IMG/VR virus record: IMGVR_UViG_2526164632_000028 | Strand: one strand, 5' to 3' | Length of the DNA stretch: 15,265 nt | Source of the DNA: a virus | Lineage: Duplodnaviria; Heunggongvirae; Uroviricota; Caudoviricetes | Shown: one piece after another, positions 1-15,265 of the stretch | Position numbering within the stretch: position 1 is the first letter of the stretch | Layout of the letters: each line of letters begins with the position of its first letter | The notes under the pieces: model-generated | What the model saw: only the letters and a program-made list of their open reading frames with translations | What the model was told of the DNA's origin: nothing | Database searches by the model: none | Made by a program: the position numbers and the translations under genes

Positions 1-1119
1 TTAAATAACCAACTTAACCCATTCCTGACCTCGAGTATCGTTATAGCGATCGGTGGTTGCCTGGACTTTATGTCCTAGTAATGTTTTTGTATCGATACCC
101 TGTGCACGGTACAGCCGTTCTGATAGAGAGCGTTGTTCATGAAATGTTGGCGGAGTTTTTCCTGCTGGTGGAATTATCCCAGCCAGATCCCGTGCTTTGG
201 CAAAGTAGTCGCTCAGGTTGTCTTTACTCATCGGCTTCGGTTGTTTCTGGTGCCGACTATGGATTAGATATGGACTTAATATTCTGTCTCGGCACCCATC
301 AATAACTTCTTTTAACGTTATCCCAATGGCATCACAGCGTAGTGTAAGCGGTAACGCCAGACGCATTCTGGTTTTTCCCTGGGTGATATGCAAGTGTTCG
401 TTCCACACATCTGAAAAACGCATGTGGCAAATGTCATCACGGCGCTGACCAGTAACAATCGCAAGAAGCATTGCGTTACGGATAAAGTGTTTTTCAGGCG
501 TTGCATTGTAAATTTTTTGCCAGTCTTCCATGGTGAGCCTGGCTCTGGTTACTTTAGGGATCGGTTTACGGGTAGCCTCCGGAGGATTCCATCCAGGAGG
601 AACTTCCCCTGCATGCTGTGCTTCTTTATAAATATCAACCCATAATCCACGATTTACTCTCGCTGTGCTGACCATGTCTTTATCCAGCCACTCATCCAGT
701 ATTAATGCAAAGTCTCTTACTTCCAGTTCTTTCAATGGGTGGTTTCCCAGACGGGAAACCAGGTATGCAGCCATTCGAGTTTTTTCTTTGTGAGTTGTAG
801 CTGCAATATCTCCATTTTTCAGTCGCGTGTCCTGTATTTTCAGATATCGATCAACCCATGCCTTTAATCTGATACCCCGACGTTTTGTTGCTGACGGACT
901 TTCATCAATTTTGCGCATGAAATATTCAGCTTCTGCTGCAGCTATTCGCTGATTGGCTGTGGAAGCGATTTTTTCTGCCTTACCTTTGTCTGTTCCGAGT
1001 CCGTGAAATTTTCCAGTCACAGGATTTTTATACTGGTAGTAAACTCTGCCAGTTCTGCGATCAAACTTTTCGTAAAGACCGGCTACGTCAGTGCTGTTTT
1101 TTCGTGGCCTCGGTGACAT
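1..1119 (-). CDS. int: site-specific tyrosine integrase, lambda Int family
   Basis: 372-aa ORF with stop at 1-3. C-terminal region ...PPTFHEQRSLSERLY...LGHK...TDRYNDTRGQEW parallels the lambda Int catalytic region (HxxR, LGHK, catalytic Tyr). Start is overlapped by the upstream xis ORF, as in lambda. Confidence 0.9.
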   Translation of the reverse strand: MSPRPRKNSTDVAGLYEKFDRRTGRVYYQYKNPVTGKFHGLGTDKGKAEKIASTANQRIAAAEAEYFMRKIDESPSATKRRGIRLKAWVDRYLKIQDTRLKNGDIAATTHKEKTRMAAYLVSRLGNHPLKELEVRDFALILDEWLDKDMVSTARVNRGLWVDIYKEAQHAGEVPPGWNPPEATRKPIPKVTRARLTMEDWQKIYNATPEKHFIRNAMLLAIVTGQRRDDICHMRFSDVWNEHLHITQGKTRMRLALPLTLRCDAIGITLKEVIDGCRDRILSPYLIHSRHQKQPKPMSKDNLSDYFAKARDLAGIIPPAGKTPPTFHEQRSLSERLYRAQGIDTKTLLGHKVQATTDRYNDTRGQEWVKLVI

Positions 1120-1357
1120 GAGTTAAAATCTCCTTCAGTGCATCATCATCGCCAGTATGAATTTCCGGCGCAATTTCCGTTTCACCAGGCCCAACAAATA
1201 CTGCTCGGCGATCTATCAGCCAACGCCCACGAATTTTTTGTGGCCTTGGAACGATGTATCCTAGTTTTCCGTATTTCACCAGGGTAGTGTTTGTTATTGG
1301 GAGACTGAACCGTTTTGGTTTCCACTCGTCGAGCGTTATCAGGTACTGTTCGCTCAT
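1088..1357 (-). CDS. xis: putative excisionase (Xis-like)
   Basis: 89-aa ORF (MSEQYLITLDEWKPKRF...) directly upstream of int, overlapping the int start by 32 nt. ATG at 1357 with SD GGAG about 9 nt upstream; the tabulated ORF begins at a GTG 9 nt further up. Call is by position and size only. Confidence 0.55.
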   Translation of the reverse strand: MSEQYLITLDEWKPKRFSLPITNTTLVKYGKLGYIVPRPQKIRGRWLIDRRAVFVGPGETEIAPEIHTGDDDALKEILTHVTEATKKQH

Positions 1358-1418
1358 GGCTATCACTCCGGAACGCGCCAGTTGCAGAATATCAACGACA
1401 ACTGGCGACGGTTGAACA

Positions 1419-3890
1419 TTAAAAATCAGCCTGACTCGGGATCAGTTTTTGCCAGATAACTGAAACGTATTTTGCCTGGTAACGGGCGTCATCAAGTGCA
1501 TTATGGCGCTCACCTTCGAATGGAATAGCCGTTCTGGCATCGAAGTCTATGGCTTTCCCCAGCTCAACGATTGTGCGTACATCGCGATCGTTGTAGTAAC
1601 GCCACGGGCAGGGGATCCCCTGCCGTTCGTATGAACGGCGCAAAATCGTGTTGTCGAAGTTGGCTCCATTTCCCCAGACCTGAACAAAAAATTCACCGGA
1701 GTTTTCGTCGATAAATTCCCGCAATTGTAACAGTGCATCATCTAACGGGATTTCATCGGTCATAATGGCAGATTGCGCTTCGCGTGATTGCTTAAGCCAC
1801 CATTTAATGGTGTCCCGATCAATGACTCCGCCAGCAGTTTCCAGATCGATAGTCTTACTAAATTCCGGTCCCATATCTCCGGTTTGCGGATCGAAAAATA
1901 TTGCACCTATTGAGATAATCGGGGCATCGGGATTTTTTCCCATGGTTTCAAGGTCGATCATCAGATGAATCCCCGCTCTGCTGGTGGATGTGAGATTATG
2001 ATGACCGTTCGCCTTAATTAAGGGATCTGACGCCTCGCCAGTTTCACTATCGCTGGCATGATGCTGATTGCCGCCAGTGTTCTCCTTGTGCTGATGCGCA
2101 GTGCCTTCCATTTCCTCCGGATCATTTTCCTGAACTTCAGGCTGATTCTCTCCATCGAATATTTCCTGGTATGTTGCGTCACCCATCACCGCACCACAAT
2201 CAGGGCAGTTGCCGCCACCGCTCTGACCGCAGGCGGTGCAGATCTTTTCCGGTTCCTGTTGCACTACTGGTTCAGGTTGTTTCGTTTCTGGCTCGTTTTG
2301 TTGCGTATTTGGGCTGTTTTGTTCCGCTTTCTGGTCGTTCTGTTCCGTTTCTTGCTGGTTCTGGTTCACAGAATCGCGGGTCTGGATCCCCTTAACCCAT
2401 TTCGGATCATTCGGGTCGCTAATCCCTTCAACAAATTCACCACGTGATACTGCAAGCAGTTCATCGGCGTCAGGCTGGCTGATATTGGCTGCCTGCATAA
2501 TTTTGTTTACTTCGTCAGCGGTAACTTTTACTGACCCTGGTTGTGCGGTCGTGTCAGATGCACCAGTATTTTGTTGTGAACCTGAGTATGTACCGTTTTT
2601 GCGGGCGAAATATTCTTCTTTCGTGATTTCAGTAGCCCCAGCAGACAGCGCCTTATCCAGACCAGAAAGTTTGTTTGCGCGACCGTATTTTTCGCCATCC
2701 TTGTCGGTGAAGAGGAAGTAGAACGGCCCCTCACGCTCTACAGATGGTTCAGCTTCCGGCGCGGTTTCATTTTTTGGGATATCAGATACCTCAGTTTCCA
2801 CTGCATCAGTTTGTGTTTCTGATGACTGGAGAACATCAACAGTGCCCAGGTCTGTTTCTTCATTCTCAAACACGCCCTTTGTCGTCAGGTATTCGCAGAT
2901 ATATTTGTTCAGTGCTACGGGATCTTTGTGAATGTCGATCGAACGTTCACGGACAAGGCCAAAAATAGTCTGGCGGTCGTAGCGAAGGGCATCAGGCTGT
3001 TTGCGCATTGATGCCGAGATACGCTTCCAGTCTTCGCGGCCGTTGTCGATAACTTCATTTTTTGCCCAGCGATGGATGCTGCCGTCAATGTTTCCGGCAT
3101 CCACATCACCAGGCCAGAGAGCGTAGGCCAGTTCGTCATCCAGTGTTTTCCATGTCTGCTTGTATTCGCGATGAATGGCAGCAATGACCGGGCTGATTTT
3201 TCCTGTTGAATTTTCAGTGTACTGTTGATTGGCTCTGGCGCGGGCGAGATCAACAACAGACGTGTATTTTCCGGTTTCCTTGCGTTCGCCTTCGCGACGT
3301 TTTTTCCAGATGCGCATCTCTGCCTGAATTTCGGGCCATTTAGCACCAGGAATACATTTATGCTTAACCCACCCAATGGCGTGCAACTTAAGCTCCGGAT
3401 ACATGGCGTTAACTTCTGGCATTTTCATCAACGCTTCAACGATATGTCCGTCGAATGTTGCCATGTCTTCCTGCAACAATTCCTGTGCGCTAATAACCAT
3501 ATCAACGGTGATGTTTTCACATGTGTCGAACTTAACCATGACAGCGTTCTGTACTTCAGGGGCCAGCTTGTCAAAAGTGACGTTCATCGGATAGGATTCA
3601 GTCTCAACCGGGACAAAAGAAGCAGACTCCTCATCCCAGCGGTTTTCCTGCATATATTCAGCATCCCATGAATCGAGGGCAGGGCGGGGTATGCCAGGTT
3701 TATCCTCGCAGACAATAAATTTATAAGCGCAGTCCTGAGCTGCCGGATAATGTTCCAGGAATTGCCAGTGAAATTTTGCGCGGGCGCGACATTCATCACC
3801 GGCTTCAATGGCAGTGGCTACAGCGACTGCACCTTCTTCCTTTATTGCCTGTTCGTCCGGAATGGCGGCGCAAATAAAGACTTTACTCAT
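1419..3890 (-). CDS. large prophage exonuclease: N-terminal domain of unknown function, acidic Q/E/N-rich linker with zinc ribbon, C-terminal DnaQ-like DEDDh 3'-5' exonuclease domain
   Basis: 823-aa ORF. C-terminal motifs MIDLETMG (Exo I, D-x-E), WGNGANFD (Exo II) and HNALDDARY (Exo III, H-x4-D). Central CTACGQSGGGNCPDCG zinc-ribbon motif in a low-complexity acidic linker. Sits in the lambda exo / Rac recE position; the K-12 ydfE fragment downstream of ydfD may be a truncated homologue (inference). Confidence 0.85.
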   Translation of the reverse strand: MSKVFICAAIPDEQAIKEEGAVAVATAIEAGDECRARAKFHWQFLEHYPAAQDCAYKFIVCEDKPGIPRPALDSWDAEYMQENRWDEESASFVPVETESYPMNVTFDKLAPEVQNAVMVKFDTCENITVDMVISAQELLQEDMATFDGHIVEALMKMPEVNAMYPELKLHAIGWVKHKCIPGAKWPEIQAEMRIWKKRREGERKETGKYTSVVDLARARANQQYTENSTGKISPVIAAIHREYKQTWKTLDDELAYALWPGDVDAGNIDGSIHRWAKNEVIDNGREDWKRISASMRKQPDALRYDRQTIFGLVRERSIDIHKDPVALNKYICEYLTTKGVFENEETDLGTVDVLQSSETQTDAVETEVSDIPKNETAPEAEPSVEREGPFYFLFTDKDGEKYGRANKLSGLDKALSAGATEITKEEYFARKNGTYSGSQQNTGASDTTAQPGSVKVTADEVNKIMQAANISQPDADELLAVSRGEFVEGISDPNDPKWVKGIQTRDSVNQNQQETEQNDQKAEQNSPNTQQNEPETKQPEPVVQQEPEKICTACGQSGGGNCPDCGAVMGDATYQEIFDGENQPEVQENDPEEMEGTAHQHKENTGGNQHHASDSETGEASDPLIKANGHHNLTSTSRAGIHLMIDLETMGKNPDAPIISIGAIFFDPQTGDMGPEFSKTIDLETAGGVIDRDTIKWWLKQSREAQSAIMTDEIPLDDALLQLREFIDENSGEFFVQVWGNGANFDNTILRRSYERQGIPCPWRYYNDRDVRTIVELGKAIDFDARTAIPFEGERHNALDDARYQAKYVSVIWQKLIPSQADF

Positions 3891-3982
3891 TTTGTTTTAC
3901 CTCATTACAGATTTAAGGGTGAACAAATCCCTGCCATTGCTGGCATATAAGAATGAAATCGGATGTTTATTACGGAACTGTT

Positions 3983-4174
3983 TTAAAGACCTGCCGGGAT
4001 TTCGTTATTATCCTGGTGAATAACTTTATCGACCGGGTAACAGTTACCGGGAATTTTCTGTTCGGTTGCTGCAGTCACACACTCCTGCATTGTCCTGTGA
4101 ACACTGACTGCAATATCAACTGGCTCTCCGGAAACAAGAAAAACTGTCAGAACAAGTGCAAATGCTGTATTCAT
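3983..4174 (-). CDS. ydfD: YdfD-like small protein with N-terminal hydrophobic segment (lysis protein family of the dicB operon)
   Basis: 63-aa ORF MNTAFALVLTVFLVSGEPVDIAVSV...NNEIPAGL. Its ATG overlaps the dicB stop (ATGA). Size, position after dicB and sequence match my recollection of Qin YdfD. The tabulated ORF (to 4228) has an unlikely 18-aa extension. Confidence 0.7.
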   Translation of the reverse strand: MNTAFALVLTVFLVSGEPVDIAVSVHRTMQECVTAATEQKIPGNCYPVDKVIHQDNNEIPAGL

Positions 4175-4359
4175 TGCCAGCATCCTTTTTGTATCGGACG
4201 TAAACGGGCCAGCATTGAAAGAATGCATATTTTATTTAATAACTCCCGTTCGTGTTTTCTCTTGTTAATGGCATCTTCAGTAAATACAGGGTTACTGATA
4301 GTGACACCAATTTCAAAACAACCTTCAGACGTATTAACGTTTGGTAATAACGTTTCCAT
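4171..4359 (-). CDS. dicB: cell division inhibitor DicB
   Basis: 62-aa ORF METLLPNVNTSEGCFEIGVTISNPVFTEDAINKRKHERELLNKICILSMLARLRPIQKGCWQ, matching E. coli DicB as I remember it along nearly its whole length. SD GAGGA upstream of ATG at 4359. DicF-like sequence lies immediately upstream on the same strand. Confidence 0.85.
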   Translation of the reverse strand: METLLPNVNTSEGCFEIGVTISNPVFTEDAINKRKHERELLNKICILSMLARLRPIQKGCWQ

Positions 4360-4528
4360 TATCGCGTCCTCAACAATGAATTTTGTGATGCGGTGCCTGG
4401 TGCCTCCAGGTGACGTTAACCAGTTAACAATTAACGCCGGATACAGAGAATCCACCCATAACACTGTTTTTGGTTTTAACTGTTCCGCGTGCGCTCAGCC
4501 GCATTCACCACATCACAAAATTCACTTT

Positions 4529-4586
4529 AAAAAGGGCGGCAGAGCAGTCACGGAGTAAAACTGATACCGCCAAACGTCACCAGAAA
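4529..4586 (-). ncRNA. dicF: DicF small regulatory RNA (ftsZ-targeting sRNA processed from the dicB operon transcript)
   Basis: Minus-strand sequence TTTCTGGTGACGTTTGGCGGTATCAGTTTTACTCCGTGACTGCTCTGCCGCCCTTTTT matches my recollection of E. coli DicF, ending in a GC stem plus U-tract. Located just upstream of dicB as in Qin. Exact ends are uncertain by a few nt. Confidence 0.7.
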
Positions 4587-4920
4587 ATTGATAACAGAGG
4601 GCGTTGCAGCGGGGTTGTCACTTAAGCGTATGGTCAACCTGACAACCCGGTGTCCTCAACGGGGAAGGAATAACCCCGCCATACTTACCGCCGCGCCATT
4701 TCGCGGAGTGCCACAACCGGAAGCGCACGGTCGACGAAAATTTAACGACAGGCTATCTATGAACCAACAACTTCGCCGTGCGCTTTCGCGTTATGCCCTG
4801 ACTTTTCAGGGAGATATCCTTTCAGTAAACTGTCAGTGCCGGATGCTCACCCGTGTCCGGCGCACGCACTCCACCTCACCCGTGGAGAACTCCTTAATTA
4901 CTAACCCTCAGGAGGATGAA

Positions 4921-5196
4921 ATGGGGTTTGATGTCAATGAAACTCTTAACTCTCTTATACGGAAAATTAATGATTTTGATAAAACACTACAGCATGCTGC
5001 GGCGCGTAGTGATATAACATTGTTAGCAATTTCATACCTTGCATCTGCCATGAATAAAGATGAAACGGTACGAAAGAATCTCGTTGATTATATCGACTCG
5101 CTTCAGCCGGGCACTTTCAACCCTGAGAGCTTCAATCATGAGAAAGAGCATGTTAAATCTGTAATTAATTCTCTTGTTTTGAATCAAAAGAATTGA
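4921..5196 (+). CDS. hypothetical protein (92 aa), antisense to the dicB-operon spacer
   Basis: ATG at 4921 preceded by strong SD GGAGG with 5-nt spacing; protein-like sequence MGFDVNETLNSLIRKINDFDKTLQHAAARSD... The 3' end overlaps the convergent ydfB/C-like gene by 32 nt. No homology recognised; could be spurious. Confidence 0.35.
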   Translation: MGFDVNETLNSLIRKINDFDKTLQHAAARSDITLLAISYLASAMNKDETVRKNLVDYIDSLQPGTFNPESFNHEKEHVKSVINSLVLNQKN

Positions 5197-5506
5197 TGCT
5201 TCTTGTTACGAAGCAATTTTCAAGGGGTTCTATCCGAATCCCTTTCTTTTCCATTAACAAGCCAAACCCCTTATTAATGATGTCCATTAATTCCAGGAAG
5301 TATTTTTTATGTAAATCCTGGTTATCAGAGAGTTGCTTCTCTTCGTACAGACCGATAAAGGCACGACGCACGTTACCGGATATATTATCGATGGTTTCTT
5401 TTTCTACGGTACTCAGGTCAAGAGTCGCCAATTGAGAATGAACTATATTCGCTGCCATTTCCTGGAATGGCATTGGTAAATCTTTAAATTCCATCGTCAA
5501 CCTCAT
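5165..5506 (-). CDS. hypothetical protein of the dicB operon (position of K-12 ydfB-ydfC; possibly their intact fused form)
   Basis: 113-aa ORF MRLTMEFKDLPMPFQEMAANIVHSQ... Its start overlaps the upstream ydfA-like stop by 1 nt (TGATG coupling). 113 aa is close to the 42+72 aa of K-12 YdfB+YdfC (from memory, unverified). Confidence 0.65.
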   Translation of the reverse strand: MRLTMEFKDLPMPFQEMAANIVHSQLATLDLSTVEKETIDNISGNVRRAFIGLYEEKQLSDNQDLHKKYFLELMDIINKGFGLLMEKKGIRIEPLENCFVTRSINSFDSKQEN

Positions 5507-5658
5507 CAGTCAGTATTTCTGGCTAACCAGCGACGCGCGCCAGCTTCGGTTTTAAACGTTTTGCTTTTGGTATACGTCATCGCCGTGAACGTGCCGTCTT
5601 GGTTTGGAAACACGCCGTATACCAGAGACTCGTTGTTGCCAAGATCGATAGTATCCAT
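5506..5658 (-). CDS. ydfA: YdfA-like small protein, first gene of the leftward (pL-type) operon
   Basis: 50-aa ORF MDTIDLGNNESLVYGVFPNQDGTFTAMTYTKSKTFKTEAGARRWLARNTD with SD GAGG 9 nt upstream of ATG at 5658. The tabulated longer ORF (to 5736) lacks an RBS. Size and position match K-12 ydfA (from memory). Confidence 0.6.
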   Translation of the reverse strand: MDTIDLGNNESLVYGVFPNQDGTFTAMTYTKSKTFKTEAGARRWLARNTD

Positions 5659-5780
5659 GCTGACCTCATTTCCCCTTAACGCCGGGGTGGCGGAACAAAA
5701 ACCTGCTGCATAGTTAAAGTTGAACCCTGCCGTCATGTTCTTACGCCTCGGGCTGGCTACTTAACCCCTGACCACTGCCG

Positions 5781-5865
5781 GGTAACTCGAAGTATTTCCC
5801 TGCGTTCTGTGGGGCGGGGTGGGTTGGTATGTTGTTAAGGTAACAAGAGTTACCTTTCGAGTCAA
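5781..5865 (-). promoter_or_regulatory. putative leftward early promoter (pL-like) with repressor operator(s)
   Basis: Palindrome GGTAACaagaGTTACC at 5839-5854 and half-site GGTAAC at 5781-5786. On the minus strand, -35 TTGACT (5865-5860), 17-nt spacer, -10 TACCTT (5842-5837), with the operator overlapping spacer and -10. Same half-site as the two sites next to the repressor gene. Confidence 0.45.
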
Positions 5866-5895
5866 TACAATGTTGCAAAAGGTACATTTGAGGGC

Positions 5896-5920
5896 ATAAA
5901 AAACCCGCAATGAATGCGGG
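5896..5920 (-). terminator. rho-independent terminator downstream of the repressor gene
   Basis: Minus-strand hairpin CCCGCA-ttcat-TGCGGG (5920-5904) followed by TTTTTTAT, 8 nt after the repressor stop codon. Confidence 0.6.
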
Positions 5921-5927
5921 TTCTGAC

Positions 5928-6602
5928 TCAGTCTAAGTATTGATGTATTTGTGAAACTTTACCTTTAATGGTGTAACCACCATTCAGTTCGATGGGTTTG
6001 TAAAGCGGATTCAGTGACAACAAATAGATGTTTGGTCCGTCAATCGCAACTTTTTTTAGTGTTACGTTTGGCGTTCCTTCCAATTGGATTAAGATTATTT
6101 TTCCCACCAGTTCTCTAATGTTACTTGAGCATGGTGTGATCAGCACGGTAGATCCGTCGGGGATGGTTGGGAGGCCGTTAGAGTTTGTCATCGCATCTCC
6201 CTCAACATGCAATAAAAAAGAGTTTTCAGCGGTTTTTGTCATGACATCAACCCAGTTATTAATACCAGGAATCTTGGTTACTGGACAACTCATATCCCAA
6301 TAACCAGCCTGTTCCCACGTTAAAACGGGCAACCGGGCGATGTTGTCACTAATGTAAGGGTACTGATTCAGACGCAGATCATCGGTTTTATCGTGACAGT
6401 CCTTTCCATAAAGAATCCATTCAGGAGATTTGGAAAGCAATTTTGACAGTAGATACAAATTCTCACCGTCAGGTTTTGAAGAGCCATTTTCCCATTTTGT
6501 TACGGATACACGAGATATGCCGATTGCTTTCGCAACCTGCTGTTGGGTTAATCCAACGTCTTTTCGACGATTCCGAATACGTTCGCTGATAGTGTTTTTC
6601 AT
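5928..6602 (-). CDS. cI: prophage repressor, P22 C2 / lambda cI type (N-terminal XRE-type HTH, C-terminal S24 LexA-like domain) with Ala at the catalytic Ser position
   Basis: Start taken at ATG 6602 (MKNTISERIRNRRKDVGLTQQQVAKAIGISRVSVTKWENG..., P22 C2-like N-terminus). The tabulated ORF to 6701 begins with TTG and has no RBS. C-terminal domain aligns to the lambda cI S24 region (VEGDAMT vs VEGNSMT; VTLKKV vs FTFKKL). Ala-Gly (QAGY) is present in the linker. Confidence 0.85.
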   Translation of the reverse strand: MKNTISERIRNRRKDVGLTQQQVAKAIGISRVSVTKWENGSSKPDGENLYLLSKLLSKSPEWILYGKDCHDKTDDLRLNQYPYISDNIARLPVLTWEQAGYWDMSCPVTKIPGINNWVDVMTKTAENSFLLHVEGDAMTNSNGLPTIPDGSTVLITPCSSNIRELVGKIILIQLEGTPNVTLKKVAIDGPNIYLLSLNPLYKPIELNGGYTIKGKVSQIHQYLD

Positions 6603-6667
6603 GTAACCAATGTTACTACCAAGTGATGTTGCTATGGTTGACATTGTTATGTAACTATTGTTACCCT
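6603..6667. promoter_or_regulatory. immunity-region operators and divergent promoters (OR/pR/pRM-like)
   Basis: Two palindromes GTAAC-N4-GTTAC at 6603-6616 (abutting the cI start) and 6651-6664. Rightward -35 TTGACA at 6638-6643 with -10 TACCCT near 6662-6667 overlapping the second operator. A leaderless leftward cI transcript with -10 TAACAT (6615-6610) is possible. Confidence 0.45.
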
Positions 6668-6693
6668 TCTGCTCGAAATAACAGGAGAGTTTT

Positions 6694-6908
6694 ATGTTCA
6701 AAGATGATGTTCTGCGCTATTTCAAAAAAAGCGACTAGTAGCTGAGGCTCTTGGAATTTCACATGTGGCTGTTGTGCGGTGGAAAGCAGTTATTCCCAAA
6801 CTTCGCGCAATGGAACTGGATGAAATTACTAACGGTGAATTGAAATACAACCCAGAACTTTACAAGAAGCAGGATAGCACCTCGAACGAAGGAAAGAATG
6901 ATTCATGA
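6694..6908 (+). pseudogene. cro: cro/dicC-like HTH regulator interrupted by a frameshift at an A7 tract
   Basis: ATG 6694 with SD AGGAGAG; reading frame MFKDDVLRYFKKSD stops at 6736-6738. The -1 frame continues (KK)RLVAEALGISHVAVVRWKAVIPKLRAMELDEITNGELKYNPELYKKQDSTSNEGKNDS to TGA at 6906-6908, which overlaps the next gene ATG (ATGA). One extra A in the A7 run (6724-6730) restores a 72-aa Cro/DicC-like protein. Confidence 0.55.
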
Positions 6909-7330
6909 AAATCAAGCATGAACACATCCGCATGGCGATGAATGTCTGGGCGCATCCGGACGGCGAAAAAGTACCGGCTGCGAAAATTACCAAAGCGTAT
7001 TTCGAGCTGGGAATGACGTTCCCGGAACTGTATGACGACAGCCATCCGGAAGCCCTGGCCCGTAATACCCAGAAAATTTTCCGTTGGCTGGATAAAGACA
7101 CCCCTGATGCTGTTGAAAAAATGCAGGCTCTGTTACCGGCGATCGAAAAGGCGATGCCGCCTTTGCTGGTGGCCCGTATGCGCAGCCACAGTTCTGAATA
7201 TTACCGTGAGATCGTCGAACGGAGGGATCGGCTGGTGAAGGATGTCGATGATTTTGTTGCGTCAGCGGTTGTTTTGTATGACCAGATGAATCGCGGCGGC
7301 CCGGCAGGGAATGCTGTGGTGATGCACTAA
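6905..7330 (+). CDS. CII-like / YdaT-family early regulatory protein (putative)
   Basis: 141-aa ORF MKIKHEHIRMAMNVWAHPDGEKVPAAKITKAYFELGMTFPELYDD... in the lambda cII position between cro and the replication genes. N-terminus resembles Rac YdaT as I recall it (unverified). Confidence 0.55.
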   Translation: MKIKHEHIRMAMNVWAHPDGEKVPAAKITKAYFELGMTFPELYDDSHPEALARNTQKIFRWLDKDTPDAVEKMQALLPAIEKAMPPLLVARMRSHSSEYYREIVERRDRLVKDVDDFVASAVVLYDQMNRGGPAGNAVVMH

Positions 7331-7352
7331 AAGCACGGTGTTCGGGGGTTTT

Positions 7353-8315
7353 ATGAGCAGCAAGCTTCATGGTCTTGTCTGGGAAGGGTGCGCCTTCACC
7401 GGCATGATCTTATCCAGGGTGGCGGTTATGGCCCGTCTTGCAGACTACAGCAATGACGAGGGCGTGTCATGGCCTGCCATTGAAACTATCCGGCGTCAGA
7501 TCGGTGCAAGAAGTGAATCCACAGTGAAATCGGCTATTGCAGAACTGGCGAAAGAGGGCTGGCTGACGAAGGAAGAGCGTAAGGTCGGTGGGCGTAATGT
7601 AAGCAATATCTATCGGCTTAATGTGGAAAAACTCGAAGCAGCTGCGGCGGCGGCGCGTGAGTCATATAAACCGAAAAGAAAAATTAGCCCGGCAAAAAAT
7701 GACCCGTTAACAGTTGACCCGTCAAATATTGACCCCTCAACGGTTGACCCGTCAAATTTTGATGGATCAACTGTTGATAAAAAACTGCCGATTAGGGGGG
7801 CGATGATTGACCCCGATCCGTCAGTATTAAAACCTGATCCGTCAGATAAAAGATCTTCTTGTCCGGACGCTTCGCAACCGGACCCGCAGACGGCTGAACA
7901 GGATTTTTTAACCCGACACCCTGACGCGGTTGTGTTCAGTGCGAAAAAACGCCAGTGGGGAAGTCAGGAAGATTTGGTGTGCGCACAGTGGATCTGGGGA
8001 CGAATCGTGAGTCTTTACGAGCAGGCGGCCAGCGATGATGGCGAGATCACTAGACCGAAAGAACCCAACTGGACAGCATGGGCCAATGACGTTCGCACAA
8101 TGCGGATGCTGGATGGCAGAACTCACAGACAAATTTGTGAAATGTTTGGGCGTCTCCAGCGGGATTCGTTCTGGGTAAAAAACATCATGAGTCCGGCAAA
8201 ACTCCGGGAAAAATGGGATGAACTGGTTATCCGCCTGGGGCGTTCGCCTGCGCAGCGTTGCGTGAATCACATTTCTGAACCGGACACTGAAATACCGCCG
8301 GGATTCAGGGGGTGA
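7353..8315 (+). CDS. replication initiator (O-like): N-terminal winged-helix DNA-binding domain, internal iteron-encoded DPxxV repeats, DnaT-like C-terminal domain
   Basis: ATG 7353 with GGGGG SD (tabulated ORF starts at GTG 7338). N-terminal ...SWPAIETIRRQIGARSESTVKSAIAELAKEGWL... C-terminus ...VNHISEPDTEIPPGFRG resembles the E. coli DnaT C-terminus (...SEPDSQIPPGFRG, from memory). Followed immediately by the DnaC-like gene. Confidence 0.8.
   Translation: MSSKLHGLVWEGCAFTGMILSRVAVMARLADYSNDEGVSWPAIETIRRQIGARSESTVKSAIAELAKEGWLTKEERKVGGRNVSNIYRLNVEKLEAAAAAARESYKPKRKISPAKNDPLTVDPSNIDPSTVDPSNFDGSTVDKKLPIRGAMIDPDPSVLKPDPSDKRSSCPDASQPDPQTAEQDFLTRHPDAVVFSAKKRQWGSQEDLVCAQWIWGRIVSLYEQAASDDGEITRPKEPNWTAWANDVRTMRMLDGRTHRQICEMFGRLQRDSFWVKNIMSPAKLREKWDELVIRLGRSPAQRCVNHISEPDTEIPPGFRG
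7699..7785. repeat. iteron array (putative replication origin) inside the initiator gene
   Basis: Six units with exact 15-bp period starting at 7699, 7714, 7729, 7744, 7759 and 7774; core TTGACCCGTCAA is itself palindromic (TTGAC/GTCAA). Followed by A-rich GATAAAAAACTG. Encodes the peptide repeat DPLTV-DPSNI-DPSTV-DPSNF-DGSTV. Confidence 0.6.
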
Positions 8316-8321
8316 CGTGTC

Positions 8322-9068
8322 ATGAAAAACATTGCGGCAGTTGGGGTTCTTGAACGTATTCGCAGACTTGCACCACAGGGGTCGGTTCCACCGTACCGGA
8401 CGGTGGAGGAGTGGCGGGAATGGCAACTTGCTGAAGGACGAAAACGCAGCGAGGAGATTAACCGCCAGAATCGCCAGTTGCGGGTGGAAAAAATCCTGAA
8501 TCGTTCGGGCATCCAGCCTCTGCACAGCAAATGCTCGTTTGCAAATTATCAGGTGCAGAACGACGGGCAAAAATACGCGCTGAGCCAGGCCAAATCCATA
8601 GCTGACGAACTGATGACCGGGTGCACGAATTTTGTGTTCAGCGGTAAAACCGGCACCGGGAAAAATCACCTTGCAGCGGCGATGGGCAACCGGCTGATGG
8701 TGAAGGGGCGCAGCGTGATTATCGTCACCGTGTCTGACGTCATGAGCGTGTTGCATGACAGCTACGACAACGGCAAATCCGGGGAAAAATTTTTACAGGA
8801 GCTTTGCGGGGTTGATTTGCTGGTCCTGGATGAAATAGGCGTTCAGCGGGAGACGAAAAACGAGCAGGTGGTATTGCACCAGATAATTGATCGCCGGACA
8901 GCATCACTGTGCAGTGTCGGGATGTTAACAAACCTGAATCATGCCGCAATGAGTACGCTTCTTGGTGAGAGGATTATGGACCGCATGACCATGAACGGTG
9001 GTCGATGGGTGACGTTTAACTGGGATAGCTGGCGTCCAAATGTCAGCAATATGAGGGTTGTGAAGTAA
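8322..9068 (+). CDS. dnaC: DnaC-like replicative helicase loader (AAA+ ATPase)
   Basis: 248-aa ORF. Walker A FSGKTGTGKNHLAAAMG and Walker B DLLVLDEIGVQ; collinear with E. coli DnaC from N-terminus (MKN...) to C-terminus (...WVTFNWDSWR). Start is 7 nt after the initiator stop. Confidence 0.9.
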   Translation: MKNIAAVGVLERIRRLAPQGSVPPYRTVEEWREWQLAEGRKRSEEINRQNRQLRVEKILNRSGIQPLHSKCSFANYQVQNDGQKYALSQAKSIADELMTGCTNFVFSGKTGTGKNHLAAAMGNRLMVKGRSVIIVTVSDVMSVLHDSYDNGKSGEKFLQELCGVDLLVLDEIGVQRETKNEQVVLHQIIDRRTASLCSVGMLTNLNHAAMSTLLGERIMDRMTMNGGRWVTFNWDSWRPNVSNMRVVK

Positions 9069-9089
9069 TTTTGTCCGGAGGAAATTTTA

Positions 9090-9860
9090 ATGGAAACCGT
9101 ATCTGACGCACTGAAAGCACTGAAAAAAGCCTCTTCACATGTGGTGGCAGCTCGCCTTGGAATCAGTCGTGAAGAGGCTGTCAACGAGCTGTGGGAACTC
9201 AAAAGAAATGGCGTCGTTGATAAAACTGGTCACACCTGGTTTCTGGCTGGCGAAGGTGAATCCCGGGTAACCGAAGAGCGGCCAGTAAAATCTGAAGCAC
9301 AGGATATGCTGACCGGGGAGGTCGAACAAAAAGTTACCGCAGACATGATGATTGAGTTTATCGGTCAGGATGGGGCTAAAACGTGTGAGGAACTGGCGGG
9401 TAAGTTCGGTGTCAGTACTCGCAAGGTTGCTTCCACGCTGGCGGTGGTAACCGCAACGGGGCGGCTGGCACGCGTTAATCAGAACGGTAAATTTCGTTAC
9501 TGCATGCCGGGCGATAATTTACCAGCAGAGCCGAAAGCCGCGCTGGTAACGGAAAGTGATGGTAAGGCCTTTCCTCAGCCAGCAGGTGCTGCGTTACCAG
9601 GCCGGGAAGCCGCAACACAGGAAGAAATTAAAACAGAAACTGTGGCGGACATTGTGCAGTCGTTGCCATCGTTTACCGAAACGCAAGCAGATGAGCTGAT
9701 TTTTCCGTCCCTGCGCAGGGCAAACCTGGCGCTGCGCAGGGCGAAAAGTGATGTTCAGAAGTGGGAGCGAGTCTGCGCCGCGCTGCGGGAGCTGAACAAG
9801 CACCGGGATATTGTTCGACAGATTACTGATTCTTCCCGCCGTGTTGTATCGGAAAAGTGA
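9090..9860 (+). CDS. hypothetical protein with two winged-helix-like repeats
   Basis: 256-aa ORF; ATG 9090 with SD GGAGG. Internal repeats AARLGISREEAVNELWELKRNGVVDKTGHTWFL and AGKFGVSTRKVASTLAVVTATGRLARVNQNGKFRYCM. No homology recognised. Confidence 0.65.
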   Translation: METVSDALKALKKASSHVVAARLGISREEAVNELWELKRNGVVDKTGHTWFLAGEGESRVTEERPVKSEAQDMLTGEVEQKVTADMMIEFIGQDGAKTCEELAGKFGVSTRKVASTLAVVTATGRLARVNQNGKFRYCMPGDNLPAEPKAALVTESDGKAFPQPAGAALPGREAATQEEIKTETVADIVQSLPSFTETQADELIFPSLRRANLALRRAKSDVQKWERVCAALRELNKHRDIVRQITDSSRRVVSEK

Positions 9861-9875
9861 TTGCCGGAGGCGCTT

Positions 9876-10298
9876 ATGGCAAAAGTATTTACACAAGAAG
9901 AGCGGGAAAAAATTAAAGGGCAGGTTGTTGAGCTAGTACGCCGGAGTGGGCGCGAGACGTTACGGCAACTGGAAGCCAAGACAGGTGCGACAAGATATCT
10001 GATGAGTGTTCTCGCCAGAGAGCTGGTTGCCAGTGGCGATGTATACAACTCTGGTTACGGGTTATTCCCGTCTGAACAGGCGCGTAAGGACTGGCAAAAC
10101 GCCCGCAAAAAACTCTCAAGGGCAAATCTGAAGAAACCATCTGTGGTTGATCCTGACCTTATCTGGCCATTACCAGACGGAGAAATACGCCGCTACGACA
10201 GGCGTCAAAACATAATCTGTAGCGAGTGCCGGAAGAGCGAAGCTATGCAGCGTGTACTGGCTTTCTATCAGGGTAATTTTCAGAAGGTGCTGTTGTGA
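9876..10298 (+). CDS. hypothetical protein with one winged-helix-like module related to the upstream gene
   Basis: ATG 9876 with SD GGAGG at 9866-9870 (tabulated ORF starts at TTG 9861). Motif VELVRRSGRETLRQLEAKTGATRYLMSVLARELVASGDV resembles the repeats in 9090-9860. C-terminal CSEC motif. Confidence 0.6.
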   Translation: MAKVFTQEEREKIKGQVVELVRRSGRETLRQLEAKTGATRYLMSVLARELVASGDVYNSGYGLFPSEQARKDWQNARKKLSRANLKKPSVVDPDLIWPLPDGEIRRYDRRQNIICSECRKSEAMQRVLAFYQGNFQKVLL

Positions 10299-10332
10299 GC
10301 CAAATTAACAATCGGAACTTCGTGAAGAGAAA

Positions 10333-10403
10333 GCATAATCCAAATCTGAATAATTAAGTTCAGCACTGTAAATAAAATTTAATCCTTAACTGGAGGTATA
10401 TCT
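10333..10403 (+). repeat. module-junction repeat, copy 1 (second copy at 11600-11668)
   Basis: AATCCAAATCTGAATAATTAAGTTCAGCACTGTAAATAAAATTTAATCCTTAACTGGAGGTATATCT versus AATCCAGAACTGAATAATTAAATTTAGCTCTGTTAAAAATTTAATCCTTAACCGGAGGGATTTCT, about 85% identical by eye. Copy 1 ends at the SD and ATG of ORF 10404. Confidence 0.55.
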
Positions 10404-10616
10404 ATGTCAAATACACAGAAAATTATTAACACTGAAAAATATAACGAGTGGGTGAAAAAATTCTCTGAGCAGATTTTTAAAATTACTGGCGACGAGAATG
10501 TGGCAAAAAATGAATTGGAACCGTGGACACCTGAAGGAAACGCACCAAATTATTGCTGGTGGGAGGTTGATCCGGTTGATGCTGCAAATGAAGCCATGAG
10601 TTACCACAACGATTAA
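10404..10616 (+). CDS. hypothetical small protein (70 aa), first gene of the cargo island
   Basis: ATG 10404 with SD GGAGG 7 nt upstream; MSNTQKIINTEKYNEWVKKFSEQIF...; AT-rich codon usage distinct from flanking modules. Confidence 0.55.
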   Translation: MSNTQKIINTEKYNEWVKKFSEQIFKITGDENVAKNELEPWTPEGNAPNYCWWEVDPVDAANEAMSYHND

Positions 10617-10621
10617 TGTCG

Positions 10622-10648
10622 GGAGGCCGCCCGAAAGGGCGGTAAGAA
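10622..10648 (+). promoter_or_regulatory. SD-plus-hairpin translation leader (GGAGG followed by a CCGCCC-GAAA-GGGCGG stem-loop) preceding ORF 10649
   Basis: GGAGG at 10622-10626; 6-bp GC stem with GAAA tetraloop at 10627-10642; ATG at 10649. No U-tract, so not a terminator. Near-identical 23-nt copy at 11686-11708. Confidence 0.5.
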
Positions 10649-10867
10649 ATGACTACATTATTCAGAAAAGAATATCCGCAAAAAAGTAGGGCGACAGAAT
10701 TTTTGTTTCTCATTCTGTTTATCGTATTGATGATACCGATATCCCCTCTAATTTTTGTCTGGGCAATCGGGAAAATAATTGAGCCAGTTACTGAATTGTA
10801 TAACGACGTGGTATGGGCGTCATTCAACACACTGCACAATAAAATTAATCCGTATAAGGAAAACTGA
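10649..10867 (+). CDS. hypothetical small membrane protein (72 aa, one predicted transmembrane helix)
   Basis: MTTLFRKEYPQKSRATEFLFLILFIVLMIPISPLIFVWAIGKII...; hydrophobic stretch of about 25 aa after a basic N-terminus; preceded by the SD-hairpin leader. Confidence 0.55.
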   Translation: MTTLFRKEYPQKSRATEFLFLILFIVLMIPISPLIFVWAIGKIIEPVTELYNDVVWASFNTLHNKINPYKEN

Positions 10868-10868
10868 T

Positions 10869-11132
10869 ATGGCAACTTTGACAAAAAAAGAACGGGCATG
10901 GTTGAACGAATTACAGGAAGTTCTTGATCGCTGTCCATCACCGAAAAAAATTGGCTTTTACACCATTGGCGATAAAAGCATTTACCTGTATGACCTACGC
11001 CGCATGGATGAAATCATGGAGGCTCTTGATAATCGTTCGTCGATGGATTGGTGTGTTGCTGTTCATGATATGAATGCAGGGTTTGATGAAAAGATTTTGT
11101 TCCCCTCATCAGTTGAAAGCACTGCGGGTTAA
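10869..11132 (+). CDS. hypothetical protein (87 aa)
   Basis: ATG 10869 one nt after the upstream stop, with SD AAGGAAAA; MATLTKKERAWLNELQEVLDRCPSPKKIGFYTIGDKSIYLYDLRRMDEIMEALD... Confidence 0.55.
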   Translation: MATLTKKERAWLNELQEVLDRCPSPKKIGFYTIGDKSIYLYDLRRMDEIMEALDNRSSMDWCVAVHDMNAGFDEKILFPSSVESTAG

Positions 11133-11142
11133 GGAGTAACAC

Positions 11143-11286
11143 ATGACCACTATTACCAAAGAACGTATTGAATTGTTCATTAAATTTTCAGGAGGCGGTA
11201 CTGTGAGTGAAATTAGCTATCAGGCTTCAATTACCGCTGGCATTCGCATCAAAGGAGAGGAGCATGGAAATAAAACCAGAGGATGA
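11143..11286 (+). CDS. hypothetical small protein (47 aa), overlapping the next gene
   Basis: ATG 11143 with strong SD AAGGAG 7 nt upstream; MTTITKERIELFIKFSGGGTVSEISYQASITAGIRIKGEEHGNKTRG. Overlaps ORF 11264 by 23 nt in a different frame. Confidence 0.4.
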   Translation: MTTITKERIELFIKFSGGGTVSEISYQASITAGIRIKGEEHGNKTRG

Positions 11287-11620
11287 GTTAAGCAATATCG
11301 TTTTATTTCCGGTAAAAGAGGATGACCCTCGTAATCAGGTTAATTTTCTTTATGAGCCATCGGAAAGACCATATTGTCATCACGCCTCTGTCCGGGTTGA
11401 CGAAAAAGAGCGTCAGGTCCGCTGTAAAATCTGCGGTGCAGTTGTGGAACCATTTGACTGGATGCTCTCTGTGGCGAAAAGAGAAACCAGACTGGCAGAT
11501 GATGTAAGGCTCTTGCGTCAGGAGGAGCGGGAAAGGCGAAAAAATATAGAAAAGCTAATTCAGATTGAGCGTAACGCGAAAGCGCGGATACGCAGGGCGA
11601 CAAAATCCAGAACTGAATAA
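11264..11620 (+). CDS. hypothetical zinc-finger-like protein with basic coiled-coil C-terminus (118 aa)
   Basis: ATG 11264 with SD AAGGAG (alternative GTG start at 11207). Motif YCHHASVRVDEKERQVRCKICG, then an Arg/Lys/Glu-rich tail LLRQEERERRKNIEKLIQIERNAKARIRRATKSRTE. Confidence 0.55.
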   Translation: MEIKPEDELSNIVLFPVKEDDPRNQVNFLYEPSERPYCHHASVRVDEKERQVRCKICGAVVEPFDWMLSVAKRETRLADDVRLLRQEERERRKNIEKLIQIERNAKARIRRATKSRTE

Positions 11621-11668
11621 TTAAATTTAGCTCTGTTAAAAATTTAATCCTTAACCGGAGGGATTTCT
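11600..11668 (+). repeat. module-junction repeat, copy 2
   Basis: See copy 1 at 10333-10403. Copy 2 begins within the last codons of ORF 11264-11620 and is followed by the second SD-hairpin leader. Confidence 0.55.
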
Positions 11669-11684
11669 GCACCCTCAGAACATC

Positions 11685-11713
11685 AGGAGGCCGCCCGAAA
11701 GGGCGGTAGTTAA
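11685..11713 (+). promoter_or_regulatory. SD-plus-hairpin translation leader, copy 2, preceding ORF 11714
   Basis: AGGAGG at 11685-11690; CCGCCC-GAAA-GGGCGG at 11691-11706; ATG at 11714. Confidence 0.5.
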
Positions 11714-11896
11714 ATGCGAAAGTTTAAAATAATTATTGAAACGGGAATAGCCGGTGGAGATTTCGAGGATGAATTCGAAGTGGATGATGATGCGACGCCT
11801 GATGAAATACATGACGAAGCAAAAGATATTTTCTTTAACTACTGCAATTACTCATATCACGAAATAAAAGACGAAGAGGAAGAACAAAATGGCTGA
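11714..11896 (+). CDS. hypothetical highly acidic small protein (60 aa)
   Basis: MRKFKIIIETGIAGGDFEDEFEVDDDATPDEIHDEAKDIFFNYCNYSYHEIKDEEEEQNG, Asp/Glu-rich; preceded by the SD-hairpin leader. Confidence 0.5.
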   Translation: MRKFKIIIETGIAGGDFEDEFEVDDDATPDEIHDEAKDIFFNYCNYSYHEIKDEEEEQNG

Positions 11897-12065
11897 TTTT
11901 GGTTCAACTAAATACAACGTCGGTTTTGAAGAATGGCATGAACTGTTAATGGACTATGCAGAGTTACGTGGTGGCAGTGCTGCTGATGCTGAAGCATGGC
12001 GTGATGATTATGAAGCAGGAAAAACTCCGGTCGAAGCATATTGTGATGAGTGGGGCGATGAATGA
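11889..12065 (+). CDS. hypothetical acidic small protein (58 aa)
   Basis: ATG 11889 lies 5 nt before the upstream stop (ATGGCTGA); MADFGSTKYNVGFEEWHELLMDYAELRGGSAADAEAWRDDYEAGKTPVEAYCDEWGDE. Confidence 0.5.
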   Translation: MADFGSTKYNVGFEEWHELLMDYAELRGGSAADAEAWRDDYEAGKTPVEAYCDEWGDE

Positions 12066-12377
12066 GCGAGGTTAATTATCAGGAAGGGCATGAAACGGCG
12101 GGGCAAGCAAAAACAGTGGCATGGCGATATCGCTACGTGAAAAAAAGGCGTTACGGACTTTCAGGGGAAGTAGTGGTCTGGTGACTGGAAATATGTACCG
12201 AAAAAAGAGGATTGTAACGACAGGCCGAACTATGAAATTCAGGCCTTATTCACTGCCCCGCCAGTCCCGGTTACATCAGAAGAACTGGTTAAAGCTGTGC
12301 ACTTTTATGAACAACTAAAATGCGAAAATCCACCAGCATCCGGAAACCTGATTACAGATTCCCAGATAAGGCAATGA
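12062..12377 (+). pseudogene. hypothetical gene apparently split by a +1 frameshift near 12174-12184
   Basis: ATG 12062 overlaps the upstream stop (ATGA); frame gives MSEVNYQEGHETAGQAKTVAWRYRYVKKRRYGLSGEVVVW then TGA at 12182-12184. The +1 frame is open from 12174 to 12377 with protein-like content (...DWKYVPKKEDCNDRPNYEIQALFTAPPVPVTSEELVKAVHFYEQLKCENPPASGNLITDSQIRQ) but no start codon. Confidence 0.35.
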
Positions 12378-12547
12378 GCTACCTGGCGCAGAACGGGCTG
12401 ATAAGTATGGGGAATGTTTTACGATGAATATTTAGACTAAAGAGTTTGTAACGCTATGTAAGTGATTTTTTCTGGTTTAGATATTTATATGTCCGGCTAA
12501 ATTGAGGTGTGTTTAAATGTTATTGCACATTGATTGTAGGGGGAATA

Positions 12548-12685
12548 ATGAAAAACGCATTGCAGTTTTTGTTTGTTGCGTTCTGGTTGTTCGCATCATG
12601 TATGCCCATCATCTTCACAGCAAGGTATATGGAAAAAGTTGATGTTTTGATATTAATGTTTGGACATATAAATGCCCTTTTTTAG
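12548..12685 (+). CDS. hypothetical 45-aa hydrophobic peptide (candidate small membrane protein or toxin)
   Basis: ATG 12548 with SD AGGGGG 5-8 nt upstream; MKNALQFLFVAFWLFASCMPIIFTARYMEKVDVLILMFGHINALF. Below the 60-aa cutoff of the ORF table. In an AT-rich intergenic stretch upstream of the hok locus. Confidence 0.4.
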   Translation: MKNALQFLFVAFWLFASCMPIIFTARYMEKVDVLILMFGHINALF

Positions 12686-12928
12686 GGGTGTTCATGGCGG
12701 TCATGTGCATTGAATACTGGCGGTAAATACAGCGAACGCCATTGGTTTAGTTGGATATTTACTGTGCCGGACAAAAACGGTTTGCGGGGAAATCTTAGTT
12801 AAGTAGAATGACTGCGGGTGCTTGAGGCTATCTGTCTCAGGCATGAACACCAAAAGGCAGATAGAGAAAAGCCCCAGTTAACATTACGCGTCCTGCAAGA
12901 CGCTTAACATTAATCTGAGGCCATATCT

Positions 12929-12988
12929 ATGCGACACATAGAGATTAGCCTCTTACGGACCGAAAGGTCAAGGAGAAGCAGGCTATGA
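12929..12988 (+). CDS. mok-like leader ORF coupled to hok (19 codons)
   Basis: ATG 12929 with SD GAGG 9 nt upstream; MRHIEISLLRTERSRRSRL; its TGA (12986-12988) overlaps the hok ATG (12985-12987). Confidence 0.4.
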   Translation: MRHIEISLLRTERSRRSRL

Positions 12989-13140
12989 AGCAGCAAAAGG
13001 CGATGTTAATCGCCCTGATCGTCATCTGTTTAACCGTCATAGTGACGGCACTGGTAACGAGGAAAGACCTCTGCGAGGTACGAATCCGAACCGGCCAGAC
13101 GGAGGTCGCTGTCTTCACAGCTTACGAACCTGAGGAGTAA
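12985..13140 (+). CDS. hokD: Hok-family type I toxin (HokD/RelF-like)
   Basis: 51-aa ORF MKQQKAMLIALIVICLTVIVTALVTRKDLCEVRIRTGQTEVAVFTAYEPEE, recognised as Hok/Gef family. Followed by a 9-bp-stem GAAA hairpin (13148-13169) and a terminator. In Qin, hokD lies next to rem and ydfU, as here. Confidence 0.85.
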   Translation: MKQQKAMLIALIVICLTVIVTALVTRKDLCEVRIRTGQTEVAVFTAYEPEE

Positions 13141-13210
13141 GAGACCAGGCGAGGGAGAAATCCCTCGCCACCTCTGATGAGTCAGGCATCCTCAACGCAC
13201 CCGCACTTAA

Positions 13211-13234
13211 CCCGCTTCGGCGGGTTTTGTTTTT
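13211..13234 (+). terminator. rho-independent terminator of the hok transcript
   Basis: CCCGC-ttcg-GCGGG stem-loop followed by TTTTGTTTTT. Confidence 0.65.
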
Positions 13235-13306
13235 CCTGGCATTCTGGTTTACAATTCGCACGTCAGCCTGAACACCTGACACCTGCTGCGCCAGCAGAGA
13301 AAACAG

Positions 13307-13579
13307 ATGGTGCACAAAACCAAATTTCACAATTCTGATACCGACCTTGCCATCCGGCATGGGCGGCGTTCACACGCATTTAAAACCGACTGGTACCAAC
13401 ACCCACCATGTACTGAAGAACAGGCCGAATGGCTAATTCATAACTACCGCAGACGCGGATACGAGATTAAGAAAGCCCTCAGCCTCGATTATCGTCACTG
13501 GATAATCTATGTCAGGCTCCCTTATTCCGAACGCCCACCGCGTCCGTCCCGCACATTCCAGCAACGCATCTGGAGGTAA
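13307..13579 (+). CDS. rem: Rem-like small basic protein
   Basis: 90-aa ORF MVHKTKFHNSDTDLAIRHGRRSHAFKTDWYQHPPCTEEQAEW... between hok and the ydfU-like gene, as in Qin; its stop overlaps the SD of the next gene. Named by position and size only. Confidence 0.5.
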   Translation: MVHKTKFHNSDTDLAIRHGRRSHAFKTDWYQHPPCTEEQAEWLIHNYRRRGYEIKKALSLDYRHWIIYVRLPYSERPPRPSRTFQQRIWR

Positions 13580-13580
13580 C

Positions 13581-14636
13581 GTGCGGGTATTACTTCGACC
13601 TGTTCCGGTACCGGAACTTGGGCTGGTGGTGCTAAAACCGGGCCGTGAATCCATGCAGGTATTTCATAACCCTCGAGTTCTGGTGGAGCCGGAACCGAAA
13701 AGCATGCGCGGTCTGCCGTCCGGAGTCGTTCCTGCTGTTCGCCAGCCGCTGGCGGAGGATAAATCATTACTGCCATTTTTCAGCGATGAGCGGGTGATTC
13801 GTGCTGCTGGTGGTGCTGGTGCATTGTCTGACTGGCTGTTACGCCACATTAAATCCTGCCAGTGGCCTCATGGTGACTACCATCACAGTGAAACCGTCAT
13901 ACATCGTTACGGTACCGGCGCGATGGTGTTGTGCTGGCACTGCGACAACCAGCTGCGTAACCAGACTTCCGAATCACTCGGGCAGCTTGCTCACCAAAAC
14001 CTGTCAGCATGGATGATTGATGTCATCCGCCACGCAATGAATGGCACGCAGGAGCGGGAATTATCGCTGGCTGAATTATCCTGGTGGGCAACCATAAATA
14101 ACGTAGCGGACGCACTACCGGAGACGGTGTTACGTCGTTCACTGGGATTACGCGCGGAAAAAATTCGCTCAGTATACCGCGAGAGCGACATCGTGCCGGG
14201 AGAGCAGACCGCCACCAGCATGCTGAAGCAGCGCACAAAAAATATTGCGCTACTGCCTCACGCCCACCAGCAAAACCCGCCACAGGAAAAGACGGTGGTA
14301 AGCATTGCCGTTGATCCGGAGTCACCGGCTCAGTATCTCCAGCGCCAGAAACCACGACGGGAAGAGATGCCTGTATACACGCGTTGGGTAAAAACGCAGA
14401 AATGCATGACGTGTGGTAATCAGGCAGATGATCCGCATCACATCATTGGTCATGGACTGGGAGGGATGGGAACAAAGGCTGATGATTTGTTTGTTATTCC
14501 GCTGTGCCGTAAATGCCATAGCGAACTACACGCCGGGGTAAAAGATTTTGAAGAAAAACACGGCAGCCAGCTGTTGTTGCTGATTCGTTTTTTAATGCAC
14601 GCGAGAAATTCGGGTGTCCTGAAGTGGAAAGCATGA
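13581..14636 (+). CDS. ydfU: YdfU-like DUF968 protein with HNH-like zinc-finger motifs
   Basis: GTG 13581 with SD GGAGG 4 nt upstream (tabulated ORF starts at ATG 13509, no RBS). Motifs CWHCDNQ and CMTCGNQADDPHHIIGHGLGG...CRKCHSELH. Stop TGA is immediately followed by the rusA ATG. Confidence 0.75.
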   Translation: MRVLLRPVPVPELGLVVLKPGRESMQVFHNPRVLVEPEPKSMRGLPSGVVPAVRQPLAEDKSLLPFFSDERVIRAAGGAGALSDWLLRHIKSCQWPHGDYHHSETVIHRYGTGAMVLCWHCDNQLRNQTSESLGQLAHQNLSAWMIDVIRHAMNGTQERELSLAELSWWATINNVADALPETVLRRSLGLRAEKIRSVYRESDIVPGEQTATSMLKQRTKNIALLPHAHQQNPPQEKTVVSIAVDPESPAQYLQRQKPRREEMPVYTRWVKTQKCMTCGNQADDPHHIIGHGLGGMGTKADDLFVIPLCRKCHSELHAGVKDFEEKHGSQLLLLIRFLMHARNSGVLKWKA

Positions 14637-15002
14637 ATGACTGAACGCATAGAATTTGTTTTGCCTTACCCGCCAACGGTGAACACTTACTGGCGACGTC
14701 GTGGCAGCACATATTTTGTATCAAAAGCCGGTGAGCGTTATCGCCGTGATGTGGCGCTTATTGTTCGCCAGCAGCGGCTGAAATTAAACCTGTCCGGAAG
14801 GCTGGCGATAAAGATTATTGCAGAGCCACCGGATAAACGTCGTCGTGACCTGGACAATATCCTGAAAGCACCACTGGATGCGCTGACGCATGCCGGACTT
14901 CTCATAGACGACGAGCAGTTTGATGAAATCAATATTGTGCGCGGTCAGCGCGTTCCTGGGGGACGGCTGGGCGTGAAGATTTACAAAATTGAGAGTGAGT
15001 GA
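14637..15002 (+). CDS. rusA: Holliday junction resolvase RusA
   Basis: 121-aa ORF MTERIEFVLPYPPTVNTYWRRRG...DKRRRDLDNILKAPLDALTHAGLLIDDEQ...VPGGRLGVKI, collinear with E. coli RusA including the conserved Asp residues of the RRRDLDN segment; typical nin-region position before Q. Confidence 0.9.
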   Translation: MTERIEFVLPYPPTVNTYWRRRGSTYFVSKAGERYRRDVALIVRQQRLKLNLSGRLAIKIIAEPPDKRRRDLDNILKAPLDALTHAGLLIDDEQFDEINIVRGQRVPGGRLGVKIYKIESE

Positions 15003-15010
15003 TCGTAAAT

Positions 15011-15265
15011 ATGATATACCCGGAAATTACAGGCAAAAGCGGCGAGCATTTACGTCTAAAAACGCTGGAAGCCGTCTGGATCCAGGGGAAATTACGGATG
15101 TGGGGGCGTTGGTCGTATATAGGTGGTGGCAAACCAGGAAATATGTTCAATCAGTTGCTGGCATCCAAAAAACTGACAAAAACCGCAATCAATGAAGCCC
15201 TGCGTAGAATCAGGGAGTCAGGTATTGATAAACCAGAGCTGGAAGCATTCTTGCGAGAGATGATC
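15011..15265 (+). CDS. antitermination protein Q-like, N-terminal part (truncated by window end)
   Basis: ATG 15011; frame open to the window end, 85 codons: MIYPEITGKSGEHLRLKTLEAVWIQGKLRMWGRWSYIGGGKPGNMFNQLLASKKLTK... The LRMWGRW segment resembles the N-terminus of DLP12 QuuD-type Q proteins (from memory); position right after rusA. Confidence 0.45.
   Translation, partial: MIYPEITGKSGEHLRLKTLEAVWIQGKLRMWGRWSYIGGGKPGNMFNQLLASKKLTKTAINEALRRIRESGIDKPELEAFLREMI

What the first reader, a model, noticed from the sequence alone, without database searches (positions are those of the whole stretch)
1419..3890. Large exonuclease in the recE/exo position with a DnaQ-like 3'-5' (DEDDh) domain and no adjacent annealing protein
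The 823-aa protein has an acidic Q/E-rich linker with a zinc ribbon and then clear Exo I, II and III motifs of the DEDDh 3'-5' exonuclease family. The exonucleases of lambda Red and Rac RecE are 5'-3' enzymes with a different nuclease fold, partnered with Bet or RecT. No bet, recT or erf-like gene is present between xis and the dicB operon. The role of this enzyme (recombination, anti-defence, or other) is unclear.
Basis: partly seen in the sequence, partly recalled or inferred. Interest (0 to 1): 0.55.

Follow-up and report, generated by a model that had tools for sequence, protein, structure and literature searches.

The report
RecE-like prophage protein with swapped nuclease
This prophage gene encodes a relative of the recombination enzyme RecE in which the usual DNA-chewing domain is replaced by one of the opposite polarity and the usual partner protein is missing; this version is in about 75% of complete E. 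coli genomes, and I found no experimental study of it.

Summary
Window 1419-3890 (-) is an intact 823-aa gene. It has a Q/E-rich linker, a CxxC...CxxC zinc ribbon and a C-terminal DEDDh 3'-5' exonuclease domain (Pfam Rv2179c-like, E 5e-67). The catalytic residues are D646, E648, D746, H796 and D801. No annealing protein is encoded in the window or beside the gene in 11 related loci.

New findings:
- Residues 246-626 are homologous to the non-catalytic part of Rac RecE. Similarity stops exactly where RecE's 5'-3' nuclease would begin.
- Residues 1-256 are 98% identical to the K-12 pseudogene ydfE.
- The gene is therefore the intact form of ydfE: a RecE-family scaffold with its catalytic tail exchanged.
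- The DEDDh tail is in 4069 of 5426 complete E. coli genomes. The RecE nuclease tail is in 1736.
- The DEDDh tail is never followed by recT in the loci examined.

The most likely role is a repressor-controlled, stand-alone exonuclease acting on DNA 3' ends. This is inferred, not shown. A DexA/EcD-like role against 5hmC phage DNA is a weaker rival.

The parts
1419..3890 (-). Whole gene: an 823-aa RecE-scaffold/DEDDh exonuclease, the intact form of ydfE. The stop codon is at 1419-1421.
   Evidence: ORF list and translation. RefSeq annotates it as 'exonuclease'. phrog_2082 matches full length with E = 0.
3186..3890 (-). Head module N1 (residues 1-235), the YdfE-type head. It is predicted to fold as an alpha/beta subdomain (about 1-100) plus a helical subdomain (about 105-222).
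2841..3185 (-). Module N2 (residues 236-350), a helical domain shared with RecE residues 278-350.
   Evidence: BLASTP against K-12 RecE. NCBIfam PRK09709. pLDDT above 90. Present in relatives with either head and with any tail.
2571..2738 (-). Module N3 (residues 385-440), a mini-domain with the sequence 'GPFYF..GRANK..EEYFARKNG'. It is flanked by disordered acidic linkers (residues 346-384 and 439-460).
   Evidence: Predicted as two beta-hairpins plus helices, with pLDDT above 90. 97% conserved among E. coli copies. Found in relatives with DEDDh, RecE-nuclease, Rad52-like (type C) and type D tails.
2361..2498 (-). Motif N4 (residues 465-510), 'SRGEFVEGISDPNDPKWVKGIQTRD'. It is shared almost verbatim with RecE residues 466-490.
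   Evidence: BLASTP against RecE. Weak Pfam DUF4072 match. Found in most architectures of the family.
2175..2360 (-). Q/E-rich low-complexity linker (residues 511-545) followed by a zinc ribbon (residues 546-572; CTAC 551-554 and CPDC 562-565).
   Evidence: Composition scan and CxxC motifs. The same ribbon is present in RecE residues 514-534. The cysteines are conserved in 122-123 of 126 sequences.
1986..2174 (-). Acidic linker (residues 573-635). Similarity to RecE ends at residue 625, which is the mosaic joint.
   Evidence: BLASTP similarity ends at residue 625 of this protein, matching RecE residue 591. DNA similarity to Rac recE covers only window 2017-2466, at 76.6%.
1422..1985 (-). DEDDh 3'-5' exonuclease tail (residues 636-823). 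Catalytic codons: D646 at 1953-1955, E648 at 1947-1949, D746 at 1653-1655, H796 at 1503-1505, D801 at 1488-1490.
   Evidence: Pfam PF16473, E 5e-67. PDB sequence match to 8kel/8ken ('Exodeoxyribonuclease', 227 aa), which I take to be T4 DexA. Alignment with T4 DexA. The catalytic residues are each conserved in at least 125 of 126 sequences.
3983..4359 (-). Upstream genes of the same operon: a ydfD-like DUF1482 gene (3983-4174) and dicB (4171-4359).
   Evidence: phrog_1092 and phrog_1251. RefSeq annotation of the equivalent locus.
4534..4585 (-). DicF small RNA, which marks this as a dicBF-type early-left operon.
   Evidence: Rfam RF00039, 76.7 bits against a gathering score of 48.
1..1366 (-). 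Downstream genes: xis (1088-1366) and int (1-1119). No gene lies between the exonuclease and xis.
   Evidence: ORF list and RefSeq annotation.

Best explanation
What it is. The gene encodes a modular protein of the RecE family. It has a long, non-catalytic scaffold (residues 1-635) made of small folded modules joined by disordered acidic linkers. The modules are a YdfE-type head, a helical N2 domain, the N3 mini-domain, the 'GISDPNDPKW' motif and a zinc ribbon. At the position where Rac RecE carries its 5'-3' PD-(D/E)XK nuclease, this scaffold carries an intact DEDDh 3'-5' exonuclease of the DexA/Rv2179c kind.

How it most likely works (inferred).
- The gene is the last cargo gene of the repressor-controlled dicBF-type early-left operon. 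It would therefore be made on prophage induction or derepression.
- The scaffold would deliver the tethered DEDDh tail to the same substrate or partner to which RecE's scaffold delivers its nuclease, that is, DNA ends or recombination and replication intermediates.
- There the tail would degrade 3'-ended strands.
- It would work as a single-component end-processing enzyme. It is not coupled to a phage annealase and would depend on host functions for any later step.

Shown: the domain architecture, the homology, the mosaic joints, the conserved active site, the gene context and the prevalence. Inferred: DNA as substrate, 3'-5' polarity in this protein, timing of expression, and the biological role.
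For: Tail identity.
- Pfam PF16473, E 5e-67.
- All five DEDDh residues align with those of T4 DexA.
- Each is conserved in at least 125 of 126 relatives.

Homology of the scaffold with RecE.
- PRK09709, E 6.6e-80, over residues 246-626.
- BLASTP 1e-59, with near-identity across the motif and zinc ribbon, ending at the start of RecE's nuclease domain.
- The DNA joint lies at window 2017.

Modularity.
- Local module mapping of the representatives of 480 aa or more shows two heads (YdfE type or PF06630 type).
- Both heads combine with DEDDh, RecE-nuclease, type C and type D tails.
- hhalign against RAD52 residues 46-161 is colinear.
- Two of the alternative tails on this scaffold are therefore DNA-recombination activities.

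Context.
- The order dicB-ydfD-exo-xis-int recurs in the window and in 11 related loci at five integration sites (potC, rspB/ynfA, tRNA-Ser/mtfA, ompW; phage mEp460 is unintegrated).
- Phage mEp460 has its own phage genome record in the collection, so I take it to be a viable phage. One of the loci, in O157:H7, is split by an IS element.
- In K-12 the dicB promoter is reported to read through ydfD and ydfE and to be repressed by DicA (PMC11430063).
- A stand-alone homologue lies between the SSB and DNA polymerase genes in Klebsiella phage SBP.

Selection.
- The tail is 96% conserved among the 120 E. coli clusters sampled. Linker 1 is only 61% conserved.
- The tail is in 4069 of 5426 complete genomes.
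Against: - No biochemical or genetic data exist for this protein. Searches for ydfE plus exonuclease plus prophage, and for RecE plus DEDDh plus prophage, returned no papers.
- Pfam named the tail family after an exoribonuclease (Rv2179c), and NCBI names many copies '3'-5' exoribonuclease'. RNA cannot be excluded as the substrate.
- A 3'-5' exonuclease acting at DNA ends destroys the 3' tails that canonical recombination uses. A pro-recombination role is therefore not obvious.
- The function of the RecE N-terminal region is itself unknown (PMC11611040). 'Delivery by the scaffold' is an argument from shared architecture only.
- The copies in K-12 and in an O157:H7 strain are disrupted by IS elements, so the gene is dispensable for the host.
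Confidence: 0.5

Rival explanations
1. Anti-phage defence of the 'HREX' type. The DEDDh tail would act like EcD, the E. coli DexA homologue reported to degrade 5hmC-modified T4 DNA. The prophage would then protect its host from T-even phages.
For: - The tail matches the 227-aa 'Exodeoxyribonuclease' of PDB entries 8kel/8ken, which I take to be T4 DexA (E 1.4e-6). It is 27% identical to T4 DexA, with all catalytic residues shared.
- PMC12153337 reports that plasmid-borne EcD protects E. coli from T4. It also reports that DexA homologues are most frequent in Escherichia and absent from K-12. Absence from K-12 fits ydfE being truncated there.
- From my own knowledge, not checked here: DicB, from the same operon, has been reported to protect against some phages.
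Against: - The residue equivalent to DexA W152, needed for 5hmC DNA cleavage, is Y766 here. It varies freely in the family: Y 56, C 38, S 16, H 13.
- The D169 equivalent aligns with Ala.
- The D90 equivalent, which is lost in EcD, is retained as Asp.
- EcD is a different short protein. Its primers imply the ends MIDTET... and ...TIPETYD. It was not among the 505 proteins fetched.
- The gene lies in a repressor-controlled operon, so it is not expected to be made in a quiescent lysogen.
- PADLOC gave only a generic DEDDh hit, E 1.7e-5.
- A defence role does not explain why the same scaffold carries a RecE nuclease or a Rad52-like annealase.
Confidence: 0.15
2. RNA exonuclease. The tail would trim or degrade RNA 3' ends, as reported for Rv2179c, the founding member of its Pfam family. 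Possible substrates are host transcripts, signalling oligonucleotides, or the operon's own DicF precursor.
For: - The Pfam family is named for a 3'-5' exoribonuclease, and NCBI uses the same name.
- The gene shares a transcript with the processed small RNA DicF.
Against: - The closest member I found with published biochemistry is T4 DexA, described as a DNA exonuclease.
- The scaffold is shared with DNA enzymes: the RecE nuclease and a Rad52-like annealase.
- Stand-alone homologues sit in DNA replication modules.
Confidence: 0.1
3. Counter-defence or host takeover. The enzyme would remove 3'-ended ssDNA or DNA ends that host systems use or sense, for example RecBCD or RecA loading or end-sensing defence systems. 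Tail swapping would then reflect an arms race rather than a recombination role.
For: - The gene sits in the early-left operon beside the host-directed functions DicB, DicF and YdfD.
- The catalytic tail has been exchanged extensively on a constant scaffold.
- In Pseudomonas phage MP1412 a stand-alone homologue lies three genes from an anti-restriction gene.
Against: This rests entirely on circumstance. No known anti-defence family matched, and no target is identified.
Confidence: 0.2
4. Decaying, functionless remnant of a recE gene in defective prophages.
For: The copies in K-12 (ydfE, cut by IS2) and in an O157:H7 strain (cut by IS1203) are broken. Many short fragments appear among the representatives.
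Against: - The reading frame is intact at full length in most loci examined.
- The active site and zinc-ribbon residues are almost invariant.
- The tail is present in 4069 of 5426 genomes.
- The gene is also present, full length, in the genome record of phage mEp460.
Confidence: 0.03

Closest known systems
RecE (exonuclease VIII) of the Rac prophage, E. coli K-12
   Same: - It occupies the same slot in the early-left operon, upstream of xis and int.
- Residues 246-626 are homologous to RecE 271-603. This includes the 'GISDPNDPKWVKGIQTRD' motif and the CxxC...CxxC zinc ribbon.
- The overall design is the same: a long non-catalytic N-terminal region carrying a C-terminal nuclease.
   Different: - The catalytic tail is a DEDDh 3'-5' exonuclease, not the PD-(D/E)XK 5'-3' nuclease. 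PF12684 is absent.
- The head is the YdfE type, not the PF06630 type.
- There is no recT, ralR or rcbA downstream.
- The match scores 269 bits, far below the 1269-bit equivalog cutoff.
YdfE, a pseudogene of the Qin prophage in E. coli K-12
   Same: 98% identical over residues 1-256, with the same position after dicB-ydfD.
   Different: K-12 ydfE is truncated by IS2 and lacks everything after residue 256, including the nuclease. The window holds the intact gene.
T4 DexA (exonuclease A) and the Rv2179c-like DEDDh family (PF16473)
   Same: Same fold family and the same five catalytic residues. DexA is annotated in the T4 genome record as a 3'-5' DNA exonuclease.
   Different: - Only 27% identical to DexA.
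- DexA and Rv2179c are stand-alone proteins of about 170-230 aa. Here the domain is the tail of an 823-aa scaffold.
- The DexA residues tied to 5hmC recognition (W152, D169) are not conserved.
Stand-alone 190-aa DEDDh exonucleases of enterobacterial prophages (for example phage 1720a-02 AGR48394)
   Same: 61% identical to the tail, with the same ends of the domain. This is the likely donor lineage for the tail. The family is widespread in Enterobacterales.
   Different: No scaffold. The gene sits in the ea region next to EaA, not in the recE slot.
Two-component phage recombinases (lambda Exo/Bet, RecE/RecT)
   Same: Same genomic slot and the same regulation logic. The scaffold is shared with RecE.
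   Different: No annealase partner and the opposite exonuclease polarity. It therefore cannot work by the 5'-resection, 3'-tail annealing scheme.

Membership tests
RecE / exodeoxyribonuclease VIII (NCBIfam PRK09709 equivalog) | C-terminal PD-(D/E)XK 5'-3' nuclease domain (PF12684/DUF3799; RecE residues about 600-866) | tested here: not met
   Pfam finds no PF12684. BLASTP similarity to RecE ends at RecE residue 591. The same Pfam scan does find PF12684 in the relatives P0131 and P0142.
RecE / exodeoxyribonuclease VIII (NCBIfam PRK09709 equivalog) | Whole-protein score above the curated cutoff | tested here: not met
   269 bits against a cutoff of 1269. The match is limited to model positions 271-603.
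RecE / exodeoxyribonuclease VIII (NCBIfam PRK09709 equivalog) | Homologous non-catalytic middle region with the 'GISDPNDPKW' motif and zinc ribbon | tested here: met
   E 6.6e-80. BLASTP 1e-59, with near-identity over residues 474-625.
RecE / exodeoxyribonuclease VIII (NCBIfam PRK09709 equivalog) | Adjacent recT partner gene | tested here: not met
   No RecT in the window. None follows the gene in the 11 DEDDh-tail loci examined. recT lies under every RecE-nuclease-tail hit listed.
DEDDh (DnaQ-like) 3'-5' exonucleases, Rv2179c-like subfamily PF16473 | Profile match above the gathering score | tested here: met
   225.4 bits against 27, covering 176 of 177 profile positions.
DEDDh (DnaQ-like) 3'-5' exonucleases, Rv2179c-like subfamily PF16473 | Exo I D-x-E, Exo II D, Exo III H-x4-D | tested here: met
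   D646/E648, D746 and H796/D801 lie in columns invariant with T4 DexA. Each is conserved in at least 125 of 126 relatives.
DEDDh (DnaQ-like) 3'-5' exonucleases, Rv2179c-like subfamily PF16473 | 3'-5' exonuclease activity, and whether the substrate is DNA or RNA | not testable with these tools
   Needs a biochemical polarity and substrate assay.
HREX / EcD-type 5hmC-DNA exonuclease (PMC12153337) | Tryptophan equivalent to DexA W152 and acidic residue equivalent to D169 | tested here: not met
   The W152 equivalent is Y766, which varies in the family (Y, C, S, H). The D169 equivalent aligns with Ala. The loop alignment around D169 is uncertain.
HREX / EcD-type 5hmC-DNA exonuclease (PMC12153337) | Loss of the tetramer-forming Asp (DexA D90; Ala in EcD) | tested here: not met
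   The equivalent residue, D718, is Asp.
HREX / EcD-type 5hmC-DNA exonuclease (PMC12153337) | Protection against T4 and selective cleavage of 5hmC DNA | not testable with these tools
   Needs plating and nuclease assays. The EcD sequence could not be retrieved for comparison.
Two-component (exonuclease + annealase) phage recombinase | A single-strand annealing protein encoded next to the exonuclease | tested here: not met
   PHROGs scans of 20 window ORFs, plus the annotation of the related loci listed above.

The most novel reading that the evidence does not exclude
The non-catalytic region shared with RecE may be a general adaptor. Lambdoid prophages of Enterobacterales would use it to deliver interchangeable DNA-end tools to one common target. 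The tools seen are a 5'-3' nuclease, a 3'-5' nuclease, a Rad52-type annealase and at least one unknown tail. The target could be a host protein or a DNA structure.

The DEDDh version is the commonest one in E. coli. It would then define a pathway not yet studied: free of any phage annealase, acting on 3' ends, and serving phage recombination, replication or counter-defence. It would also give the first functional handle on the RecE N-terminus, whose role is still unknown.
Probability: 0.3. Interest if true: 0.75.

Novelty: new variant of a known kind. Interest (0 to 1): 0.58.

Why it matters
RecE/RecT is a main tool of recombineering, yet the function of RecE's 600-residue N-terminal region is unknown. 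All that is known is that full-length RecE boosts linear-linear recombination (PMC11611040).

This work shows three things.
- The same scaffold is reused in nature with catalytic tails of opposite polarity, and with a likely annealase.
- The 3'-5' DEDDh version outnumbers canonical RecE in complete E. coli genomes by about 2.3 to 1 (4069 against 1736).
- That version always lacks RecT in the loci examined.

These points make the scaffold's role directly testable by tail swaps and partner pull-downs. They also point to a very common prophage function that I found no study of. If the enzyme turns out to act on DNA ends, it could supply new recombineering parts. If it turns out to be a defence or counter-defence nuclease, it would matter for phage therapy in E. 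coli.

Tried and rejected
- Sequence and profile searches of the PDB with the whole protein and with the tail alignment found only the 227-aa 'Exodeoxyribonuclease' of 8kel/8ken, which I take to be T4 DexA. Rv2179c itself was not reached.
- PADLOC gave only generic DEDDh hits. The protein is not a member of a catalogued defence system.
- I could not retrieve EcD (HAK9828821.1). The primers give only its termini. None of the 505 fetched proteins carries those termini. The paper's Table S3 lists accession numbers only.
- Literature searches for ydfE plus exonuclease plus prophage, for Rv2179c plus phage, and for RecE plus DEDDh plus prophage found nothing relevant.
- I considered that an annealase might be hidden among the small window ORFs. 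This was rejected after the PHROGs scans.
- I considered that the gene might be an assembly or frameshift fusion. This was rejected because the same full-length frame recurs in the related genomes and phage records examined.
Full report
SETTING

The window is the left arm of a lambdoid, Qin/Rac-like prophage of Escherichia coli, integrated next to potC. Near-identical DNA (99.7-99.8%) is found in two complete genomes, and parts of it in 5160 of 5426 genomes.

On the minus strand the gene order is:
- a cI-like repressor (5928-6701);
- ydfA/B/C-like small genes;
- the DicF small RNA (4534-4585; Rfam 76.7 bits);
- dicB (4171-4359);
- a ydfD-like DUF1482 gene (3983-4174);
- the gene in question (1419-3890);
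- xis (1088-1366);
- int (1-1119).

Replication genes, hok/sok, a DUF968/HNH gene and rusA lie on the plus strand to the right.

CHECK OF THE OBSERVATION

ORF 1419-3890 (-) encodes 823 aa.

Pfam places a Rv2179c-like 3'-5' exonuclease domain (PF16473) at residues 642-813, with E 5.2e-67. The only solved structures found by sequence are PDB entries 8kel and 8ken. They are labelled 'Exodeoxyribonuclease', are 227 aa long, and I take them to be T4 DexA.

I aligned the tail with T4 DexA, a second T4-like DexA and a stand-alone prophage homologue. The residues D646, E648, D746, H796 and D801 fall in invariant columns. They correspond to DexA D7, E9, D119, H186 and D191 (DexA catalytic residues from PMC12153337). 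Each is conserved in at least 125 of 126 family members examined.

The Q/E-rich linker and the zinc ribbon are real and conserved. In residues 511-540, 97% of residues are polar, charged or small. The cysteines are at C551/C554 and C562/C565.

PHROGs scans of 20 further ORFs found no RecT, Red-beta, Erf, Sak or Rad52 family.

WHAT IT IS

(1) The N-terminal two thirds are homologous to RecE.
- The NCBIfam equivalog for exodeoxyribonuclease VIII matches residues 246-626 to model positions 271-603, with E 6.6e-80. The score is far below the membership cutoff.
- BLASTP against K-12 RecE aligns residues 262-625 with RecE 278-591. The match is nearly identical across 'SRGEFV(E/D)GISDPNDPKWVKGIQTRD', the zinc ribbon and the acidic stretch after it.
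- Similarity stops at RecE residue 591. RecE's nuclease domain is placed at residues 564-866 in the review PMC11611040.
- At the DNA level, similarity to Rac recE covers only window 2017-2466 and ends at the same joint.

(2) Residues 1-256 are 98% identical to the K-12 Qin pseudogene ydfE, which is cut off by IS2. The window therefore holds the intact form of ydfE. Recent Pfam releases have families YdfE_N and YdfE_C. These are on record for a close relative of this protein, P0021, which is 89% identical over residues 1-638.

(3) An AlphaFold model of residues 1-460 was built from 42 sequences and has a mean pLDDT of 81.
- It shows separate confident modules at about residues 1-100 (alpha/beta), 105-222 (helical), 245-340 (helical) and 390-431 (two hairpins plus helices).
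- These are joined by disordered segments at 223-236, 346-384 and 439-460.

The protein is thus a string of small modules ending in the exonuclease.

A FAMILY OF SWAPPED MODULES

A full HMMER scan with residues 1-640 was run against 1.84 billion cluster representatives. It found only 242 relatives.

I mapped modules onto the representatives of 480 aa or more. Two alternative heads occur: the YdfE type and the PF06630 'Exonuc_VIII' type. Both combine with the middle modules and with at least four alternative tails:
- the DEDDh domain (8 representatives);
- the RecE-type PD-(D/E)XK nuclease (13, confirmed by Pfam PF12684 in two that were tested);
- a 'type C' tail (at least 14);
- a 'type D' tail of unknown nature (4).

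Some representatives have none of these tails.

Mosaic joints inside the gene coincide with module borders. Phage vB_EcoS-813R8 shares window 3-2532 and 3886-4906 at 95-97% identity, but carries a different head in between.

The tail itself is 61% identical to stand-alone 190-aa exonucleases of enterobacterial prophages. That lineage is the likely source of the tail.

CONTEXT AND PREVALENCE

I examined 11 loci related to the window:
- an O111 genome with the prophage at potC;
- phage mEp460;
- phage 813R8;
- a metagenomic contig;
- four E. coli genomes sampled across the identity range;
- two genomes whose gene combines a Rac-type RecE head with the DEDDh tail.

In all 11, as in the window, the DEDDh-tailed gene is followed directly by xis or int. 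This holds whichever integrase and attachment site are present. None has recT.

In contrast, every listed hit to the RecE nuclease tail overlaps recT.

DNA of the DEDDh tail is present in 4069 of 5426 complete E. coli genomes, at 8111 places and up to 7 per genome. DNA of the RecE nuclease tail is present in 1736 genomes.

The Rac-head plus DEDDh-tail combination occurs in 193 genomes.

In K-12 the dicB promoter is reported to read through ydfD and ydfE and to be repressed by DicA (PMC11430063). From this I infer that the intact gene is expressed on derepression.

HOW IT MOST LIKELY WORKS

Shown: the architecture, an intact and conserved DEDDh active site, the scaffold shared with RecE, the absence of an annealase, and the membership of the operon.

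Inferred: on induction, the scaffold brings the tethered tail to the same DNA ends or partner that RecE's scaffold targets. There the tail removes nucleotides from 3' ends, acting as a stand-alone processing enzyme.

The link to DNA rests on three points:
- The closest member I found with published biochemistry is T4 DexA, described as a DNA exonuclease (PMC12153337; T4 record annotation).
- The other tails on this scaffold are a dsDNA exonuclease and a probable annealase.
- A stand-alone homologue lies between the SSB and DNA polymerase genes in Klebsiella phage SBP.

What the 3' trimming achieves is not known. It could serve recombination with host proteins, replication, or protection from host systems.

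RIVALS

Defence against 5hmC phages (the HREX type, PMC12153337) is attractive because the E. coli DexA homologue EcD protects against T4. Several points weigh against it:
- The DexA residues tied to 5hmC cleavage are not kept. W152 corresponds to a variable position (Y, C, S or H), and D169 aligns with Ala.
- The Asp that EcD has lost is retained here.
- EcD is a different, short protein that I could not retrieve.
- The operon is repressor-controlled.

An RNA substrate cannot be excluded, because the Pfam family takes its name from an exoribonuclease. A counter-defence role is possible but has no direct support. A dead remnant is contradicted by the conservation data.

COMPARISON WITH WHAT IS KNOWN, AND NOVELTY

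The gene is not a RecE orthologue. The nuclease domain, the score cutoff and the recT partner were all tested and not met. It does share RecE's scaffold by descent.

It is a member of the DEDDh Rv2179c-like family by profile and by motifs. It is not a two-component recombinase.

Databases already label it 'exonuclease' or '3'-5' exoribonuclease'. I found no paper that describes the RecE homology, the tail exchange, the annealase-tailed relatives or the prevalence. The searchable library is limited to open-access text, so this is not proof of absence.

I class it as a new variant of a known kind, with an interest score of 0.58. The gene is common and generically annotated. What is of interest is the opposite-polarity tail on RecE's scaffold, the systematic lack of RecT, and a sister protein with a fused Rad52-like domain. 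Together these are unexpected and make the unexplained RecE N-terminus experimentally approachable.

Noticed in passing
[not shown]
   Followed up: partly
proteins P0126, P0133, P0255, P0262 (C-terminal 50-230 residues): A fourth alternative tail ('type D', with the conserved sequence 'QQLTIAALxGLCANPA') sits on the same scaffold. It has no Pfam match and its function is unknown.
   Followed up: no
L019 3721-6165 and L020 3721-6159; 193 E. coli genomes in all: Some genes combine the Rac-type RecE head (PF06630) with the DEDDh tail. These too are followed directly by xis and int, without recT. Loss of recT therefore tracks the tail, not the head.
   Followed up: yes
L011 3501-7285 (O157:H7 strain Vac_07.1); L003 5079-6549 (K-12 Qin): Two independent IS insertions have inactivated this gene: IS1203 in the O157:H7 copy and IS2 in K-12 ydfE.
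   Followed up: partly
protein P0201 (703 aa): This representative has RecE residues 1 to about 515 joined in frame to RecT. It is a deletion that removes the RecE nuclease domain.
   Followed up: no
window 4534-4585 (-): The DicF small RNA (Rfam RF00039, 76.7 bits) lies upstream of dicB in the same operon as the exonuclease.
   Followed up: yes
window 12816-13140 (+): A hok/sok type I toxin-antitoxin pair: sok RNA at 12816-12987 (Rfam RF01794, 106.7 bits) and the hokD ORF at 12985-13140.
   Followed up: partly
window 13509-15002 (+): A DUF968/HNH endonuclease gene (phrog_96) and a RusA Holliday-junction resolvase gene are present, although the prophage encodes no annealase.
   Followed up: no
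window about 4600-5930 (-), including ORF 5165-5506: This stretch differs from the otherwise 99.7%-identical O111 prophage, which covers only 96% of the window. ORF 5165-5506 (113 aa, phrog_6937, unknown function) belongs to a swapped segment between dicF and the repressor.
   Followed up: no
window 1419-1445 (-), the last residues of the protein (...KLIPSQADF): The C-terminus ends in an acidic stretch followed by Phe, and relatives end in ...NQADF or ...NPVDF. From memory this resembles the protein-binding tip of bacterial SSB. It is not conserved in the stand-alone homologue.
   Followed up: no
L016 3489-4025 (Klebsiella phage SBP); L018 3453-4064 (Vibrio phage K304): Stand-alone homologues of the tail occur in lytic and temperate phages of many hosts (753 phage records). 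In SBP the gene lies between the SSB and DNA polymerase genes. In K304 it is the last gene before the integrase gene.
   Followed up: partly

Follow-up and report, generated by a model that had tools for sequence, protein, structure and literature searches.

Can a prophage still respond to DNA damage when its repressor carries alanine at the position of the serine with which such proteins cleave themselves? The question is raised by IMG/VR virus record IMGVR_UViG_2526164632_000028, of which a stretch of 15,265 nucleotides (the window) was analyzed. The window represents the left arm of a lambdoid prophage, and an initial annotation, made from the letters alone, had recognized in it an S24-type repressor whose catalytic serine is replaced. 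Prophage induction by DNA damage, including that caused by fluoroquinolones, kills lysogens and spreads phage-borne genes, and an uncleavable repressor breaks this link. We consider the best explanation, with a probability of about 0.72, to be that the protein is a natural, non-cleavable ('ind-') repressor of the CI type, which would uncouple its lambdoid E. coli prophage from SOS self-cleavage.

The Repressor Gene and Its Immunity Region

Judged by its domains and predicted fold, the gene product is an HTH plus Peptidase_S24 repressor of the lambda cI type (Table 1). Pfam assigns to it HTH_3 (62.4 bits) and Peptidase_S24 (59.9 bits; cutoff 23.3), and the closest solved structure in a phmmer search is the full-length lambda repressor, 3bdn. 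An AlphaFold2 model of the protein (mean pLDDT 77.5) has lambda cI as its top Foldseek match and also retrieves structures of LexA and UmuD; the parts of lambda cI and LexA that are matched are their C-terminal domains.

In the list of open reading frames, the gene spans positions 5928-6701 of the minus strand and encodes 257 aa from a TTG start at 6701. In identical copies from E. coli, PGAP places the start at the ATG at 6644, which yields the 238-aa 'LexA family protein' WP_000103685.1; residue numbers in this paper refer to the latter version. The biological start may instead be Met15 (ATG at 6600-6602), since the first 14 residues of the PGAP version, which are disordered in the AlphaFold2 model, share DNA with an operator-like palindrome: GTAACATTGGTTAC and the ATG that follows it encode the conserved 'NIGYM'. 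With a start at Met15 the transcript may be leaderless, as for lambda cI.

The surroundings of the gene contain the features of a lambdoid immunity module: a divergent cro, a downstream cII analogue, and palindromes flanking the repressor gene. The 14-bp palindrome GTAAC-N4-GTTAC has four matches with at most one mismatch, three of them exact, where 0.25 are expected, and none of 200 shuffles reaches four matches. These palindromes, which lie on both sides of the repressor gene, are likely to be its operators. The hairpin that follows the repressor stop codon is likely an intrinsic terminator; a consensus terminator scan does not include it among its listed sites. Downstream of cro is a YdaT-family gene, and YdaT is the CII analogue in CP-933P (PMC8630535).

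The cro gene is frameshifted in the window. An alignment to three other copies locates the difference in the poly-A run at 6724-6730, which has seven A in the window and eight in the other copies, and the window translation meets stop codons after 14 codons. The gene is annotated as intact in loci L001 and L012-L015, and eight A are present in 84 of the 85 IMG/VR copies in which the run was found, as well as in each of the nine further loci that were checked outside the window. The frameshift may be a homopolymer sequencing error; if it is real, it would cripple lytic growth of this copy. The seven-A state also occurs in one independent IMG/VR contig, which is 98.9% identical over the immunity region.

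Table 1. Features of the repressor gene and of its immunity region in the window.
Feature	Position	Strand	Remarks
Immunity repressor gene, cI type	5928..6644	-	238 aa from the PGAP start; stop codon 5928-5930
N-terminal segment of the repressor	6414..6578	-	Pfam HTH_3, 4.1e-17; phmmer match to P22 C2 residues 6-67, 1.5e-12
C-terminal Peptidase_S24-fold domain, residues 106-230	5955..6329	-	PF00717, 59.9 bits, model positions 1-115/116
Codon 151, GCG (Ala), at the catalytic nucleophile position	6192..6194	-	Equivalent to lambda cI Ser149, LexA Ser119, UmuD Ser60
Ala113-Gly114 (GCT GGT), intact	6303..6308	-	Aligns with the lambda cI Ala111-Gly112 self-cleavage bond (3bdn)
Lys197 (AAA), intact	6054..6056	-	Aligns with the general-base lysine, lambda cI Lys192 and LexA Lys156
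Operator-like palindrome GTAACCAATGTTAC, right-operator region	6603..6616		Abuts the ATG of Met15; direct-repeat family D1
Second operator-like palindrome GTAACTATTGTTAC	6651..6664		Between repressor and cro
Third operator-like palindrome GTAACAAGAGTTAC	5840..5853		Presumed left-operator/early-left promoter region, downstream of the repressor gene
Hairpin and trailing U-run (likely terminator)	5898..5925	-	Adjoins the repressor stop codon; RNA fold -16.7 kcal/mol, z = -4.2
Divergent cro (YdaS/P22_Cro-like)	6694..6909	+	Frameshifted in the window; start 50 bp from the repressor start
YdaT-family gene, CII analogue	6905..7330	+	PHROG 163 'CII-like transcriptional activator', 3.2e-47; PGAP 'toxin YdaT family protein'

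Alanine at the Nucleophile Position

The initial annotation had read a GCG codon, alanine, at the place of the catalytic serine. This reading is borne out directly by the letters: CGC on the plus strand at 6192-6194 gives GCG on the minus strand, and Ala151 stands within H-V-E-G-D-A-M-T-N-S. Pfam, phmmer against lambda cI, hhalign, and Foldseek agree that the protein is of the S24 type with alanine at the catalytic position. In the phmmer alignment to 3bdn, GDAM pairs with GNSM (Ser149), TLKKV with TFKKL (Lys192), and EQAG with VQAG (Ala111-Gly112), which gives the conserved lysine of VTLKKV and the Ala-Gly of the linker, both pointed out in the annotation, the places that they hold in lambda cI. 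With a 23-sequence family profile, hhalign sets Ala151 on LexA Ser119 and UmuD Ser60, and Lys197 on LexA Lys156 and UmuD Lys97.

A serine at the nucleophile position appears in none of these alignments, whether by phmmer against 3bdn or by hhalign against the LexA and UmuD sequences. Of the features of an S24 peptidase, the repressor has the fold, the general-base lysine, and the Ala-Gly; the serine of the G-[DNEM]-S-M motif is absent. An alignment artefact was considered as the source of this picture and is ruled out by the concordance of the pairwise, profile-profile, and structural comparisons. A one-base change accounts for the alanine, as had been proposed: TCN to GCN requires one nonsynonymous base, and relatives have TCA or TCG.

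LexA S119A shows no self-cleavage at all, whether base- or RecA-mediated (PMC4980697), which agrees with the earlier statement that substitution of this serine abolishes self-cleavage. A non-cleavable CI in a 933W lysogen leads to a lack of Stx production (PMC8951638), and a non-inducible prophage abolishes the ciprofloxacin hypersensitivity of lysogens (PMC13320796). From LexA S119A and engineered non-cleavable cI we infer, on sound grounds, that the alanine repressor has lost self-cleavage. Since the serine nucleophile is absent, the prophage should not respond to DNA damage by way of repressor autoproteolysis.

The mechanism that we propose would operate in a family of lambdoid E. coli prophages whose immunity module consists of the repressor, its putative GTAAC-N4-GTTAC operators, cro, and the ydaT/cII analogue. 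The C-terminal domain of the repressor retains the S24 fold together with the general-base lysine and the scissile Ala-Gly; only the nucleophile is changed, from serine to alanine. Without the nucleophile, RecA*-stimulated self-cleavage would not take place, and the repressor, still able to bind operators and to dimerise, would survive DNA damage. The prophage would then be uncoupled from SOS at the level of the repressor, and lytic entry would occur through spontaneous cI/Cro switching or factors acting in trans. The alanine allele may spread since its lysogens would escape SOS-triggered lysis.

Prophage Context and Integration Sites

Besides the repressor, the window encodes an integrase, an excisionase, an 823-aa exonuclease, dicB, ydfC, ydfB, a DUF1391 gene, O-like and DnaC-like replication genes, and a nin-type region. 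A copy of the window with 99.7% identity is found in the O111:H2 strain 12A, within a prophage of about 47 kb inserted at potC (locus L012). In this prophage, the terminase, portal, capsid, tail, and lysis genes are complete; its far end carries type III effector genes.

Other sites occupied by prophages with the alanine allele are ompW (in the ST131 strains JJ1886 and EC958), yccA, and a tRNA-Ser gene adjoining mtfA. Alanine alleles at different sites are 97.8-100% identical at the nucleotide level in the copies compared, and the prophages at the four sites differ in their integrases, replication genes, and Q antiterminators. Because near-identical alleles are found at four sites with different integrases, the immunity module is, as judged from these comparisons, mobile within the lambdoid pool. 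The suggestion in the initial annotation that the prophage may be locked is therefore not favored as a general reading: there are four attachment sites, different integrases, and at least one complete late region.

Carriers of the alanine allele include pandemic ST131 (JJ1886, EC958) as well as EPEC/STEC strains with prophage type III effector genes (EspW, NleG). Matches to the window as a whole occur at a median of 2 places per E. coli genome, and at 13 in the extreme case, and E. coli strains with the alanine allele are usually polylysogens. Among the phages in INPHARED, no free-phage relative was found by DNA, and the closest repressor of an isolated phage in a protein search is only 43% identical. 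Our full-text literature search found no description of the alanine allele, no biochemical data for its product, and no induction data for its prophages. The only S24 repressor listed in the TraDIS essentiality study of EC958, EC958_1344, belongs to a different prophage (PMC3789825); the 2013 draft of EC958 is without the immunity region of the ompW prophage, so this list is not informative on the alanine repressor.

The Search for Another Link to the SOS Response

A prophage with a non-cleavable repressor could still be SOS-inducible if a LexA-controlled antirepressor, encoded by another prophage or by a small gene, inactivated the repressor, as in Gifsy-1/-3, coliphage 186, and N15. [quoted passage not shown] The N15 repressor CB, which combines an HTH with a degenerate S24 domain, has been shown to be non-proteolytic on SOS induction and is subject to antirepression (PMC10432266). 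The usual polylysogeny of the E. coli carriers, described above, is likewise consistent with an antirepressor supplied in trans.

The evidence in cis argues against this reading. The window contains no exact LexA box (CTGT-N8-ACAG), and one-mismatch matches occur in it at chance level. The 50-kb locus with the complete 12A prophage has a single exact match, also at chance level, which lies inside the tape-measure gene and has a GC-rich spacer. PGAP annotates no antirepressor in the 12A prophage, and none of the ten early-region window proteins scanned against PHROGs matches one. The alternative induction route allowed for in the initial annotation thus has no candidate encoded in cis, and a cis-encoded SOS link was rejected for the window and for the full 12A prophage. 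A dependency on another prophage would, in addition, have to hold across very different host backgrounds. A small unannotated gene or a factor from another prophage could be such an antirepressor; on balance, we regard this reading as unlikely and prefer an uncoupling from SOS at the repressor itself.

Retention of the Cleavage-Site Residues

The intact Ala-Gly and lysine sit less well with the preferred reading. They would not be needed for a purely structural role of the domain, so the repressor may have a function connected with cleavage, such as that of a substrate in trans.

Accordingly, we weighed a second alternative, in which the alanine repressor still engages RecA*. It would either be cleaved in trans by an S24 protein that has the serine, or bind RecA* without being cut and so dampen the SOS-dependent induction of co-resident prophages. 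Kim and Little reportedly observed, in 1993, intermolecular cleavage by C-terminal fragments of LexA and cI, which speaks for the first of these forms. The trans-cleavage reported so far is, however, specific to the cognate protein. In LexA, the binding of RecA survives the S-to-A change: S-to-A mutants of three LexA proteins serve as stable uncleaved forms in structures (PDB 1jhh, 6a2s, 8s7g), and in one of them, 8s7g, the protein is bound to a RecA filament.

The conservation of the residues around the lost serine also bears on this alternative. Ala113-Gly114 and Lys197 are invariant in 91 Ala-clade copies, and the 68%-identical Salmonella alanine allele has the same residues. Elsewhere in the family, serine-less lineages have usually lost the Ala-Gly. 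We surveyed 120 full-length HTH-S24 cluster representatives at 50% identity, the query's own subfamily being excluded; 19 of the 120 (about 16%) lack serine at the nucleophile column, mostly with alanine or threonine instead, although multiple-alignment error may affect a few distant sequences. The Ala-Gly is kept in 2 of these 19 representatives versus 66 of the 101 with serine (Fisher p = 1.5e-5).

Against a continued engagement of RecA*, the retention of the three residues in the alanine clades is statistically uninformative at about 5-20% amino-acid divergence and fits a recent loss of the serine. Moreover, genomes with both the serine and the alanine sister allele are rare, the number of places per genome being 2 at most, with a median of 1. 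If the alternative were true, it would help to explain why the alanine allele outnumbers its serine sister by about 85 to 1 in sequenced E. coli; induction would be tied to a serine-bearing partner, or the polylysogenic host would be protected from neighboring prophages. We judge it improbable.

Selection on the C-Terminal Domain

The 91 Ala-clade copies represent 26 distinct alleles; in their C-terminal domain, 16 polymorphic sites are synonymous and 4 nonsynonymous. Of the latter, two are singletons, and none falls on Ala113-Gly114 or Lys197. A comparison of the domain between the window and the 88%-identical alanine allele P0002 gives a dS of 0.75 and a dN/dS of 0.06. By these measures the domain is under strong purifying selection after the loss of the serine; the ratio of 16 to 4 marks it as a constrained, working part of the protein and not as decaying debris. 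The alanine-bearing domain probably serves dimerisation and cooperative binding only, as these functions are known from lambda cI.

The polymorphism pattern largely refutes a third alternative, namely that the prophage is a defective, domesticated remnant and the alanine a sign of its decaying repressor, whose domain would be free from selection. Such decay could be read from the frameshifted cro of the window, from frameshifted integrases in some carriers, from one IMG/VR copy of the repressor that is itself frameshifted (L100), and from the lack, among the isolated phages of INPHARED, of any repressor more than 43% identical. It is at odds, beyond the purifying selection in the alanine clade, with the intact state of 86 of the 87 full-length IMG/VR repressor copies, with the prophage of O111:H2 12A, which has complete packaging, head, tail, and lysis sets together with intact int and xis, and with the eight-A, intact cro of nearly all other copies (84/85 in IMG/VR and 9/9 other loci). 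We hold decay to be very improbable.

Comparison with Known Repressors

The window repressor resembles lambda cI, P22 C2, and 434 cI (MEROPS S24) in its HTH_3 and Peptidase_S24 domains, its linker Ala-Gly, and its general-base lysine, and its locus resembles theirs in the divergent cro, the cII analogue, and the repeated palindromic operators, which here are candidates. In contrast to these proteins, it has alanine for serine and is predicted to be without the self-cleavage chemistry. Its counterpart in this respect is LexA S119A, an engineered nucleophile mutant, and not the wild-type S24 proteins; the same substitution at the same structural position is present in Mycobacterium tuberculosis LexA S160A and Pseudomonas aeruginosa LexA S125A.

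N15 CB is similar to the window repressor in combining HTH_3 with an S24-like C-terminal domain that lacks the catalytic serine. However, CB has G-N-Q-I for G-D-S-M, glutamine for the lysine, and no Ala-Gly, whereas a single catalytic residue separates the window repressor from a functional peptidase. The phage N15 furthermore has an annotated antirepressor gene, a gene of a kind that was not found in cis for the window repressor.

A second group of relatives in function consists of the HTH-only repressors of lambdoid prophages (Gifsy GfoR/GtgR, DicA, RacR, PaaR2, and Sakai Sp6/Sp9/Sp10), which are not self-cleaved (PMC3121763, PMC2669165, PMC8630535), as is predicted for the window repressor. 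Direct induction by way of repressor proteolysis does not occur in their prophages. Their loci are of the same neighborhood type, with ydaS/ydaT, dicB, and ydfABC. These repressors are about 135-150 aa long and without a C-terminal domain, whereas the window repressor keeps a full, constrained S24-fold domain. The lambdoid Sakai prophages with repressors that lack a peptidase domain show no induction by mitomycin C (PMC2669165).

In light of these likenesses, the window repressor is best described as a further case of the known non-proteolytic prophage repressors and not as a new kind of system. Going by its residues, it is at the earliest possible stage of degeneration, with one catalytic residue gone and the rest intact. 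Since about 16% of the related HTH-S24 representatives are without the serine, 'pseudo-peptidase' repressors may offer a route to SOS-independent lysogeny that is common and has received too little attention. If prophages with the alanine allele are truly SOS-blind, the annotations 'LexA family protein' and 'S24 family peptidase' overstate the activity of their repressor, and these prophages would be wrongly predicted to be induced by antibiotics.

Frequency and History of the Alanine Allele

The repressor gene is present in 702 of 5,426 complete E. coli genomes. The GCG allele is found in 683 of them (about 13% of the whole set, or about 1 in 8), as determined by megablast with a 55-nt query centered on the variable first codon base, for which an exact 28-mer seed must span that base. 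The corresponding query with TCG between the same flanks matches none of the 5,426 genomes. Direct reading gives GCG in all copies inspected, from YDC107, O111:H2 12A, JJ1886, O111:H8 2009C-3675, a deer isolate, and CH4793, and the full-length copies in IMG/VR comprise 85 with GCG and one with TCA. Taken together, these counts identify GCG as a fixed, widespread allele in E. coli and not as the lesion of a single prophage. As the origin of the alanine, an error of sequencing or assembly, or a mutation private to the source genome, has nothing in its favor beyond its prior possibility, and its probability is negligible. It is refuted by the identical codon, which is shared by 683 complete genomes, assembled independently, and by 85 contigs of IMG/VR, and by the absence from the complete genomes of TCG with the same flanks.

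A sister allele that is 87% identical, found in E. coli O178:H19, encodes GDSM with a TCA codon. This serine-bearing sister clade comprises only 8 E. coli genome records; complete-genome sampling is biased, with ST131 and STEC/EPEC over-represented, so that the ratio of 683 alanine to 8 serine alleles is inflated. Further alanine alleles among the homologues occur in E. coli at 97% and 88% identity, both with GCG, and in Salmonella at 68% identity, with GCA; further serine alleles occur at 86% (TCA) and 65% (TCG) identity. Alleles of the 88%-identical P0002 type are absent from the complete E. coli genome set.

The distribution of the two residues among relatives indicates that serine is the ancestral state at codon 151, because G-[DE]-S-M is present in 20 of 20 relatives from other species of the Enterobacterales (Yersinia, Buttiauxella, Kluyvera, Edwardsiella, Erwinia, and others) and the rare E. 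coli sister clade carries serine as well. The identity matrix unites the four E. coli alleles, and the Salmonella alanine allele and the 65%-identical serine allele branch outside their group. With these two alleles outside the E. coli group, the codon is reconstructed to have changed at least twice, through either two losses of serine to alanine or one loss and a reversal. Between two losses and a loss with reversal, parsimony is tied for amino acids and for codons alike, TCA, TCG, GCA, and GCG all being observed.

Unlike the engineered LexA mutants and the non-cleavable 933W CI, which are laboratory constructs, the alanine described here is natural, fixed, and widespread, and has arisen or reverted at least twice. 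The naturally occurring serine and alanine sister alleles provide a ready experiment on whether host-level selection favors non-inducible prophages. Among the more distant homologues, serine is found in all but one; the exception is the copy in Arsenophonus nasoniae, in which the motif has decayed to P-D-D-K-T.

Serine loss among relatives of the repressor

Among the 120 representatives of HTH-S24 repressor clusters formed at 50% identity (P0024-P0172), 19 (~16%) lack a serine in the nucleophile column, with alanine and threonine as the commonest substitutes. Pseudo-peptidase repressors seem to be common. The Ala-Gly self-cleavage site is kept in 2 of these 19 sequences, versus 66 of the 101 others (p = 1.5e-5). 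Apart from the cluster representatives, a homolog from the insect symbiont Arsenophonus nasoniae (P0020) has a catalytic motif decayed to PVPDDKTDN (columns ~150-165 of A2, an alignment of homologs); its Ala-Gly is absent while the Lys-Lys is still there, and it is probably a copy in degeneration.

The repressor gene itself is found in ~13% of complete E. coli genomes, and a single defective gene was seen among 87 full-length IMG/VR copies. This copy, from IMGVR_UViG_2609460218_000016, measures 719 nt versus 717 and is frameshifted. No repressor of more than 43% identity, of either the Ala or the Ser type, was found among 50,697 deposited phage genomes (INPHARED); apparently, no free phage of this immunity group has ever been obtained.

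Features flanking and overlapping the repressor gene

Sequence features of the immunity region (window coordinates)
Feature	Position	Strand	Remark
cro (YdaS/P22_Cro-like), frameshifted	6694-6909	+	poly-A run at 6724-6730
Strong hairpin with U-run	5898-5925	-	immediately 3' of repressor stop codon
Operator palindrome GTAACCAATGTTAC	6603-6616		within first 14 annotated repressor codons; abuts Met15 ATG

The location of the operator palindrome bears on how the N-terminus of the repressor is read. The stretch 'NIGYM', a seemingly conserved protein sequence among the relatives, is operator DNA, and residues 1-15 are disordered in the structure model. The true start of the repressor may be Met15. 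The cI gene of phage lambda is read from a leaderless transcript; by analogy, the transcript of this repressor is possibly leaderless as well, starting at Met15. At the other end of the gene, the hairpin has a folding energy of -16.7 kcal/mol (z = -4.2), and a consensus scan for terminators in this region did not pick it up.

The cro gene is frameshifted at its poly-A run, which has 7 A in the window versus 8 A in 84 of 85 IMG/VR copies, so that translation reaches a stop after 14 codons. All nine other loci checked likewise have 8 A; the A7 state recurs in one independent contig (L061), whose immunity region is 98.9% identical. Either the A7 run reflects a sequencing error in the homopolymer, or the site is prone to slippage, with inactivation of cro as the result.

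Host strains

In the 2013 draft gene table of strain EC958 (TraDIS; PMC3789825 supplement), a truncated exonuclease gene (EC958_1533) is followed directly by ydaV (EC958_1535). The immunity region is present in the ompW prophage of the complete EC958 genome and absent from this table; the published transposon essentiality data therefore exclude this repressor. A 99.7%-identical copy of the window is part of a prophage in the O111:H2 strain 12A, the far end of which (positions 1-3600 of locus L012) contains an IS2 element along with genes for type III effectors (EspW, fragments of NleG and a DUF1076 gene). The effectors at this end indicate that, in EPEC, the presumably non-cleavable repressor controls an effector-carrying prophage.

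What the first reader, a model, noticed from the sequence alone, without database searches (positions are those of the whole stretch)
6694..6908. cro/dicC-like gene interrupted at an A7 homopolymer; real lesion, slippage site or sequencing error
Translation from the well-placed ATG 6694 stops after 14 codons. The rest of a typical Cro/DicC-like HTH protein is in the -1 frame and ends in an ATGA overlap with the next gene, which argues that frame is the real gene body. One additional A in the 6724-6730 run would restore a 72-aa protein. Together with the Ser-to-Ala repressor this would make the prophage doubly biased toward stable lysogeny. Alternatively, the A-run could support transcriptional or ribosomal slippage that yields some full-length Cro.
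Basis: seen in the sequence. Interest (0 to 1): 0.6.

Follow-up and report, generated by a model that had tools for sequence, protein, structure and literature searches.

The report
One-base-short A-run breaks prophage cro
An ordinary P22-type cro gene of an E. coli lambdoid prophage is recorded with seven A's where nearly all relatives have eight, which is a sequencing miscall or a private slippage mutation and not a programmed frameshift.

Summary
ATG 6694 opens a frame that stops at TAG 6736-6738 after 14 codons. The rest of the gene lies in the -1 frame up to TGA 6906-6908, which overlaps the ATG of the next gene. One extra A in the 6724-6730 run gives a 71-aa protein (not 72). That protein matches Pfam P22_Cro over its full length and aligns without gaps to P22 Cro.

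A8 is the normal state. Of 694 complete E. coli genomes carrying this gene, 671 have the exact A8 81-mer, 2 have A7 and 2 have A9. IMG/VR contigs are 84 A8 to 1 A7, and metagenome contigs are 13 of 13 A8. A 69%-identical Salmonella relative also has an in-frame A8. The other A7 carriers sit in different prophages, so the contractions are independent.

Between 5830 and 15265 the window differs privately from its four closest relatives by one substitution and three one-base homopolymer contractions. That pattern points to homopolymer under-calling (about 0.6). A genuine private mutation is less likely (about 0.33), and programmed recoding is not supported (about 0.03).

If the A7 is real, the allele could be leaky, because its zero frame reads C-AAA-AAA, a known -1 slippery site in E. 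coli. The repressor's Ser-to-Ala change is shared by the whole family and is not a second lesion. Interest is low.

The parts
5928..6602 (-). CI-type repressor gene with an HTH_3 domain and a Peptidase_S24-like domain. The catalytic-Ser position is Ala (GDAM). It is divergent from cro.
   Evidence: Pfam HTH_3 at 3.5e-17 and Peptidase_S24 at 1.8e-16. Alignment to lambda CI 3BDN puts Ala opposite Ser149 and keeps the Ala-Gly site and the Lys. GDAM occurs in 92 of 92 related loci that carry the motif.
6603..6616 (.). Operator-like palindrome GTAACCAATGTTAC in the cI-cro intergenic region.
   Evidence: The pattern GTAAC-N4-GTTAC gives 3 exact matches in the window against 0.25 expected.
6651..6664 (.). 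Operator-like palindrome GTAACTATTGTTAC, just upstream of cro. A conserved TTGACA lies at 6638-6643.
   Evidence: The palindrome is invariant in the alignment with E. coli and Salmonella relatives. The consensus scan found no canonical -10 hexamer, so the promoter assignment is only inferred.
5840..5853 (.). Third operator-like palindrome GTAACAAGAGTTAC, on the far side of the repressor gene in an OL-like position.
6683..6687 (+). Shine-Dalgarno sequence AGGAG, 6 nt upstream of the cro ATG.
   Evidence: Read directly from the sequence. It is conserved in all four aligned relatives.
6694..6738 (+). 5' part of cro in frame 0: 14 codons (MFKDDVLRYFKKSD) followed by TAG.
   Evidence: The first 12 residues (through the two AAA codons) are identical to the intact 71-aa Cro WP_000471549.1 of relatives.
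6724..6730 (+). A7 homopolymer, one base shorter than the A8 of relatives. In frame 0 it reads C-AAA-AAA-A.
6729..6908 (+). 3' part of cro in the -1 frame (AAG CGA CTA ... TCA TGA). It encodes the helix-turn-helix and the C-terminus.
   Evidence: This part alone matches PF14549 positions 25-59 at 2.2e-08. TGA overlaps ATG 6905.
6905..7330 (+). YdaT-family (cII-position) gene, joined to cro by an ATGA overlap.
   Evidence: Pfam YdaT_toxin at 2.8e-10. Annotated as a YdaT family protein in relatives.

Best explanation
The locus is the standard cro gene of an E. coli lambdoid prophage that sits next to potC in its closest relatives. It belongs to the P22-Cro/DicC-like family, encodes 71 aa, and is transcribed divergently from a CI-type repressor across GTAAC-N4-GTTAC operators. 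Its wild-type sequence has TTC AAA AAA AAG (A8), which encodes a KKK loop between helix 1 and the helix-turn-helix.

In this window the tract is recorded one base short. I consider the most likely cause to be homopolymer under-calling in the assembly the window came from. On that reading the real DNA has A8, Cro is intact, and nothing unusual happens.

Shown: the gene identity, the frameshift, A8 as the population norm, and further homopolymer contractions private to this window. Inferred: that these contractions are read or assembly errors rather than mutations.
For: - The gene is one unit split by a 1-nt loss. The repaired protein matches PF14549 over its full length and aligns without gaps to P22 Cro.
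- A8 is the norm. Of 694 complete E. coli genomes, 671 have the exact A8 81-mer, 2 have A7 and 2 have A9. IMG/VR has 84 A8 and 1 A7. Metagenome contigs are 13 of 13 A8. A Salmonella relative has an in-frame A8, and a KNK variant has an interrupted run.
- The two nearest complete-genome relatives (99.7-99.8% identity, next to potC), and the two IMG/VR contigs closest to the window, all have A8 and an intact Cro.
- In 5830-15265 the window's private differences from those four relatives are one substitution (15223) and three 1-nt contractions. All three are in the longest A/T runs: A8 to A7, T7 to T6 at 12678, and T6 to T5 at 13230. No exact T6 version was found among 1,563 genomes, and no full-length exact T5 version among 2,128 genomes.
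- Natural E. coli mutation spectra, even in mismatch-repair-deficient lines, give about one small indel per seven substitutions (0.85 against 6.02 per CDS, PMC8510543). Three of four events being indels is therefore unexpected, at roughly P 0.006 to 0.05 by my own binomial estimate.
- One of the other A7 assemblies (strain 492) has two more 'frameshifted' genes in the same prophage. This suggests that A7 calls tend to occur in error-prone assemblies.
Against: - No reads are available, so the call cannot be verified.
- The error-profile argument rests on only four window-private events.
- T5 at 13230 and T6 at 12678 do occur in a few diverged IMG/VR prophages (8 contigs and 1 contig), so these runs can vary naturally.
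- Four other 7-base runs in the window agree with the relatives.
- cro is not needed in a lysogen, so a real frameshift would be neutral and could persist.
- A7 and A9 at about 0.3% each among complete genomes could equally be real slippage alleles.
Confidence: 0.6

Rival explanations
1. The A7 is a genuine, strain-private replication-slippage mutation (A8 to A7) that turns cro into a pseudogene. Frame 0 then yields a 14-aa peptide. Translational coupling to the YdaT/cII-like gene is lost, and the prophage is impaired in switching to and sustaining lytic growth. Some full-length Cro may still be made by unprogrammed -1 ribosomal slippage at C-AAA-AAA, which would give exactly the wild-type 71-aa sequence.
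For: - A/T runs of 8 are mutational hot spots, and indel rate depends on run length (PMC8510543, PMC1088944).
- A7 occurs independently in at least three other prophage backgrounds: L002 next to yccA, L003 next to a tRNA-Ser gene and mtfA, and L012. A9 occurs in two genomes.
- The protein database holds other broken forms of this gene (P0014, and P0015 with P0018).
- The prophage lineage already carries a 'frameshifted; internal stop' gene that the window shares.
- On leakiness: C-AAA-AAA in pDEST17 attB1 gives 25-60% -1 ribosomal frameshifting in E. coli, verified by protein sequencing (PMC1851650).
Against: - The excess of homopolymer contractions over substitutions in the window fits miscalling better than a natural mutation spectrum (PMC8510543).
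- All four closest relatives have A8.
- The pDEST17 efficiencies come from T7-driven over-expression and may not transfer.
- There is no stimulatory structure here. The region downstream of the run folds less well than shuffled sequence, z = +1.9, and there is no Shine-Dalgarno-like element upstream.
Confidence: 0.33
2. The split cro is a designed recoding or phase-variation device. The A-run would be maintained so that transcriptional slippage, -1 ribosomal frameshifting or reversible DNA slippage sets the Cro dose and hence prophage inducibility.
For: - An A8 in the same codon positions is kept in a Salmonella relative with only 69% protein identity.
- Both A7 and A9 alleles exist.
- C-AAA-AAA is slippery in E. 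coli (PMC1851650).
- Runs of 8-9 A support productive transcriptional slippage in some bacteria (PMC1088944).
Against: - The out-of-frame arrangement is not conserved. About 97% or more of carriers have an in-frame A8, and off-length alleles are about 0.3% each, far below the level expected of a contingency locus.
- A relative with KNK interrupts the run with no other change, and P22 Cro has GTQ at that position. The run is therefore not required.
- E. coli RNA polymerase needs at least 7 T, and more A than that, for detectable slippage (PMC6260861).
- No stimulators were found.
- AAA is the common Lys codon in E. coli (background knowledge), so an A8 from KKK is unremarkable.
Confidence: 0.03
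3. There is a different gene structure. The true product would be the short -1-frame ORF from GTG 6765 (47 aa) or GTG 6774 (44 aa, as PGAP annotates A7 alleles), and the ATG 6694 mini-ORF would be a leader peptide.
For: PGAP calls a 44-aa 'hypothetical protein' in both complete A7 genomes. A 47-aa form (P0014) is in the protein database.
Against: - These ORFs start inside the recognition helix of the P22_Cro fold, at profile position 25 of 60, and have no Shine-Dalgarno sequence.
- The 12 residues encoded before the frameshift are identical to the N-terminus of the intact protein and match the profile from position 2.
- These calls appear only where the run is A7.
Confidence: 0.02

Closest known systems
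RefSeq WP_000471549.1, 'Cro/CI family transcriptional regulator' (71 aa) of E. coli lambdoid prophages
   Same: The protein is identical once one A is added. The neighbours are also the same: a divergent LexA-family/CI-like repressor upstream and an ATGA-overlapping YdaT-family gene downstream.
   Different: The window has A7 instead of A8, so the ORF is split.
Bacteriophage P22 Cro (PDB 1RZS; Pfam PF14549 P22_Cro)
   Same: The two align without gaps over residues 1-59 (E 9.3e-12). The helix-turn-helix core 'AxALGIS..AV..WK..IP' is shared, and the gene sits in the same place in the immunity region, next to a C2/CI-like repressor.
   Different: Identity is only about 45%. The loop is KKK here and GTQ in P22. 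This protein has a 10-aa longer C-terminal tail. The operators are different (GTAAC-N4-GTTAC).
DicC of the E. coli Qin prophage (NCBIfam NF007282)
   Same: It is a Cro analogue of a dicB/DicF-carrying lambdoid prophage, and the profile match covers positions 1-68 of 75. DicF RNA and dicB are present in this window's left operon.
   Different: The score of 56 bits is far below the subfamily cut-off of 130, so this is DicC-like and not DicC.
The C-AAA-AAA -1 ribosomal frameshift site of the Gateway pDEST17 attB1 sequence (PMC1851650), and IS1 / dnaX A-rich shift sites
   Same: The same heptamer, C-AAA-AAA, is in the zero frame. A -1 slip of tRNA-Lys would enter exactly the frame that holds the rest of cro.
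   Different: The site here is not conserved as a shift site. No stimulators were found. No expression data exist for this locus. The reported 25-60% efficiency was measured under T7 over-expression.

Membership tests
P22_Cro family (Pfam PF14549) | Whole-protein score above the Pfam gathering threshold, with full-length coverage of the 60-position profile. | tested here: met
   The repaired 71-aa protein scores 59.4 bits against a 30.2 cut-off, covering profile positions 2-59 of 60. It aligns without gaps to P22 Cro 1RZS. It also matches PHROG 409, transcriptional regulator, at 1e-22.
P22_Cro family (Pfam PF14549) | An intact single ORF encoding the domain in this sequence. | tested here: not met
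   As recorded, the domain is split between frame 0 (6694-6738) and the -1 frame (up to 6908) at the A7 run.
DicC subfamily (NCBIfam NF007282) | Score at or above the curated cut-off of 130 bits. | tested here: not met
   56.1 bits, E 3.2e-15. This is a relative of DicC, not a member of the subfamily.
Programmed -1 ribosomal frameshifting (dnaX / IS type) | The two-frame arrangement and the shift site are conserved among homologues. | tested here: not met
   A8 with a single in-frame ORF is found in 671 of 694 genomes, 84 of 85 IMG/VR contigs, 13 of 13 metagenome contigs and a Salmonella relative.
Programmed -1 ribosomal frameshifting (dnaX / IS type) | A slippery heptamer in the zero frame. 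| tested here: inconclusive
   C-AAA-AAA is in frame 0. It is not a canonical X-XXY-YYZ heptamer, but it is documented as slippery in E. coli (PMC1851650). Efficiency at this locus is unknown.
Programmed -1 ribosomal frameshifting (dnaX / IS type) | Stimulatory elements: an upstream internal Shine-Dalgarno sequence and/or a downstream stable hairpin or pseudoknot. | tested here: not met
   The stretch 6720-6800 folds at -11.9 kcal/mol, weaker than the shuffled mean of -17.95 (z = +1.9). No GGAGG-like element lies in the 20 nt upstream.
Programmed transcriptional slippage | An A/T run long enough for the host RNA polymerase, typically 9, and for E. coli at least 7 T and more than that for A. 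| tested here: not met
   The run is A7 on the sense strand. Thresholds are taken from PMC1088944 and PMC6260861.
Phase-variable contingency locus (simple-sequence repeat switch) | Frequent on/off length variation among related isolates. | tested here: not met
   Off-length alleles are 2 A7 and 2 A9 among 694 genomes. Within-clone switching could not be tested.
Sequencing or assembly homopolymer error | Read-level evidence that the true run length differs from the assembled one. | not testable with these tools
   There is only indirect support: three window-private homopolymer contractions against one private substitution in 9.4 kb.

The most novel reading that the evidence does not exclude
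The A7 is real, and the allele is not null. Ribosomes slip -1 on C-AAA-AAA, or RNA polymerase adds an A, often enough to make a reduced dose of wild-type 71-aa Cro. The A8/A7/A9 tract in cro would then act as a natural, reversible dimmer of prophage inducibility across E. coli lineages.
Probability: 0.06. Interest if true: 0.45.

Novelty: already known. Interest (0 to 1): 0.12.

Why it matters
It matters mainly for annotation hygiene. The split cro should be annotated as one frameshifted Cro/CI-family gene (or corrected to A8), not as a 44-47-aa hypothetical protein.

It should also not be combined with the repressor's Ser-to-Ala change to argue that this prophage is 'locked'. That change is the normal state of this repressor family.

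If the A7 proved real, this would be one more cro-defective, probably poorly inducible prophage. It would also offer a convenient natural test case for unprogrammed -1 slippage at C-AAA-AAA. Neither outcome would surprise a specialist.

Tried and rejected
- **Source of the window.** I looked for the source genome to judge its sequencing quality. There is no 100% match among E. coli complete genomes; the best matches are 99.8% (FDAARGOS_1059) and 99.7% (O111:H2 12A). None of the IMG/VR or metagenome contigs with the A7, T6 or T5 variants is the window.
- **GTDB species-representative genomes.** An exact-pattern scan found 0 hits. A protein-based scan confirmed 0 relatives. This gave no extra phylogenetic depth.
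- **Phage collection (INPHARED).** Only the 3' end of cro and the start of the next gene matched at DNA level, in 8 phages. None covered the A-run.
- **Alternative start codons.** There is none in the -1 frame upstream of the run, because a stop lies at 6705-6707. The first start is GTG 6765, inside the helix-turn-helix, so I rejected it.
- **Frameshift stimulators.** None were found.
- **Known RNA elements.** Rfam finds nothing at the site. It finds only DicF and sok elsewhere in the window.
- **Consensus sigma-70 promoter scan.** No hit in 5750-6950, so the PR assignment stays inferred.
- **G4/G5 difference at 4661.** I considered it a fourth miscall but rejected that. Both lengths are common among relatives, 28 loci against 15.

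Full report
**Observation.**
- A Shine-Dalgarno sequence AGGAG (6683-6687) precedes ATG 6694.
- Frame 0 gives MFKDDVLRYFKKSD and stops at TAG 6736-6738.
- The A-run is exactly seven bases (6724-6730).
- The -1 frame is open from 6708 to TGA 6906-6908. It encodes ...KKRLVAEALGISHVAVVRWKAVIPKLRAMELDEITNGELKYNPELYKKQDSTSNEGKNDS, and its stop overlaps ATG 6905 of the next gene (ATGA).
- The -1 frame has a stop at 6705-6707, and its first start codon is GTG 6765.
- Adding one A gives a 71-aa protein, not 72.

**What the gene is.**
The repaired protein matches Pfam P22_Cro (PF14549) over profile positions 2-59 of 60, with E 2.9e-16 and 59.4 bits against a cut-off of 30.2. It matches PHROG 409, 'transcriptional regulator', at 1e-22. 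It aligns without gaps to phage P22 Cro (PDB 1RZS) over residues 1-59, straight across the frameshift point. The KKK encoded by the A-run lies opposite GTQ of P22 Cro, a non-conserved loop.

It also resembles DicC (NCBIfam NF007282, 56 bits), but that score is far below the 130-bit cut-off. 'cro/dicC-like' is therefore a fair description of similarity and not of membership.

The context is a lambdoid immunity region.
- A divergent CI-type repressor lies at 5928-6602 on the minus strand, with HTH_3 and Peptidase_S24 domains.
- Three GTAAC-N4-GTTAC palindromes lie at 5840, 6603 and 6651, against 0.25 expected by chance.
- Downstream are a YdaT-family gene in the cII position, a replication-initiator-like gene (annotated helix-turn-helix domain protein in the relatives) and a DnaC-like ATPase gene.
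- The left operon carries ydfC, DicF RNA and dicB.
- The closest relatives sit next to potC.

**Comparison with relatives.**
- **E. coli complete genomes.** 694 of 5,426 carry this cro. With 80-82-nt queries differing only in run length, 671 match the A8 version exactly, 2 match A7 and 2 match A9. The remaining 19 carry substitutions, and the examples listed have A8 length. A8 copies are annotated as the 71-aa Cro/CI family regulator WP_000471549.1.
- **IMG/VR.** 84 of 85 contigs have A8 and one has A7.
- **Metagenome contigs.** 13 of 13 have A8.
- **More distant relatives.** A Salmonella relative with 69% protein identity has the same in-frame TTC AAA AAA AAG. An 83%-identical variant reads KNK (AAA AAT AAA), so the run can be broken without consequence.
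- **The other A7 carriers.** L002 lies next to yccA, L003 lies next to a tRNA-Ser gene and mtfA, and L012 is a third prophage. All differ from the window's prophage, so these are independent events. In the two complete A7 genomes, PGAP simply calls a 44-aa hypothetical protein from the 3' part.

A single in-frame ORF is therefore the conserved state, and the split arrangement is a rare, scattered exception.

**Artefact or mutation?**
The window's source was not found in any collection. The best matches are 99.8% and 99.7% identical.

I compared the window with its four nearest relatives, L004, L005, L064 and L053.
- Positions 1-4655 are identical to L005.
- Across 5830-15265 the window-private differences are one substitution (15223) and three single-base contractions.
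- All three contractions are in the longest A/T runs: A8 to A7 in cro, T7 to T6 at 12678-12683, and T6 to T5 at 13230-13234.
- By run length in the relatives, the window is contracted at 1 of 1 eight-base runs, 1 of 5 seven-base runs, about 1 of 35 six-base runs and none of the roughly 57 five-base runs.
- No exact T6 version exists among 1,563 E. coli genomes that carry that segment. No full-length exact T5 version exists among 2,128 genomes.

In E. coli mutation-accumulation data, small indels are about one-seventh as frequent as substitutions even without mismatch repair (0.85 against 6.02 per CDS, PMC8510543). Three indels among four private events is therefore unexpected for natural mutation. 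The pattern is typical of homopolymer under-calling. One other A7 assembly (strain 492) also has two further 'frameshifted' genes in the same prophage.

There are points against this reading.
- There are only four events and no reads.
- T5 and T6 alleles do occur in a few diverged IMG/VR prophages.
- cro is dispensable in a lysogen, so a real frameshift could persist.

I put the artefact at about 0.6 and a genuine private mutation at about 0.33.

**Could slippage rescue an A7 allele?**
In frame 0 the site reads C-AAA-AAA-AGC. A -1 slip of tRNA-Lys would continue with AAG CGA ... and give exactly the wild-type protein.

The same heptamer in the pDEST17 attB1 site causes 25-60% -1 ribosomal frameshifting in E. 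coli. That was shown by Edman and mass-spectrometric sequencing with a homogeneous mRNA, but under T7 over-expression (PMC1851650). Single-tRNA slips on A-AAA in IS1 and potato virus M are only 0.3-1% efficient, as cited in the same paper.

At this locus there is no upstream Shine-Dalgarno-like element. The downstream 80 nt fold less well than shuffled sequence, z = +1.9.

Transcriptional slippage is unlikely to contribute much. E. coli RNA polymerase needs at least 7 T, and more A than that, for detectable slippage (PMC6260861), and nine is the usual length at which selection against such runs appears (PMC1088944).

A real A7 allele might therefore be leaky through unprogrammed ribosomal slippage. 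This is inference and not a designed mechanism.

**The 'doubly biased toward lysogeny' idea.**
The repressor does have Ala where lambda CI has the catalytic Ser149: GDAM here against GNSM in lambda. The Ala-Gly site and the Lys are retained. However, the same GDAM is present in all 92 related loci that carry the motif, nearly all of which have an intact A8 cro. It is a property of this repressor family. Such a repressor would presumably be inactivated by a route other than self-cleavage, which is my inference. It is not a second lesion in this prophage.

**Verdict.**
The feature is a one-base contraction of a normally in-frame A8 tract in a well-known Cro family gene. It is most likely a sequencing miscall and otherwise an ordinary private frameshift. 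Programmed recoding or phase variation is not supported. Novelty: already known. Interest: low.

Noticed in passing
window 5928-6602 (-), motif at about residues 139-142 of the 224-aa protein: The CI-type repressor has GDAM in place of the S24 catalytic GDSM (lambda Ser149 to Ala) and keeps the Ala-Gly site and the catalytic Lys. The change is present in all 92 related loci that carry the motif. This looks like a family of CI repressors that do not cleave themselves, presumably induced by another route such as an antirepressor.
   Followed up: partly
window 12678-12683 and 13230-13234: There are two more homopolymer contractions relative to the nearest relatives (T7 to T6 and T6 to T5). The first is intergenic. 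The second falls in a 59-aa 'hypothetical protein' annotated in relatives. No exact full-length match to either version exists among E. coli complete genomes, but each occurs in a few diverged IMG/VR contigs.
   Followed up: yes
window 5840-5853, 6603-6616, 6651-6664: Three exact GTAAC-N4-GTTAC palindromes flank the repressor gene (0.25 expected by chance). They are probably the OL and OR operators of this immunity type. A conserved TTGACA lies at 6638-6643, but the scan found no consensus -10 hexamer.
   Followed up: partly
window 5928-6644 vs 5928-6602: In relatives PGAP starts the repressor at the ATG equivalent to 6644 (238 aa), which would run across the operator at 6603-6616. Alignment to P22 C2 and lambda CI begins near residue 5 of the 224-aa form that starts at ATG 6602, which looks like the more plausible start.
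   Followed up: no
window 4534-4585 (-) and 12816-12987 (+): Rfam finds DicF sRNA (76.7 bits) downstream of ydfC and upstream of dicB. It also finds a sok antitoxin RNA (106.7 bits) next to hokD. This is a Qin/Rac-like accessory set in this prophage.
   Followed up: no
window 1160-1171: A 12-nt in-frame length difference in the excisionase gene relative to strain 12A (258 nt there against 270 nt here). The sequence around it contains a repeated AATTTCCG motif. FDAARGOS_1059 has the same length as the window.
   Followed up: no
window 12632-12639; L005 about 12946-15651: The closest relative, FDAARGOS_1059, carries an IS679 (IS66-family) insertion at this point. The two flanking alignments overlap by 8 bp, consistent with a target-site duplication. 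The window has the empty site.
   Followed up: no
window about 12060-12430 (equivalent to L004 12357-12722): Relatives annotate a 'frameshifted; internal stop' hypothetical gene here, and the window is identical to them over this stretch. The prophage lineage therefore already carries at least one decayed gene apart from cro.
   Followed up: no
window 4661-4664: The G4 run differs from G5 in the nearest relatives, but both lengths are common among related loci (28 against 15). This is an ordinary intergenic polymorphism inside a small recombinant patch (4656-4902) and not a miscall.
   Followed up: yes

Follow-up and report, generated by a model that had tools for sequence, protein, structure and literature searches.

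A tandem 15-bp repeat inside an O-like initiator gene as part of the probable replication origin of a lambdoid prophage

The gene for an O-like replication initiator in a Rac/Qin-type lambdoid E. coli prophage carries, directly past the part that encodes its winged-helix domain, six short repeats with an exact 15-bp period, and the question is whether this repetition serves the protein or the DNA. We analysed the gene within a window of 15.3 kb (the whole stretch of DNA studied, 15,265 nt) and compared it with 75 usable homologous loci from other Enterobacterales. The segment 7692-7883 is probably the replication origin of the prophage, placed within the disordered linker of its own initiator, and is best read as an origin of the ori-lambda type with a different specificity module. 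The initiator gene, its coding domains and its downstream neighbour are arranged as follows.

7353..8315, + strand: O-like replication initiator gene, 320 aa (ATG at 7353, stop codon 8313-8315)
7353..7667, + strand: winged-helix DNA-binding N-terminal domain, aa 1-105, with Pfam HTH_36 at aa 30-76
7884..8243, + strand: helical C-terminal domain, aa 178-297, homologous to the C-terminal domains of lambda O and phi80 gp15
8250..8312, + strand: disordered C-terminal tail, AQRCVNHISEPDTEIPPGFRG, resembling the C-terminal tails of host DnaT and Rac YdaU
8322..9068, + strand: DnaC-like helicase-loader gene (NCBIfam PRK12377, E 1e-152; DnaC, E 2e-89)

The mechanical open reading frame opens with a GTG at 7338, upstream of the ATG at 7353; the latter is the RefSeq start in an identical E. 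coli O103:H2 locus. The product matches PHROG phrog_391, 'replication initiation O-like' (E 2e-115). AlphaFold models its N-terminal domain with an H-H-H-H-wing topology (pLDDT 71-89), and a Foldseek comparison of the model with the PDB matched generic winged helices alone, the best being weak hits of the MarR/PadR/ArsR type (E 2.9e-3), and no specific initiator structure. This domain is presumably the reader of the iterons. Residues 109-174 form a linker that is predicted to be disordered (pLDDT 30-38) and therefore free to carry a DNA signal; the repeat array and the AT-rich block behind it correspond to aa 113-177 and overlap this linker. By BLASTP, the C-terminal domain (pLDDT 74-92) is 39% identical to that of lambda O over 119 aa and 36% identical to that of phi80 gp15 (E 5e-26 for each); the same comparison of the initiator N-terminus with the lambda O N-terminus gave no similarity. 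By analogy, the C-terminal domain would recruit a helicase loader. The presumed partner of the initiator C-terminus is the product of the adjoining gene, which begins 7 nt past the initiator stop codon and also matches Pfam IstB_IS21 and the PHROG family 'DnaC-like helicase loader'.

A first-pass annotation of this DNA had described the repeat as linking a winged-helix domain to a DnaT-like domain. The winged helix stands, but the domain beyond the linker is lambda-O-like, and DnaT resemblance is confined to a 21-residue tail. In phmmer searches of the PDB DnaT chains 2ru8, 6aep and 9zbt, the last 21 residues (aa 300-320) match with E 0.01-0.03, and the NCBIfam DnaT model aligns through its positions 159-179 alone, scoring 16.8 bits against a cut-off of 201; membership of the DnaT family was rejected on these grounds. 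The tail is likewise the only part shared with Rac YdaU (13/19 residues identical).

The repeat itself was characterized by direct reading, by TRF and by a shuffle test.

7692..7785, unstranded: array of six in-phase 15-bp units of five codons each

Read in the TTGAC register, the unit cores start at 7699, 7714, 7729, 7744, 7759 and 7774, spaced by exactly 15 bp, and are in order aATGACCCGTTAAca, gTTGACCCGTCAAat, aTTGACCCCTCAAcg, gTTGACCCGTCAAat, tTTGATGGATCAAct and gTTGATAAAAAACtg; in the TCA-N5-TGA register the units begin at 7692, 7707, 7722, 7737, 7752 and 7767. The initial description of one core for all six units, itself palindromic, needs correction on both counts. The exact TTGACCCGTCAA is found in only two units, with four units good and the first and last degenerate, and the core TTGAC-CC-GTCAA consists of two 5-bp arms about an asymmetric centre. 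An odd 11-bp palindrome, TCAAnNnTTGA, provides a dyad register that is equal or better; it recurs at 7707-17, 7722-32, 7737-47, 7752-62 and 7767-77, with 4-bp spacers between dyads of CCCG/CCCC/CCCG/TGGA/TAAA. Each of the two partial palindromes, TTGA-S4-TCAA and TCAA-N3-TTGA, occurs in both of the unit classes (A and B) seen among homologues. With half-sites 7-8 bp apart and 15 bp per site, the packing is unusually tight for winged-helix dimers.

TRF reports the region 7679-7777 both with period 15 (5 copies) and with period 30 (3 copies, 80-84% matches). Within the best 75-nt segment, 52 positions match at lag 15 and 53 at lag 30, compared with a mean of 33.2 (sd 1.5, maximum 39) when the whole window was shuffled 200 times with dinucleotide counts preserved, which places the array repeat ~12 sd above the shuffles. 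The heptamer TTGACCC occurs four times in 15.3 kb, always at the array region (7714, 7729, 7744 and 7807). A scan of the replication region for other significant repeat arrays returned none, and the only other strong repeat of the window, 21 bp in length, falls in the exonuclease gene. The presence of six units with an exact 15-bp period inside the initiator gene, as originally noticed, is thereby confirmed.

The array lies in frame with the initiator ORF and encodes the peptide DPLTV-DPSNI-DPSTV-DPSNF-DGSTV-D. A pentapeptide-repeat fold (the PF00805 beta-helix) was considered for this peptide and rejected: there is no Pfam match, the segment is predicted to be disordered and the peptide is unconserved.

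When scanned for in-phase TCA-N5-TGA units, all 75 homologues have an array at the same position of the gene, directly past the winged-helix domain, with 3-9 units at 15-nt spacing; the top lag is 15 or one of its multiples, 30 and 45, in 75/75. Close E. coli variants of the initiator with 315, 310 and 305 aa have exactly one, two and three units fewer, respectively, and as few as 2-3 units are retained among the E. coli variants. Because one unit equals five codons, such gains and losses keep the reading frame. The module also occurs in SfII and SfIV, two isolated phages that convert the serotype of Shigella.

Codon usage separates selection on the DNA from selection on the peptide. For Ser, the arrays use TCA or TCT at 30/30 and 484/509 positions, whereas the rest of the gene does so at 35-40% (Fisher p = 5e-13 and 8e-126). 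This statistic is partly circular because the TCA and TGA positions define the units. Weight is therefore placed on the spacers and on the Lys, Asn and Asp (GAC/GAT) codons, whose tests are independent of the unit definition. Lys is encoded by AAA in 191/193 array positions compared with 829/1193 elsewhere, and Asn by AAT in 26/31 compared with 37/103. Asp-Pro is written GACCC in all 71 array cases and GATCC in all 137 cases in the AT-rich block, the split elsewhere being 78 GAC versus 14 GAT. The encoded peptide, by contrast, varies: DP, EG and DG interchange, SKSDA stands in for VDPSN, and the middle codon of class-B units is free. The CCCC and GGGG spacers are reverse-complement versions of one site. 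On this sequence evidence, the constraint on the array is on the DNA and the peptide is free.

The N-terminal domains of the homologues (aa 1-98) are 55-78% identical to that of the window, and unit class tracks the clade of this domain, whose helix and wing region holds diagnostic residues. No clear discordant combination of domain and unit was found among the 75 loci, two of which (L018 and L023) have mixed arrays. Together with the DNA-level constraint, this co-variation fits an initiator paired with its iterons. Discordance is lacking even though recombination joints fall at ~7815-7848, just downstream of the array; the co-variation could still in part reflect physical linkage rather than function. 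The C-terminal half of the gene is swapped among phages independently of the N-terminal half; DNA identity to class-B phages (77%) begins at ~7815 and identity to mEp460-type phages (86.6%) at ~7848.

The element reaches past the originally assigned extent, 7699-7785, to ~7883. The A-rich segment that had been placed after the repeats is a run of six A's (7780-7785) within the last unit, and the real AT-rich block lies at 7820-7859, in the following series of features.

7800..7814, unstranded: isolated degenerate extra unit (GCGATGATTGA-CCCC), ~15 bp past the array end
7815..7860, unstranded: AT-rich block with two GATCCGTCAG repeats (7815-7824 and 7836-7845) and three GATC Dam sites
7861..7883, unstranded: inverted repeat GTCCGG (7861-7866) / CCGGAC (7878-7883) with an 11-nt spacer

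The isolated unit, into which the fourth and last TTGACCC of the window (7807) falls, has counterparts at a conserved position, TCAATGGTTGA-CCCC in class-A and TCAGAATCTGG in class-B homologues. The AT-rich block, whose GATC sites lie at 7815, 7836 and 7852 and which terminates in AAAAGATCTTCTTG, is a candidate DNA-unwinding element. It contains the least stable 40-bp stretch of the gene (7820-7859), at an instability that is moderate by the standards of the window (96th percentile, ~38% G+C), and in 64/73 homologues the stability minimum lies 0-19 nt past the first GATCC. GATC density in the block is 34/kb versus 3.3/kb, and 2-3 of these sites are invariant in the family. Identity at synonymous codons is 0.86-0.97 in the block versus 0.44-0.49 in the folded domains. 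Alignment places the block against the AT-rich right-hand part of the origins of phi80 and lambda. The inverted repeat occupies the position of the right-hand palindrome of ori-lambda, phage SfII has an identical 23-mer, and a palindrome is also present at the aligned position in lambda and phi80.

Other signals were sought around the array. DnaA boxes were rejected as part of the element: the window has 4 one-mismatch matches where 3.9 are expected, and the two DnaA-box-like sites near the array (7622-30 and 7772-80) appear unconserved in homologues by eye. No sigma-70 promoters were found in 6600-8400, where TTGAC resembles a -35 hexamer, and no terminators were found in the same interval. 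Plasmid records were considered as evidence for autonomous replication and set aside, the matches being prophages in megaplasmids or mis-labelled chromosomes; NZ_CP148542, a 16-kb circle of the prophage early-right region, has frameshifts in ydaT and O and is probably a noisy assembly or artefact. A literature search for iterons in this initiator clade found no paper, and the database records inspected for this initiator family carry no origin annotation.

Could the repeat be no more than a slippage-prone, low-complexity DPSxx linker that acts at the protein level as a spacer or source of flexibility, with no cis-acting role for the DNA? The predicted disorder of a Pro/Ser/Asp-rich segment, a period of 15 that preserves the reading frame and unit numbers that differ among close relatives, as slippage predicts, all agree with this. 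Nevertheless, it is the nucleotides that are conserved while DP, EG and DG swap and the class-B middle codon drifts freely, and synonymous codons are near-fixed although the N-terminal domains have diverged to 55-78% identity. Coding need leaves the dyad symmetry of each unit unexplained, and homogenisation by slippage cannot account for the persistence of one motif in 75 species; we consider a purely protein-level role very improbable. It is also improbable, given what adjoins the array, that the units are protein-binding sites of mainly regulatory function with the true origin elsewhere, for instance in autoregulation, as a transcriptional roadblock in the early operon, in handcuffing copy-number control or for another phage or host factor. 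A conserved, least-stable AT-rich block and an inverted repeat lie next to the array and align with the lambda and phi80 origins, and the replication region offers neither another significant repeat array nor a DnaA-box excess or promoter-like site. Regulation does have precedent, as the P1, F and R6K plasmids use extra iterons for control. In its favour, too, E. coli variants can do with as few as 2-3 units, and of the six iterons in Stx phages just four show efficient binding (PMC7466680).

Alternatively, recombination might be the main reason for keeping the repeats and the conserved block, which would then form a joint, or 'boundary sequence' of the lambdoid mosaic, for exchange of N- and C-terminal modules. 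Similarity to other phages indeed begins abruptly at ~7815 and ~7848, within the conserved block, and the block DNA is common to otherwise different classes. A joint, however, maps to the block and excludes the array, and it has no need of periodic dyads, class-specific unit sequences or invariant GATC sites; a shared cis function that happens to supply homology for recombination accounts better for the conservation of the block. This explanation appears extremely improbable.

For an origin within the initiator gene, we infer initiator binding, unwinding, loader recruitment and methylation control in the following way. Transcription of the early-right operon would cover the initiator gene, and the N-terminal winged-helix domain of the product would bind the 15-bp units (the six of the array and the isolated one), read as alternating inverted TCAA/TTGA half-sites with G/C spacers. 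The resulting nucleoprotein complex would destabilise the adjoining AT-rich GATC block (7815-7860), and the lambda-O-like C-terminal domain with its DnaT-like tail would then use the phage DnaC-like loader to recruit host DnaB. The invariance of the GATC cluster points to modulation of firing by Dam methylation or SeqA.

More tentatively, the locus may represent a distinct origin design, in which sites are packed at five codons each, firing is gated by Dam/SeqA, and the initiator forms a zig-zag or helical filament with no lambda-style wrapped O-some; we regard this as possible but doubtful. With 15 bp corresponding to ~1.4 helical turns, neighbouring sites would lie on nearly opposite faces of the helix, the number of sites (2-9) can change through in-frame slippage with no harm to the initiator, and the invariant GATC pair in the unwinding element would serve as the gate through Dam methylation or SeqA. 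SfII, phiNP and a Salmonella prophage have their own Dam methylase adjoining the initiator gene, an arrangement that fits the idea of methylation gating.

The initiator is common in E. coli, where a match over 80% or more of the gene is present in 1514/5426 complete genomes, and its family includes the cryptic prophages of O157:H7 of the CP-933P type as well as the Shigella serotype-converting phages SfII and SfIV. Knowledge of the origin would provide a defined cis element for lambda-dv-like plasmids and would help in reading in-situ prophage amplification and read-depth peaks and in predicting the replication specificity and incompatibility of co-resident prophages. The locus is also a natural case of dual coding, in which a disordered linker offers a 'free' substrate for a DNA signal and statistics can separate DNA-level from peptide-level selection. 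With the phage dam genes nearby, the GATC cluster offers a way into the question of whether methylation controls a phage origin.

Among known systems, the K-12 Rac prophage (ydaU-ydaV, oriJ) shares the gene context: racR/ydaS/ydaT are likewise followed by an initiator and then by the DnaC-like YdaV, and YdaU has the same DnaT-like tail. An active origin, oriJ, has been reported for Rac (PMC3945230). However, the N-terminal domain of YdaU is DUF1376, its gene lacks the 15-bp array (TRF on ydaU detected only a 6-bp micro-repeat), and the proteins are unrelated apart from the tail, so that oriJ/ydaU was rejected as the same system. A distant HTH_36-type relative, the O gene of the Stx phages vB_EcoP_24B and Min27, encodes a winged-helix domain 39% identical over aa 22-92 and also has a tandem array directly past it (gene nt ~292-355), but with a period of 22-24 bp, ~2.9 copies, an unrelated G/C-rich unit and a Gp4D-type helicase as partner. 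A period of 15 bp is thus a property of the present clade alone.

Plasmid iteron origins (P1 oriR, F, R6K, pSC101) and the oriC 13-mers resemble the locus in placing tandem initiator sites beside an AT-rich unwinding element, and in P1 oriR and oriC this element contains GATC sites whose methylation state controls firing. Plasmid iterons, however, are direct repeats of ~17-22 bp with a ~22-bp helical repeat, bound by Rep monomers outside the rep gene, and their origins depend on DnaA boxes, whereas DnaA-box-like sites here are at chance level. With units of 15 bp that are dyad-symmetric and intragenic, and without a DnaA-box excess, an origin of the plasmid type (P1, F, R6K) was rejected.

The phi80 origin, inside gene 15, has the same architecture. 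At the DNA level, CAGTATTAAAA...ATAAAAGATCTTCTTGTCCGG of the window is matched most closely by the phi80 block CAGTATTAAAAGATCTTCGTCCGAG, one GATC included, and annotated iterons lie in both phi80 and lambda at the same relative gene position as the array. The four gp15 sites, in contrast, are 15-16 bp long, spaced 20, 21 and 21 bp and unrelated in sequence (GGGAAnAAAATTCCCG type); the N-terminal domain is unrelated and the partner, gp14, is lambda-P-like. Gene 15, to which the source name 'Replication protein 15' on P0112 had pointed, was rejected as a full homologue, since the C-terminal domain and the AT-rich block alone are shared.

The lambda origin, taken together with those of 434, 21 and Stx phages (933W among them), likewise falls mid-gene in the initiator, flanked by the DNA-binding and loader-recruiting domains. 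Several dyad-symmetric sites are succeeded downstream by an AT-rich region and then an inverted repeat; the AAAAGAT..TTCGTC segment aligns and the C-terminal domains are homologous, so the analogy with ori-lambda drawn in the first-pass annotation is supported and extends to partial homology of protein and of DNA past the array. Iteron number varies in that group as well, with 4 in lambda and 6 in Stx phages (PMC7466680). The specificity module differs: the N-terminal domain here is Pfam HTH_36 with no reported Phage_rep_O match, and sites of 11-12 bp, repeated exactly every 15 bp and thus in whole codons, replace 18-bp iterons spaced 20, 24 and 23 bp, in line with the early remark that the period is shorter than that of lambda. 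The partner is a DnaC-like AAA+ loader instead of lambda P, the tail is DnaT-like, and the conserved GATC cluster faces a lambda segment that reads GATT. The layout is that of the textbook lambda-style origin, and this version is set apart by the unusually tight in-frame spacing of the sites together with the conserved cluster of Dam sites.

The repeats lie in the replication initiator gene of a lambdoid E. coli prophage of the Rac/Qin type, arranged as follows.

Gene map of the window
1-1119, leftward, integrase
leftward, excisionase
leftward, exonuclease of 823 aa
5928-6701, leftward, S24-type repressor
6905-7330, rightward, YdaT/CII-like regulator
7353-8315, rightward, initiator gene carrying the repeats
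8322-9068, rightward, DnaC-like loader
rightward, after the loader, DUF1627, DUF977 and DUF968 genes

Many E. coli chromosomes carry the initiator gene at 100% identity; of 5426 complete E. coli genomes, 1514 have a match that covers at least 80% of it. RefSeq labels the product in E. coli O103:H2 12009 only as 'helix-turn-helix domain-containing protein' and places its start at the ATG equivalent to 7353. Mosaicism shows in the immunity region: the window carries an S24 (LexA-like) HTH repressor, the otherwise identical O103:H2 prophage (L001) has RacR in its place (L001 6660-7136), and CP-933P-type relatives (L085) have PaaR2-PaaA2-ParE2 there. A second strong tandem repeat (2277-2360; 21-bp period, four copies, consensus TTGTTCCGTTTCTGGCTCGTT, 52/75 matches at lag 21) lies on the minus strand inside the exonuclease gene and presumably encodes a heptapeptide repeat.

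Read directly from the window, the initiator array consists of six units at exact 15-bp spacing, in frame and encoding DPLTV-DPSNI-DPSTV-DPSNF-DGSTV-D.

Unit cores of the array
7699, ATGACCCGTTAA
7714 and again 7744, TTGACCCGTCAA
7729, TTGACCCCTCAA
7759, TTGATGGATCAA
7774, TTGATAAAAAAC

TRF reports periods of 15 and 30 at 7679-7777. In the best 75-nt stretch, 52 positions match at lag 15 and 53 match at lag 30, whereas shuffling the window 200 times with dinucleotides preserved gives a mean of 33.2 (sd 1.5, maximum 39). All four occurrences of TTGACCC in the 15.3 kb fall in the array region. The array reported by the first-pass annotation is thus real; its count of six iterons holds for the spacing, but only four of the units are good. 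The core, described there as palindromic, has the form TTGAC-CC-GTCAA with an asymmetric centre, and the A-rich segment said to follow the repeats is the tail of the last unit. Two DnaA-box-like sequences with one mismatch each (TTTTCCACA and TTATCAACA; minus strand, 7622-7630 and 7772-7780) lie beside or overlapping the array; such sites are no more numerous than expected by chance, and no conservation was seen by eye in homologues.

A protein search returned 915 relatives. Close E. coli relatives measure 320, 315, 310 or 305 aa, in steps of 5 aa, and at the DNA level three E. coli variants cleanly lack one, two or three whole units relative to the window. Of 80 loci fetched across Enterobacterales, one per species (genera including Edwardsiella, Erwinia, Morganella, Providencia, Proteus, Yersinia, Rahnella, Pantoea, Enterobacter, Kluyvera and Shigella), 75 were usable as full or nearly full genes. 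In all 75 the strongest lag is 15 or its multiples 30 and 45 (15 itself in 69), the array lies at about nt 270-345 of the gene, directly after the N-terminal domain, and 3-9 consecutive in-phase TCA-N5-TGA units are present. Two unit classes are found. Class A, with the consensus YCAA-NNN-TTGA-SSSS and a CCCC or GGGG spacer, comprises the window and Edwardsiella, Erwinia, Mixta, Morganella, Citrobacter and Salmonella variants; class B, TCA(A/G)AATCTGAC-NCN, comprises the other 66 loci, among them a Shigella flexneri prophage locus whose array is the same as that of phage SfII. The conserved feature is a series of inverted half-sites in alternation (TCAA/TTGA, or TCA/TCTGA) 7 and 8 bp apart, and hence two dyad registers exist: one is the 12-mer TTGA-S4-TCAA picked out in the first pass, the other an odd palindrome of 11 bp, TCAAnNnTTGA (class B: TCAGAATCTGA). 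Judged from sequence, either could be the protein's site, neither being preferred.

Codon usage separates a DNA signal from a peptide repeat. Within arrays, Ser is encoded by TCA or TCT in 30/30 class A and 484/509 class B cases, compared with 35-40% elsewhere in the same genes. At positions not involved in unit definition, Lys is AAA in 191/193 cases (829/1193 elsewhere), Asn is AAT in 26/31 (37/103) and Asp is GAC in 27/33 (54/180). The array peptide, by contrast, is not constrained: the fifth codon of class B specifies A, P, T, G, R or V, and the class A site occurs in both orientations, as ...TTGACCCC... (Asp-Pro) and its reverse complement ...TTGAGGGG... (Glu-Gly). AlphaFold predicts residues 109-174 to be disordered (pLDDT 30-38); on their N-terminal side is a winged-helix domain modelled with confidence (aa 1-105), on their C-terminal side a helical domain (aa 178-297). 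Biased codons, a free peptide and a disordered linker together show that the repeat is a DNA signal within a tolerant linker rather than a conserved peptide repeat.

Class A and class B N-terminal domains form separate groups. The substitutions that tell them apart are L8Y, E11D, R22S, V25I, S54G, A60T, K77R and G80N, and several of these fall where the recognition helix and wing are predicted. Mixed arrays occur with two divergent proteins that resemble class A (L018 and L023). Among the 75 loci no clearly discordant pairing of domain and unit was found, despite recombination joints just downstream: DNA similarity to class-B phages begins at 7815 (77%) and to mEp460-type phages at 7848 (86.6%). 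Lambda/phi80/P22 hybrids have established that in lambdoid initiators specificity resides in a single module made up of the N-terminal half and the iterons; the pairing seen here matches that pattern, and physical linkage could contribute to it.

Downstream of the array, both classes share an isolated unit, an AT-rich block and an inverted repeat.

Elements downstream of the array
7800-7814, isolated unit, both classes
7815-7866, block GATCCGTCAGTAaAA...GATCC(G/A)TCAGATAAAA(GATC)TTCTTGTCCGG, both classes
7861-7883, inverted repeat GTCCGG/CCGGAC, identical in phage SfII

No 40-bp stretch of the gene is less stable than 7820-7859, which lies in the block and ranks at the 96th percentile for the window; in 64/73 homologues the stability minimum starts 0-19 nt after the first GATCC. 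Asp-Pro is written GACCC in 71/71 cases in arrays and GATCC in 137/137 in the block, about 65 of the latter being independent of the anchoring motif; outside both, 78 are GAC and 14 GAT. GATC density reaches 34/kb in the block versus 3.3/kb elsewhere, with at least two sites in 64/72 loci, and synonymous-codon identity between species is 0.86-0.97 in the block, 0.44 in the N-terminal and 0.49 in the C-terminal domain.

Several member phages carry Dam-type adenine methylase genes downstream of the initiator gene, as the first or second gene after it; those of SfII, phiNP and a Salmonella prophage lie near it in the replication module.

Dam-type methylase genes
L091 (SfII) 2931-3584, dam
L092 (phiNP) 2370-3251
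L089 3724-4017

The presumed unwinding element holds the invariant GATC cluster, to which these genes may be related. A circular 15,977-bp 'plasmid' record from a dog E. coli (L090, NZ_CP148542.1) contains only the early-right region of a window-type prophage, from repressor to lysis genes. No plasmid replicon is typed in it, and its ydaT and initiator genes are frameshifted, the initiator gene inside the GATC block; the record may represent a fragment that was excised or amplified, or else an artefact of assembly.

In the mechanism we propose, the initiator's winged helix would bind the 15-bp units, and the resulting complex would open the GATC-bearing AT-rich block. The lambda-O-like domain and the DnaT-like tail would then recruit DnaB via the DnaC-like loader, and Dam methylation or SeqA may modulate opening.

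The initiator's C-terminal domain is homologous to those of lambda O (39% identity, E 5e-26) and phi80 gp15 (36% identity), so the initiator belongs to the O family, although its N-terminal module, Pfam HTH_36, is a different one. In the phi80 (CAGTATTAAAAGATCTTCGTCCGAG) and lambda (GAAAAGATTATTCGTCAGAG) origins, it is the AT-rich right part that aligns with the block. Together with the homologue arrays and the DNA-level constraint, these likenesses support the first-pass reading of a lambda-type origin inside the initiator gene as essentially right.

The DnaT-like domain also proposed there shrinks to the last 21 residues, VNHISEPDTEIPPGFRG (8250-8312), which match the tail at the C-terminus of host DnaT. 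Rac YdaU ends in the same tail (L002 4918-4974, Rac ydaU) and is otherwise unrelated; the next gene is DnaC-like in both window and Rac, and in the host dnaC likewise follows dnaT. This suggests that the tail is a portable DnaC/DnaB-docking peptide. Which tail an initiator has appears to depend on its partner downstream (A1 alignment columns 330-372; L085-L089 and L091): ...IPPGFRG tails accompany a DnaC-like gene or, in some relatives, no loader gene at all, and ...EGWRDVL, in the single locus of that kind looked at (L089), a lambda-P-like gene. The covariation fits modular exchange of a loader-recruiting end.

The inspected phage and RefSeq records carry no origin annotation, and a literature search found no paper describing the origin of this clade. 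The element is widespread yet unannotated, a case of dual coding that offers a testable methylation lead.

As first noted, the period is shorter than lambda's: annotated lambda iterons (18 bp) are spaced 20, 24 and 23 bp and those of phi80 (15-16 bp) 20, 21 and 21 bp, whereas the exact 15-bp period, about 1.4 helical turns, is a different geometry. In the more distant HTH_36 initiator of Stx phage vB_EcoP_24B (O gene), an array at the same place has a 22-24-bp period, so the 15-bp period is specific to the window's clade; the 24B array (L093 1538-1601; 2.9 copies of GGTGGGGCAGGAGCTGCCCAGG, directly after the winged-helix domain) probably represents that phage's own unannotated iterons. The general architecture is already textbook; what sets this version apart is that a different DNA-binding module goes together with an in-frame iteron period of 15 bp, conserved over a large clade, and with a conserved cluster of Dam sites in the presumed unwinding element.

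Follow-up and report, generated by a model that had tools for sequence, protein, structure and literature searches.

The window analysed here, a 15,265-nt stretch of viral DNA (IMG/VR record IMGVR_UViG_2526164632_000028), is 100% identical to a prophage adjoining potC. The prophage order is int-xis-exo...cI-cro-ydaT-O-P-DUF1627-DUF977-(island)-hokD-DUF968-rusA. The island (positions 10299–12377) has a GC content of 0.418, compared with 0.520 in the replication module (7338–10298) and 0.527 in the hok to rusA segment, and all of its annotated genes lie on the plus strand. An earlier, sequence-only reading had described both features, and we agree that this is accessory DNA of unknown function, placed after the replication genes and before the nin-equivalent hok/DUF968/rusA segment. 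That reading counted about nine ORFs. Small plus-strand ORFs are indeed present, but the actual count is seven ORFs and one pseudogene. The island contains six conserved genes of unknown function (A, B, C, E, F, and G), a chimeric ORF (D), and a pseudogene (H), together with duplicated short elements (Table 1). Two of the ORFs originally counted, of 40 aa (12062–12184) and 65 aa (12121–12318), are out-of-frame pieces of the decayed gene H.

Table 1. Genes, relics, and repeated elements in and around the island, in order of position
Feature	Coordinates	Strand	Description
Ea22-start box, copy 1	10275..10313	+	Last DUF977 codons and GTG start of a collapsed Ea22-like ORF (VSQINN...)
20-codon relic ORF	10296..10358	+	Ea22-like start fused to a relic of the gene E 3′ end
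j, copy 1	10334..10403	+	E 3′-end relic, small hairpin within an AT-rich spacer, gene A SD (GGAGG)
Gene A	10404..10616	+	70 aa, acidic (pI 4.5), PHROG 4659, PGAP CDS WP_000072553
h, copy 1	10619..10644	+	SD GGGAGG (10621–10626), GNRA-loop hairpin (10627–10642), 6 nt to the B ATG at 10649
Gene B	10649..10867	+	72 aa, DUF4014, PHROG 1832
Gene C	10869..11132	+	87 aa, PHROG 1714
ORF D	11143..11286	+	47 aa, chimeric junction ORF
Ea22-start box, copy 2	11183..11221	+	Inside D; direct repeat D2
Gene E	11264..11620	+	118 aa, putative zinc ribbon and long helix, PHROG 1621
j, copy 2	11601..11668	+	Starts within the last E codons; no gene A; 14 nt on to h
h, copy 2	11683..11708	+	SD AGGAGG (11685–11690), hairpin (11691–11706), 7 nt to the F ATG at 11714
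Gene F	11714..11896	+	60 aa, DUF7167, 20 D+E, pI 4.05, PHROG 1997
Gene G	11889..12065	+	58 aa, pI 4.05; start overlaps the F stop
Pseudogene H	12062..12427	+	Decayed 171-aa PHROG 660 gene; extends beyond the island end at 12377

The six conserved genes are intact and under purifying selection, with pN/pS values that range from 0.08 to 0.26: 0.21 for A (14 distinct alleles), 0.26 for B (25 alleles), 0.08 for E, and 0.17 for both F and G. Every island protein has an exact match to known proteins (each on about 600 to 1000 or more contigs) and belongs to a PHROG or Pfam DUF family already catalogued, so the description of the island as undescribed does not hold for its sequence. Gene A matches PHROG 4659 (E = 4.8e-51, profile search), C matches PHROG 1714 (E = 9.5e-51), and E matches PHROG 1621 (E = 1.8e-56). 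Gene B matches Pfam DUF4014 (PF13198; E = 5.3e-26, 91.3 bits against a cutoff of 23.2) over positions 1–72 of 72, and F matches DUF7167 (PF23768; E = 7.9e-15, 55.1 bits against a cutoff of 24.4). Gene G matches only the C-terminal part of the PHROG 519 profile (E = 5.5e-22); its family is narrow (Escherichia, Enterobacter, and Salmonella) and without domain fusions. Intact 171-aa versions of H occur in other loci (L010, L013, L017, and others) and match PHROG 660 (E = 4.2e-75). The window copy, labelled ‘frameshifted; internal stop’ by PGAP, has a run of seven A residues where intact copies have six, an in-frame TAG, and a deletion of ∼183 nt. PHROGs 4659, 1714, 1621, 519, and 660 are all annotated as ‘unknown function’.

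Gene spacing is tight. D and E overlap by 23 nt, F and G by 8 nt, and G and H by 4 nt, while B and C are separated by 1 nt and C and D by 10 nt. As had been proposed, the genes have their own SD or stop-start coupling: a strong SD or translational coupling is found at each of A, B, C, E, F, and G. It is extremely improbable that the small ORFs are mostly spurious frames in an AT-rich spacer or in decaying prophage DNA. The genes are short, H is a pseudogene, D is chimeric, and relics of deleted genes are present; against this stand the translation signals, the low pN/pS with many intact alleles for all six genes, families with invariant motifs that span the Enterobacterales, and a C fold that is predicted with high confidence.

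Several product descriptions made from the translations agree with our analysis. Gene B encodes a putative single-pass membrane protein with one hydrophobic span and a basic N-terminus, F and G are the two strongly acidic proteins, and the zinc-finger-like protein with a basic coiled-coil tail is E, which combines a putative Cys-His-Cys-Cys zinc ribbon with a long basic helix. The candidate ligand residues C38, H40, C54, and C57 do not vary among 32 sequences from ∼10 genera, and the basic end of the helix, NIEKLIQIERNAKARIRR, is nearly invariant. The AF2 model places strands at residues 43–54 and a helix at 63–117. We defined a TFIIB-type zinc ribbon by four metal ligands, two knuckles, a three-stranded ribbon, and a profile match above the gathering score. 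E gives a weak match to the TFIIB-type profile (PF08271) at 21.6 bits, under the cutoff of 29, and its best Foldseek match is the TFIIB N-terminal domain (E = 0.3, 27 columns only). The E profile matched 1561 representative clusters and no Pfam family. In other genera, E homologues lie just upstream of Q; in Serratia, Yersinia, and Klebsiella prophages they are found among NinE/F/G/H, RusA, and YbcO, directly before Q. The C family, like that of E, is kept across the Enterobacterales, and the predicted alpha/beta fold of C is without a known structural relative. Composition and predicted fold allow guesses about function: B could be a small inner-membrane protein, E could bind a conserved partner as a zinc-ribbon/coiled-coil protein, and F and G could be an acidic pair.

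ORF D and the region upstream of A carry remnants of deleted genes. D consists of the first 13 codons of ‘EaA’ (a gene that follows C elsewhere), ∼8 codons from an Ea22-like start (VSEISYQA), and 16 codons from the very end of an Ea22-like gene. Residues 21–28 match the lambda Ea22 N-terminus, and residues 32–47 share 100% identity with the C-terminus of ArgO145 gp18. Block boundaries fall within D at 11183/11184 and 11235–11237, and just one distinct full-length D allele was found in 120 loci. D was considered as a member of the Ead/Ea22-like family, which we defined by an N-terminal region, a central coiled coil, and a C-terminal domain in one ORF. Only the N- and C-terminal codons are left and D has no Pfam match, and we therefore classify it as a relic. 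D was likewise rejected as an independent gene family; it is a chimera left by deletion of an Ea22-like gene. The second remnant lies upstream of the first j copy, where relics of a deleted Ea22-like/E pair are found. The 3′ part of the 10296–10358 ORF aligns to the E end in the second junction copy (repeat D1), and this relic junction is common to 15 loci. The segments 10275–10313 and 11183–11221, which form direct repeat D2, share 77% identity and hold 51 homology-block endpoints (copy 1) and 65 (at 11182–11237). Both copies of this Ea22-start box are recombination joints.

The ∼70-nt junction element j, also noted in the sequence-only reading, is present twice (10334–10403 and 11601–11668) with 81–90% identity (repeats D1 and D3). 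It follows E in other loci too, and j directly before h, as in the second copy, is the commonest context upstream of h. The linkage of E, j, and h may be simple ancestry; distant E homologues are found in nin regions without j or h. The junction copies had been taken as the heads of two sub-operons. This arrangement is without support, as neither element has a promoter-like or plus-strand terminator-like site. Because homology breakpoints concentrate in the repeats, we instead regard them as shared recombination joints.

A related explanation is that the repeated elements are transcriptional control cassettes (promoter and/or terminator, in the manner of PeSLs) that create two separately regulated sub-operons. 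The elements are repeated, intergenic, contain stem-loops, and head groups of genes, and PeSLs show that repeated regulatory cassettes can mediate shuffling as well (PMC2839356). Nonetheless, we consider this very unlikely: no sigma-70-like site with at least 9/12 matches occurs in j or h, no promoter or terminator is predicted in j, no plus-strand terminator-like site is predicted in 9800–13200, and h is without a T-run. The stem-loop of j is weak, with copy 1 folding no better than shuffled sequence (z = 0.04), and the first j copy is explained as the relic of a deleted E gene. As a PeSL-type regulatory cassette, j/h was rejected, since a strong sigma-70 early promoter and a terminator stem-loop define such a cassette and were not found. 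The array would have no promoter or terminator of its own. Transcription would most likely be read-through from the rightward early operon that encodes the replication proteins, and translation would be coupled where stops and starts overlap or abut.

The second repeated element, h, is the SD-hairpin leader that had been reported before one gene in each half of the island. It is 26 nt long, 25 of the 26 positions are identical in the copies before B and F, and no such repeat is expected by chance (200 shuffles). Read from the sequence, the linear distance between SD and AUG is 22 nt at B and 23 nt at F; with the hairpin looped out it shrinks to 6 and 7 nt, respectively. The core hairpin has a predicted free energy of −14.4 kcal/mol and a probability of forming near 1, and leaves the SD unpaired. 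A split TIR is characterized by a single-stranded SD and an effective spacing of about 5–11 nt, and both island copies have these properties in the predicted fold. The GNRA-loop hairpin would thus bring the SD and AUG of B and F to within 6–7 nt, and h may act as a split ribosome-binding site that serves any ORF recombined in behind it. Copies of h are found upstream of at least six unrelated gene families, and in every copy that has a gene behind it, the hairpin sits precisely between a consensus SD and an AUG 5–14 nt downstream. All recovered copies of the hairpin are almost identical, although they came from an exact-motif search and so carry no covariation that separates selection on structure from selection on sequence. 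One natural variant has a single C-to-T change that keeps a G-U pair.

Candidate h was also considered as an intrinsic terminator and rejected: it has no T-run, and the sequence after it is TAAGAAATG or TAGTTAAATG. The same hairpin in unrelated GC-rich genomes has a longer stem and a T-run, as expected of a terminator. Overall, h appears to be a translational rather than a transcriptional signal. Alternatively, the hairpin could have no role in translation and serve in RNA processing or stability, or as a protein-binding site like boxB. It is very stable and nearly invariant, its GNRA loop resembles the GNRA-like fold of lambda boxB, and stable hairpins can block 3′ exonucleases and so stabilize upstream mRNA. 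This reading is unlikely given the constant position of the hairpin between SD and AUG. The prophage annotation lists no N-like antiterminator gene, and no boxA-like sequence is visible beside either h copy on reading the sequence by eye. Likewise, Rfam covariance models have no match inside 10299–12377; those in the window (sok, DicF, and weak ones) lie outside the island.

Together, the joints indicate how the island was probably assembled. We propose that it is a mosaic early accessory-cassette array of lambda-like prophages, built and still reshuffled by homologous recombination, for which three short sequences serve as shared sites: the Ea22-start box (the first Ea22-like codons), j (the E end and the A leader), and h. 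The window would then hold a tandem of two units, with relic-j-A-h-B-C inserted ahead of D-E-j-h-F-G-H, and each unit would have lost all but the ends of its Ea22-like gene. The gene order in 120 viral contigs follows a simple grammar, (D or Ea22-like)-E-j-(optional A)-h-(B C, F G H, or others), which is biased toward h-bearing arrangements as the loci were selected for containing h. With homology blocks defined by HSPs ≥150 nt long, 202 of 306 endpoints (36 of 63 distinct positions) fell in six elements that make up 16% of the span, with the caveat that the loci are mutually related and the endpoint counts are not independent events. Almost no endpoints fall inside gene bodies. Three loci (L003, L017, and L020) correspond to the window minus 10313–11183; they are collinear with it to 10313 and resume at 11183–11188. 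Stx phages carry the same cassettes in their pL exo-xis region, and Rac-like phages carry them between the replication genes and hok/rusA/Q.

Searches for function yielded little, in keeping with the earlier statement that no product is recognizable as a characterized nin or ea protein. Pfam has no Nin match for the island, and tblastn against lambda 20–46 kb returned nothing below E = 0.007, with the eight D residues shared with Ea22 as the one meaningful match. Island proteins had no tblastn match in phi24B from int to P and no informative match in Pfam, NCBIfam, PADLOC, or the PDB, and none of them proved related to a defence, anti-defence, or nin protein or to a solved structure. PADLOC-DB at E ≤ 0.1 gave nothing but an alignment of E to a methyltransferase model (E = 0.033, 11 bits), which is noise. 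We found no paper that names the island protein families or accessions. At a guess, these are small proteins that probably modulate host or phage, of the kind encoded in the exo-xis and nin regions.

The sequence-only reading raised a candidate accessory or anti-defence module, and it is conceivable that the genes form a coherent anti-defence (or defence) module and act together. Phage accessory and counter-defence genes typically occupy such a position, purifying selection acts on the island genes, and F is followed by G in nearly all listed arrangements. Some DNA-mimic inhibitors are small acidic proteins of a size and charge like those of F, G, and A. We nonetheless judge a coherent module distinctly unlikely. 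The cassettes assort independently in other phages: A is optional, between j and h in some loci and missing in others; B occurs with or without C; and E lies next to Q in other genera. Moreover, two of the nine proposed genes are pseudogene pieces and one is a chimera, the only PADLOC match is far below threshold, and neither the other databases nor the literature connects these families to such a role. What lies here is of a known kind, a lambdoid mosaic accessory array of catalogued families; nothing found points to a coherent anti-defence module.

Taken as a whole, the island is one more mosaic accessory region of lambda-like prophages and changes little. It does offer a clean, checkable case of gene shuffling at short conserved joints, with the same cassettes in both early operons of different phages. 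Its proteins are clearly under selection and very common in E. coli prophages, with part of the island present in more than half of complete E. coli genomes (3041 of 5426). Interaction screens would best target E and C. In addition, h is a candidate reusable split ribosome-binding site, an arrangement documented so far mainly for T4 genes 38 and 25. It is tempting to speculate further, if with some doubt, that h and j form a lambdoid, translation-level counterpart of the T4 PeSLs. Here, a portable plug-in ribosome-binding site (strong SD, GNRA hairpin, and AUG) would guarantee expression of the ORFs behind it, and the shared homology would let different prophages exchange small accessory genes between their pL (exo-xis) and pR (nin) operons. 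The cargo might include unrecognized host-takeover or counter-defence proteins, with C, E, and the F-G pair as candidates.

Several known systems resemble parts of this island. [quoted passage not shown] In the pL operon they lie downstream of ea22; similarly, the Stx phage ArgO145 holds E, A, F, G, and B between two Ea22-like genes in its early-left region, and both D and the 10296 relic carry Ea22 ends. In contrast, the island cassettes belong to the rightward operon, where the replication genes precede and hok/rusA follow them, and have no homology to orf60a, orf61, orf63, orf73, ea8.5, or ea22 of lambda or phi24B. In the genome, the island sits where lambda/P22-type phages have their nin region, after the replication genes and before rusA/Q, and both consist of short, tightly packed, translationally coupled ORFs. 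However, the island products match neither a Nin family in Pfam nor any lambda protein.

The closest parallels to h are T4 genes 38 and 25, where split initiation relies on a hairpin that cuts the distance between SD and AUG from 22 to 5 nt and from 27 to 11 nt, respectively (PMC3014915). As in T4, the SD in the island is too far from the AUG, and a hairpin that lies wholly between them would restore a suitable spacing. Whereas the T4 cases are gene-specific, the candidate leader h is reused before unrelated genes and doubles as a recombination joint. PeSLs of T4-type phages are stem-loop repeats in hyperplastic, ORFan-rich regions where recombination shuffles genes (PMC2839356, PMC4122927). 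Both j and h are likewise short, repeated intergenic motifs with a stem-loop amid gene shuffling, but a PeSL combines a promoter with a terminator, and j and h have no predicted promoter or T-run. Finally, the lambdoid modular-exchange model posits short conserved boundary sequences at gene borders (PMC3029335), and the blocks that the window shares with its relatives start and stop at just such sequences. The island does not differ from this model in principle; it is an unusually clear example, with three joints that each occur twice in a 2-kb stretch.

The window represents a lambda-like (Rac/Qin-type) E. coli prophage integrated beside potC. Several complete E. coli chromosomes match the 2079 bases of the island, the AT-rich small-ORF stretch at 10299–12377 (+), at 100% identity, and the lysogen ATCC 25922 has a copy at 98% identity. 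Of 5426 complete E. coli genomes, 3041 contain the island at least in part and 64 have the full arrangement. In the RefSeq annotation of one identical chromosome, int, xis, an 823-aa exonuclease, dicB, ydfC, and a cI-like repressor are encoded on the − strand. The + strand encodes cro, ydaT, an O-like protein, a DnaC-like ATPase, DUF1627, and DUF977, followed by the island; hokD, DUF968, rusA, and DUF1133 lie 3′ of it. Because replication genes precede the island and hokD, DUF968, and rusA follow it, it has the place that the nin region takes in lambda, with replication genes on one side and rusA/Q on the other. The AT-richness seen by the sequence-only reading is borne out: the GC fraction is 0.418, versus 0.520 in the replication module and 0.527 from hok to rusA.

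The surroundings hold further features. Beyond the island, a second stretch of AT-rich DNA (GC 0.41) is without annotated genes; it holds a hydrophobic ORF, uncalled by RefSeq, that reads MKNALQFLFVAFWLF... from an internal ATG. The antisense sRNA DicF is present in full length next to dicB, its 76.7 bits exceeding the gathering score, and an STnc100-like match beside it falls below the gathering score. Just 3′ of the island is a hok/sok type I toxin-antitoxin locus (sok RNA, 106.7 bits; HokD ORF, 51 aa), and a weak isrK-like match also scores below the gathering score. The Rfam scan gave no match within the island.

Features of the island and its surroundings (window coordinates)
Feature	Coordinates	Strand	Description
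STnc100-like match	4327–4536	−
DicF	4534–4585	−	antisense sRNA
Ea22-start box, copy 1	10275–10313		repeated joint
Relic	10296–10358		20 codons
j, copy 1	10334–10403		junction element, ∼70 nt
A	10404–10616	+	70 aa, PGAP
h, copy 1	10619–10644		SD-hairpin leader
B	10649–10867	+	72 aa, PGAP
C	10869–11132	+	87 aa, PGAP
D	11143–11286	+	47 aa, PGAP
Ea22-start box, copy 2	11183–11221		repeated joint
E	11264–11620	+	118 aa, PGAP
j, copy 2	11601–11668		junction element, ∼70 nt
h, copy 2	11683–11708		SD-hairpin leader
F	11714–11896	+	60 aa, PGAP
G	11889–12065	+	58 aa, PGAP
H	12062–12427	+	pseudogene, PGAP
Second AT-rich stretch	12378–12984
Hydrophobic ORF	12509–12685
hok/sok locus	12816–13140	+
HokD ORF	12985–13140
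isrK-like match	13149–13230

PGAP annotates eight + strand features in the island, labelled A–H from left to right. They are as closely spaced as first described, with overlaps of 23 nt (D/E), 8 nt (F/G), and 4 nt (G/H) and gaps of 1 nt (B/C) and 10 nt (C/D). The earlier count of about nine ORFs must be lowered. Two right-end ORFs of 40 and 65 aa are fragments of H rather than genes: intact relatives encode one 171-aa protein (PHROG 660), relative to which H has an A7 run for A6, an in-frame TAG, and a ∼183-nt deletion, and the 65-aa ORF is a wrong frame of H. D is a chimera. Its first 13 codons move with the C block and begin the ‘EaA’ gene 3′ of C in phage vB_EcoS-689R5, residues 21–28 (VSEISYQA) represent an Ea22-like gene start, and residues 32–47 match, at 100% identity, the end of Ea22-like gp18 in Stx phage ArgO145. 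In the similar relic 5′ of the first j copy, an Ea22-like start is joined to a remnant of the E 3′ end. Given a chimeric D and a decayed H, six real genes are left. Across the fetched loci, each of A, B, C, E, F, and G has many intact alleles, with pN/pS values of 0.21, 0.26, 0.16, 0.08, 0.17, and 0.17, respectively. Two − strand ORFs (10483–10941, 152 aa; 11340–11672, 110 aa) were rejected because they lie antisense to these genes, which are under selection.

The A-run inside H (window ∼12137–12143) varies among relatives (viral loci L005, L012, L013, L022, and others). A6 yields the intact 171-aa protein; A7, as in the window, and apparently A8, in the 84–85-aa variants, shift the frame, giving products of 40 aa and 84–85 aa. 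Frameshifted forms are common, and the variation may reflect a mutational hot spot or sequencing error, with phase variation less likely.

Both repeats reported from the sequence are indeed present twice: j at 81–90% identity, and h with 25 of 26 positions identical, where chance would be expected to give none. Cassettes mapped on 120 viral contigs, fetched for carrying the h motif, follow one grammar: an Ea22-like gene or D, then E, j, optionally A, and h, followed by B and C, by F, G, and H, by Ea22-like genes, by genes for 129/130-aa proteins, or by others. The element j comes after E because it begins inside the last codons of E, and at least six unrelated gene families stand behind h. In pairwise comparisons, homology blocks begin and end at the repeat elements. 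Six elements making up 16% of the span contain 202 of 306 block endpoints (HSPs ≥150 nt, all loci) and 36 of 63 distinct endpoint positions, counts that describe a pattern rather than a formal test, the loci being related and chosen for h. The remaining endpoints fall mostly at the B/C border or the H deletion, and almost none within gene bodies. Three relatives equal the window minus 10313–11183, a crossover between the two Ea22-start box copies.

The sequence-only reading took the repeats to head two sub-operons, yet no promoter-like or + strand terminator-like site lies in or near them. Because homology blocks start and stop at the repeats, they are recombination joints instead. In the classical model of how lambdoid mosaics arise (PMC3029335), such joints are the ‘short conserved boundary sequences’.

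The same cassettes occur in different operons. ArgO145 carries the order Ea22-like, E, A, F, G, Ea22-like, B, HNH in its early-left exo-xis region, and Rac-like phages carry these cassettes 3′ of the replication genes. Moreover, E homologues with 50–73% identity occur in classical nin regions of Serratia, Yersinia, and Klebsiella prophages, directly 5′ of the Q antiterminator, in the orders RusA-E-Q, NinG-NinH-E-x-Q, and YbcO-E-YlcG-Q. In ArgO145 (L002 5973–6338), an HNH endonuclease, not C, lies 3′ of the DUF4014 gene B; so close to a shuffling joint, such a free-standing nuclease might help cassettes to move. One family behind h is a 129-aa protein (L019, L024, L029–L031, L045, L117, L121). 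The N-terminal part of the Phage_antitermQ profile (PF06530) matches the C-terminal half of this protein at E = 6e-16, and the protein looks like a truncated or Q-like domain in an accessory cassette.

The h element has a distinctive geometry. The SD ends 22 nt 5′ of the ATG in B (GGGAGG) and 23 nt 5′ of it in F (AGGAGG), and the 16 nt 3′ of the SD form a hairpin of six GC pairs with a GAAA loop. Folding gives the 18-nt core, including a closing G-U pair, −14.4 kcal/mol, a formation probability near 1, and an unpaired SD. Looping out the hairpin leaves SD–AUG spacings of 6 nt (B) and 7 nt (F), and at all other h loci the start codon lies 5–14 nt 3′ of the hairpin. Hairpins in the split initiation regions of T4 genes 38 and 25, which shorten the spacing from 22 to 5 nt and from 27 to 11 nt, respectively, have been shown to stimulate initiation (PMC3014915). 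The geometry of h is that of these regions, and on that geometry we give a split RBS roughly an even chance. An exact-motif scan found essentially no natural hairpin variants with covariation, the copies being nearly invariant.

Other roles for h were considered and rejected. An intrinsic terminator would call for the T-run that h lacks. A boxB/nut site finds no N-like gene in the prophage annotation, nor was a boxA-like sequence noticed on reading the flanks, and an integron attC-like site is disfavoured by the short length of h and the lack of an integron integrase. The h 21-mer (GGAGGCCGCCCGAAAGGGCGG) also occurs in ten unrelated GC-rich genomes (L133–L139, L143–L145), including Chloroflexi, Xanthobacteraceae, and Acidimicrobiaceae. 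In most of these the stem is extended (..CCTC) and followed by a T-rich run, both absent from the prophage h, and there it is therefore an ordinary intrinsic terminator. Convergence on a GNRA hairpin of high stability seems to account for the shared 21-mer. L041 (∼11456–11490) carries an SD-hairpin that is nearly the same (closing GGGCGGC); it stands in a different phage setting, away from the cassette array, and the gene 3′ of it (MVTTGYNRMLMQLSEHQRRLKG...) is very different.

When all ten ORFs were scanned against Pfam, NCBIfam, PADLOC, and PHROGs, only DUFs and families of unknown function came up. Pfam matched only B (DUF4014) and F (DUF7167), NCBIfam matched no island ORF, and PADLOC gave no meaningful match (one of 11 bits, E = 0.033). 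The PHROGs families are likewise of unknown function, that of B being labelled ‘released from the phage upon host infection’. PDB sequence searches with A, C, E, F, and G found nothing below E = 0.15. As first suggested, no characterised lambdoid homologue emerged: tblastn of all ORFs against lambda 20–46 kb and phi24B 1–14 kb was negative, and the experimentally studied exo-xis regions of these two phages are without any island gene. Each of the seven protein sequences is found unchanged on some 600 to 1000 or more contigs, where its name is always ‘hypothetical’ or ‘phage protein’. Homologues of E, C, and G are all named ‘hypothetical’; fusions to known domains are limited to cases that look like frameshifted read-through from a neighbour gene, and the G family is narrow and without fusions. 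Literature searches for DUF4014, DUF7167, and six WP (RefSeq) accessions found no papers in the library searched.

Several protein features described earlier hold: B has one hydrophobic span, F and G are strongly acidic (pI 4.05 each), and E combines a zinc ribbon with a long basic helix. In E, C38, H40, C54, and C57 are invariant, the N-terminal part holds a conserved ..ELSNVVxFP.. motif, and the C-terminal helix, LRxEExxRRxNIEKLIQIERNAKARIRR, hardly varies. Its AF2 model (pLDDT 73) shows the ribbon and a single 55-residue helix, for which Foldseek against the PDB found only a TFIIB ribbon (E = 0.3), a generic zinc ribbon. The E-family profile reaches 1561 representative clusters at E ≤ 1e-3, including high-GC bacteria, and Pfam found no family in any of ten distant long relatives. 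This large family (proteins P0398–P0530) consists of zinc-ribbon and coiled-coil proteins of 100–190 aa sharing VxFP near the N-terminus, C-x-H...C-x2-C, DPFD(Y/W), and ExNAKARxR.

The best-supported reading takes the island for a mosaic, an array of early accessory cassettes open to exchange, in which two Ea22-like genes have collapsed and one gene has decayed. Transcription of the replication operon would probably read through the array. Of the proposed accessory or anti-defence module, the accessory array stands; the cassettes assort independently, which argues against one coherent module. We found no support for an anti-defence role, for which the acidic F–G pair and A would be the first candidates as single genes. 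The finding is real and its kind ordinary. Worth keeping are the reusable joint element with its putative split RBS, and E and C as very common, conserved, wholly uncharacterised prophage proteins. Among known systems, the closest are T4-type PeSL shuffling cassettes, which differ in that h has neither promoter nor terminator, the T4 split initiation regions, the nin region, and the variable ea22-distal part of the exo-xis region.

Follow-up and report, generated by a model that had tools for sequence, protein, structure and literature searches.

An intercistronic linker of ~95 nt in lambdoid prophages of Escherichia and Shigella: a probable site of cassette exchange with predicted translation signals

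Introduction

A large share of the accessory genes of pathogenic E. coli resides in lambdoid prophages. It is an old argument whether their mosaic joints arise by homologous exchange at linkers or by illegitimate recombination with subsequent selection. The boundary sequences of lambdoid phages (Susskind & Botstein 1978; Botstein 1980; Clark et al. 2001 for HK620), as far as they are cited in PMC3029335 and PMC2839356, are short conserved sequences at gene boundaries, with non-homologous modules on either side in different phages. According to these citing papers, they are thought to target homologous recombination, by which modules are swapped in register and expression is kept.

A second type of boundary element, the promoter-early stem-loop (PeSL) cassette, was described in the T4-type phages RB49 and phi1 (Arbiol et al. 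2010, PMC2839356). PeSLs are conserved intergenic units of ~100 bp that are repeated between the ORFans of hyperplastic regions, where ORFs are deleted, inserted or replaced between the copies. Their parts are, in this order, an A/T-rich stretch with the upstream stop, a stem-loop of GC pairs and an SD with the start codon. Mini-circles of PeSLs were rare and near the limit of detection. In phage T4, split ribosome-binding sites have been shown experimentally, in which a hairpin cuts the distance between SD and AUG from 22 to 5 nt (gene 38) and from 27 to 11 nt (gene 25) (Nivinskas et al. 1999; Malys & Nivinskas 2009, both as reviewed in PMC3014915). Integron attC sites, finally, are conserved, partly palindromic sequences at the boundary of shuffled, promoter-less gene cassettes.

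In this study we analysed the window, a stretch of 15,265 nt from the virus record IMGVR_UViG_2526164632_000028, in which a junction element had been noticed at two places. This element, here called the linker, resembles the lambdoid boundary sequences in its position at gene boundaries and in the non-homologous genes on its two sides, but it parts small accessory cassettes and not classical functional modules. With the PeSLs it shares the size, the order of the parts and the exchange of ORFs between copies. However, it is found in temperate lambdoid prophages, inside a long operon, and has no sigma-70 promoter consensus, whereas PeSLs have strong promoters (PMC2839356). As in T4 genes 38 and 25, where SD and AUG are 22-27 nt apart and the folding of a stable hairpin between them leaves 5-11 nt, the linker has a hairpin between SD and start codon. 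In T4 this concerns one gene, while the predicted SD-hairpin module of the linker is portable and precedes at least five unrelated downstream genes. The linker is also conserved and partly palindromic at the boundary of promoter-less cassettes like attC, but no integron integrase, no conserved R''/R' GTTRRRY core sites and no inverted repeat across the element were found here. An attC-like reading was rejected for its lack of terminal inverted repeats and conserved core sites, and the exchange at the linker looks like general homologous recombination.

The exact ~95-nt unit with two SDs and a GC hairpin was found neither in a paper of the literature searched nor in Rfam. Judged by what the citing papers say of the boundary sequences, the linker may be a new and very common member of this group, or may equal one of those of Clark et al. 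2001.

Results and Discussion

The prophage and its accessory genes

The DNA of the window is an E. coli lambdoid prophage, and its positions 9800-12400 are 100% identical to several chromosomes; FDAARGOS_1059 and O111:H2 12A are examples of strains with the identical region. Gene calls were taken from the PGAP annotation of an identical copy (L001, which equals the window shifted by 201 nt). The gene order given there is integrase, excisionase, an 823-aa exonuclease, dicB, a repressor/cro pair, ydaT, replication genes, DUF1627 and DUF977. After DUF977 follows a run of small ORFs on the same strand, which goes on to hok/sok (Table 1). Pfam searches of the small ORFs of this accessory run added nothing functional. 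The ORF after the 58-aa gene (12062-12427) was called by PGAP as a frameshifted pseudogene with an internal stop, which is a further sign of decay in the accessory region.

Table 1. Features of the accessory region around the two linker copies (positions in the window)
Feature	Position	Strand	Remarks
DUF977	9861-10298	+	PGAP
Mini-ORF, frameshifted, 20 codons	10295-10357	+	GTG overlaps the DUF977 TGA; ends at the third stop of the linker; within the 105-nt spacer after DUF977
Linker copy 1, 5' half	10346-10396	+	CTGAATAATTAA, A/T-rich stretch, core TTTAATCCTTAAC, SD1 GGAGG (10392-10396)
orf70, 70 aa	10404-10616	+	PGAP hypothetical protein; no Pfam match
Linker copy 1, 3' half	10622-10644	+	SD2 GGAGG (10622-10626); hairpin hp2: CCGCCC (10627-10632), GAAA, GGGCGG (10637-10642); exact repeat
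Four-gene cassette between the two linker copies	10649-11620	+	DUF4014, 87-aa ORF, 47-aa ORF, gene X
DUF4014	10649-10867	+	PGAP/Pfam
87-aa ORF	10869-11132	+	PGAP
47-aa ORF	11143-11286	+	PGAP
Relic of the DUF977 3' end/Ea22-like start junction	11183-11221	+	NFQEAVL* in another frame, inside the 47-aa ORF
Gene X, 118 aa, zinc-ribbon-like	11264-11620	+	PGAP/Pfam
Linker copy 2, intact short form	11613-11707	+	A/T-rich part; core (11643-11661); SD1 (11657-11661); SD2 AGGAGG (11685-11690); hp2 (11691-11706)
DUF7167	11714-11896	+	PGAP

Two copies of one longer unit

The original prediction had proposed a junction element of about 70 nt with copies at 10333-10403 and 11600-11668. Both copies are present, 1.27 kb apart on the same strand, and their global alignment has 58 identical positions out of 71 (81.7%) with one 2-nt indel. 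Within the strict element from CTGAATAATTAA to GGAGG (10346-10396 and 11613-11661), 44 of 51 positions agree (86.3%), in line with the ~85% predicted for the core. The local alignment of the two copies scores 45, compared with a maximum of 18 in 100 shuffles, and a repeat search of the window returned blocks of 81% (42 nt) and 90% (30 nt). Of the 22-mer AAATTTAATCCTTAACYGGAGG the window contains two exact copies and no more; none of 200 shuffles contained any match.

While the repeat itself is real, its length had been underestimated. A second repeat, GGAGGCCGCCCGAAAGGGCGGTA, which was absent from the original prediction, is found at 10622-10644 and 11686-11708 and nowhere else in the window, and shuffles gave no match. 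It consists of GGAGG and the hairpin CCGCCC-GAAA-GGGCGG (hp2). The gap between the first and the second repeat is 24 nt in copy 2 and holds orf70 in copy 1. Since the second repeat is found at both sites, the two copies represent one longer unit of ~95 nt with a second SD and a GC hairpin, which in copy 1 is split by the inserted ORF. The orf70 cassette replaces the 24 nt between SD1 and SD2 of the short form.

CTGAATAATTAA holds stops in all three frames, and gene X ends inside copy 2 with ACT GAA TAA (stop at 11618-11620). On the 3' side, the ATG of DUF4014 follows 6 nt past the hp2 stem of copy 1, and that of DUF7167 follows 7 nt past the hp2 stem of copy 2. From 133 IMG/VR instances we derived the consensus CTGAATAATTAA-ATTTAGCACTGT(AAAT/T)AAAA-TTTAATCCTTAACCGGAGG-GATTTCTGCACCCTCAGAACATCA-GGAGG-CCGCCCGAAAGGGCGG-T. 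The linker begins at CTGAATAATTAA, which either forms the final two codons and the stop codon of the gene ahead of it or stands behind a gene stump, and it ends directly after the hairpin. In the instances examined, this end lies 6-11 nt ahead of the next start codon, and the flanking ORFs are on the strand of the linker.

Among the ~130 IMG/VR instances that were typed for the linker centre, ~100 have a 46-nt short form and 27 a 247-nt form with orf70. The short form is variable (53 sequence variants among 102 instances). A scan anchored on the hairpin found it nearly always within the linker or behind orf70, and revealed a second variant of the 5' half, ACTGAAGATTTAAATCAG...TTAAATCCTTAACCGGAGG. 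The invariance of the 19-nt core in the first IMG/VR sample was imposed by the search pattern; the core is invariant too in 29 hairpin-anchored instances, which have the gene X-DUF7167 context.

A gene remnant ahead of copy 1

The similarity between the two copies was said to extend upstream into the end of gene X, and this is correct: the extension is real and in frame (GCA TAA TCC AAA TCT GAA TAA ahead of copy 1, ACA AAA TCC AGA ACT GAA TAA in gene X). Copy 1 does carry the remnant of a gene end that had been suspected there, a frameshifted mini-ORF whose tail is the in-frame homologue of the gene X end. The intact mini-ORF, MSEINYQALREEEKA*, is present in other prophages, among them L065, and according to the alignment with L065 the window has a net deletion of 4 nt. 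Upstream genes of the Ea22-like type at other loci start with VSEIDYQALRE. As the long Ea22-like genes begin in this way, the mini-ORF is regarded as the stump of an Ea22-like gene.

A separate direct repeat links 10275-10313 with 11183-11221 (77% over 39 nt). The latter is what is left of a junction at which the 3' end of DUF977 met the GTG start of an Ea22-like gene. Because this relic is buried inside the 47-aa ORF, the latter may be an artefact of rearrangement and not a real gene. On the opposite strand, an antisense ORF of 110 codons (11340-11672, -) has its GTG start inside linker copy 2 and runs through gene X without a stop. A usable SD is missing, and the ORF is probably spurious.

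Occurrence of the linker

A query of 98 nt (11611-11708) was searched against complete E. coli genomes. The linker was found in 2,679 of 5,426 genomes, about half, at 4,844 places and with up to 8 copies per genome. It had been proposed to search phage genomes for the element, and 18-21 phage records indeed carry it, including Stx2a phages, ArgO145, Rac-type phages and mEp460. In GTDB genomes, taken as one per species, exact matches to the core were limited to E. coli and S. flexneri plus two MAG contigs. These contigs (L126 and L127) are labelled Collinsella sp. and 'delta proteobacterium', two unrelated taxa, and most likely represent misbinned contigs of E. coli prophages. The Actinobacillus phage vB_Apl-pPE4 (PP818812.1) has a linker of 94% identity at 11316-11413, under the annotation 'Ead/Ea22-like protein'. 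This is odd for an element that is otherwise confined to Escherichia/Shigella, and host mis-assignment, contamination or a recent transfer are possible reasons.

In the O157:H7 strain Z1830 (NZ_CP062713.1; L183 3999-4098) the linker is preceded by the pseudogene of a SAM-dependent methyltransferase and followed by a 65-aa ORF and a truncated 3'-5' exonuclease. This is a different prophage operon, and hence the linker is not tied to the region after the replication genes. The Qin prophage of E. coli K-12 has no linker copy, in a check of K-12 that covered Qin only; K-12 transcriptome maps are therefore unusable for the linker. A MITE- or REP-type mobile repeat was considered and rejected, as no inverted repeat spans the unit, the 5' end is in frame with the upstream genes and, in the instances examined, the unit is co-oriented with the flanking genes.

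Signs of cassette exchange inside the linker

Clustering of 150 nt on each side of the linker sorted the 133 IMG/VR instances into 8 classes by their upstream and 13 classes by their downstream flank. More than 30 pairings of these classes occur, and the linkers between them either hold orf70 or lack it. The original prediction had proposed to check whether different cassettes follow the element, and different cassettes are indeed found on both sides. Homology stops sharply, exactly at both linker ends. Representative flank proteins are mostly unrelated, and gene X, Ea22-like genes, DUF7167, DUF4014, the MTELTK family, MEITKE, MQEIKE and a QueH-like module show no kinship to one another. Distant kinship was seen between the classes U2 and U3 (31% amino-acid identity) and also among D2, D11 and D12.

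The sequence variation within the linker follows these flanks. In 97 short-form instances, columns 19-28 are associated with the upstream class (Cramer's V of 0.87-1.0, compared with 0.2-0.5 for the downstream class), while columns 69-72 and 98 are associated with the downstream class (0.77-1.0, and ~0.2 for the upstream class). The linkage switches between columns 28 and 69, in the conserved centre, whose 19-nt core is invariant by construction in this sample. Since the 5' SNPs track the upstream gene and the 3' SNPs the downstream gene, crossovers are expected to fall inside the linker. Chimeric linker haplotypes were also seen among the IMG/VR instances.

The four-gene cassette of the window is missing or arranged in other orders in other prophages. 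One prophage (L012) has a DUF977-like gene, a stump, one linker and DUF7167, and equals the window minus everything between the two copies. In a second (L017), DUF977 is joined directly to a homologue of window positions 11183-11667, followed by the linker 5' half, orf70, the 3' half and a different gene. A third (L021) has gene X, a short linker and DUF4014. This indirect evidence, at the level of populations, argues that exchanges occur within the linker, and the SNP pattern together with the flank combinations supports the idea that the element is a recombination linker at mosaic module boundaries. Within one flank context, the diversity of the linker (pi) is 0.018-0.043, and that of neighbouring third codon positions is 0.035 and 0.095. 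As the former is only slightly below the latter, purifying selection on the linker is weak or unproven.

The linker as a putative ribosome-binding site

The geometry of the 3' half is constant. A perfect SD (AGGAGG or GGAGA) lies directly 5' of hp2, and of 67 unique junctions 61 have the AUG 6-11 nt past hp2. The spacer between hp2 and AUG contains a separate SD in two classes only, those of 11 nt (TGGAGATAATA) and of 36 nt. The classes with 6, 7 and 9 nt, which account for 55 of the 67 junctions and at least four unrelated genes, have none; here the SD is more than 15 nt from the AUG, the 16-nt hairpin lies wholly between the two, and there is no other SD at normal spacing. In 75 junctions, hp2 (delta-G of about -14 kcal/mol) forms with a median probability of 0.995, and SD2 is unpaired at 58% on average. 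The linear distance of 22-25 nt between SD2 and AUG would be non-functional, but in the folding models it would shrink to 6-9 nt once hp2 is formed.

By analogy with the T4 genes, we infer that the linker may act as the translation start region of whichever cassette follows. Such a region would be needed, because coupling by termination and reinitiation does not reach across the ~100 nt from the upstream stop. Where orf70 is present, SD1 is a normal SD placed 7 nt before the ATG, whereas in the short form it has no start codon behind it and is without a clear role. A point against a split site is that genes with a separate SD have hp2 in front of them too. We also considered CTGAATAATTAA as a universal terminator of translation, by its block of three-frame stops, and rejected this. 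All long upstream genes share one stop (xCT GAA TAA). The shared stop frame is itself not significant, because two of the three upstream families are distant homologues.

A model for the linker

Our preferred reading, to which we assign a probability of roughly 0.7, is that the two copies are members of a family of intercistronic linkers, ~95 nt long, in the lambdoid prophages of Escherichia/Shigella, which serve as a homology patch for cassette swapping and as an expression signal. Homologous recombination at this patch, between co-resident or co-infecting lambdoid phages, would swap, delete or insert accessory cassettes. The window would be one outcome of this process, with two linkers bracketing the four-gene cassette and one of them holding orf70. 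The linker would persist as the expression signal of the cassette behind it, where it would end upstream translation and offer a strong SD. SD1 would be used directly by orf70, while SD2, parted from the next AUG by the very stable hp2, would be brought close to it by folding, as a split ribosome-binding site.

RecA or Rad52-like phage recombinases, tolerant of short homology with ~10% divergence, would be the agents. Relaxed recombination by Rad52-like phage recombinases has been described (PMC3945230), and exchange at patches of ~100 bp with ~10% divergence is plausible for RecA and especially for these enzymes. The 823-aa 'exonuclease' of the window (1419-3890, -) has the position of recE in Rac, and its C-terminal part is an Rv2179c-like DEDDh 3'-5' exoribonuclease domain (E = 5e-67). 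We found no RecE- or RecT-type domain in this protein and no Red/RecET pair in the window, and hence the recombinase would have to be supplied by the host or by co-resident phages.

The linker is very common, has clean ends and many flank combinations, and the crossovers appear to fall inside it. This makes the linker model of mosaic joints directly testable in this region. The finding of the linker alone overturns nothing; its most interesting aspect is the putative split ribosome-binding site, which would be portable. If SD, hairpin and AUG work as in T4 genes 38 and 25, several unrelated genes would have such a site in common. If this reading is true, the linker could help to annotate where small prophage ORFs start and might serve as a genetic part.

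A stronger form of this model is conceivable, although we hold it only tentatively and consider it rather unlikely. Here the linker would be a dedicated, portable 'cassette socket', for accessory genes. The three-frame stop block would terminate any upstream reading frame, the split SD/hairpin site would express any cassette that arrives behind it, and the crossovers would prefer the same ~95 nt. Expression and mobility would thus be coupled, and the unit would be actively maintained in about half of the complete E. coli genomes. In function such a socket would correspond to the PeSLs of T4-type phages or to integron attC sites, but it would be built from translation and not from transcription signals.

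RNA structure and the possibility of a cis-acting RNA

In a rival and rather unlikely reading, the linker would act in cis as an RNA element within the polycistronic early transcript and not as a plain ribosome-binding site, and the recombination pattern would be a by-product of its conservation. It could be a switch that sequesters an SD, the anti-SD-like AUCCUU pairing with SD1 or SD2 in alternative hairpins, or an mRNA processing or stabilising site, in which hp2 would be the protective 5' or 3' hairpin after cleavage. The folding of the region is partly in favour of such an element. The copy 2 region folds better than its shuffles (z = -3.3), mutually exclusive hairpins involve both SDs, and UCCUUA mimics the 3' end of 16S rRNA, as seen in the sequence. 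Moreover, hp2 is extremely stable. Its retention ahead of genes with an SD of their own also fits an RNA element.

In the models, however, only hp2 is robust among the RNA structures of the linker. All its stem positions are paired in the ensemble of both copies, and the fold of the 3' half of copy 1 has a z-score of -3.46. With z = -0.07, the 5' half of copy 1 is on a level with its shuffles. It had been suggested that the GGAGGG of copy 2 can pair with the downstream CCCTC. The complementarity exists (GAGGG at 11658-11662 with CCCTC at 11672-11676) and is part of the MFE structure in a 126-nt context, but in a 171-nt context the pairing falls to ~6%, and a competing helix of AAUCCUU (11646-11652) with AGGGAUU (11659-11665) wins. 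A UCCU/AGGA helix likewise appears in one MFE structure, and in longer context both it and the GAGGG/CCCTC hairpin reach ~5-6%. RNAalifold and explicit pair counting over 52 variants gave no covariation for any linker helix: 97.2% of the cells are paired, which equals the shuffled mean, and there is one compensatory cell, a result that neither proves nor refutes the structure. With covariation giving no support, hp2 rests on thermodynamics and on an excess of C-to-T changes in its stem, where 20 variant sequences have G.U-preserving C-to-T changes in the 5' arm and 3 have G-to-A changes in the 3' arm. This excess is suggestive, although the variants are not independent events. The loop of hp2 is variable (GAAA, GGCA, TAAA, AAAA).

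Two further points speak against an RNA element. A covariance-model search of Rfam gave no hit in 10300-11720 at E up to 1, and the 7-bp stem is too short for RNase III. Nor does the stem-loop look like an intrinsic terminator, since it lacks a U-run; the terminator scan at hp2 found nothing, the tail being TAAGAAATG or TAGTTAAATG.

Promoter, antitermination site or local duplication

A promoter had been named as an alternative in the original prediction. The A/T-rich 5' half would then be a moron-like or PeSL-like promoter that drives each cassette independently of the early promoter. This fits the A/T-rich stretch, the TAAAAT in copy 1 and many relatives, the position at the head of gene cassettes and the strong promoters of the analogous PeSLs in T4-type phages (PMC2839356). 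However, a scan for the sigma-70 consensus found no site in 10333-10403 or 11600-11713, and no acceptable -35 lies at 16-18 nt. Furthermore, the candidate -10 differs between the two copies through the 2-nt indel, and it is not kept in the ACTGAAGATTTAAATCAG... variant. We consequently regard a promoter as improbable.

Two other readings are very improbable. In the first, the linker would serve antitermination in the manner of a nut site, with TCCTTAAC in the part of boxA and a GNRA hairpin in that of boxB. TCCTTAAC agrees at 7 of 8 positions with the boxA core, TCTTTAAC, and hp2 is a GC stem with a GAAA loop, like lambda boxB. Yet boxA-like matches occur in the window at chance level (18 observed, 14.9 expected), none of them better than 3 mismatches, the spacing is ~40 nt in contrast to ~8 nt in nut sites, and the hp2 loop varies; moreover, no N-like gene is annotated and there are several linker copies per operon. 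In the second, the repeat would have arisen by duplication on the spot or by common descent inside this one prophage and would have no role beyond it. This would suit two copies 1.27 kb apart on one strand in a region which the repeat of 10275-10313 at 11183-11221 shows to be rearranged, but it is contradicted by the unit's presence in about half of the complete E. coli genomes, beside many unrelated genes and in other operon contexts.

Small RNAs and toxin-antitoxin locus of the window

The prophage sRNAs Pas, AgvB and AsxR were rejected as candidates for the linker, as the Pas genes adjoin the late lysis (holin/lysozyme) operon and not the linker region and there are no Rfam hits. The Rfam hits of the window are sok and DicF, and below threshold STnc100 and isrK. 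The DicF sRNA (76.7 bits) lies in 4327-4585 (-), directly adjoining the STnc100-like match (38.7 bits, gathering score 47). The isrK-like match at 13149-13230 (+) is weak (27.8 bits). The hok/sok locus, a type I toxin-antitoxin system, is located at 12816-13140, with a score of 106.7 bits for the sok RNA (gathering score 59) and the hokD ORF at 12985-13140.

Follow-up and report, generated by a model that had tools for sequence, protein, structure and literature searches.

A repeated Shine-Dalgarno-plus-hairpin element of lambdoid prophages: a probable portable, hairpin-bridged translation-initiation cassette that also marks gene-exchange junctions

In phage T4, RNA structures that form between the Shine-Dalgarno (SD) sequence and the AUG of genes 38 and 25 bring the two closer together, 22 nt becoming 5 nt in gene 38 and 27 nt becoming 11 nt in gene 25 (PMC3014915). 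Mutations that destabilise these structures reduce initiation, according to that review, which cites Nivinskas 1999 and Malys & Nivinskas 2009 (PMC3014915). The leader of T4 gene 38, read directly, has the arrangement UAAGGAG-AGGGGC-UUCG-GCCCUU-CUAAAU-AUG, with a folding energy of -16.7 kcal/mol and 22 nt between the SD and the AUG in the linear sequence. A repeated motif of another kind, the PeSL (promoter-early stem-loop) of T4-type phages, joins a strong sigma-70 promoter and a terminating stem-loop (Arbiol et al. 2010, PMC2839356; Comeau et al. 2014, PMC4122927). PeSLs are repeated between the small non-essential genes of a hyperplastic region, where recombination shuffles the genes (PMC2839356; PMC4122927).

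The window analysed here (the whole stretch of 15,265 nt of IMG/VR virus record IMGVR_UViG_2526164632_000028, Caudoviricetes) corresponds to a Rac/Qin-like lambdoid prophage integrated beside potC. A copy with 99.7% identity is present in E. coli O111:H2 12A (NZ_CP077479), which was the source of the PGAP annotation. The - strand of the 12A copy codes for an integrase, an excisionase, an 823-aa exonuclease, DicB and YdfC; a LexA-family repressor comes next. On the + strand lie cro, ydaT, replication genes, DUF1627 and DUF977, followed by small genes that include DUF4014 and DUF7167. The ATGs at 10649 and 11714, which open these last two genes in the window, are the starts annotated by PGAP in the 99.7% identical genome. 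A preliminary description of the window, made from its sequence, had pointed out a 23-nt repeat just ahead of these two ATGs. The repeat is exact: GGAGGCCGCCCGAAAGGGCGGTA occurs on the + strand at 10622-10644 and 11686-11708 with no mismatches, there is no third copy in the window even when up to three mismatches are allowed, and none of 200 dinucleotide-preserving shuffles contained even one match. The two copies lie about 3.5-4.7 kb downstream of the start of cro, deep within the operon. The ATG had been placed 5-8 nt beyond the repeat; it starts 5 or 6 nt on from the end of the 23-mer (4 or 5 bases between), at the low edge of that range. Identity extends beyond the 23-mer to 26 nt (10619-10644 versus 11683-11708, 25 of 26 positions), with the consensus UCR-GGAGG-CCGCCC-GAAA-GGGCGG-UA. 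The features of both copies and of the surrounding genes are listed in Table 1.

Table 1. Positions of the element, its parts and the neighbouring features in the window
Feature	Position	Strand	Remarks
Linker, copy 1	10334..10403	+	ends in GGAGG-7 nt-ATG, the ordinary RBS of the 70-codon gene
Gene A, 70 codons, unknown function	10404..10616	+	from the ORF list; PGAP CDS in locus L002
Mini-ORF, nine codons (MSGGRPKGR, then stop)	10616..10645	+	runs through hairpin copy 1; from three-frame translation
Shine-Dalgarno GGAGG, copy 1	10622-10626	+	22 nt to AUG 10649 in linear sequence
Hairpin, copy 1	10626..10643	+	G.U closing pair, six G-C pairs, GAAA loop
5' arm CCGCCC, copy 1	10627-10632	+
Loop GAAA, copy 1	10633-10636	+
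3' arm GGGCGG, copy 1	10637-10642	+
Spacer UAAGAA, copy 1	10643-10648	+	A/U-rich, 6 nt, no SD-like triplet
DUF4014 gene, 72 aa	10649..10867	+	PF13198, E 5e-26, profile 1-72 of 72 from the first residue
Linker, copy 2	11601..11668	+	relic GGAGGG at 11657-11662, then GCA where copy 1 has ATG
CCCUC	11672..11676	+	predicted to pair with relic GGAGGG 11657-11662, freeing the downstream SD (MFE, 106-nt context)
Shine-Dalgarno GGAGG, copy 2	11686-11690	+	23 nt to AUG 11714 in linear sequence
Hairpin, copy 2	11690..11707	+	same as copy 1
5' arm, copy 2	11691-11696	+
Loop, copy 2	11697-11700	+
3' arm, copy 2	11701-11706	+
Spacer UAGUUAA, copy 2	11707-11713	+	A/U-rich, 7 nt, no SD-like triplet
DUF7167 gene, 60 aa	11714..11896	+	PF23768, E 8e-15, profile aligned from residue 2

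The repeat as a whole is a longer intergenic module, within which the 23-mer is conserved best; the linkers of the module show 81-90% identity between the two copies. In copy 1, gene A sits between the linker and the hairpin element; in copy 2 this gene is missing and the linker leads straight into the element. This layout of linker and gene A had been overlooked in the preliminary description. Gene A had no match in Pfam. The mini-ORF's ATG overlaps gene A's stop codon (TAATG), and its own stop codon lies 3 nt ahead of the ATG at 10649. A translational relay through the mini-ORF was considered and rejected as a general mechanism, since it is confined to the gene A context and the corresponding frame of copy 2 lacks a start codon. 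The CCCUC segment upstream of copy 2 is frequently mutated in relatives, and is therefore probably not essential.

Folding of the leaders, a check proposed at the outset, predicted the same hairpin for both copies, with seven pairs (six G-C pairs plus the closing G.U) and an energy of -15.5 kcal/mol; the z-scores of the folds were -3.0 for copy 1 and -4.0 for copy 2. In 106-nt mRNA contexts the predicted probability of the hairpin was near 1, and the probability that the stem is unpaired was near 0. The GGAGG was predicted to be partly open (unpaired-probability deciles of roughly 5-8; opening it costs about 3 kcal/mol). The spacer was mostly unpaired in both copies and the AUG less so, with deciles of about 2-4 in copy 1 and 3-5 in copy 2. 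In both cases, the GGAGG that abuts the hairpin was the strongest, and the only usable, anti-SD site lying within 70 nt of the AUG. Its net binding to the anti-SD, once opening costs were subtracted, amounted to -6.2 kcal/mol in copy 1 and -7.0 kcal/mol in copy 2; the canonical SDs of three neighbouring control genes gave values from -4.5 to -8.4 kcal/mol. The distance of about 23 nt originally noted between this SD and the start codon agrees with the measured 22 and 23 nt. An energy scan found no favourable anti-SD site at positions -5 to -15 of either AUG, and the triplets GGA, GAG and AGG are absent from both spacers in the window. All six of the other genes checked between 10404 and 11889 have a G/A-rich SD-like sequence 5-8 nt upstream of the start; these sequences are clear-cut for the genes at 10404, 11143 and 11264.

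Homologues located elsewhere led to the same comparison. Among the fetched prophage loci, 156 of 194 starts of DUF4014 homologues are preceded by the element. The other 38, which span at least five different upstream contexts, all have AGGAG or GGGAG 4-6 nt before the same start. Similarly, AAGGAG, AAGGAA or GAGGA is present at all 27 starts without the element that were matched by the MTELT-type 147-aa protein (30-61% identity). Since element-less homologues and neighbouring genes alike have an SD, the genes served by the hairpin stand out for having none at a normal distance. A few DUF7167 copies (loci L206 and L239) have lost the GGAGG and the outer part of the 5' arm; their ORFs are still intact, which speaks against the translational reading.

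The arrangement closely resembles that of T4 gene 38. In both, the SD is too distant in the linear sequence (22 nt in T4, 22 or 23 nt here), and a G+C-rich tetraloop hairpin that abuts the SD lies between it and the AUG. The prophage element also shares with T4 genes 38 and 25 a short A/U-rich spacer, giving an effective distance of 5-9 nt after folding. As expected of a split ribosome binding site, the SD is more than about 15 nt away, a stable hairpin intervenes, the effective spacing is 6-9 nt (5-11 nt in T4) and no alternative SD is present. The loop is GAAA (sometimes GGCA) in the prophage element and UUCG in T4 gene 38. The T4 split sites serve one gene each and are inherited vertically in T-even phages; the prophage element, in contrast, is repeated and portable, stands before five or more unrelated families and coincides with recombination breakpoints. 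Translational function has been demonstrated for the T4 sites, while for the prophage element we infer it.

These observations suggest the following sequence of events. A seven-pair hairpin would fold on the + strand mRNA of the early operon, looping out 16-18 nt. Since the GGAGG directly abuts the looped-out stem, a linear distance of 22-25 nt would become an effective one of 6-9 nt to the AUG of whichever gene is joined to the element; for the two copies in the window the modelled values are 6 and 7 nt, in line with the original proposal that folding restores a normal SD spacing. The 30S subunit would bind the GGAGG through its anti-SD, in a duplex that might be stacked coaxially with the hairpin. 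With the hairpin extruded in between, the subunit would next position the AUG in its P site, in the manner experimentally shown for T4 genes 38 and 25. In addition, with one short sequence standing before many accessory genes, the element could serve as a patch of homology where prophages exchange downstream genes, and such recombination would account for the presence of two copies before two unrelated genes in the window. Taken together, the predicted fold, the spacers devoid of SD-like sequences, the SDs of the element-less homologues and the T4 geometry agree with the initial view of a structured translation-initiation element. We consider it probable that enterobacterial lambdoid prophages have in this element a portable, hairpin-bridged cassette for translation initiation, with ribosomes using the upstream GGAGG across the hairpin, and that it is at the same time a recombination junction. 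The principle itself is already known from T4 gene 38; what is new is the breadth and the portability.

The preliminary description had also proposed searching for the 23-mer in other prophages, where the element proved to be common and to precede at least five unrelated gene families. The form composed of linker plus hairpin was detected in 2266 of the 5426 complete E. coli genomes, with as many as six places in a single genome and at least 2,842 places overall. Deposited phage records that contain it number only 21, all of them E. coli lambdoid or Stx phages. The Rac prophage of strain K-12 lacks the element. In a scan of species-representative contigs, copies of the lambdoid type were confined to E. 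coli, Shigella flexneri and Citrobacter braakii; a further match, in a 3-kb contig of a 'Collinsella' MAG, looks like contamination, and 25 matches in other phyla have the extended stems and T-runs of ordinary terminators. The identical 16-nt hairpin core is found in many unrelated bacteria and phages. A search of the fetched loci for diverged relatives (any hairpin of five G+C-rich pairs around a 4-nt loop, preceded by RGAG and followed by ATG) recovered none beyond the known family, and an Rfam 15 scan of positions 9800-12800 with E values up to 10 returned nothing at either copy. A full-text literature search yielded no paper mentioning the 16-mer, DUF4014 or DUF7167; a preprint on the Pas sRNA proved unrelated.

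The surroundings of the element were surveyed in several hundred fetched prophage loci. Upstream, only two contexts occur, namely the end of gene A or the linker. Downstream, homology with all partners stops within 2-3 nt of the stem, and the families that follow are mutually unrelated. The ATG lies 6 nt after the stem in DUF4014, 7 nt in DUF7167, 8 nt in a MAELTKEW-type ORF and 9 nt in a 147-aa family, in no case with an SD-like triplet in the spacer; a 146-aa protein with a Q-antiterminator domain starts 11 nt after the stem and has its own GGAG after the hairpin. In three downstream contexts no start codon is adjacent to the hairpin. These include a convergent two-gene module, whose 184-aa and 300-aa products gave no matches with PADLOC or Pfam, and a QueH gene located about 60 nt away. 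As the hairpin is kept where no start codon follows, initiation cannot be the sole reason for its persistence.

The small genes of the window are also present in Stx-converting phages such as ArgO145, although there they belong to the early-left ea22 region. ArgO145 likewise contains two copies of the element; compared with the window, the genes behind them have traded places. The left flank of window copy 1 corresponds to that of ArgO145 copy 1 (97% identity) and its right flank to that of ArgO145 copy 2 (95%). For window copy 2, the left flank matches that of ArgO145 copy 2 (90%) and the right flank that of ArgO145 copy 1 (100%). The remaining flank combinations show about 50% identity. The contrast between 90-100% for the matched flanks and about 50% otherwise marks the element as the crossover point; as judged from these alignments, the downstream genes were reciprocally swapped exactly at the element. 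In this the element is similar to the PeSL, a repeated motif between small accessory genes that are shuffled by recombination. It differs from the PeSL in having no promoter-like site and no U-tract, and it would act on translation. Conserved 'linker' sequences at module boundaries have reportedly been proposed for lambdoid phages in the genome comparisons of HK97/HK022 and HK620. Those linkers are comparable to the element in being short sequences, shared at the boundaries of unrelated modules, that are thought to guide exchange. To our knowledge, the reports on HK97, HK022 and HK620 assigned them neither a translational role nor a hairpin-bridged SD. The preliminary description had not noticed that the element is a widespread module junction for prophage gene exchange.

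Natural variation was examined with scans anchored on the flanks that left the hairpin free, which yielded 19 distinct 22-mers. Stem variants are mostly C-to-U changes that preserve pairing as G.U (C7U, C9U, C10U, C11U and C19U), the most frequent being C9U, found 28 times among the 202 copies sampled; with G5A the closing G.U becomes A-U. Folding energies of the common stem variants stay at -10.6 to -13.3 kcal/mol, while two rare haplotypes that break pairs (found at three loci and one locus) fold at -6.4 and -5.7 kcal/mol. No compensatory double substitutions were seen in the stem, the family being young (92% identical on average) and so uniform that the shuffle control of the covariation test was uninformative. 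C-to-U changes affect five site types in the stem and G-to-A changes two, an excess inseparable from the same bias in the flanking coding sequence (10 of 23 C sites versus 9 of 37 G sites) and hence only suggestive of selection for pairing of the + strand RNA. The association of a GGAGG with a 6-bp GC stem capped by a GNRA loop, as first described, holds for both copies in the window. Among relatives the loop is GAAA in most copies, with GGCA and UAAA also occurring, so that a GNRA loop is not a constant feature. A damaged SD core (GGAAG, GUAGG) is seen more often at sites not followed by an ATG (three of six haplotypes versus two of 30; Fisher p = 0.024, for haplotypes that are not independent).

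Other explanations for the element are conceivable. It could be an intercistronic RNA-stability or processing hairpin, guarding the upstream segment from 3'-to-5' exonucleases after cleavage in the A/U-rich region. The GGAGG would then be incidental and translation would proceed without an SD, through an A-rich leader with S1, a near-leaderless RNA or reinitiation. Such a role would suit the persistence of the hairpin in the three contexts without an adjacent start codon, as well as the sequence 3' of the stem, which is always A/U-rich and predicted to be single-stranded, the usual setting of RNase E cleavage. It would also suit the position of copy 1, whose hairpin begins 10 nt past the stop codon of the upstream gene, just as the T4 gene 38 hairpin lies just past the stop of gene 37. 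However, some 70 nt separate the hairpin from the preceding stop codon in copy 2 and in most relatives, where it follows a non-coding linker. Moreover, the genes served by the element have no other SD when their homologues elsewhere always do, and the ATG is held at 6-9 nt in four unrelated families, a spacing relaxed only beside a gene's own SD. We therefore regard this as unlikely, although a stabilising function and a translational one are compatible and not mutually exclusive. The same narrow spacing, together with the translation of genes that have no other SD, is left unexplained if the element is a pure recombination linker, acting as shared homology or as a break/join point, with the GGAGG and the hairpin as passengers devoid of RNA function. 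Nor would a linker of this type explain why the frequent stem variants keep pairing in the coding-strand RNA. The reciprocal swap exactly at the element, the abrupt end of homology next to the stem and the existence of junctions with non-gene DNA all fit it well, as does the fact that the stem and the SD sequence are not more conserved than the neighbouring DNA (seven of 12 stem sites vary, versus 28% of coding sites). On balance we judge a pure linker quite unlikely.

If a trans-acting factor is invoked, the SD plus hairpin could be a common operator, like those of T4 RegA or the MS2 coat protein, through which one factor switches the exchangeable accessory genes together; a binding site for an RNA-binding regulator had been raised as an alternative in the preliminary description. 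The factor might be a phage- or host-encoded RNA-binding protein, or an sRNA pairing with the GGAGG and the 5' arm, and any gene recombined behind the cassette would then join a translational regulon automatically. The identical hairpin and SD before several genes of one operon, in up to six copies per genome, would fit this idea, and a protein bound to a hairpin that abuts the SD would occlude the latter. Yet no candidate RNA-binding protein was identified, and nothing in the data requires one. In addition, the loop, by which a hairpin is usually recognised, comes in several forms (GAAA, GGCA, UAAA), and the regulatory regions differ, being the early-left operon in Stx phages and the early-right operon in the window. 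A shared operator thus seems very unlikely. An action on RNA polymerase, as a terminator, an attenuator or a boxB-like N-utilisation hairpin, is more improbable still, the sequence itself largely speaking against it. The G+C-rich GNRA hairpin does resemble a terminator stem and, loosely, lambda boxB, and identical 16-mers elsewhere are terminator stems. The intrinsic terminators that share the CCGCCC-GAAA-GGGCGG core are, however, extended by GGAGG...CCUC and followed by a T-run, while the stem of the prophage element ends at the G.U pair and continues into UAAGAA-AUG or UAGUUAA-AUG. Nothing 3' of the stem is complementary to the GGAGG, and the hairpin is followed by UAAGAAAUG or UAGUUAAAUG, not by the U-run of an intrinsic terminator. 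A promoter and terminator scan made no call in either linker or leader, which bears out the original remark that this is not a terminator. The boxB loop has 5 nt and that of the element 4 nt, and no boxA (CGCUCUUA-like) sequence was present on the + strand in the 1 kb upstream of either copy, with only chance-level matches elsewhere. Furthermore, both copies lie between genes that all need to be transcribed.

If the reading of a portable, hairpin-bridged initiation cassette is correct, the element would be a plug-and-play structured RBS, a single 26-nt unit that serves many unrelated genes and is carried by more than 40% of complete E. coli genomes. The split-RBS mechanism, documented for two T4 genes, would be extended to temperate phages. 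It would also offer a test system for how the 30S subunit accommodates a hairpin between the SD and the P site, for which natural variants with spacers of 6-9 nt, G.U-containing stems and different loops are at hand. Given the T4 precedent for the principle, the value of the element would lie in its breadth and experimental convenience rather than in surprise. For genome annotation, predictors that demand an SD at 5-10 nt would score the starts served by the element as lacking one. Finally, lambdoid prophages would resemble the PeSL-bearing T4-type phages in using a short regulatory cassette as the seam of accessory-gene exchange. Prophages that bear the element often carry RecET or Red recombinases.

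The 20-codon ORF located upstream of the first hairpin element copy looks like an internally deleted version of the 118-aa zinc-ribbon-like gene, and two pairs of repeats are present in the window (see table). If so, the segment in front of copy 1 would, over its entire length, have arisen as a duplicate of the one in front of copy 2 and since decayed.

Features within and around the leaders, and downstream of the element in related prophages
Feature	Location	Remarks
Remnant ORF, 20 codons (GTG AGC CAA ... AAT AAT TAA)	window 10296-10358	
Repeat pair	window 10275-10313 / 11183-11221	
Repeat pair	window 10334-10375 / 11601-11642	
Zinc-ribbon-like gene, 118 aa	window 11264-11620	
Mini-ORF MSGGRPKGR*, nine codons	window 10616-10645	spans hairpin copy 1
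Variant leader ccctcagGCCCGAAAGGGCGGtagtgaaATG	L206 and L239	~45 nt upstream of DUF7167 start
Convergent two-gene module, 184 aa + 300 aa	L016 9416-10869; also L108, L305 (Citrobacter braakii)	- strand
QueH epoxyqueuosine reductase gene	L007 2106-2792; also L294, L302 (Shigella flexneri / E. coli)	PF02677, E 1.6e-65
Gene for a 146-aa protein	L025 454-891	after element; own GGAG
Counterpart of window 12062-12427		frameshifted pseudogene (PGAP annotation)
hokD type I toxin gene	window ~12985-13140	further downstream than 12062-12427

The ATG of the mini-ORF running through hairpin copy 1 overlaps the 70-codon gene A's stop codon (as TAATG), while its own stop codon lies 3 nt upstream of the ATG at 10649. 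This mini-ORF is kept in the gene-A context, including that of the Stx phage ArgO145; copy 2 has no counterpart of it. In the copy 2 leader, the relic Shine-Dalgarno sequence GGAGGG is predicted to pair with a CCCUC located 9 nt downstream (window 11657-11676). In the predicted fold of a shorter fragment, CCCUC pairs instead with the functional GGAGG at 11686-11690, so the leader might possibly adopt two states, with CCCUC switching between the two partners. Among the relatives, this CCCUC is frequently mutated. The variant DUF7167 leader of two related prophage loci (L206 and L239) has lost GGAGG and the outer 5′ arm by deletion, leaving a 4-pair hairpin and no obvious Shine-Dalgarno sequence; the DUF7167 ORF downstream is intact.

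Other genes follow the element in some related prophages. In some, it is directly followed by the convergent 184-aa/300-aa module, a possible accessory or defence cassette of an uncharacterised kind, which had no match in Pfam or PADLOC. In three others (L007, L294 and L302), the QueH gene lies ~60 nt downstream of the element and has a leader of its own; with QueH, these prophages carry a tRNA-modification gene as cargo. Residues 62-145 of the 146-aa protein encoded in L025 form a Phage_antitermQ domain (E 1.5e-23); this Q-like protein is oddly located, amid small accessory genes. Finally, a near-identical prophage of strain FDAARGOS_1059 carries an IS679 insertion.

Follow-up and report, generated by a model that had tools for sequence, protein, structure and literature searches.

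The DNA analysed here (hereafter the window, 15,265 nucleotides in full) is part of an E. coli Rac/Qin-like lambdoid prophage. A 601-bp query spanning both genes of interest (11600-12200) matched the E. coli CFSAN061770 chromosome at 100% identity; in that genome the prophage is interrupted by IS4 and IS3, and several of its genes are frameshifted. The following features were recognized in the window:

1-1119, minus strand: integrase
1419-3890, minus strand: 823-aa exonuclease VIII-type protein
4534-4585, minus strand: DicF antisense RNA (Rfam, 76.7 bits)
5928-6701, minus strand: cI/LexA-like repressor
6905-9068, plus strand: YdaT-like, O-like and DnaC-like replication genes
9090-9860, plus strand: DUF1627 gene, followed on the same strand by a DUF977 gene and a run of small ORFs
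11642-11713, plus strand: conserved leader of ORF1, about 70 nt, delimited by sequence and predicted fold
11714-11896, plus strand: ORF1, 60 aa (ATG at 11714, TGA at 11894-11896)
11889-12065, plus strand: ORF2, 58 aa (ATG at 11889, TGA at 12063-12065)
12062-12427, plus strand: ORF3, third gene of the coupled string, here a frameshifted pseudogene whose ATG overlaps the ORF2 stop codon
12816-12987, plus strand: sok antitoxin RNA of a hok/sok locus (Rfam, 106.7 bits)
13509-14636, plus strand: NinG-like DUF968 gene
14637-15002, plus strand: RusA

ORF1 and ORF2 are nin-region genes: they follow the O- and DnaC-like genes on the same strand and precede the NinG-like gene and RusA. Our scan revealed no promoter-like or terminator-like sites next to them on their own strand. 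From this nin-region layout we infer that the two genes are co-transcribed with the delayed-early functions, and their position suggests early expression. The DicF and sok RNAs are both expected in a prophage of the Qin/Rac type. RefSeq flags frameshifts in two neighbouring genes (at about 10406-10617 and 10870-11132) as well as in ORF3; these three damaged genes, together with the IS4 and IS3 elements, indicate that the prophage is decaying while ORF1 and ORF2 are still intact.

The first-pass annotation had described two Asp/Glu-rich ORFs with aromatic residues and an overlapping start and stop, and all of these properties were present as claimed. Asp and Glu make up 33% of ORF1 (net charge -15, pI 4.05, 8 aromatic residues or 13%) and 28% of ORF2 (net charge -12, pI 4.05, 9 aromatic residues or 16%). 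When all 124 window ORFs of at least 40 aa were ranked by net charge per residue, ORF1 (-0.25) and ORF2 (-0.21) were the most acidic by a factor of two, the next ORF reaching -0.10. The two genes overlap by 8 nt (ATGGCTGA), and ORF2 overlaps ORF3 by 4 nt (ATGA). In the identical E. coli prophage, RefSeq lists ORF1 as WP_001224662.1, a 'DUF7167 family protein', and ORF2 as WP_000753057.1, a 'hypothetical protein'.

Both ORFs are real genes under purifying selection. Pairwise dN/dS of ORF1 ranged from 0.03 to 0.27 (relatives at dS 0.1-0.5), and that of ORF2 from 0.02 to 0.17 among close relatives from intact modules (dS 0.1-0.5); the ORF2 copy in the decayed module of Rac 442/2 (locus L131) gave 0.46. 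Distant pairs are likewise constrained, with dN of 0.12-0.28 and saturated dS. These low ratios, the RefSeq annotation and the confident predicted folds described below show that ORF1 and ORF2 are not chance ORFs.

A decaying prophage with IS4 and IS3 insertions and three frameshifted neighbours is the kind of place where spurious or decayed, functionless ORFs might be acidic by chance. We consider this explanation of ORF1 and ORF2 extremely improbable. Their dN/dS is far below 1, both families reach several phage groups and bacterial orders, both proteins have confident structure predictions, and the two are the most acidic ORFs of the window. The spread of the families and the dN/dS values already refute it.

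The leader of ORF1 consists of AGGAGG (11685-11690), a 7-bp GC hairpin with a GAAA loop (11691-11708) and AGTTA, directly followed by the ATG. AGGAGG is its only strong Shine-Dalgarno sequence and stands 23 nt from the start codon, with the hairpin in between, an arrangement similar to the split ribosome-binding site of T4 gene 38. The predicted hairpin showed no compensatory base changes, so the structure stands without covariation support. This leader recurs in front of a DUF4014 gene in an O157:H7 prophage and, in Rac-SA53, ahead of a site disrupted by IS1; phage ArgO145 has kept AGGAGG and the hairpin but no other part of it. Its occurrence ahead of other genes suggests that the leader is a portable cassette or a recombination linker.

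ORF3 is annotated by RefSeq as 'frameshifted; internal stop' in the identical prophage as well (L002, 9463-9828). An intact version of 119 aa is found on contig L018 (2103-2462), and the protein weakly matches phrog_660.

Two catalogued protein families

ORF1 is a member of the Pfam family DUF7167 (PF23768; E 7.9e-15, 55.1 bits, gathering cutoff 24.4). Its residues 2-53 align to positions 1-60 of the 60-position profile, and nearly all of its close relatives carry a precomputed PF23768 match. It also matches phrog_1997 (E 9e-31). Compared with DUF7167/PHROG 1997, ORF1 is a typical member that shows no differences. Searches of Pfam, NCBIfam and PADLOC with ORF1 returned DUF7167 and nothing further, and the literature searched contains no mention of this family.

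AlphaFold2 predicted a beta-beta-alpha-beta arrangement for ORF1 (pLDDT 78.7, from a shallow alignment of 10 sequences), with strands at residues 2-9, 16-23 and 46-51 and a helix at 29-39. The protein ends in a poly-acidic tail, KDEEEEQNG. Net charge was between -7 and -15 in ten DUF7167-type proteins compared, one of which is an Enterococcus protein under the Pfam cutoff, and all ten except the Xenorhabdus member have an acidic C-terminal tail.

Relatives of ORF1 occur in both temperate and virulent phages. In a temperate Klebsiella phage the DUF7167 gene follows an Ead/Ea22-like gene. In virulent Klebsiella Guernseyvirinae it is located inside the replication module, together with genes for a helicase-primase, an exonuclease, a Gp2.5-like SSB and a polymerase, where a DUF7167 gene of 55-56 aa overlaps the start of a 454-aa DUF2800/PD-(D/E)XK exonuclease gene (L132 and L133, each at 3001-4525). 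In phage 37P2 the small DUF7167 gene is mislabelled 'PD-(D/E)XK phosphodiesterase'. Enterococcus Herelleviridae carry a relative whose Pfam score is sub-threshold but whose alignment is obvious. The gene upstream of it in Enterococcus phage MDA2 (orf174; L134, 2471-3013) is annotated as an exonuclease; we dropped this lead because Pfam identifies the product as a DUF3850/ASCH protein.

ORF2 belongs to PHROG 519 (E 5.5e-22), its residues 1-58 aligning to positions 76-137 of the 143-position profile. The C-terminal 60-70 positions of this profile are matched by ORF2 and by all relatives tested, including the distant ones and the genes of Ackermannviridae. PHROG 519 comprises 261 phage proteins and is a core gene in Kuttervirus and Taipeivirus. 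Pfam and NCBIfam contain no family for ORF2, even when all 41 aligned relatives were searched, and PADLOC gave none either.

We searched 1.8 billion representative proteins exhaustively with HMMER and obtained only 62 representatives related to ORF2 at E<=1e-3, almost all of them stand-alone proteins of 50-65 aa. They share the motif F-EEW(H/Y)..L...A...GGS.AD..AWR.DY(D/E)AGKTP.EA(W/Y).DEWG, in which the AWR.DY.AG(K)TP segment is nearly invariant. AlphaFold2 predicted a three-helix bundle for ORF2 (pLDDT 87.2, 41-sequence alignment; helices at 13-27, 34-42 and 47-55). Acidity is a property of the whole family: median net charge is -10 (range -16 to -4), and about 11 alignment columns are at least 70% Asp or Glu. 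The alignment also shows a conserved aromatic core made up of F13, W16, L20, A24, W37, Y41 and W55. The relatives of ORF2 that Foldseek returned from BFVD, in Erwinia, Dickeya and Pseudomonas phages, were all uncharacterised.

Among Enterobacterales, the named hosts of ORF2 relatives are E. coli, Shigella, Salmonella, Enterobacter, Pectobacterium, Proteus and Xenorhabdus; outside this order we found relatives in Oligella, Halomonas, Aquitalea and a Thiotrichaceae MAG. A genome scan for related loci found 5 genome loci. The genomic positions are diverse. In Enterobacter the gene is located either after Ead/Ea22 and before xis-int or in the nin region, and in Salmonella and Scandinavium it overlaps the end of a P2-type gpA. 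The Oligella relative stands between SSB and DUF551 genes, and that of Xenorhabdus bovienii after ERF-SSB. In P22-like pL operons the relative is found between N and cIII, once together with GamL-RecT, while on viral contigs relatives adjoin RecT/YqaJ-type genes.

In one of these settings, a Salmonella P2-like prophage, an nSTAND1/AAA_16 (Avs-like) gene is present between the gpA-ORF2 relative and the portal gene (L008, 3868-5085). It stands two small genes further down from the ORF2 relative, at the site known as the P2 defence hotspot.

With tblastn, relatives of ORF2 were detected in 198 of 50,697 phage records, and 176 of these were under 60% identity. Among the matches listed, the latter came mostly from virulent Ackermannviridae of about 155-160 kb (Kuttervirus, Taipeivirus and Ag3-like phages). 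At the three Ackermannviridae loci inspected, a gene of 64-68 aa is located 1-4 genes downstream of the major head gene. ORF2 shares the three-helix motif and the acidity with PHROG 519 and represents its temperate-phage version, of 58 aa and in the nin region, whereas the Ackermannviridae versions are 64-68 aa long and follow the major head gene. The sole mention of phrog_519 in the literature searched is its listing in 2022, for Kuttervirus, as a possible anti-CRISPR by AcrHub/PaCRISPR, which is a prediction by machine learning only (PMC9409062); searches of the literature by accession and by peptide string found nothing.

A single lineage of phages carries the ORF2-type domain fused to another domain. 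In Escherichia phages EP_H11 (L138, 2506-3162) and vB_EcoM_IME392 it is joined to NADAR. The EP_H11 protein has 218 aa: its N-terminal part is a NADAR domain (Pfam E 7e-27), and its last 55 aa form the ORF2-type three-helix domain. Such fusions were present in 2 of the 646 phage records with a NADAR match. Phage NADARs (AdfN), including those of T5-like phages, remove the ADP-ribosylation that DarT1 places on DNA and in this way counter DarTG1 (PMC11825919; PMC11543638). ORF2 itself differs from these enzymes: it lacks a NADAR domain and is much too short for an enzyme.

ORF1 and ORF2 together and apart

The earlier description of ORF1 and ORF2 as a pair is correct within E. coli, where they travel as one DNA module, but it does not extend to the families, which elsewhere are largely separate and stand apart at most loci. 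Among 5426 complete E. coli genomes, ORF1 DNA was found in 1871, ORF2 DNA in 1904 and the contiguous pair, counted where a single place matched 80% or more of the 352-bp query, in 1750. In Stx2a phages such as ArgO145 the pair is located, at 97% identity, in the early-left region between two ead/Ea22-like genes. It is from this contiguity in 1750 genomes and the joint move in ArgO145 that we conclude that the genes travel together. As one module is involved, the genome counts reflect a single, nearly identical piece of DNA and not independent events.

The E. coli-type module was also observed in Actinobacillus phage vB_Apl-pPE4 (H5; 93.7% DNA identity) and on contig L018, assigned to a 'Collinsella sp.' MAG (95% identity of the ORF2 protein). 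Since Actinobacillus and Collinsella are unlikely hosts, contamination with E. coli prophage DNA, or its misbinning, probably accounts for both cases.

Outside E. coli, DUF7167 was absent within 2-4 kb of most of the diverse ORF2-family loci and was not found near the ORF2-family genes of the Ackermannviridae inspected. Conversely, the Klebsiella and Enterococcus DUF7167-type genes that we inspected had no ORF2 relative within about 3 kb. In several prophages ORF1 is truncated, start-less or inactivated, and ORF2 is intact alongside. The separation at most loci and the broken copies of ORF1 next to intact ORF2 led us to conclude that DUF7167 and PHROG 519 are two independent families, loosely associated at best, and not an obligate pair. 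The statistics behind this association come from a few dozen independent loci.

Two loci show adjacency of another kind. In Xenorhabdus budapestensis (L013, 3001-3360) a DUF7167 gene comes immediately after an ORF2 relative, in the reverse order to that in the window. In Pectobacterium aroidearum (L145, 1835-2177) an acidic ORF of 57 aa and the ORF2 relative share an overlap of identical length, 8 nt; this ORF could not be confirmed as a DUF7167 member, as it scores 9.4 bits on the DUF7167 profile and has no Pfam match. The adjacency in Xenorhabdus and Pectobacterium may point to a loose functional association.

We also weighed the possibility that ORF1 and ORF2 form an obligate two-protein unit, that is, a complex or a functionally coupled pair whose members work only jointly. 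The 8-nt start/stop overlap would fit such a unit, and so would the high proportion of contiguous pairs in E. coli relative to the counts of either gene, the relocation of the whole in Stx phage ArgO145, the reversed neighbours in Xenorhabdus budapestensis and the small acidic ORF of Pectobacterium with its identical overlap. Nevertheless, we consider the obligate unit improbable. Most of the diverse ORF2-family loci have no DUF7167 gene nearby, the Ackermannviridae, Klebsiella and Enterococcus loci inspected hold one family only, truncated ORF1 accompanies intact ORF2 in several prophages, the Pectobacterium neighbour barely registers on the DUF7167 profile, and the E. coli counts stem from one nearly identical module.

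Possible roles of the two proteins

On the basis of their composition, ORF1 and ORF2 had been proposed in the first-pass annotation as candidate DNA mimics or anti-defence proteins. In a check of folds and sequences against Ocr, ArdA and anti-CRISPR families, as well as Gam, no match reached significance. Proteins of the Ocr, ArdA or KlcA type were not found for either ORF in Pfam or NCBIfam at E<=1 or among PDB sequences at E<=10, and profile searches of PDB sequences with both families gave chance-level matches only. The fold matches of ORF1 and ORF2 were under the level of homology, and the top ones were generic: RAM/ACT-like domains and helical subdomains of tRNA synthetases or clamp loaders. 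Searches of Pfam, NCBIfam, PADLOC and PDB sequences revealed neither homology to a validated anti-CRISPR family nor a catalytic or DNA-binding signature.

No Aca-type HTH regulator gene adjoins ORF1 and ORF2, which are flanked by a gene for a Zn-ribbon protein on the upstream side and by a frameshifted gene on the downstream side. PADLOC matched neither ORF1 nor ORF2, nor any of the seven flanking proteins included in the scan; the one protein with matches, weak and sub-significant (Csa3/CARF, E ~1e-3), was the upstream DUF1627 protein (9090-9860). The labels of DNA mimic and anti-restriction protein were not supported by any test that we ran, and both proteins stand as candidates for such roles. 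Circumstantial support for an anti-defence role comes from the NADAR fusion, the family-wide acidity and the machine-learning prediction of an anti-CRISPR, and the location of ORF2 relatives in accessory slots of early operons is a mild pointer in the same direction.

The anti-restriction DNA mimics Ocr and ArdA and the RecBCD inhibitors Gam and T7 gp5.9 resemble ORF1 and ORF2 in being small, very acidic, phage-encoded and early, but no significant match in sequence or fold was obtained. Ocr and ArdA are larger, elongated helical dimers, while T7 gp5.9 and phi29 p56 are examples of DNA mimics as small as ORF1 and ORF2. Members of both families have 55-68 aa, and no member examined has a pI above 5.3. 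Among the closest known systems we also count the RNA polymerase inhibitor T7 Gp2, the antitoxin T4 Dmd and the anti-CRISPRs AcrIIC3, AcrIC9 and AcrIE2. ORF2 was also considered as a substitute for Gam. We down-weighted this candidate because a P22-like phage carries GamL together with an ORF2 relative, which argues that ORF2 is not simply a Gam replacement.

The explanation that we favour, tentatively and at somewhat less than even chance, is that ORF1 and ORF2 are two unrelated accessory genes for small, acidic, folded binding proteins, which act as inhibitors, decoys or adaptors and are encoded in the nin operon. The genes would be co-transcribed and translationally coupled within the delayed-early (nin) operon of the Rac/Qin-like prophage. 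Each product would fold alone, ORF1 as a DUF7167 domain with an acidic tail and ORF2 as the three-helix bundle of PHROG 519. Each would then bind one-to-one to a host or phage protein with a part in DNA metabolism or immunity, at a positively charged and probably nucleic-acid-binding surface, and would thus serve as a small inhibitor, decoy or adaptor, not as an enzyme or a DNA-binding protein. The two would be independent of each other, their pairing in E. coli being that of one recombining DNA module. The fusion to NADAR in EP_H11 and IME392 and the overlap of DUF7167 with the exonuclease gene in Guernseyvirinae point towards DNA metabolism or counter-defence. Against the binder explanation stand the generic fold matches, the restriction of the NADAR fusion to 2 of 646 records and one lineage, and the many copies in decaying prophages; moreover, acidity is common among small phage proteins and not specific to inhibitors.

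The conservation of the ORF2 family across Ackermannviridae and the linkage of DUF7167 to an exonuclease gene make a housekeeping role in replication or recombination a serious rival. ORF1 and ORF2 would then be accessory factors of phage replication, recombination or morphogenesis, such as adaptors of SSB, exonuclease or the replisome, and not counter-defence proteins. The spread of the ORF2 family across Ackermannviridae and the range of DUF7167-type proteins up to Enterococcus could equally mean housekeeping in replication, recombination or packaging. The constant slot of 1-4 genes past the major head gene at the three Ackermannviridae loci inspected, the place of DUF7167 inside the replication module of Klebsiella Guernseyvirinae, its occurrence in phages of Gram-negative and (sub-threshold) Gram-positive hosts, and the ORF2 relatives adjoining SSB, ERF or RecT all fit this explanation. 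In temperate phages, however, both genes are patchy and mobile among nin, exo-xis, pL and P2 post-gpA positions and, like dispensable accessory genes, are often lost or pseudogenised; besides, NADAR, the partner in the one informative domain fusion, is a counter-defence enzyme. On balance we consider housekeeping unlikely, though clearly closer to the favoured explanation than classical DNA mimicry is. The latter, in which ORF1 and ORF2 would be anti-restriction proteins of the Ocr, ArdA, Gam or gp5.9 type, appears rather improbable to us. We give the same low weight to its mechanism, by which the acidic surface would imitate the phosphate backbone and block a restriction enzyme, RecBCD or another DNA-binding nuclease of defence or repair. 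The strong and conserved acidity of both families speaks for it, and so do the existence of mimics this small (T7 gp5.9 and phi29 p56), the frequent proximity of ORF2 relatives to recombination modules (exo/RecT/SSB/ERF) and the exonuclease overlap of DUF7167 in Guernseyvirinae. Nonetheless, no significant match in sequence or fold links the proteins to Ocr, ArdA, Gam or another solved mimic, a P22-like phage carries both GamL and an ORF2 relative, and the most conserved positions of the ORF2 family are mostly core aromatic residues and helix caps.

A more far-reaching version of the inhibitor explanation, to which we assign a probability a little below that of housekeeping, is that PHROG 519 is a widespread counter-defence or host-takeover module and DUF7167 a second, independent inhibitor with a Gp2/Dmd-like fold. 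PHROG 519 would dock on a conserved DNA-binding host protein or on a DNA-modifying immune effector, for example a target or partner of DarT-type ADP-ribosylation or a repair nuclease, and the target of DUF7167 would have to be conserved from Enterobacteria to Enterococcus. This would explain why PHROG 519 is fixed across Ackermannviridae, scattered in temperate early operons and once fused to NADAR.

At present, our results reveal no new kind of system. They place two hypothetical proteins in catalogued families, one of which (that of ORF1) NCBI already names, and show that the 'pair' is not obligatory. ORF1 and ORF2 are thus ordinary 'known unknowns', neither of them new as a sequence family, for which a role as inhibitor or decoy is plausible. 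The module is carried by about a third of complete E. coli genomes, and the phages with an ORF2-family gene, mostly Ackermannviridae, infect Salmonella, Klebsiella and E. coli. Ackermannviridae include phages studied for therapy (PMC9409062). If either protein inhibits a host immune or DNA-repair protein, a new small inhibitor would be gained and several hundred hypothetical phage genes would acquire a function.

Follow-up and report, generated by a model that had tools for sequence, protein, structure and literature searches.

Introduction

A short open reading frame lies just upstream of the hok locus in a stretch of Caudoviricetes DNA, and the question it raises is whether it encodes a protein and, if so, of what length and kind. 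The DNA analysed, here called the window, is 15,265 nt long (IMG/VR record IMGVR_UViG_2526164632_000028). A preliminary description had pointed to an unannotated gene for a 45-aa hydrophobic peptide with a strong ribosome-binding site, and had noted that small hydrophobic peptides in such positions are frequently type I toxins or membrane-acting phage factors. We argue here that the window very probably carries a frameshifted copy of a real, uncharacterised gene of 59 codons, which we call ORF59.

Results

A short reading frame in an AT-rich stretch upstream of hokD

Both the reading frame and the AGGGGG Shine-Dalgarno-like sequence described earlier are present in the window (Table 1). The frame runs from an ATG at 12548 to a TAG at 12683-12685 and is translated as MKNALQFLFVAFWLFASCMPIIFTARYMEKVDVLILMFGHINALF. 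The duplex of AGGGGG with the 3' end of 16S rRNA (ACCUCCUUA) was calculated at -9.3 kcal/mol, within the top 2.5% among the 562 ATGs of the window, and a G-to-A change at 12541 turns the motif into the consensus AGGAGG in 10 of 88 related loci. The stretch is AT-rich, as had been stated, with a GC content of 35.5% across 12430-12730 compared to 47.4% for the whole window, and it lies where it had been placed, upstream of a hok/sok locus that is complete.

Table 1 Features of the ORF59-hokD region, in window coordinates
Feature	Position	Strand	Description
AT-rich upstream spacer	12430-12547	+	Kept with the ORF in the mosaic block; aligns to the sequence upstream of the paralogue at ~60% identity with several indels
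Shine-Dalgarno-like AGGGGG	12538-12543	+	4 nt upstream of ATG 12548
Truncated ORF59 allele (45 aa)	12548-12685	+	Predicted helix 1, loop, first 13 residues of helix 2, premature TAG
T6 homopolymer, -1 frameshift site	12678-12683	+	T7 in nearly all relatives (alignment, census)
Out-of-frame remainder	12684-12726	+	Codons 46-59 (LGVFMAVMCIEYWR) and TAA 12724-12726
hok mRNA leader with sok/mok region	12816-12987	+	Rfam RF01794, full-length model, 106.7 bits
hokD CDS (51 aa)	12985-13140	+	ORF table; annotated hokD in relatives; 98% identical to K-12 hokD DNA
hok terminator	13209-13226		

The length of the frame is by itself not beyond chance. In first-order Markov sequences of the same composition, an ATG-initiated ORF of at least 45 codons arose in 45% of random trials and one of at least 59 codons in 18%; hydrophobic residues (F, L, I and V) follow automatically from T-rich DNA. 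These observations would fit a chance ORF, in which T-rich and AT-rich non-coding DNA separating the hok promoter from the upstream gene happens to stay open and yields no protein, as would the lack of a PGAP call and of a sigma-70 promoter of its own at the scan threshold in the window. The scan likewise gave no terminator belonging to the ORF.

The ORF is unannotated in RefSeq/PGAP, as had been claimed, but not in GenBank and UniProt, where entries for the 59-aa protein are named 'hypothetical' or 'membrane protein' (A0A0J2DWW3, A0A376M8H7, ASX06504.1). The exact 45-aa peptide is listed too, under EHX35788.1 from E. coli DEC12C, the one contig that carries it. These entries occupy the same position upstream of hokD in lambdoid prophages and are identical over residues 1-45, and none of them comes with an assigned family, a function or a paper. 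Having T6 in place of T7, the window copy is 14 residues shorter at its C-terminus than the 59-aa entries. The sequence is therefore already deposited in GenBank/UniProt, and as a family ORF59 is undescribed and carries no RefSeq annotation.

The window copy is one T shorter than its relatives

The proposed gene length of 45 aa did not hold. DNA matching this region at 95% identity or more was found in 1570 of 5426 complete E. coli genomes, and each aligned copy was one base longer than the window. We took a census of the T run with exact-match 72-74-nt probes on the 1568 complete E. coli records carrying the region: 1542 matched T7 exactly, no more than 2 matched T6 and no more than 5 matched T8. 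With one T restored the frame reads on as ...HINALFLGVFMAVMCIEYWR to the TAA at window 12724-12726, a product of 59 aa whose two main alleles are each found on at least 1000 contigs; residues 1-45 of the window peptide are identical to the common 59-aa allele. The end at residue 45 is thus an artefact of the T6 run where relatives have T7, and the 45-aa form is a -1 frameshift allele of a gene whose native product has 59 aa. Where conservation of the reading frame in homologous regions was looked at, the 59-aa frame was kept and the 45-aa frame lost.

The TAG after codon 45 removes from the window the full 59-codon frame through G47 and E56-x-W58-R59, conserved residues that are still encoded in the out-of-frame remainder. 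Because it ends within helix 2, of which half is gone, and has lost the conserved E-x-W-R at the C-terminus, the window copy is probably inactive; the alternative is that the missing T reflects a homopolymer sequencing error. Comparable -1 events occur on other allelic backgrounds (P0052, P0054), indicating that the T was lost, or was mis-sequenced, more than once. The window and its closest relative differ at 8 positions over 10181-13295, 4 of which are 1-nt homopolymer indels, making a sequencing error in the window copy a live possibility.

Other 1-nt homopolymer length differences from the nearest relative were seen at window 10455, 10944 and 13229. At the first two, PGAP marks the relative, not the window, as frameshifted, and the third shortens the T tail on the hok terminator; together, these differences suggest sequencing errors in one or both assemblies.

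T7 copies read CTT TTT TTA in frame (window 12674-12686), a slippery heptamer of the U UUU UUA type, and the -1 frame of the tract leads to a 55-aa product ending FFRGVHGGHVH, as encoded by T8 alleles (P0020, P0057). A programmed role of the tract is unlikely because the tract is missing from the diverged paralogue described below. Several of the alleles P0030-P0035 from other genomes are broken after about codon 25-28 by foreign sequence, which in P0030 continues into what we take to be an IS911/IS3-family end (...MKKRNFSAE-like). On these sequences the AT-rich ORF59 appears to be an insertion or recombination hotspot.

A diverged paralogue points to a protein-coding family

An exhaustive HMMER search of 1.84 billion cluster representatives returned a single distant relative, P0061/P0066, which is also 59 aa long and aligns from residue 1 to 59 with residues 1-59 of ORF59 (E = 2e-8). 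The common form of this paralogue, P0066 (MRKILMYLC...IECWR; MRKILMYLCISIWIVISCVPIILTSEYLTEASIMALMFGHANALCIGVFISIIYIECWR), was found in 1045 of the 5426 complete E. coli genomes and on 1000 contigs or more, and is likewise without PGAP annotation. It lies in a decayed prophage remnant between ttcA and uspF, in the Rac attachment region, in E. coli 536, ATCC 11775 and ~1000 other complete genomes. P0066 resembles ORF59 in its length, start and stop positions and motifs, in the DUF1627 fragment upstream and in the hok sequence downstream; it differs in its chromosomal decayed setting, in its dead hok, in having no T7 tract and in a weaker Shine-Dalgarno sequence (AGGGA, 6 nt before the ATG, -4.8 kcal/mol).

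The proteins are 39-44% identical and the coding sequences differ at 71 of 180 nt with zero indels, with ATG and TAA at matching codons and with differences distributed 24/17/30 over the three codon positions. Every other frame has stops in one or both of the two sequences, and the flanks are recognisably homologous but require many gaps for alignment. We found pN of 0.32, pS of 0.72 and dN/dS of ~0.17, a coding signal that comes from one deep comparison with saturated synonymous sites since there are just two subfamilies, both in one species.

We then placed the observed substitutions at random positions and counted how often each feature was retained. Start, open frame and stop were all preserved in 0.5% of random trials, an amino-acid identity of at least 26/59 was reached in 0.3%, and the two coincided in a fraction of 4.5e-5; agreement in hydrophobic class at 52 or more of 59 positions occurred in a fraction of 4e-5. 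The joint randomisation result together with the dN/dS value supports the hypothesis that ORF59 is a genuine protein-coding family, which we regard as highly likely from the sequence comparison. A chance ORF would also have to account for a paralogue that at 39% nucleotide divergence still has exactly 59 codons between matching start and stop codons, without a single indel and with flanks rich in indels on either side, and for the strong Shine-Dalgarno sequence; we consider it an unlikely explanation.

Sixteen residues are invariant in both subfamilies (W13, S17, C18, P20, I21, I22, T24, L36, F38, G39, N42, A43, L44, E56, W58 and R59) and fall into the shared motifs W13, S17-C18-x-P20-I21-I22-x-T24, L36-x-F38-G39-(H/Y)40-x-N42-A-L44 and E56-x-W58-R59. 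The window peptide retains the N-terminal helix with the first two of these, all invariant alignment columns.

A GTG at 12509 was considered as an alternative start and rejected. It would add a 13-codon upstream extension, and some GenBank entries list such 58- or 72-aa forms. The paralogue does not share the extension and has an in-frame TGA two codons 5' of its ATG, so ATG 12548 is taken as the true start.

The paralogue also bears on a gene proposed for the opposite strand. In phage GenBank records ON470612, ON470619 and PV340562 an 83-aa minus-strand ORF, named 'hornerin' or hypothetical, is annotated over ORF59, and reverse frame 2 contains 0 stops in T7 copies. The same frame has 2 stops in the paralogue, with an identity of only 18/58, is broken in the window into pieces of 31 and 32 aa, and runs opposite to all neighbouring genes. 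The stops and the broken frame make the 'hornerin' annotation almost certainly spurious, and the chance that the minus-strand ORF is the real gene is close to nil. This ORF lies at 2555-2806 (-) in both L003 and L004, two of the compared loci, equivalent to window ~12454-12704 (-).

Polymorphism within the two subfamilies

Within the window subfamily, 87 loci contained six polymorphic sites in the ORF, 6 non-synonymous and 0 synonymous, with conservative replacements (V31I, M38I, H41Y, M53T, A17V, V48G). As all six are non-synonymous, there is no sign of recent purifying selection in this subfamily, an observation in line with a chance ORF. For the paralogue, ten loci were picked without regard to the ORF; the frame was kept in all ten, with indels in the flanks, and the ORF was not significantly poor in SNPs (3 of 45 SNP sites, P = 0.15). 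From these alignments the coding signal reads as a long-term one, with recent selection not demonstrated. Locus L087, which is divergent (70% identity) and has several 1-nt deletions, was left out as evidence because it may be an error-rich assembly.

A His40/Tyr40 polymorphism (CAT/TAT) arises independently in both subfamilies, at window 12665 and at position 4118 of the paralogue locus L096. The site sits within the conserved FG(H/Y)xNAL motif in helix 2.

A predicted membrane hairpin of two helices

The 59-aa form has two hydrophobic segments with Kyte-Doolittle 19-residue means of ~2.1. AlphaFold, run on the single sequence, placed helices at residues 3-24 and 31-58 (pLDDT 82.8) with a polar loop, TARYMEKVD, between them. 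The 59-aa product is thus predicted by this model to be a two-helix membrane hairpin, and by the positive-inside rule both ends would face the cytoplasm. The earlier description of a hydrophobic peptide compatible with a membrane helix was right in that the product is small, hydrophobic and predicted to be membrane-embedded; the real form has two helices and 59 aa, whereas the 45-aa form has one complete hydrophobic helix and only 13 residues of the second.

Searches for known families returned little. No family was found at E ≤ 10 in Pfam, toxin and holin families included, or in PADLOC; NCBIfam gave nothing above its cut-off, with the paralogue sub-threshold to TIGR03647 (14.5 bits vs 26); PHROGs and PDB sequences gave no usable match. 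A Foldseek search of the AlphaFold hairpin against viral structures gave nothing at E ≤ 0.001, with generic hairpins of uncharacterised phage membrane proteins only. The literature, searched by peptide sequence, accession and topic, yielded no paper naming the ORF59 sequence or its accessions, and the supplements of the Sakai Ribo-seq small-gene paper do not mention it.

Protein searches using a word index returned E. coli/Shigella sequences only, near-identical ones when the 59-aa form was the query, and no third subfamily emerged when the paralogue or a profile built from the two was used instead. When a single genome was scanned for each of 185,579 species, matches were confined to Shigella/E. 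coli records, so that two subfamilies in E. coli/Shigella make up the family as found. ORF59 occurs in phages that had been isolated or induced, as well as in at least 185 IMG/VR contigs; tblastn/blastn against 50,697 phage records matched three E. coli phages only.

Two classes of known proteins invite comparison. Like Hok/Gef (PF01848) and other small membrane toxins, ORF59 would be a small hydrophobic inner-membrane peptide encoded by a prophage, and GhoT, with two helices and 57 aa, is comparable in size and helix count. ORF59 has no sequence match to Hok/Gef or GhoT/OrtT models in Pfam (E ≤ 10), NCBIfam or PADLOC and, unlike known small toxins, was found with neither an antisense RNA nor a protein antitoxin partner. 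Class II holins and pinholins of lambdoid phages (S21 68) are likewise phage-encoded two-helix hairpins with both ends predicted inside, the two transmembrane helices being predicted for the 59-aa form of ORF59 only. Unlike these holins, ORF59 lies upstream of Q and outside the lysis cassette, has no dual start, ends in a C-terminus of 4 residues (EYWR) in place of a charged tail, and matches no holin family in PHROGs or Pfam.

ORF59 and hok/sok share a mosaic block

ORF59 lies on the hok strand just 5' of hok in the early-right region, between replication genes and the Q antiterminator, of E. coli/Shigella lambdoid prophages. It is upstream of rem, a DUF968 gene, rusA and the antiterminator, in the same orientation as its neighbours. 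Among 87 loci carrying ORF59, the homology block usually extends from ~12300-12399 to ~13200-13249, taking in ORF59, hok/sok and, on the left, the 3' end of the gene upstream; its left edge falls within ~12300-12399 in 68 of the 87, and hok lies ~258 nt downstream of ORF59 in 74.

The absence of relBE compared to Qin, noted in the preliminary description, was confirmed. K-12 Qin is homologous to the window only from 12971 on, and relBE there takes the place of both the hok leader and the ORF59 region. Since the leader with sok, the CDS and the terminator are all complete in the window, compared to the part from 12971 only in K-12 Qin, the window shows the hokD locus in its ancestral and probably self-regulated state. 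A paper on strain LF82 describes hokD as a highly expressed moron in prophage Tritos.

At the other locus, between ttcA and uspF, the remnant comprises fragments of an integrase gene, a DUF1627 gene and hok, a broken gene for an ABC permease and, intact, the 59-aa ORF. DUF1627 is likewise found upstream in the relatives of the window. The hok fragment is 80% identical to window 13053-13118 (66 nt) and has an in-frame stop. Because hok adjoins both diverged copies, the pairing of ORF59 with hok is older than the subfamily split. Across the ttcA-uspF interval (L088 3000-5300) the annotated pieces are all pseudogenes (integrase, DUF1627, metal ABC permease), and the unannotated 59-aa ORF is intact in 10 of 10 genomes sampled.

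This pairing, the mosaic boundaries common to ORF59 and hok in most of the 87 loci and the constant spacing would fit a partnership in which ORF59 acts with the adjacent hok/sok, for example by modulating Hok or protecting against it, and which would account for joint inheritance as one block in both subfamilies. The linkage may be inherited synteny only. The GC content of ORF59 (39%) compared to the hok locus (52%) suggests separate origins, the paralogue locus keeps ORF59 intact beside a dead hok, and K-12 has hokD present without ORF59. The classical hok/sok of plasmid R1 is not known to require such a partner, which also counts against this reading, and we give a Hok partnership little credence.

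The gene just upstream (12062-12427) is split in the window into pieces of 40, 65 and 35 aa. It is a pseudogene in the closest relative, frameshifted with an internal stop, and intact in strain Eco889, where it encodes a 104-aa hypothetical protein (WP_001529162.1). A 90-nt segment near this gene is missing in many loci, the window included. On the other side, just 5' of the rem-like gene, Rfam gave a sub-threshold match to isrK, an Hfq-binding RNA of the Gifsy-1 prophage (27.8 bits; gathering score, 50), at 13149-13230, where it overlaps the terminator and 3' end of the hok transcript.

Expression signals do not favor a type I toxin

The preliminary description had proposed a type I toxin candidate. 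ORF59 would then depolarise the membrane and be silenced by a cis-encoded antisense RNA, forming a second TA module beside hok/sok, a picture consistent with a small, hydrophobic, prophage-borne product next to another type I locus and with the presence of another TA pair, relBE, at the corresponding position in K-12. An antisense RNA was looked for: the window scan revealed neither promoter-like nor terminator-like sites on the minus strand of the ORF and its surroundings (12430-12815), Rfam had no match over this interval, and antisense promoter-like sites of the paralogue, compared by eye, were not conserved at the matching window positions. The lack of any toxin family match in Pfam, NCBIfam and PADLOC also speaks against a toxin, as do the two helices with conserved polar motifs, compared to the single helix usual in type I toxins, and a paralogue that stays intact in ~1000 genomes with no recognisable partner. 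A type I toxin therefore appears quite improbable. The broader term used in the same description, a membrane-acting phage factor, is the best general description in view of the coding constraint and the predicted membrane embedding, once it is applied to a 59-aa gene product with two helices.

Discussion

The evidence combines into the following proposal for ORF59 as a coding gene. It would encode a small inner-membrane helical hairpin (helix 1 ~3-24, a loop, helix 2 ~31-58) from within the mosaic block, ~12330-13240, that it shares with hok/sok. Transcription would most likely come from read-through of the early-right operon in lytic growth, and translation from ORF59's own strong Shine-Dalgarno sequence. 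The protein would insert in the inner membrane and act via its conserved intramembrane polar and small residues (those of the W13, S17-T24 and L36-L44 motifs), perhaps, as a guess, by associating with itself or with a membrane protein of the host or the phage. In the window copy, the change from T7 to T6 would stop translation at codon 45. Our best guess, inferred from position and predicted fold, is a small accessory protein of the inner membrane, encoded in the phage early-right region.

A more far-reaching idea, which we regard as a long shot, is that ORF59 is a third protein component or companion of prophage hok/sok. As an inner-membrane protein with two helices it would modulate Hok, exploit its action or bring the host some other benefit. 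Once the remainder of the prophage had decayed, hok with it, ORF59 would have been kept intact on the chromosome of about one in five E. coli strains, and the T7 tract would allow on/off switching or a 55-aa isoform.

Annotations should enter the 45-aa ORF as a frameshifted allele, unless a check reveals a homopolymer error, and should not present it as a new 45-aa toxin. The window also supplies an intact reference for the ancestral hokD locus, lost in K-12 to relBE. The fixed place of ORF59 beside hok/sok raises the question of cooperation between ORF59 and Hok. For the biology of E. coli, the finding points to a conserved small membrane protein gene that is missing from RefSeq, with the hok-linked copy in ~29% of complete genomes and the ttcA-uspF paralogue in ~19%, and ORF59 joins the small membrane proteins of phages, a growing set, as a candidate that can be tested.

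What the first reader, a model, noticed from the sequence alone, without database searches (positions are those of the whole stretch)
12900..13234. hok-type type I toxin locus with an unusually short mok whose stop overlaps the hok start
The Hok toxin ORF (12985-13140) is preceded by a 19-codon mok-like ORF ending in ATGA overlap with the hok start, and followed by a perfect 9-bp-stem GAAA hairpin (13148-13169) and an intrinsic terminator (13211-13234). In the plasmid R1 system mok is much longer and spans most of hok, so this would be a compact coupling variant. The Sok antisense RNA and its promoter could not be located with confidence. The ORF table misses hok entirely because it is under 60 aa.
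Basis: partly seen in the sequence, partly recalled or inferred. Interest (0 to 1): 0.5.

Follow-up and report, generated by a model that had tools for sequence, protein, structure and literature searches.

The report
Prophage hok/sok toxin locus, minimal mok
This is an ordinary, complete hok/sok toxin-antitoxin locus (the intact form of E. coli hokD) in a lambdoid prophage; its one unusual trait is a rare but widespread allele whose regulatory leader reading frame (mok) is cut to 19 codons and stops exactly on the toxin's start codon.

Summary
The locus is a canonical hok/mok/sok type I toxin-antitoxin module in an E. coli lambdoid prophage. Hok is 100% identical to K-12 HokD and 92% identical to the experimentally validated HokW.

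The leader matches Rfam RF01794 (106.7 bits). The predicted full-length mRNA closes by 5'-3' (tac-fbi) pairing, and both Shine-Dalgarno (SD) sequences are masked by helices.

Its 3' 53 nt match the annotated sokW of phage 933W except for one base.

The 19-codon leader ORF starts at the positional homologue of the annotated mokW, mokC and mokB starts. R1 mok also has 19 codons before the hok start. Only the phase differs:
- 56 nt start-to-start here
- 57 nt in mokW and mokC (in frame, a 70-aa fusion ORF)
- 58 nt in R1, mokB and Rac mok (overlapping ORF)

Across about 100 distinct leaders, the stop-on-start phase occurs only in this allele lineage and in one Shigella hokB-like locus. The allele itself is common in E. 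coli, and 18 of 18 copies in distinct contexts keep both ORFs intact.

The shift lies in a hypervariable hairpin that forms the Sok recognition region. Published R1 genetics show that mok translation past the hok start is dispensable, so function is probably preserved. This is a known system with a minor, apparently unreported variant. Interest is low to moderate.

The parts
12782..12809 (+). Putative hok mRNA promoter: -35 TTGCGG (12782-12787), 16-nt spacer, -10 TAGAAT (12804-12809), 6 nt before the mRNA start.
   Evidence: Position inferred from the mRNA 5' end. The -10 is conserved at a fixed distance from GGGTGC in diverged loci: TAGAAT, TACAAT, TATAAT and TAGGAT in alignments A1 and A2. 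It is too weak for the consensus scan, which found no promoter.
12816..13232 (+). Full-length hok mRNA (about 417 nt), from the tac 5' end to the terminator.
   Evidence: The Rfam RF01794 model starts at 12816. MFE is -173 kcal/mol with z = -8.6. 96.2% of pair cells are standard pairs across 86 relatives, and 23 pairs show changes on both sides against 6.7 expected from shuffles.
12816..12827 (+). tac element (GGGTGCTTGAGG), the 5' end that pairs with fbi in the full-length mRNA.
   Evidence: 12-bp helix with 13190-13202 in the MFE structure. It is 100% paired in 86 sequences but mostly invariant (helix 1).
12871..12881 (+). ucb-like box (GCCCCAGTTAA) that masks the mok Shine-Dalgarno in the full-length fold.
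   Evidence: Pairs with 12910-12921 (TTAATCTGAGGC) in the MFE structure. Helix 4 is 99.3% paired, with 3 pairs changed on both sides.
12867..12937 (-). Sok antisense RNA (about 71 nt): a 5' recognition tail complementary to the mok start codon and Shine-Dalgarno, then a long terminator-like hairpin and a U-tail.
   Evidence: Collinear with the annotated sokW of phage 933W. The 3' 53 nt are identical except for 1 base, and the 5' 18 nt differ. The 5' end lies 8 nt past the mok A, as for sokW and sokC. The fold is -31.7 kcal/mol with z = -5.2.
12942..12971 (-). Putative Sok promoter: -35 TTGACC (12971-12966), 18-nt spacer, -10 TAATCT (12947-12942).
   Evidence: Positional homologue of the regions upstream of the annotated sokW, sokC and sokB. 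It falls below the threshold of the consensus scan. Its activity is inferred.
12917..12920 (+). mok Shine-Dalgarno (GAGG).
   Evidence: G113, A114, G115 and G116 of alignment A1 are invariant in 86 sequences. It lies 8 nt upstream of the ATG.
12929..12988 (+). mok-equivalent leader ORF, 19 codons plus TGA. The stop overlaps the hok start as ATGA.
   Evidence: Translation confirmed. The ATG is invariant in 86 of 86 relatives. It aligns with the annotated mokC, mokB and mokW starts. 18 of 18 copies in distinct contexts keep the ORF intact.
12920..12947 (+). Hypervariable Sok-target hairpin (stem 12926-12931 with 12937-12942, loop CGACA). It is the specificity region of the hok/Sok pair, and indels here help set the mok phase.
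   Evidence: Mean column entropy is 0.67-0.86 bits here against mostly under 0.2 bits over the hok ORF and 0.1-0.5 bits in the rest of the leader. About 24 alleles occur among 82 loci with identical Hok. Phase follows the length combinations of the modules.
12948..12979 (+). Helix that masks the hok Shine-Dalgarno: GCCTCTT (12948-12954) pairs with GAGAAGC (12973-12979). It encloses the GACC-GAAA-GGTC hairpin (12958-12969). The hok SD, AAGGAG, is at 12970-12975.
   Evidence: MFE structure. Helix 6 is 100% paired in 86 sequences. The inner hairpin shows compensatory alleles, TGCC/GGCA versus GACC/GGTC.
12985..13140 (+). hok toxin gene (51 aa).
   Evidence: Pfam HOK_GEF at 82.9 bits. 100% identical to K-12 HokD and 92% identical to HokW. 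RefSeq annotates it as hokD.
13148..13169 (+). 3'-UTR hairpin with a 9-bp stem and GAAA loop. It is the likely stop point of 3' exonucleolytic processing, by analogy with R1.
   Evidence: MFE structure. Helix 16 is 99% paired, with 2 pairs changed on both sides. The role in processing is inferred.
13190..13202 (+). fbi element (CCTCAACGCACCC), complementary to tac.
   Evidence: Pairs with 12816-12827 in the MFE structure and is 100% paired in relatives.
13209..13236 (+). Intrinsic terminator of the hok mRNA.
   Evidence: The terminator scan found a 7-bp stem with 5 GC pairs, a TTCG loop and a T-run.

Best explanation
This is a complete hok/mok/sok type I toxin-antitoxin module of the prophage hokD/hokW type. 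It sits in the nin-like region of an E. coli lambdoid prophage.

Proposed mechanism, by homology to R1 hok/sok and Sp5 hokW-sokW:
1. A weak constitutive promoter makes a roughly 417-nt hok mRNA. Pairing of its 5' end (tac) with its 3' end (fbi) locks it shut. In this form the mok SD is paired with an upstream box and the hok SD is paired with the invariant GCCUCUU.
2. Slow 3' trimming back to the 13148-13169 hairpin removes fbi and activates the mRNA.
3. The unstable cis-antisense Sok RNA (12937 to 12867) then pairs with the mok start region and blocks it.
4. If Sok is lost, ribosomes start at the mok ATG (12929) and translate 19 codons straight through the helix that masks the hok SD. They terminate at the UGA embedded in the hok AUG.
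5. Hok is then translated, either by a freshly bound ribosome on the opened SD or by termination-reinitiation. Hok kills or lyses the cell.

The 19-codon leader is therefore a natural minimal mok. It differs from other alleles only in phase (56 nt against 57 or 58 nt). Two length differences set that phase. One is a 2-nt shorter Sok-target hairpin. The other is which length version of the small hairpin inside the hok-SD-masking helix the allele carries: the 13-nt one here, 12 nt in most 57-nt alleles.

Shown here: all sequence elements, their conservation and their predicted structure. Inferred: transcription, processing, coupling and toxicity.
For: - Family identity: Rfam RF01794 at 106.7 bits and Pfam HOK_GEF at 82.9 bits. 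Hok is identical to K-12 HokD and 92% identical to HokW. RefSeq annotates hokD in 99.7-99.8% identical prophages.
- Structure: the MFE fold reproduces tac-fbi closure, ucb-SDmok pairing and hok SD masking, with z = -8.6. These helices are 99-100% paired in 86 relatives, and covariation exceeds both controls.
- Sok: collinear with the annotated sokW and identical at 52 of its 3' 53 nt. It has the expected tail, hairpin and U-tail shape.
- mok: the ATG and its GAGG are invariant inside a hypervariable island and align with the annotated mokC, mokB and mokW starts.
- R1 genetics (PMC9841398, section 18): mutations of the mok start codon, and stop codons upstream of the hok start, abolish toxicity. 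Translation beyond the hok start is not needed.
- hokW-sokW is an experimentally proven toxin-antitoxin pair (PMC8621323).
- Allele health: the 91-nt leader is at least 99% identical in up to 712 E. coli records, and 18 of 18 copies in distinct contexts keep both ORFs intact.
Against: - There are no expression data for this allele. The consensus promoter scan found no sigma-70 site on either strand.
- The MFE fold of a 3'-truncated mRNA did not free the mok SD, so the refolding step is not reproduced in silico.
- The stop-on-start phase is rare across the family: about 6% of distinct leaders, from essentially one lineage. That could mean it is disfavoured.
- Chromosomal hok loci are often reported as inactive (reviewed in PMC8309996 and bioRxiv 10.1101/2025.08.07.668861).
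- In R1, some changes next to the hok SD block Hok synthesis for unknown reasons (PMC9841398). Equivalence of the three phases is therefore not guaranteed.
Confidence: 0.72

Rival explanations
1. Attenuated or silent allele. The 2-nt shorter target hairpin knocked mok out of its usual phase. Ribosomes now stop on the hok start, and Hok is made poorly or not at all. The locus persists as a hitch-hiking, largely inert remnant, like many chromosomal hok loci.
For: The stop-on-start phase is rare: 3 of 36 hokD-type haplotypes, 1 of 30 in the species sample and 3 of 42 in the metagenome sample. All copies of the window-type (56-nt) leader share one hairpin allele, so they have a single origin. The R1-like frame is still open for 63 codons but has lost its start, which looks like a recent shift. 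Chromosomal hok loci are frequently non-functional (PMC8309996; bioRxiv 10.1101/2025.08.07.668861).
Against: The allele is common and spread over many prophage contexts. It shows no decay: 18 of 18 copies keep both ORFs intact, and tac, fbi, both SDs, Sok and the terminator are all intact. R1 data say translation past the hok start is dispensable (PMC9841398). AUGA overlaps are a classical efficient coupling arrangement (general knowledge).
Confidence: 0.18
2. The leader ORF is irrelevant. Hok is translated directly from its own strong SD (AAGGAG, 9 nt before the ATG) once the mRNA refolds. The upstream ATG is conserved for RNA-structure or Sok-pairing reasons rather than for translation.
For: The hok SD is a near-consensus AAGGAG at good spacing. 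6 of 30 hok leaders from other species have no ATG, GTG or TTG at the mok position. Phase is not conserved.
Against: The hok SD is held in a helix that is 100% conserved. The ATG and GAGG stay invariant while their pairing partners vary, which structure alone does not explain. R1 mok start-codon mutants lose toxicity (PMC9841398).
Confidence: 0.07
3. There is no autonomous module. The region is transcribed only by read-through from the prophage early-right operon, and there is no active Sok promoter.
For: The promoter scan found nothing on either strand. All upstream genes are on the same strand.
Against: The -10 hexamer is conserved at a fixed 6-nt distance from the conserved GGGTGC 5' end, even in loci with unrelated upstream flanks such as hokC and hokB. 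The Sok promoter hexamers here are no worse than those upstream of the annotated sokC. hokW mRNA and sokW RNA are detected in uninduced lysogens (PMC8621323).
Confidence: 0.03

Closest known systems
hokW-mokW-sokW of Stx2 phages 933W / Sakai Sp5 (NC_000924.1; Takada et al. 2021, PMC8621323)
   Same: It is a prophage-borne hok/sok module with 91% nucleotide identity over the locus. Hok is 92% identical. The mRNA architecture is the same. Sok is identical at 52 of its 3' 53 nt. It has been shown experimentally to be a type I toxin-antitoxin pair.
   Different: mokW starts 57 nt before hokW and is in frame, giving a 70-aa ORF that shares the hokW stop. Here the distance is 56 nt, giving a 19-codon ORF that ends on the hok start. 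The 5' 18 nt of Sok, the recognition tail, differ at 7 positions. The position within the prophage also differs.
hokD (relF) of the E. coli K-12 Qin prophage
   Same: Hok is 100% identical. The 3' UTR and the downstream neighbourhood are the same: a small ORF at the position of rem (no detectable family match), then DUF968 and RusA.
   Different: K-12 keeps homology only from window position 12971 onward. relBE replaces the whole leader, so K-12 has no tac, ucb, mok or sok. The window carries the intact form.
hok/mok/sok (parB) of plasmid R1
   Same: All named elements are shared: tac, fbi, ucb, mok SD, Sok target hairpin, masked hok SD, 3' hairpin and terminator. Both have 19 mok codons upstream of the hok start (PMC9841398).
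   Different: In R1 the starts are 58 nt apart, so mok runs 70 codons overlapping hok in another frame. The Hok proteins are 41% identical. R1 is a plasmid and its module has a plasmid-maintenance role.
hokC/mokC/sokC (gef) and hokB/mokB/sokB of E. coli K-12
   Same: They have the same leader architecture, and their mok starts align with window 12929. The Sok 5' end lies 8-10 nt inside mok.
   Different: mokC is in frame at 57 nt (69 aa). mokB is at 58 nt (55 aa). They are chromosomal rather than prophage loci.
Shigella flexneri hokB-like locus (L222, CP182556.1)
   Same: It is the only other leader found in the stop-on-start phase: 59 nt, 20 codons ending in ATGA.
   Different: It belongs to a different hok subfamily and arose independently, by a 1-nt insertion relative to E. 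coli hokB. It may be a decaying copy.

Membership tests
[quoted passage not shown] | Small Hok/Gef-family membrane toxin ORF | tested here: met
   Pfam PF01848 at 82.9 bits against a cutoff of 22. 100% identical to K-12 HokD.
[quoted passage not shown] | Long structured hok mRNA leader homologous to the family model | tested here: met
   Rfam RF01794 at 106.7 bits against a gathering score of 59, matching the full model 1-157 over 12816-12987.
[quoted passage not shown] | 5'-3' end pairing (tac-fbi) that locks the full-length mRNA | tested here: met
   A 12-bp helix between 12816-12827 and 13190-13202 in the MFE structure. It is 100% paired in 86 relatives but mostly invariant, so covariation support is weak.
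[quoted passage not shown] | Leader ORF (mok) with its own SD that starts inside the Sok target and is translated at least up to the hok initiation region | tested here: met
   GAGG at 12917-12920 and ATG at 12929, both invariant. The ORF crosses the hok SD helix and ends at 12988. It is the positional homologue of the annotated mokW, mokC and mokB starts. Translation itself was not tested.
[quoted passage not shown] | mok reading frame that extensively overlaps hok | tested here: not met
   The overlap is only 4 nt (ATGA). R1 genetics show this feature is dispensable (PMC9841398), and it already varies among annotated members. I therefore treat it as descriptive rather than defining.
[quoted passage not shown] | cis-encoded antisense Sok RNA covering the mok initiation region, with its own promoter and terminator hairpin | tested here: met
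   The minus strand 12937-12867 is collinear with the annotated sokW. The hairpin plus U-tail fold has z = -5.2. Promoter hexamers TTGACC and TAATCT lie at homologous positions. Expression cannot be tested with these tools.
[quoted passage not shown] | hok SD sequestered, so that hok translation depends on mok translation | tested here: met
   12948-12954 pairs with 12973-12979 and is 100% paired in 86 sequences. This shows the structure only. The dependence on mok is inferred.
[quoted passage not shown] | Toxicity of Hok, neutralisation by Sok, and 3' processing of the mRNA | not testable with these tools
   K-12 HokD, which is identical in sequence, was used as a toxic control in bioRxiv 10.1101/2025.08.07.668861. 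HokW is toxic and sokW is protective (PMC8621323).

The most novel reading that the evidence does not exclude
The 19-codon leader is a fully functional natural minimal mok that couples hok to its own translation purely by termination-reinitiation at AUGA. More broadly, the mok-hok reading phase is an evolutionarily free variable, with all three phases occurring among alleles that encode the same or nearly the same Hok. The phase is flipped as a by-product of indels in the fast-evolving Sok-specificity hairpin and of a 1-nt length difference in the hairpin next to the hok SD. The rarity of the stop-on-start phase would then reflect a quantitative effect on Hok output rather than loss of function.
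Probability: 0.45. Interest if true: 0.4.

Novelty: new variant of a known kind. Interest (0 to 1): 0.3.

Why it matters
The locus itself is textbook biology and is already annotated as hokD in thousands of E. coli genomes.

The modest added value is comparative. Alleles encoding the same or nearly the same toxin carry the mok leader in all three reading phases relative to hok. This one shows the minimal case, 19 codons with the stop on the hok start.

That is a natural counterpart to the R1 mutagenesis result that only translation up to the hok initiation region matters. It argues that the Mok peptide has no function of its own. It also offers ready-made isogenic-like material for measuring how overlap, in-frame fusion and termination-reinitiation coupling affect toxin output.

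There are two practical consequences:
- Annotation pipelines miss mok and sok for this allele.
- Mok cannot be predicted by looking for a long ORF that overlaps hok. A recent survey explicitly left Mok identification open (bioRxiv 10.1101/2025.08.07.668861).

Tried and rejected
- **Promoter scan.** The consensus sigma-70 scan of 12650-13330 found no promoter on either strand. The promoters given here therefore rest on positional homology only.
- **Truncated mRNA fold.** I folded a 3'-truncated mRNA (12816-13185) to see the activating refolding step. The MFE structure kept the mok SD paired with ucb and formed only a 5' tac hairpin. The tac-ucb switch of the R1 model is not reproduced by thermodynamic prediction, so this is inconclusive.
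- **Protein-alignment search.** I replaced it with DNA pattern scans. Those scans require GCCTCTTAC...AAGGAG...ATGAA, so they are biased toward leaders that keep these motifs.
- **Co-resident alleles.** I tested whether hok loci in the same genome always carry different Sok-recognition alleles. Only two genomes were informative: one pair was identical and one pair differed. This is inconclusive.
- **Alternative long mok.** I looked for an N-terminally extended Hok or a long mok from another start in this window. The hok frame is closed at 12946 and the R1-like frame has no start codon, so this is rejected.
- **Literature.** Searches found no description of mok phase variation or of a stop-on-start mok. 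The pre-2000 Gerdes-lab papers are not in the searchable library, so prior mention cannot be excluded.
- **Statistics.** I ran no formal test on the rarity of the stop-on-start phase, because the leaders are not phylogenetically independent.
Full report
**1. Observation**

- The Hok ORF runs 12985-13140 on the + strand, 51 aa.
- Upstream, ATG 12929 opens a 19-codon ORF (MRHIEISLLRTERSRRSRL). Its TGA at 12986-12988 is embedded in the hok start as ATGA.
- A GAGG Shine-Dalgarno (SD) sits at 12917-12920, 8 nt before that ATG.
- Downstream there is a perfect 9-bp hairpin with a GAAA loop at 13148-13169.
- An intrinsic terminator follows, with its stem at 13209-13226 and then a T-run.
- No alternative long leader ORF exists here. 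The hok frame is closed by TAG at 12946. The frame that R1 mok would use is open from 12942 to 13133 but contains no ATG, GTG or TTG.

The unit begins at about 12782 (promoter) and 12816 (mRNA 5' end).

**2. What it is**

Several lines of evidence identify a hok/sok locus.
- Rfam family RF01794, which in practice models the hok mRNA leader, matches 12816-12987 on the hok strand over its full length at 106.7 bits, E = 7.5e-24.
- The protein matches Pfam HOK_GEF at 82.9 bits.
- The protein is 100% identical to K-12 HokD. It is 92% identical to HokW of the Stx2 phages and 41% identical to R1 Hok.
- The 481-nt region has matches in 4951 of 5426 complete E. coli genomes and is annotated there as hokD.

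The window as a whole is a lambdoid prophage. Its gene order is int, xis, exo, dicB, DicF, ydfC, cI-like repressor, cro, ydaT, replication genes, nin-like small genes, hokD, DUF968, rusA, DUF1133. It is 99.7-99.8% identical to prophages in E. coli FDAARGOS_1059 and O111:H2 strain 12A.

K-12 hokD in the Qin prophage shares homology only from window position 12971 onward. There relBE replaces the entire leader. The window therefore holds the intact form of the locus that K-12 keeps only as a stump.

**3. Anatomy of the mRNA**

The 417-nt transcript 12816-13232 folds to -173 kcal/mol, with z = -8.6 against shuffles. The predicted structure reproduces the published architecture of the full-length R1 hok mRNA (summarised in PMC9841398):
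- The 5' end GGGUGCUUGAGG (tac, 12816-12827) pairs with CCUCAACGCACCC (fbi, 13190-13202).
- The mok SD region (12910-12921) pairs with an upstream box GCCCCAGUUAA (ucb-like, 12871-12881).
- The hok SD region (GAGAAGC, 12973-12979) pairs with the invariant GCCUCUU (12948-12954).
- The hok start region (12980-12994) pairs with the end of the hok ORF (13108-13123).

I tested this structure on an alignment of 86 distinct relatives. 96.2% of pair cells are standard pairs, against 35-43% when partners are slid by 1-3 columns. 23 pairs show changes on both sides, against 6.7 ± 1.8 in shuffles. The tac-fbi and hok-SD helices are 100% paired but almost invariant, so they are consistent with the structure rather than proven by covariation.

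**4. Sok**

It can be placed by homology.
- Phage 933W (NC_000924.1) annotates mokW, hokW and a 71-nt sokW. In Sakai prophage Sp5, the hokW-sokW locus has been shown to be a type I toxin-antitoxin pair. sokW RNA was detected by Northern blot, and inactivating its promoter unleashes HokW toxicity (PMC8621323).
- The collinear stretch here is the minus strand from 12937 to 12867. Its 3' 53 nt are identical to sokW except for one loop base, and its 5' 18 nt differ.
- It folds into a short 5' region, a long hairpin and a U-tail, at -31.7 kcal/mol with z = -5.2.
- Its 5' end lies 8 nt inside the leader ORF, exactly as for sokW and K-12 sokC.
- Upstream on that strand are TTGACC, an 18-nt spacer and TAATCT, at the positions homologous to the regions upstream of the annotated sokW, sokC and sokB. 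The hexamers are at least as good as those of sokC.
- The generic promoter scan does not call them, nor does it call the hok promoter TTGCGG/TAGAAT. Promoter activity is therefore inferred.

**5. The short mok in context**

The leader ATG is invariant in 86 of 86 relatives, together with its GAGG. Yet it sits inside the most variable stretch of the locus: column entropy is 0.67-0.86 bits at 12920-12937. Over the hok ORF it is mostly below 0.2 bits, and in the rest of the leader it is 0.1-0.5 bits.

The ATG aligns with the annotated starts of mokC, mokB and mokW. R1 mok also has exactly 19 codons before the hok start, with the mok AUG at 116-118 and the hok AUG at 174-176, 58 nt apart (PMC9841398, section 18). 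So the upstream part is not shortened. Only the phase differs.

Phases among annotated relatives:

| Locus | Start-to-start distance | Consequence | Call |
|---|---|---|---|
| 933W mokW | 57 nt | in frame with hokW, same stop, 70 aa | 42 |
| K-12 mokC | 57 nt | in frame, 69 aa | 33 |
| K-12 mokB | 58 nt | overlapping ORF, 55 aa | 34 |
| phage Rac mok | 58 nt | overlapping ORF, 68 aa | 43 |
| plasmid R1 mok | 58 nt | overlapping ORF, 70 aa | PMC9841398 |
| this window | 56 nt | stop on the hok start, 19 codons | 60 |

Because Hok proteins begin Met-Lys (ATGAAR), any leader in this third phase must stop at the TGA inside ATGA.

**6. How rare, and how it arose**

| Sample | Distinct leaders | 57 nt | 58 nt | Stop-on-start phase | Other |
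|---|---|---|---|---|---|
| IMG/VR, hokD-type | 36 | 30 | 3 | 3 (56 nt, this allele) | none |
| One genome per species | 30 | 8 | 14 | 1 (59 nt, 20 codons; Shigella flexneri hokB-like) | 1 at 60 nt; 6 with no canonical start |
| Metagenome contigs | 42 | 14 | 22 | 3 (56 nt, all this allele) | 3 with no canonical start |

The stop-on-start phase is therefore rare. It is confined to one allele lineage plus one independent case. These counts are not phylogenetically independent, and the pattern scans are biased toward leaders that keep the conserved motifs.

The allele is nevertheless successful.
- The 91-nt leader is at least 99% identical in up to 712 E. coli records.
- It makes up 11 of 80 IMG/VR loci with identical Hok.
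- All 18 copies found in distinct contexts keep both ORFs intact.

The phase depends on the lengths of three short stretches of the leader:
- the Sok-target hairpin after the ATG, which is 20 or 18 nt;
- a single A before GCCTCTTAC, which is present or absent;
- the small hairpin next to the hok SD, which is 12 or 13 nt (TGCC-GAAA-GGCA or GACC-GAAA-GGTC, a compensatory pair of alleles).

The combinations give these phases:
- 20 nt, A present, 12 nt: 57 nt
- 20 nt, A present, 13 nt: 58 nt
- 20 nt, A absent, 13 nt: 57 nt
- 18 nt, A present, 13 nt: 56 nt (this window)

The window allele looks like a 58-type leader whose target hairpin was remodelled and shortened by 2 nt. The orphaned R1-like frame still reads almost the same as the Rac mok product.

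The remodelled stretch is the region complementary to the 5' tail of Sok. In the family it is the recognition and specificity determinant. About 24 alleles occur among 82 loci that encode the same Hok. The 2-nt shortening that sets this allele apart thus looks like a by-product of diversification of the hok/Sok recognition sequence. This is an inference.

**7. Most likely mechanism**

By homology with R1 and hokW-sokW, I propose the following sequence of events.
1. A weakly but constitutively made mRNA is held inactive by tac-fbi closure.
2. 3' trimming back to the 13148-13169 hairpin activates it.
3. Sok then binds the mok initiation region and blocks it. RNase III cleaves the duplex.
4. When Sok decays, for example on prophage induction as shown for sokW in PMC8621323, ribosomes load at the mok SD.
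5. They translate 19 codons through the helix that masks the hok SD (codons 7-10 read AGC CUC UUA CGG) and terminate on the UGA that overlaps the hok AUG.
6. Hok is then initiated, either by reinitiation or on the opened SD.

R1 genetics support the sufficiency of such a leader. Mutations of the mok start codon, and stop codons upstream of the hok start, abolish toxicity. Stop codons downstream of the hok start do not (PMC9841398).

What is shown here is the presence, conservation and predicted structure of every element. Transcription, processing, coupling and killing are inferred. I put 0.72 on this explanation.

**8. Rivals**

- **The stop-on-start phase lowers or abolishes Hok synthesis, so the allele is attenuated (0.18).** The rarity of this phase and the frequent inactivity of chromosomal hok loci favour it. 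The abundance and intactness of the allele count against it.
- **hok is translated independently of the leader (0.07).** The strong hok SD favours it, as do the few relatives that have no canonical start at the mok position. The conserved masking helix, the invariant ATG and GAGG, and R1 genetics count against it.
- **The region is transcribed only by read-through, with no active Sok (0.03).** The conserved -10 at a fixed distance from the conserved 5' end, even in unrelated contexts, counts against it. So does the detection of hokW and sokW RNAs in uninduced lysogens (PMC8621323).

**9. Comparison and novelty**

The locus works like hokW-mokW-sokW, hokC/mokC/sokC and R1 hok/mok/sok, and it is a member of that family. 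The only R1 descriptor it fails is 'mok extensively overlaps hok'. That feature is known to be dispensable and already varies among annotated members, so I do not treat it as defining.

The toxin gene is already annotated. The mok and sok of this allele are not. I found no paper that describes phase variation of mok or a stop-on-start mok. The most recent survey explicitly set Mok identification aside as non-trivial (bioRxiv 10.1101/2025.08.07.668861). The older Gerdes-lab papers are not in the searchable library, so prior mention cannot be excluded.

My verdict is a known system with a small, real and apparently unreported architectural variant. Interest is 0.3.

Noticed in passing
window 4534-4585 (-): A DicF small RNA matches Rfam RF00039 at 76.7 bits over the full model. 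It lies beside dicB and ydfC, the known prophage cell-division-inhibitor operon. This marks the element as a Qin/Rac-like lambdoid prophage.
   Followed up: no
L004, L008, L019 and others; L205 (933W) 749-961; L202 (K-12) 352-561: In most hokD/hokW-type alleles the leader ATG is 57 nt upstream of hok and in frame with it. Ribosomes starting there would make a 70-aa Mok-Hok fusion carrying the whole toxin. This ORF is annotated as mokW and mokC. I did not find any test of whether the extended protein is made or is toxic.
   Followed up: partly
window 12920-12947 (both strands): There is a hypervariable island inside an otherwise highly conserved locus, with about 24 alleles among 82 loci that encode the identical Hok. 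It corresponds to the 5' recognition tail of Sok and to mok codons 1-6, which suggests diversification of toxin-antitoxin specificity. A check of alleles that share a genome was inconclusive: one identical pair and one different pair.
   Followed up: partly
window 13123-13128 (+): TACGAA (the Tyr47 codon plus GAA) is invariant in all 86 aligned relatives, including a divergent Hok. It matches the UACG motif targeted by the TadA A-to-I editing enzyme. Tyr-to-Cys recoding at the equivalent position is reported for hokC, hokD and hokE mRNAs (introduction of bioRxiv 10.1101/2025.08.07.668861).
   Followed up: no
window about 13182-13361 (-): RefSeq annotates a 59-aa 'hypothetical protein' (WP_001112732.1) on the strand opposite the hok 3' UTR, fbi, terminator and the start of the next gene. 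It is probably a spurious call.
   Followed up: no
L001 10233-12821 (E. coli FDAARGOS_1059): In a 99.8% identical prophage, an IS679 (IS66-family) element is inserted about 180-220 bp upstream of the hok mRNA start. It is another case of an insertion sequence next to a hok locus, like IS186 next to K-12 hokC.
   Followed up: no
L214, L228, L288, L291, L292, L305 (genome contigs); L367, L399, L407 (metagenome): Several hok loci in other Enterobacterales have an intact Hok ORF and a conserved leader but no ATG, GTG or TTG at the mok position. The aligned site carries CTG, ACG, ATA or ATT instead. Either non-canonical starts are used or these copies are translationally silent.
   Followed up: no
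L222 (Shigella flexneri CP182556.1): A hokB-like locus carries a 1-nt insertion relative to E. coli hokB. This puts the leader ATG 59 nt upstream, so a 20-codon leader also ends on the hok ATGA. It is the only independent second case of the stop-on-start phase that I found.
   Followed up: partly
window 13307-13579 (+) and 13509-14636 (+): A 90-aa ORF with no Pfam or NCBIfam match sits where K-12 Qin has rem. It runs into the DUF968/HNH-like gene (a ydfU homologue). The ORF listing gives the latter a start at 13509, which overlaps the 90-aa ORF, whereas RefSeq starts it right after that ORF.
   Followed up: no
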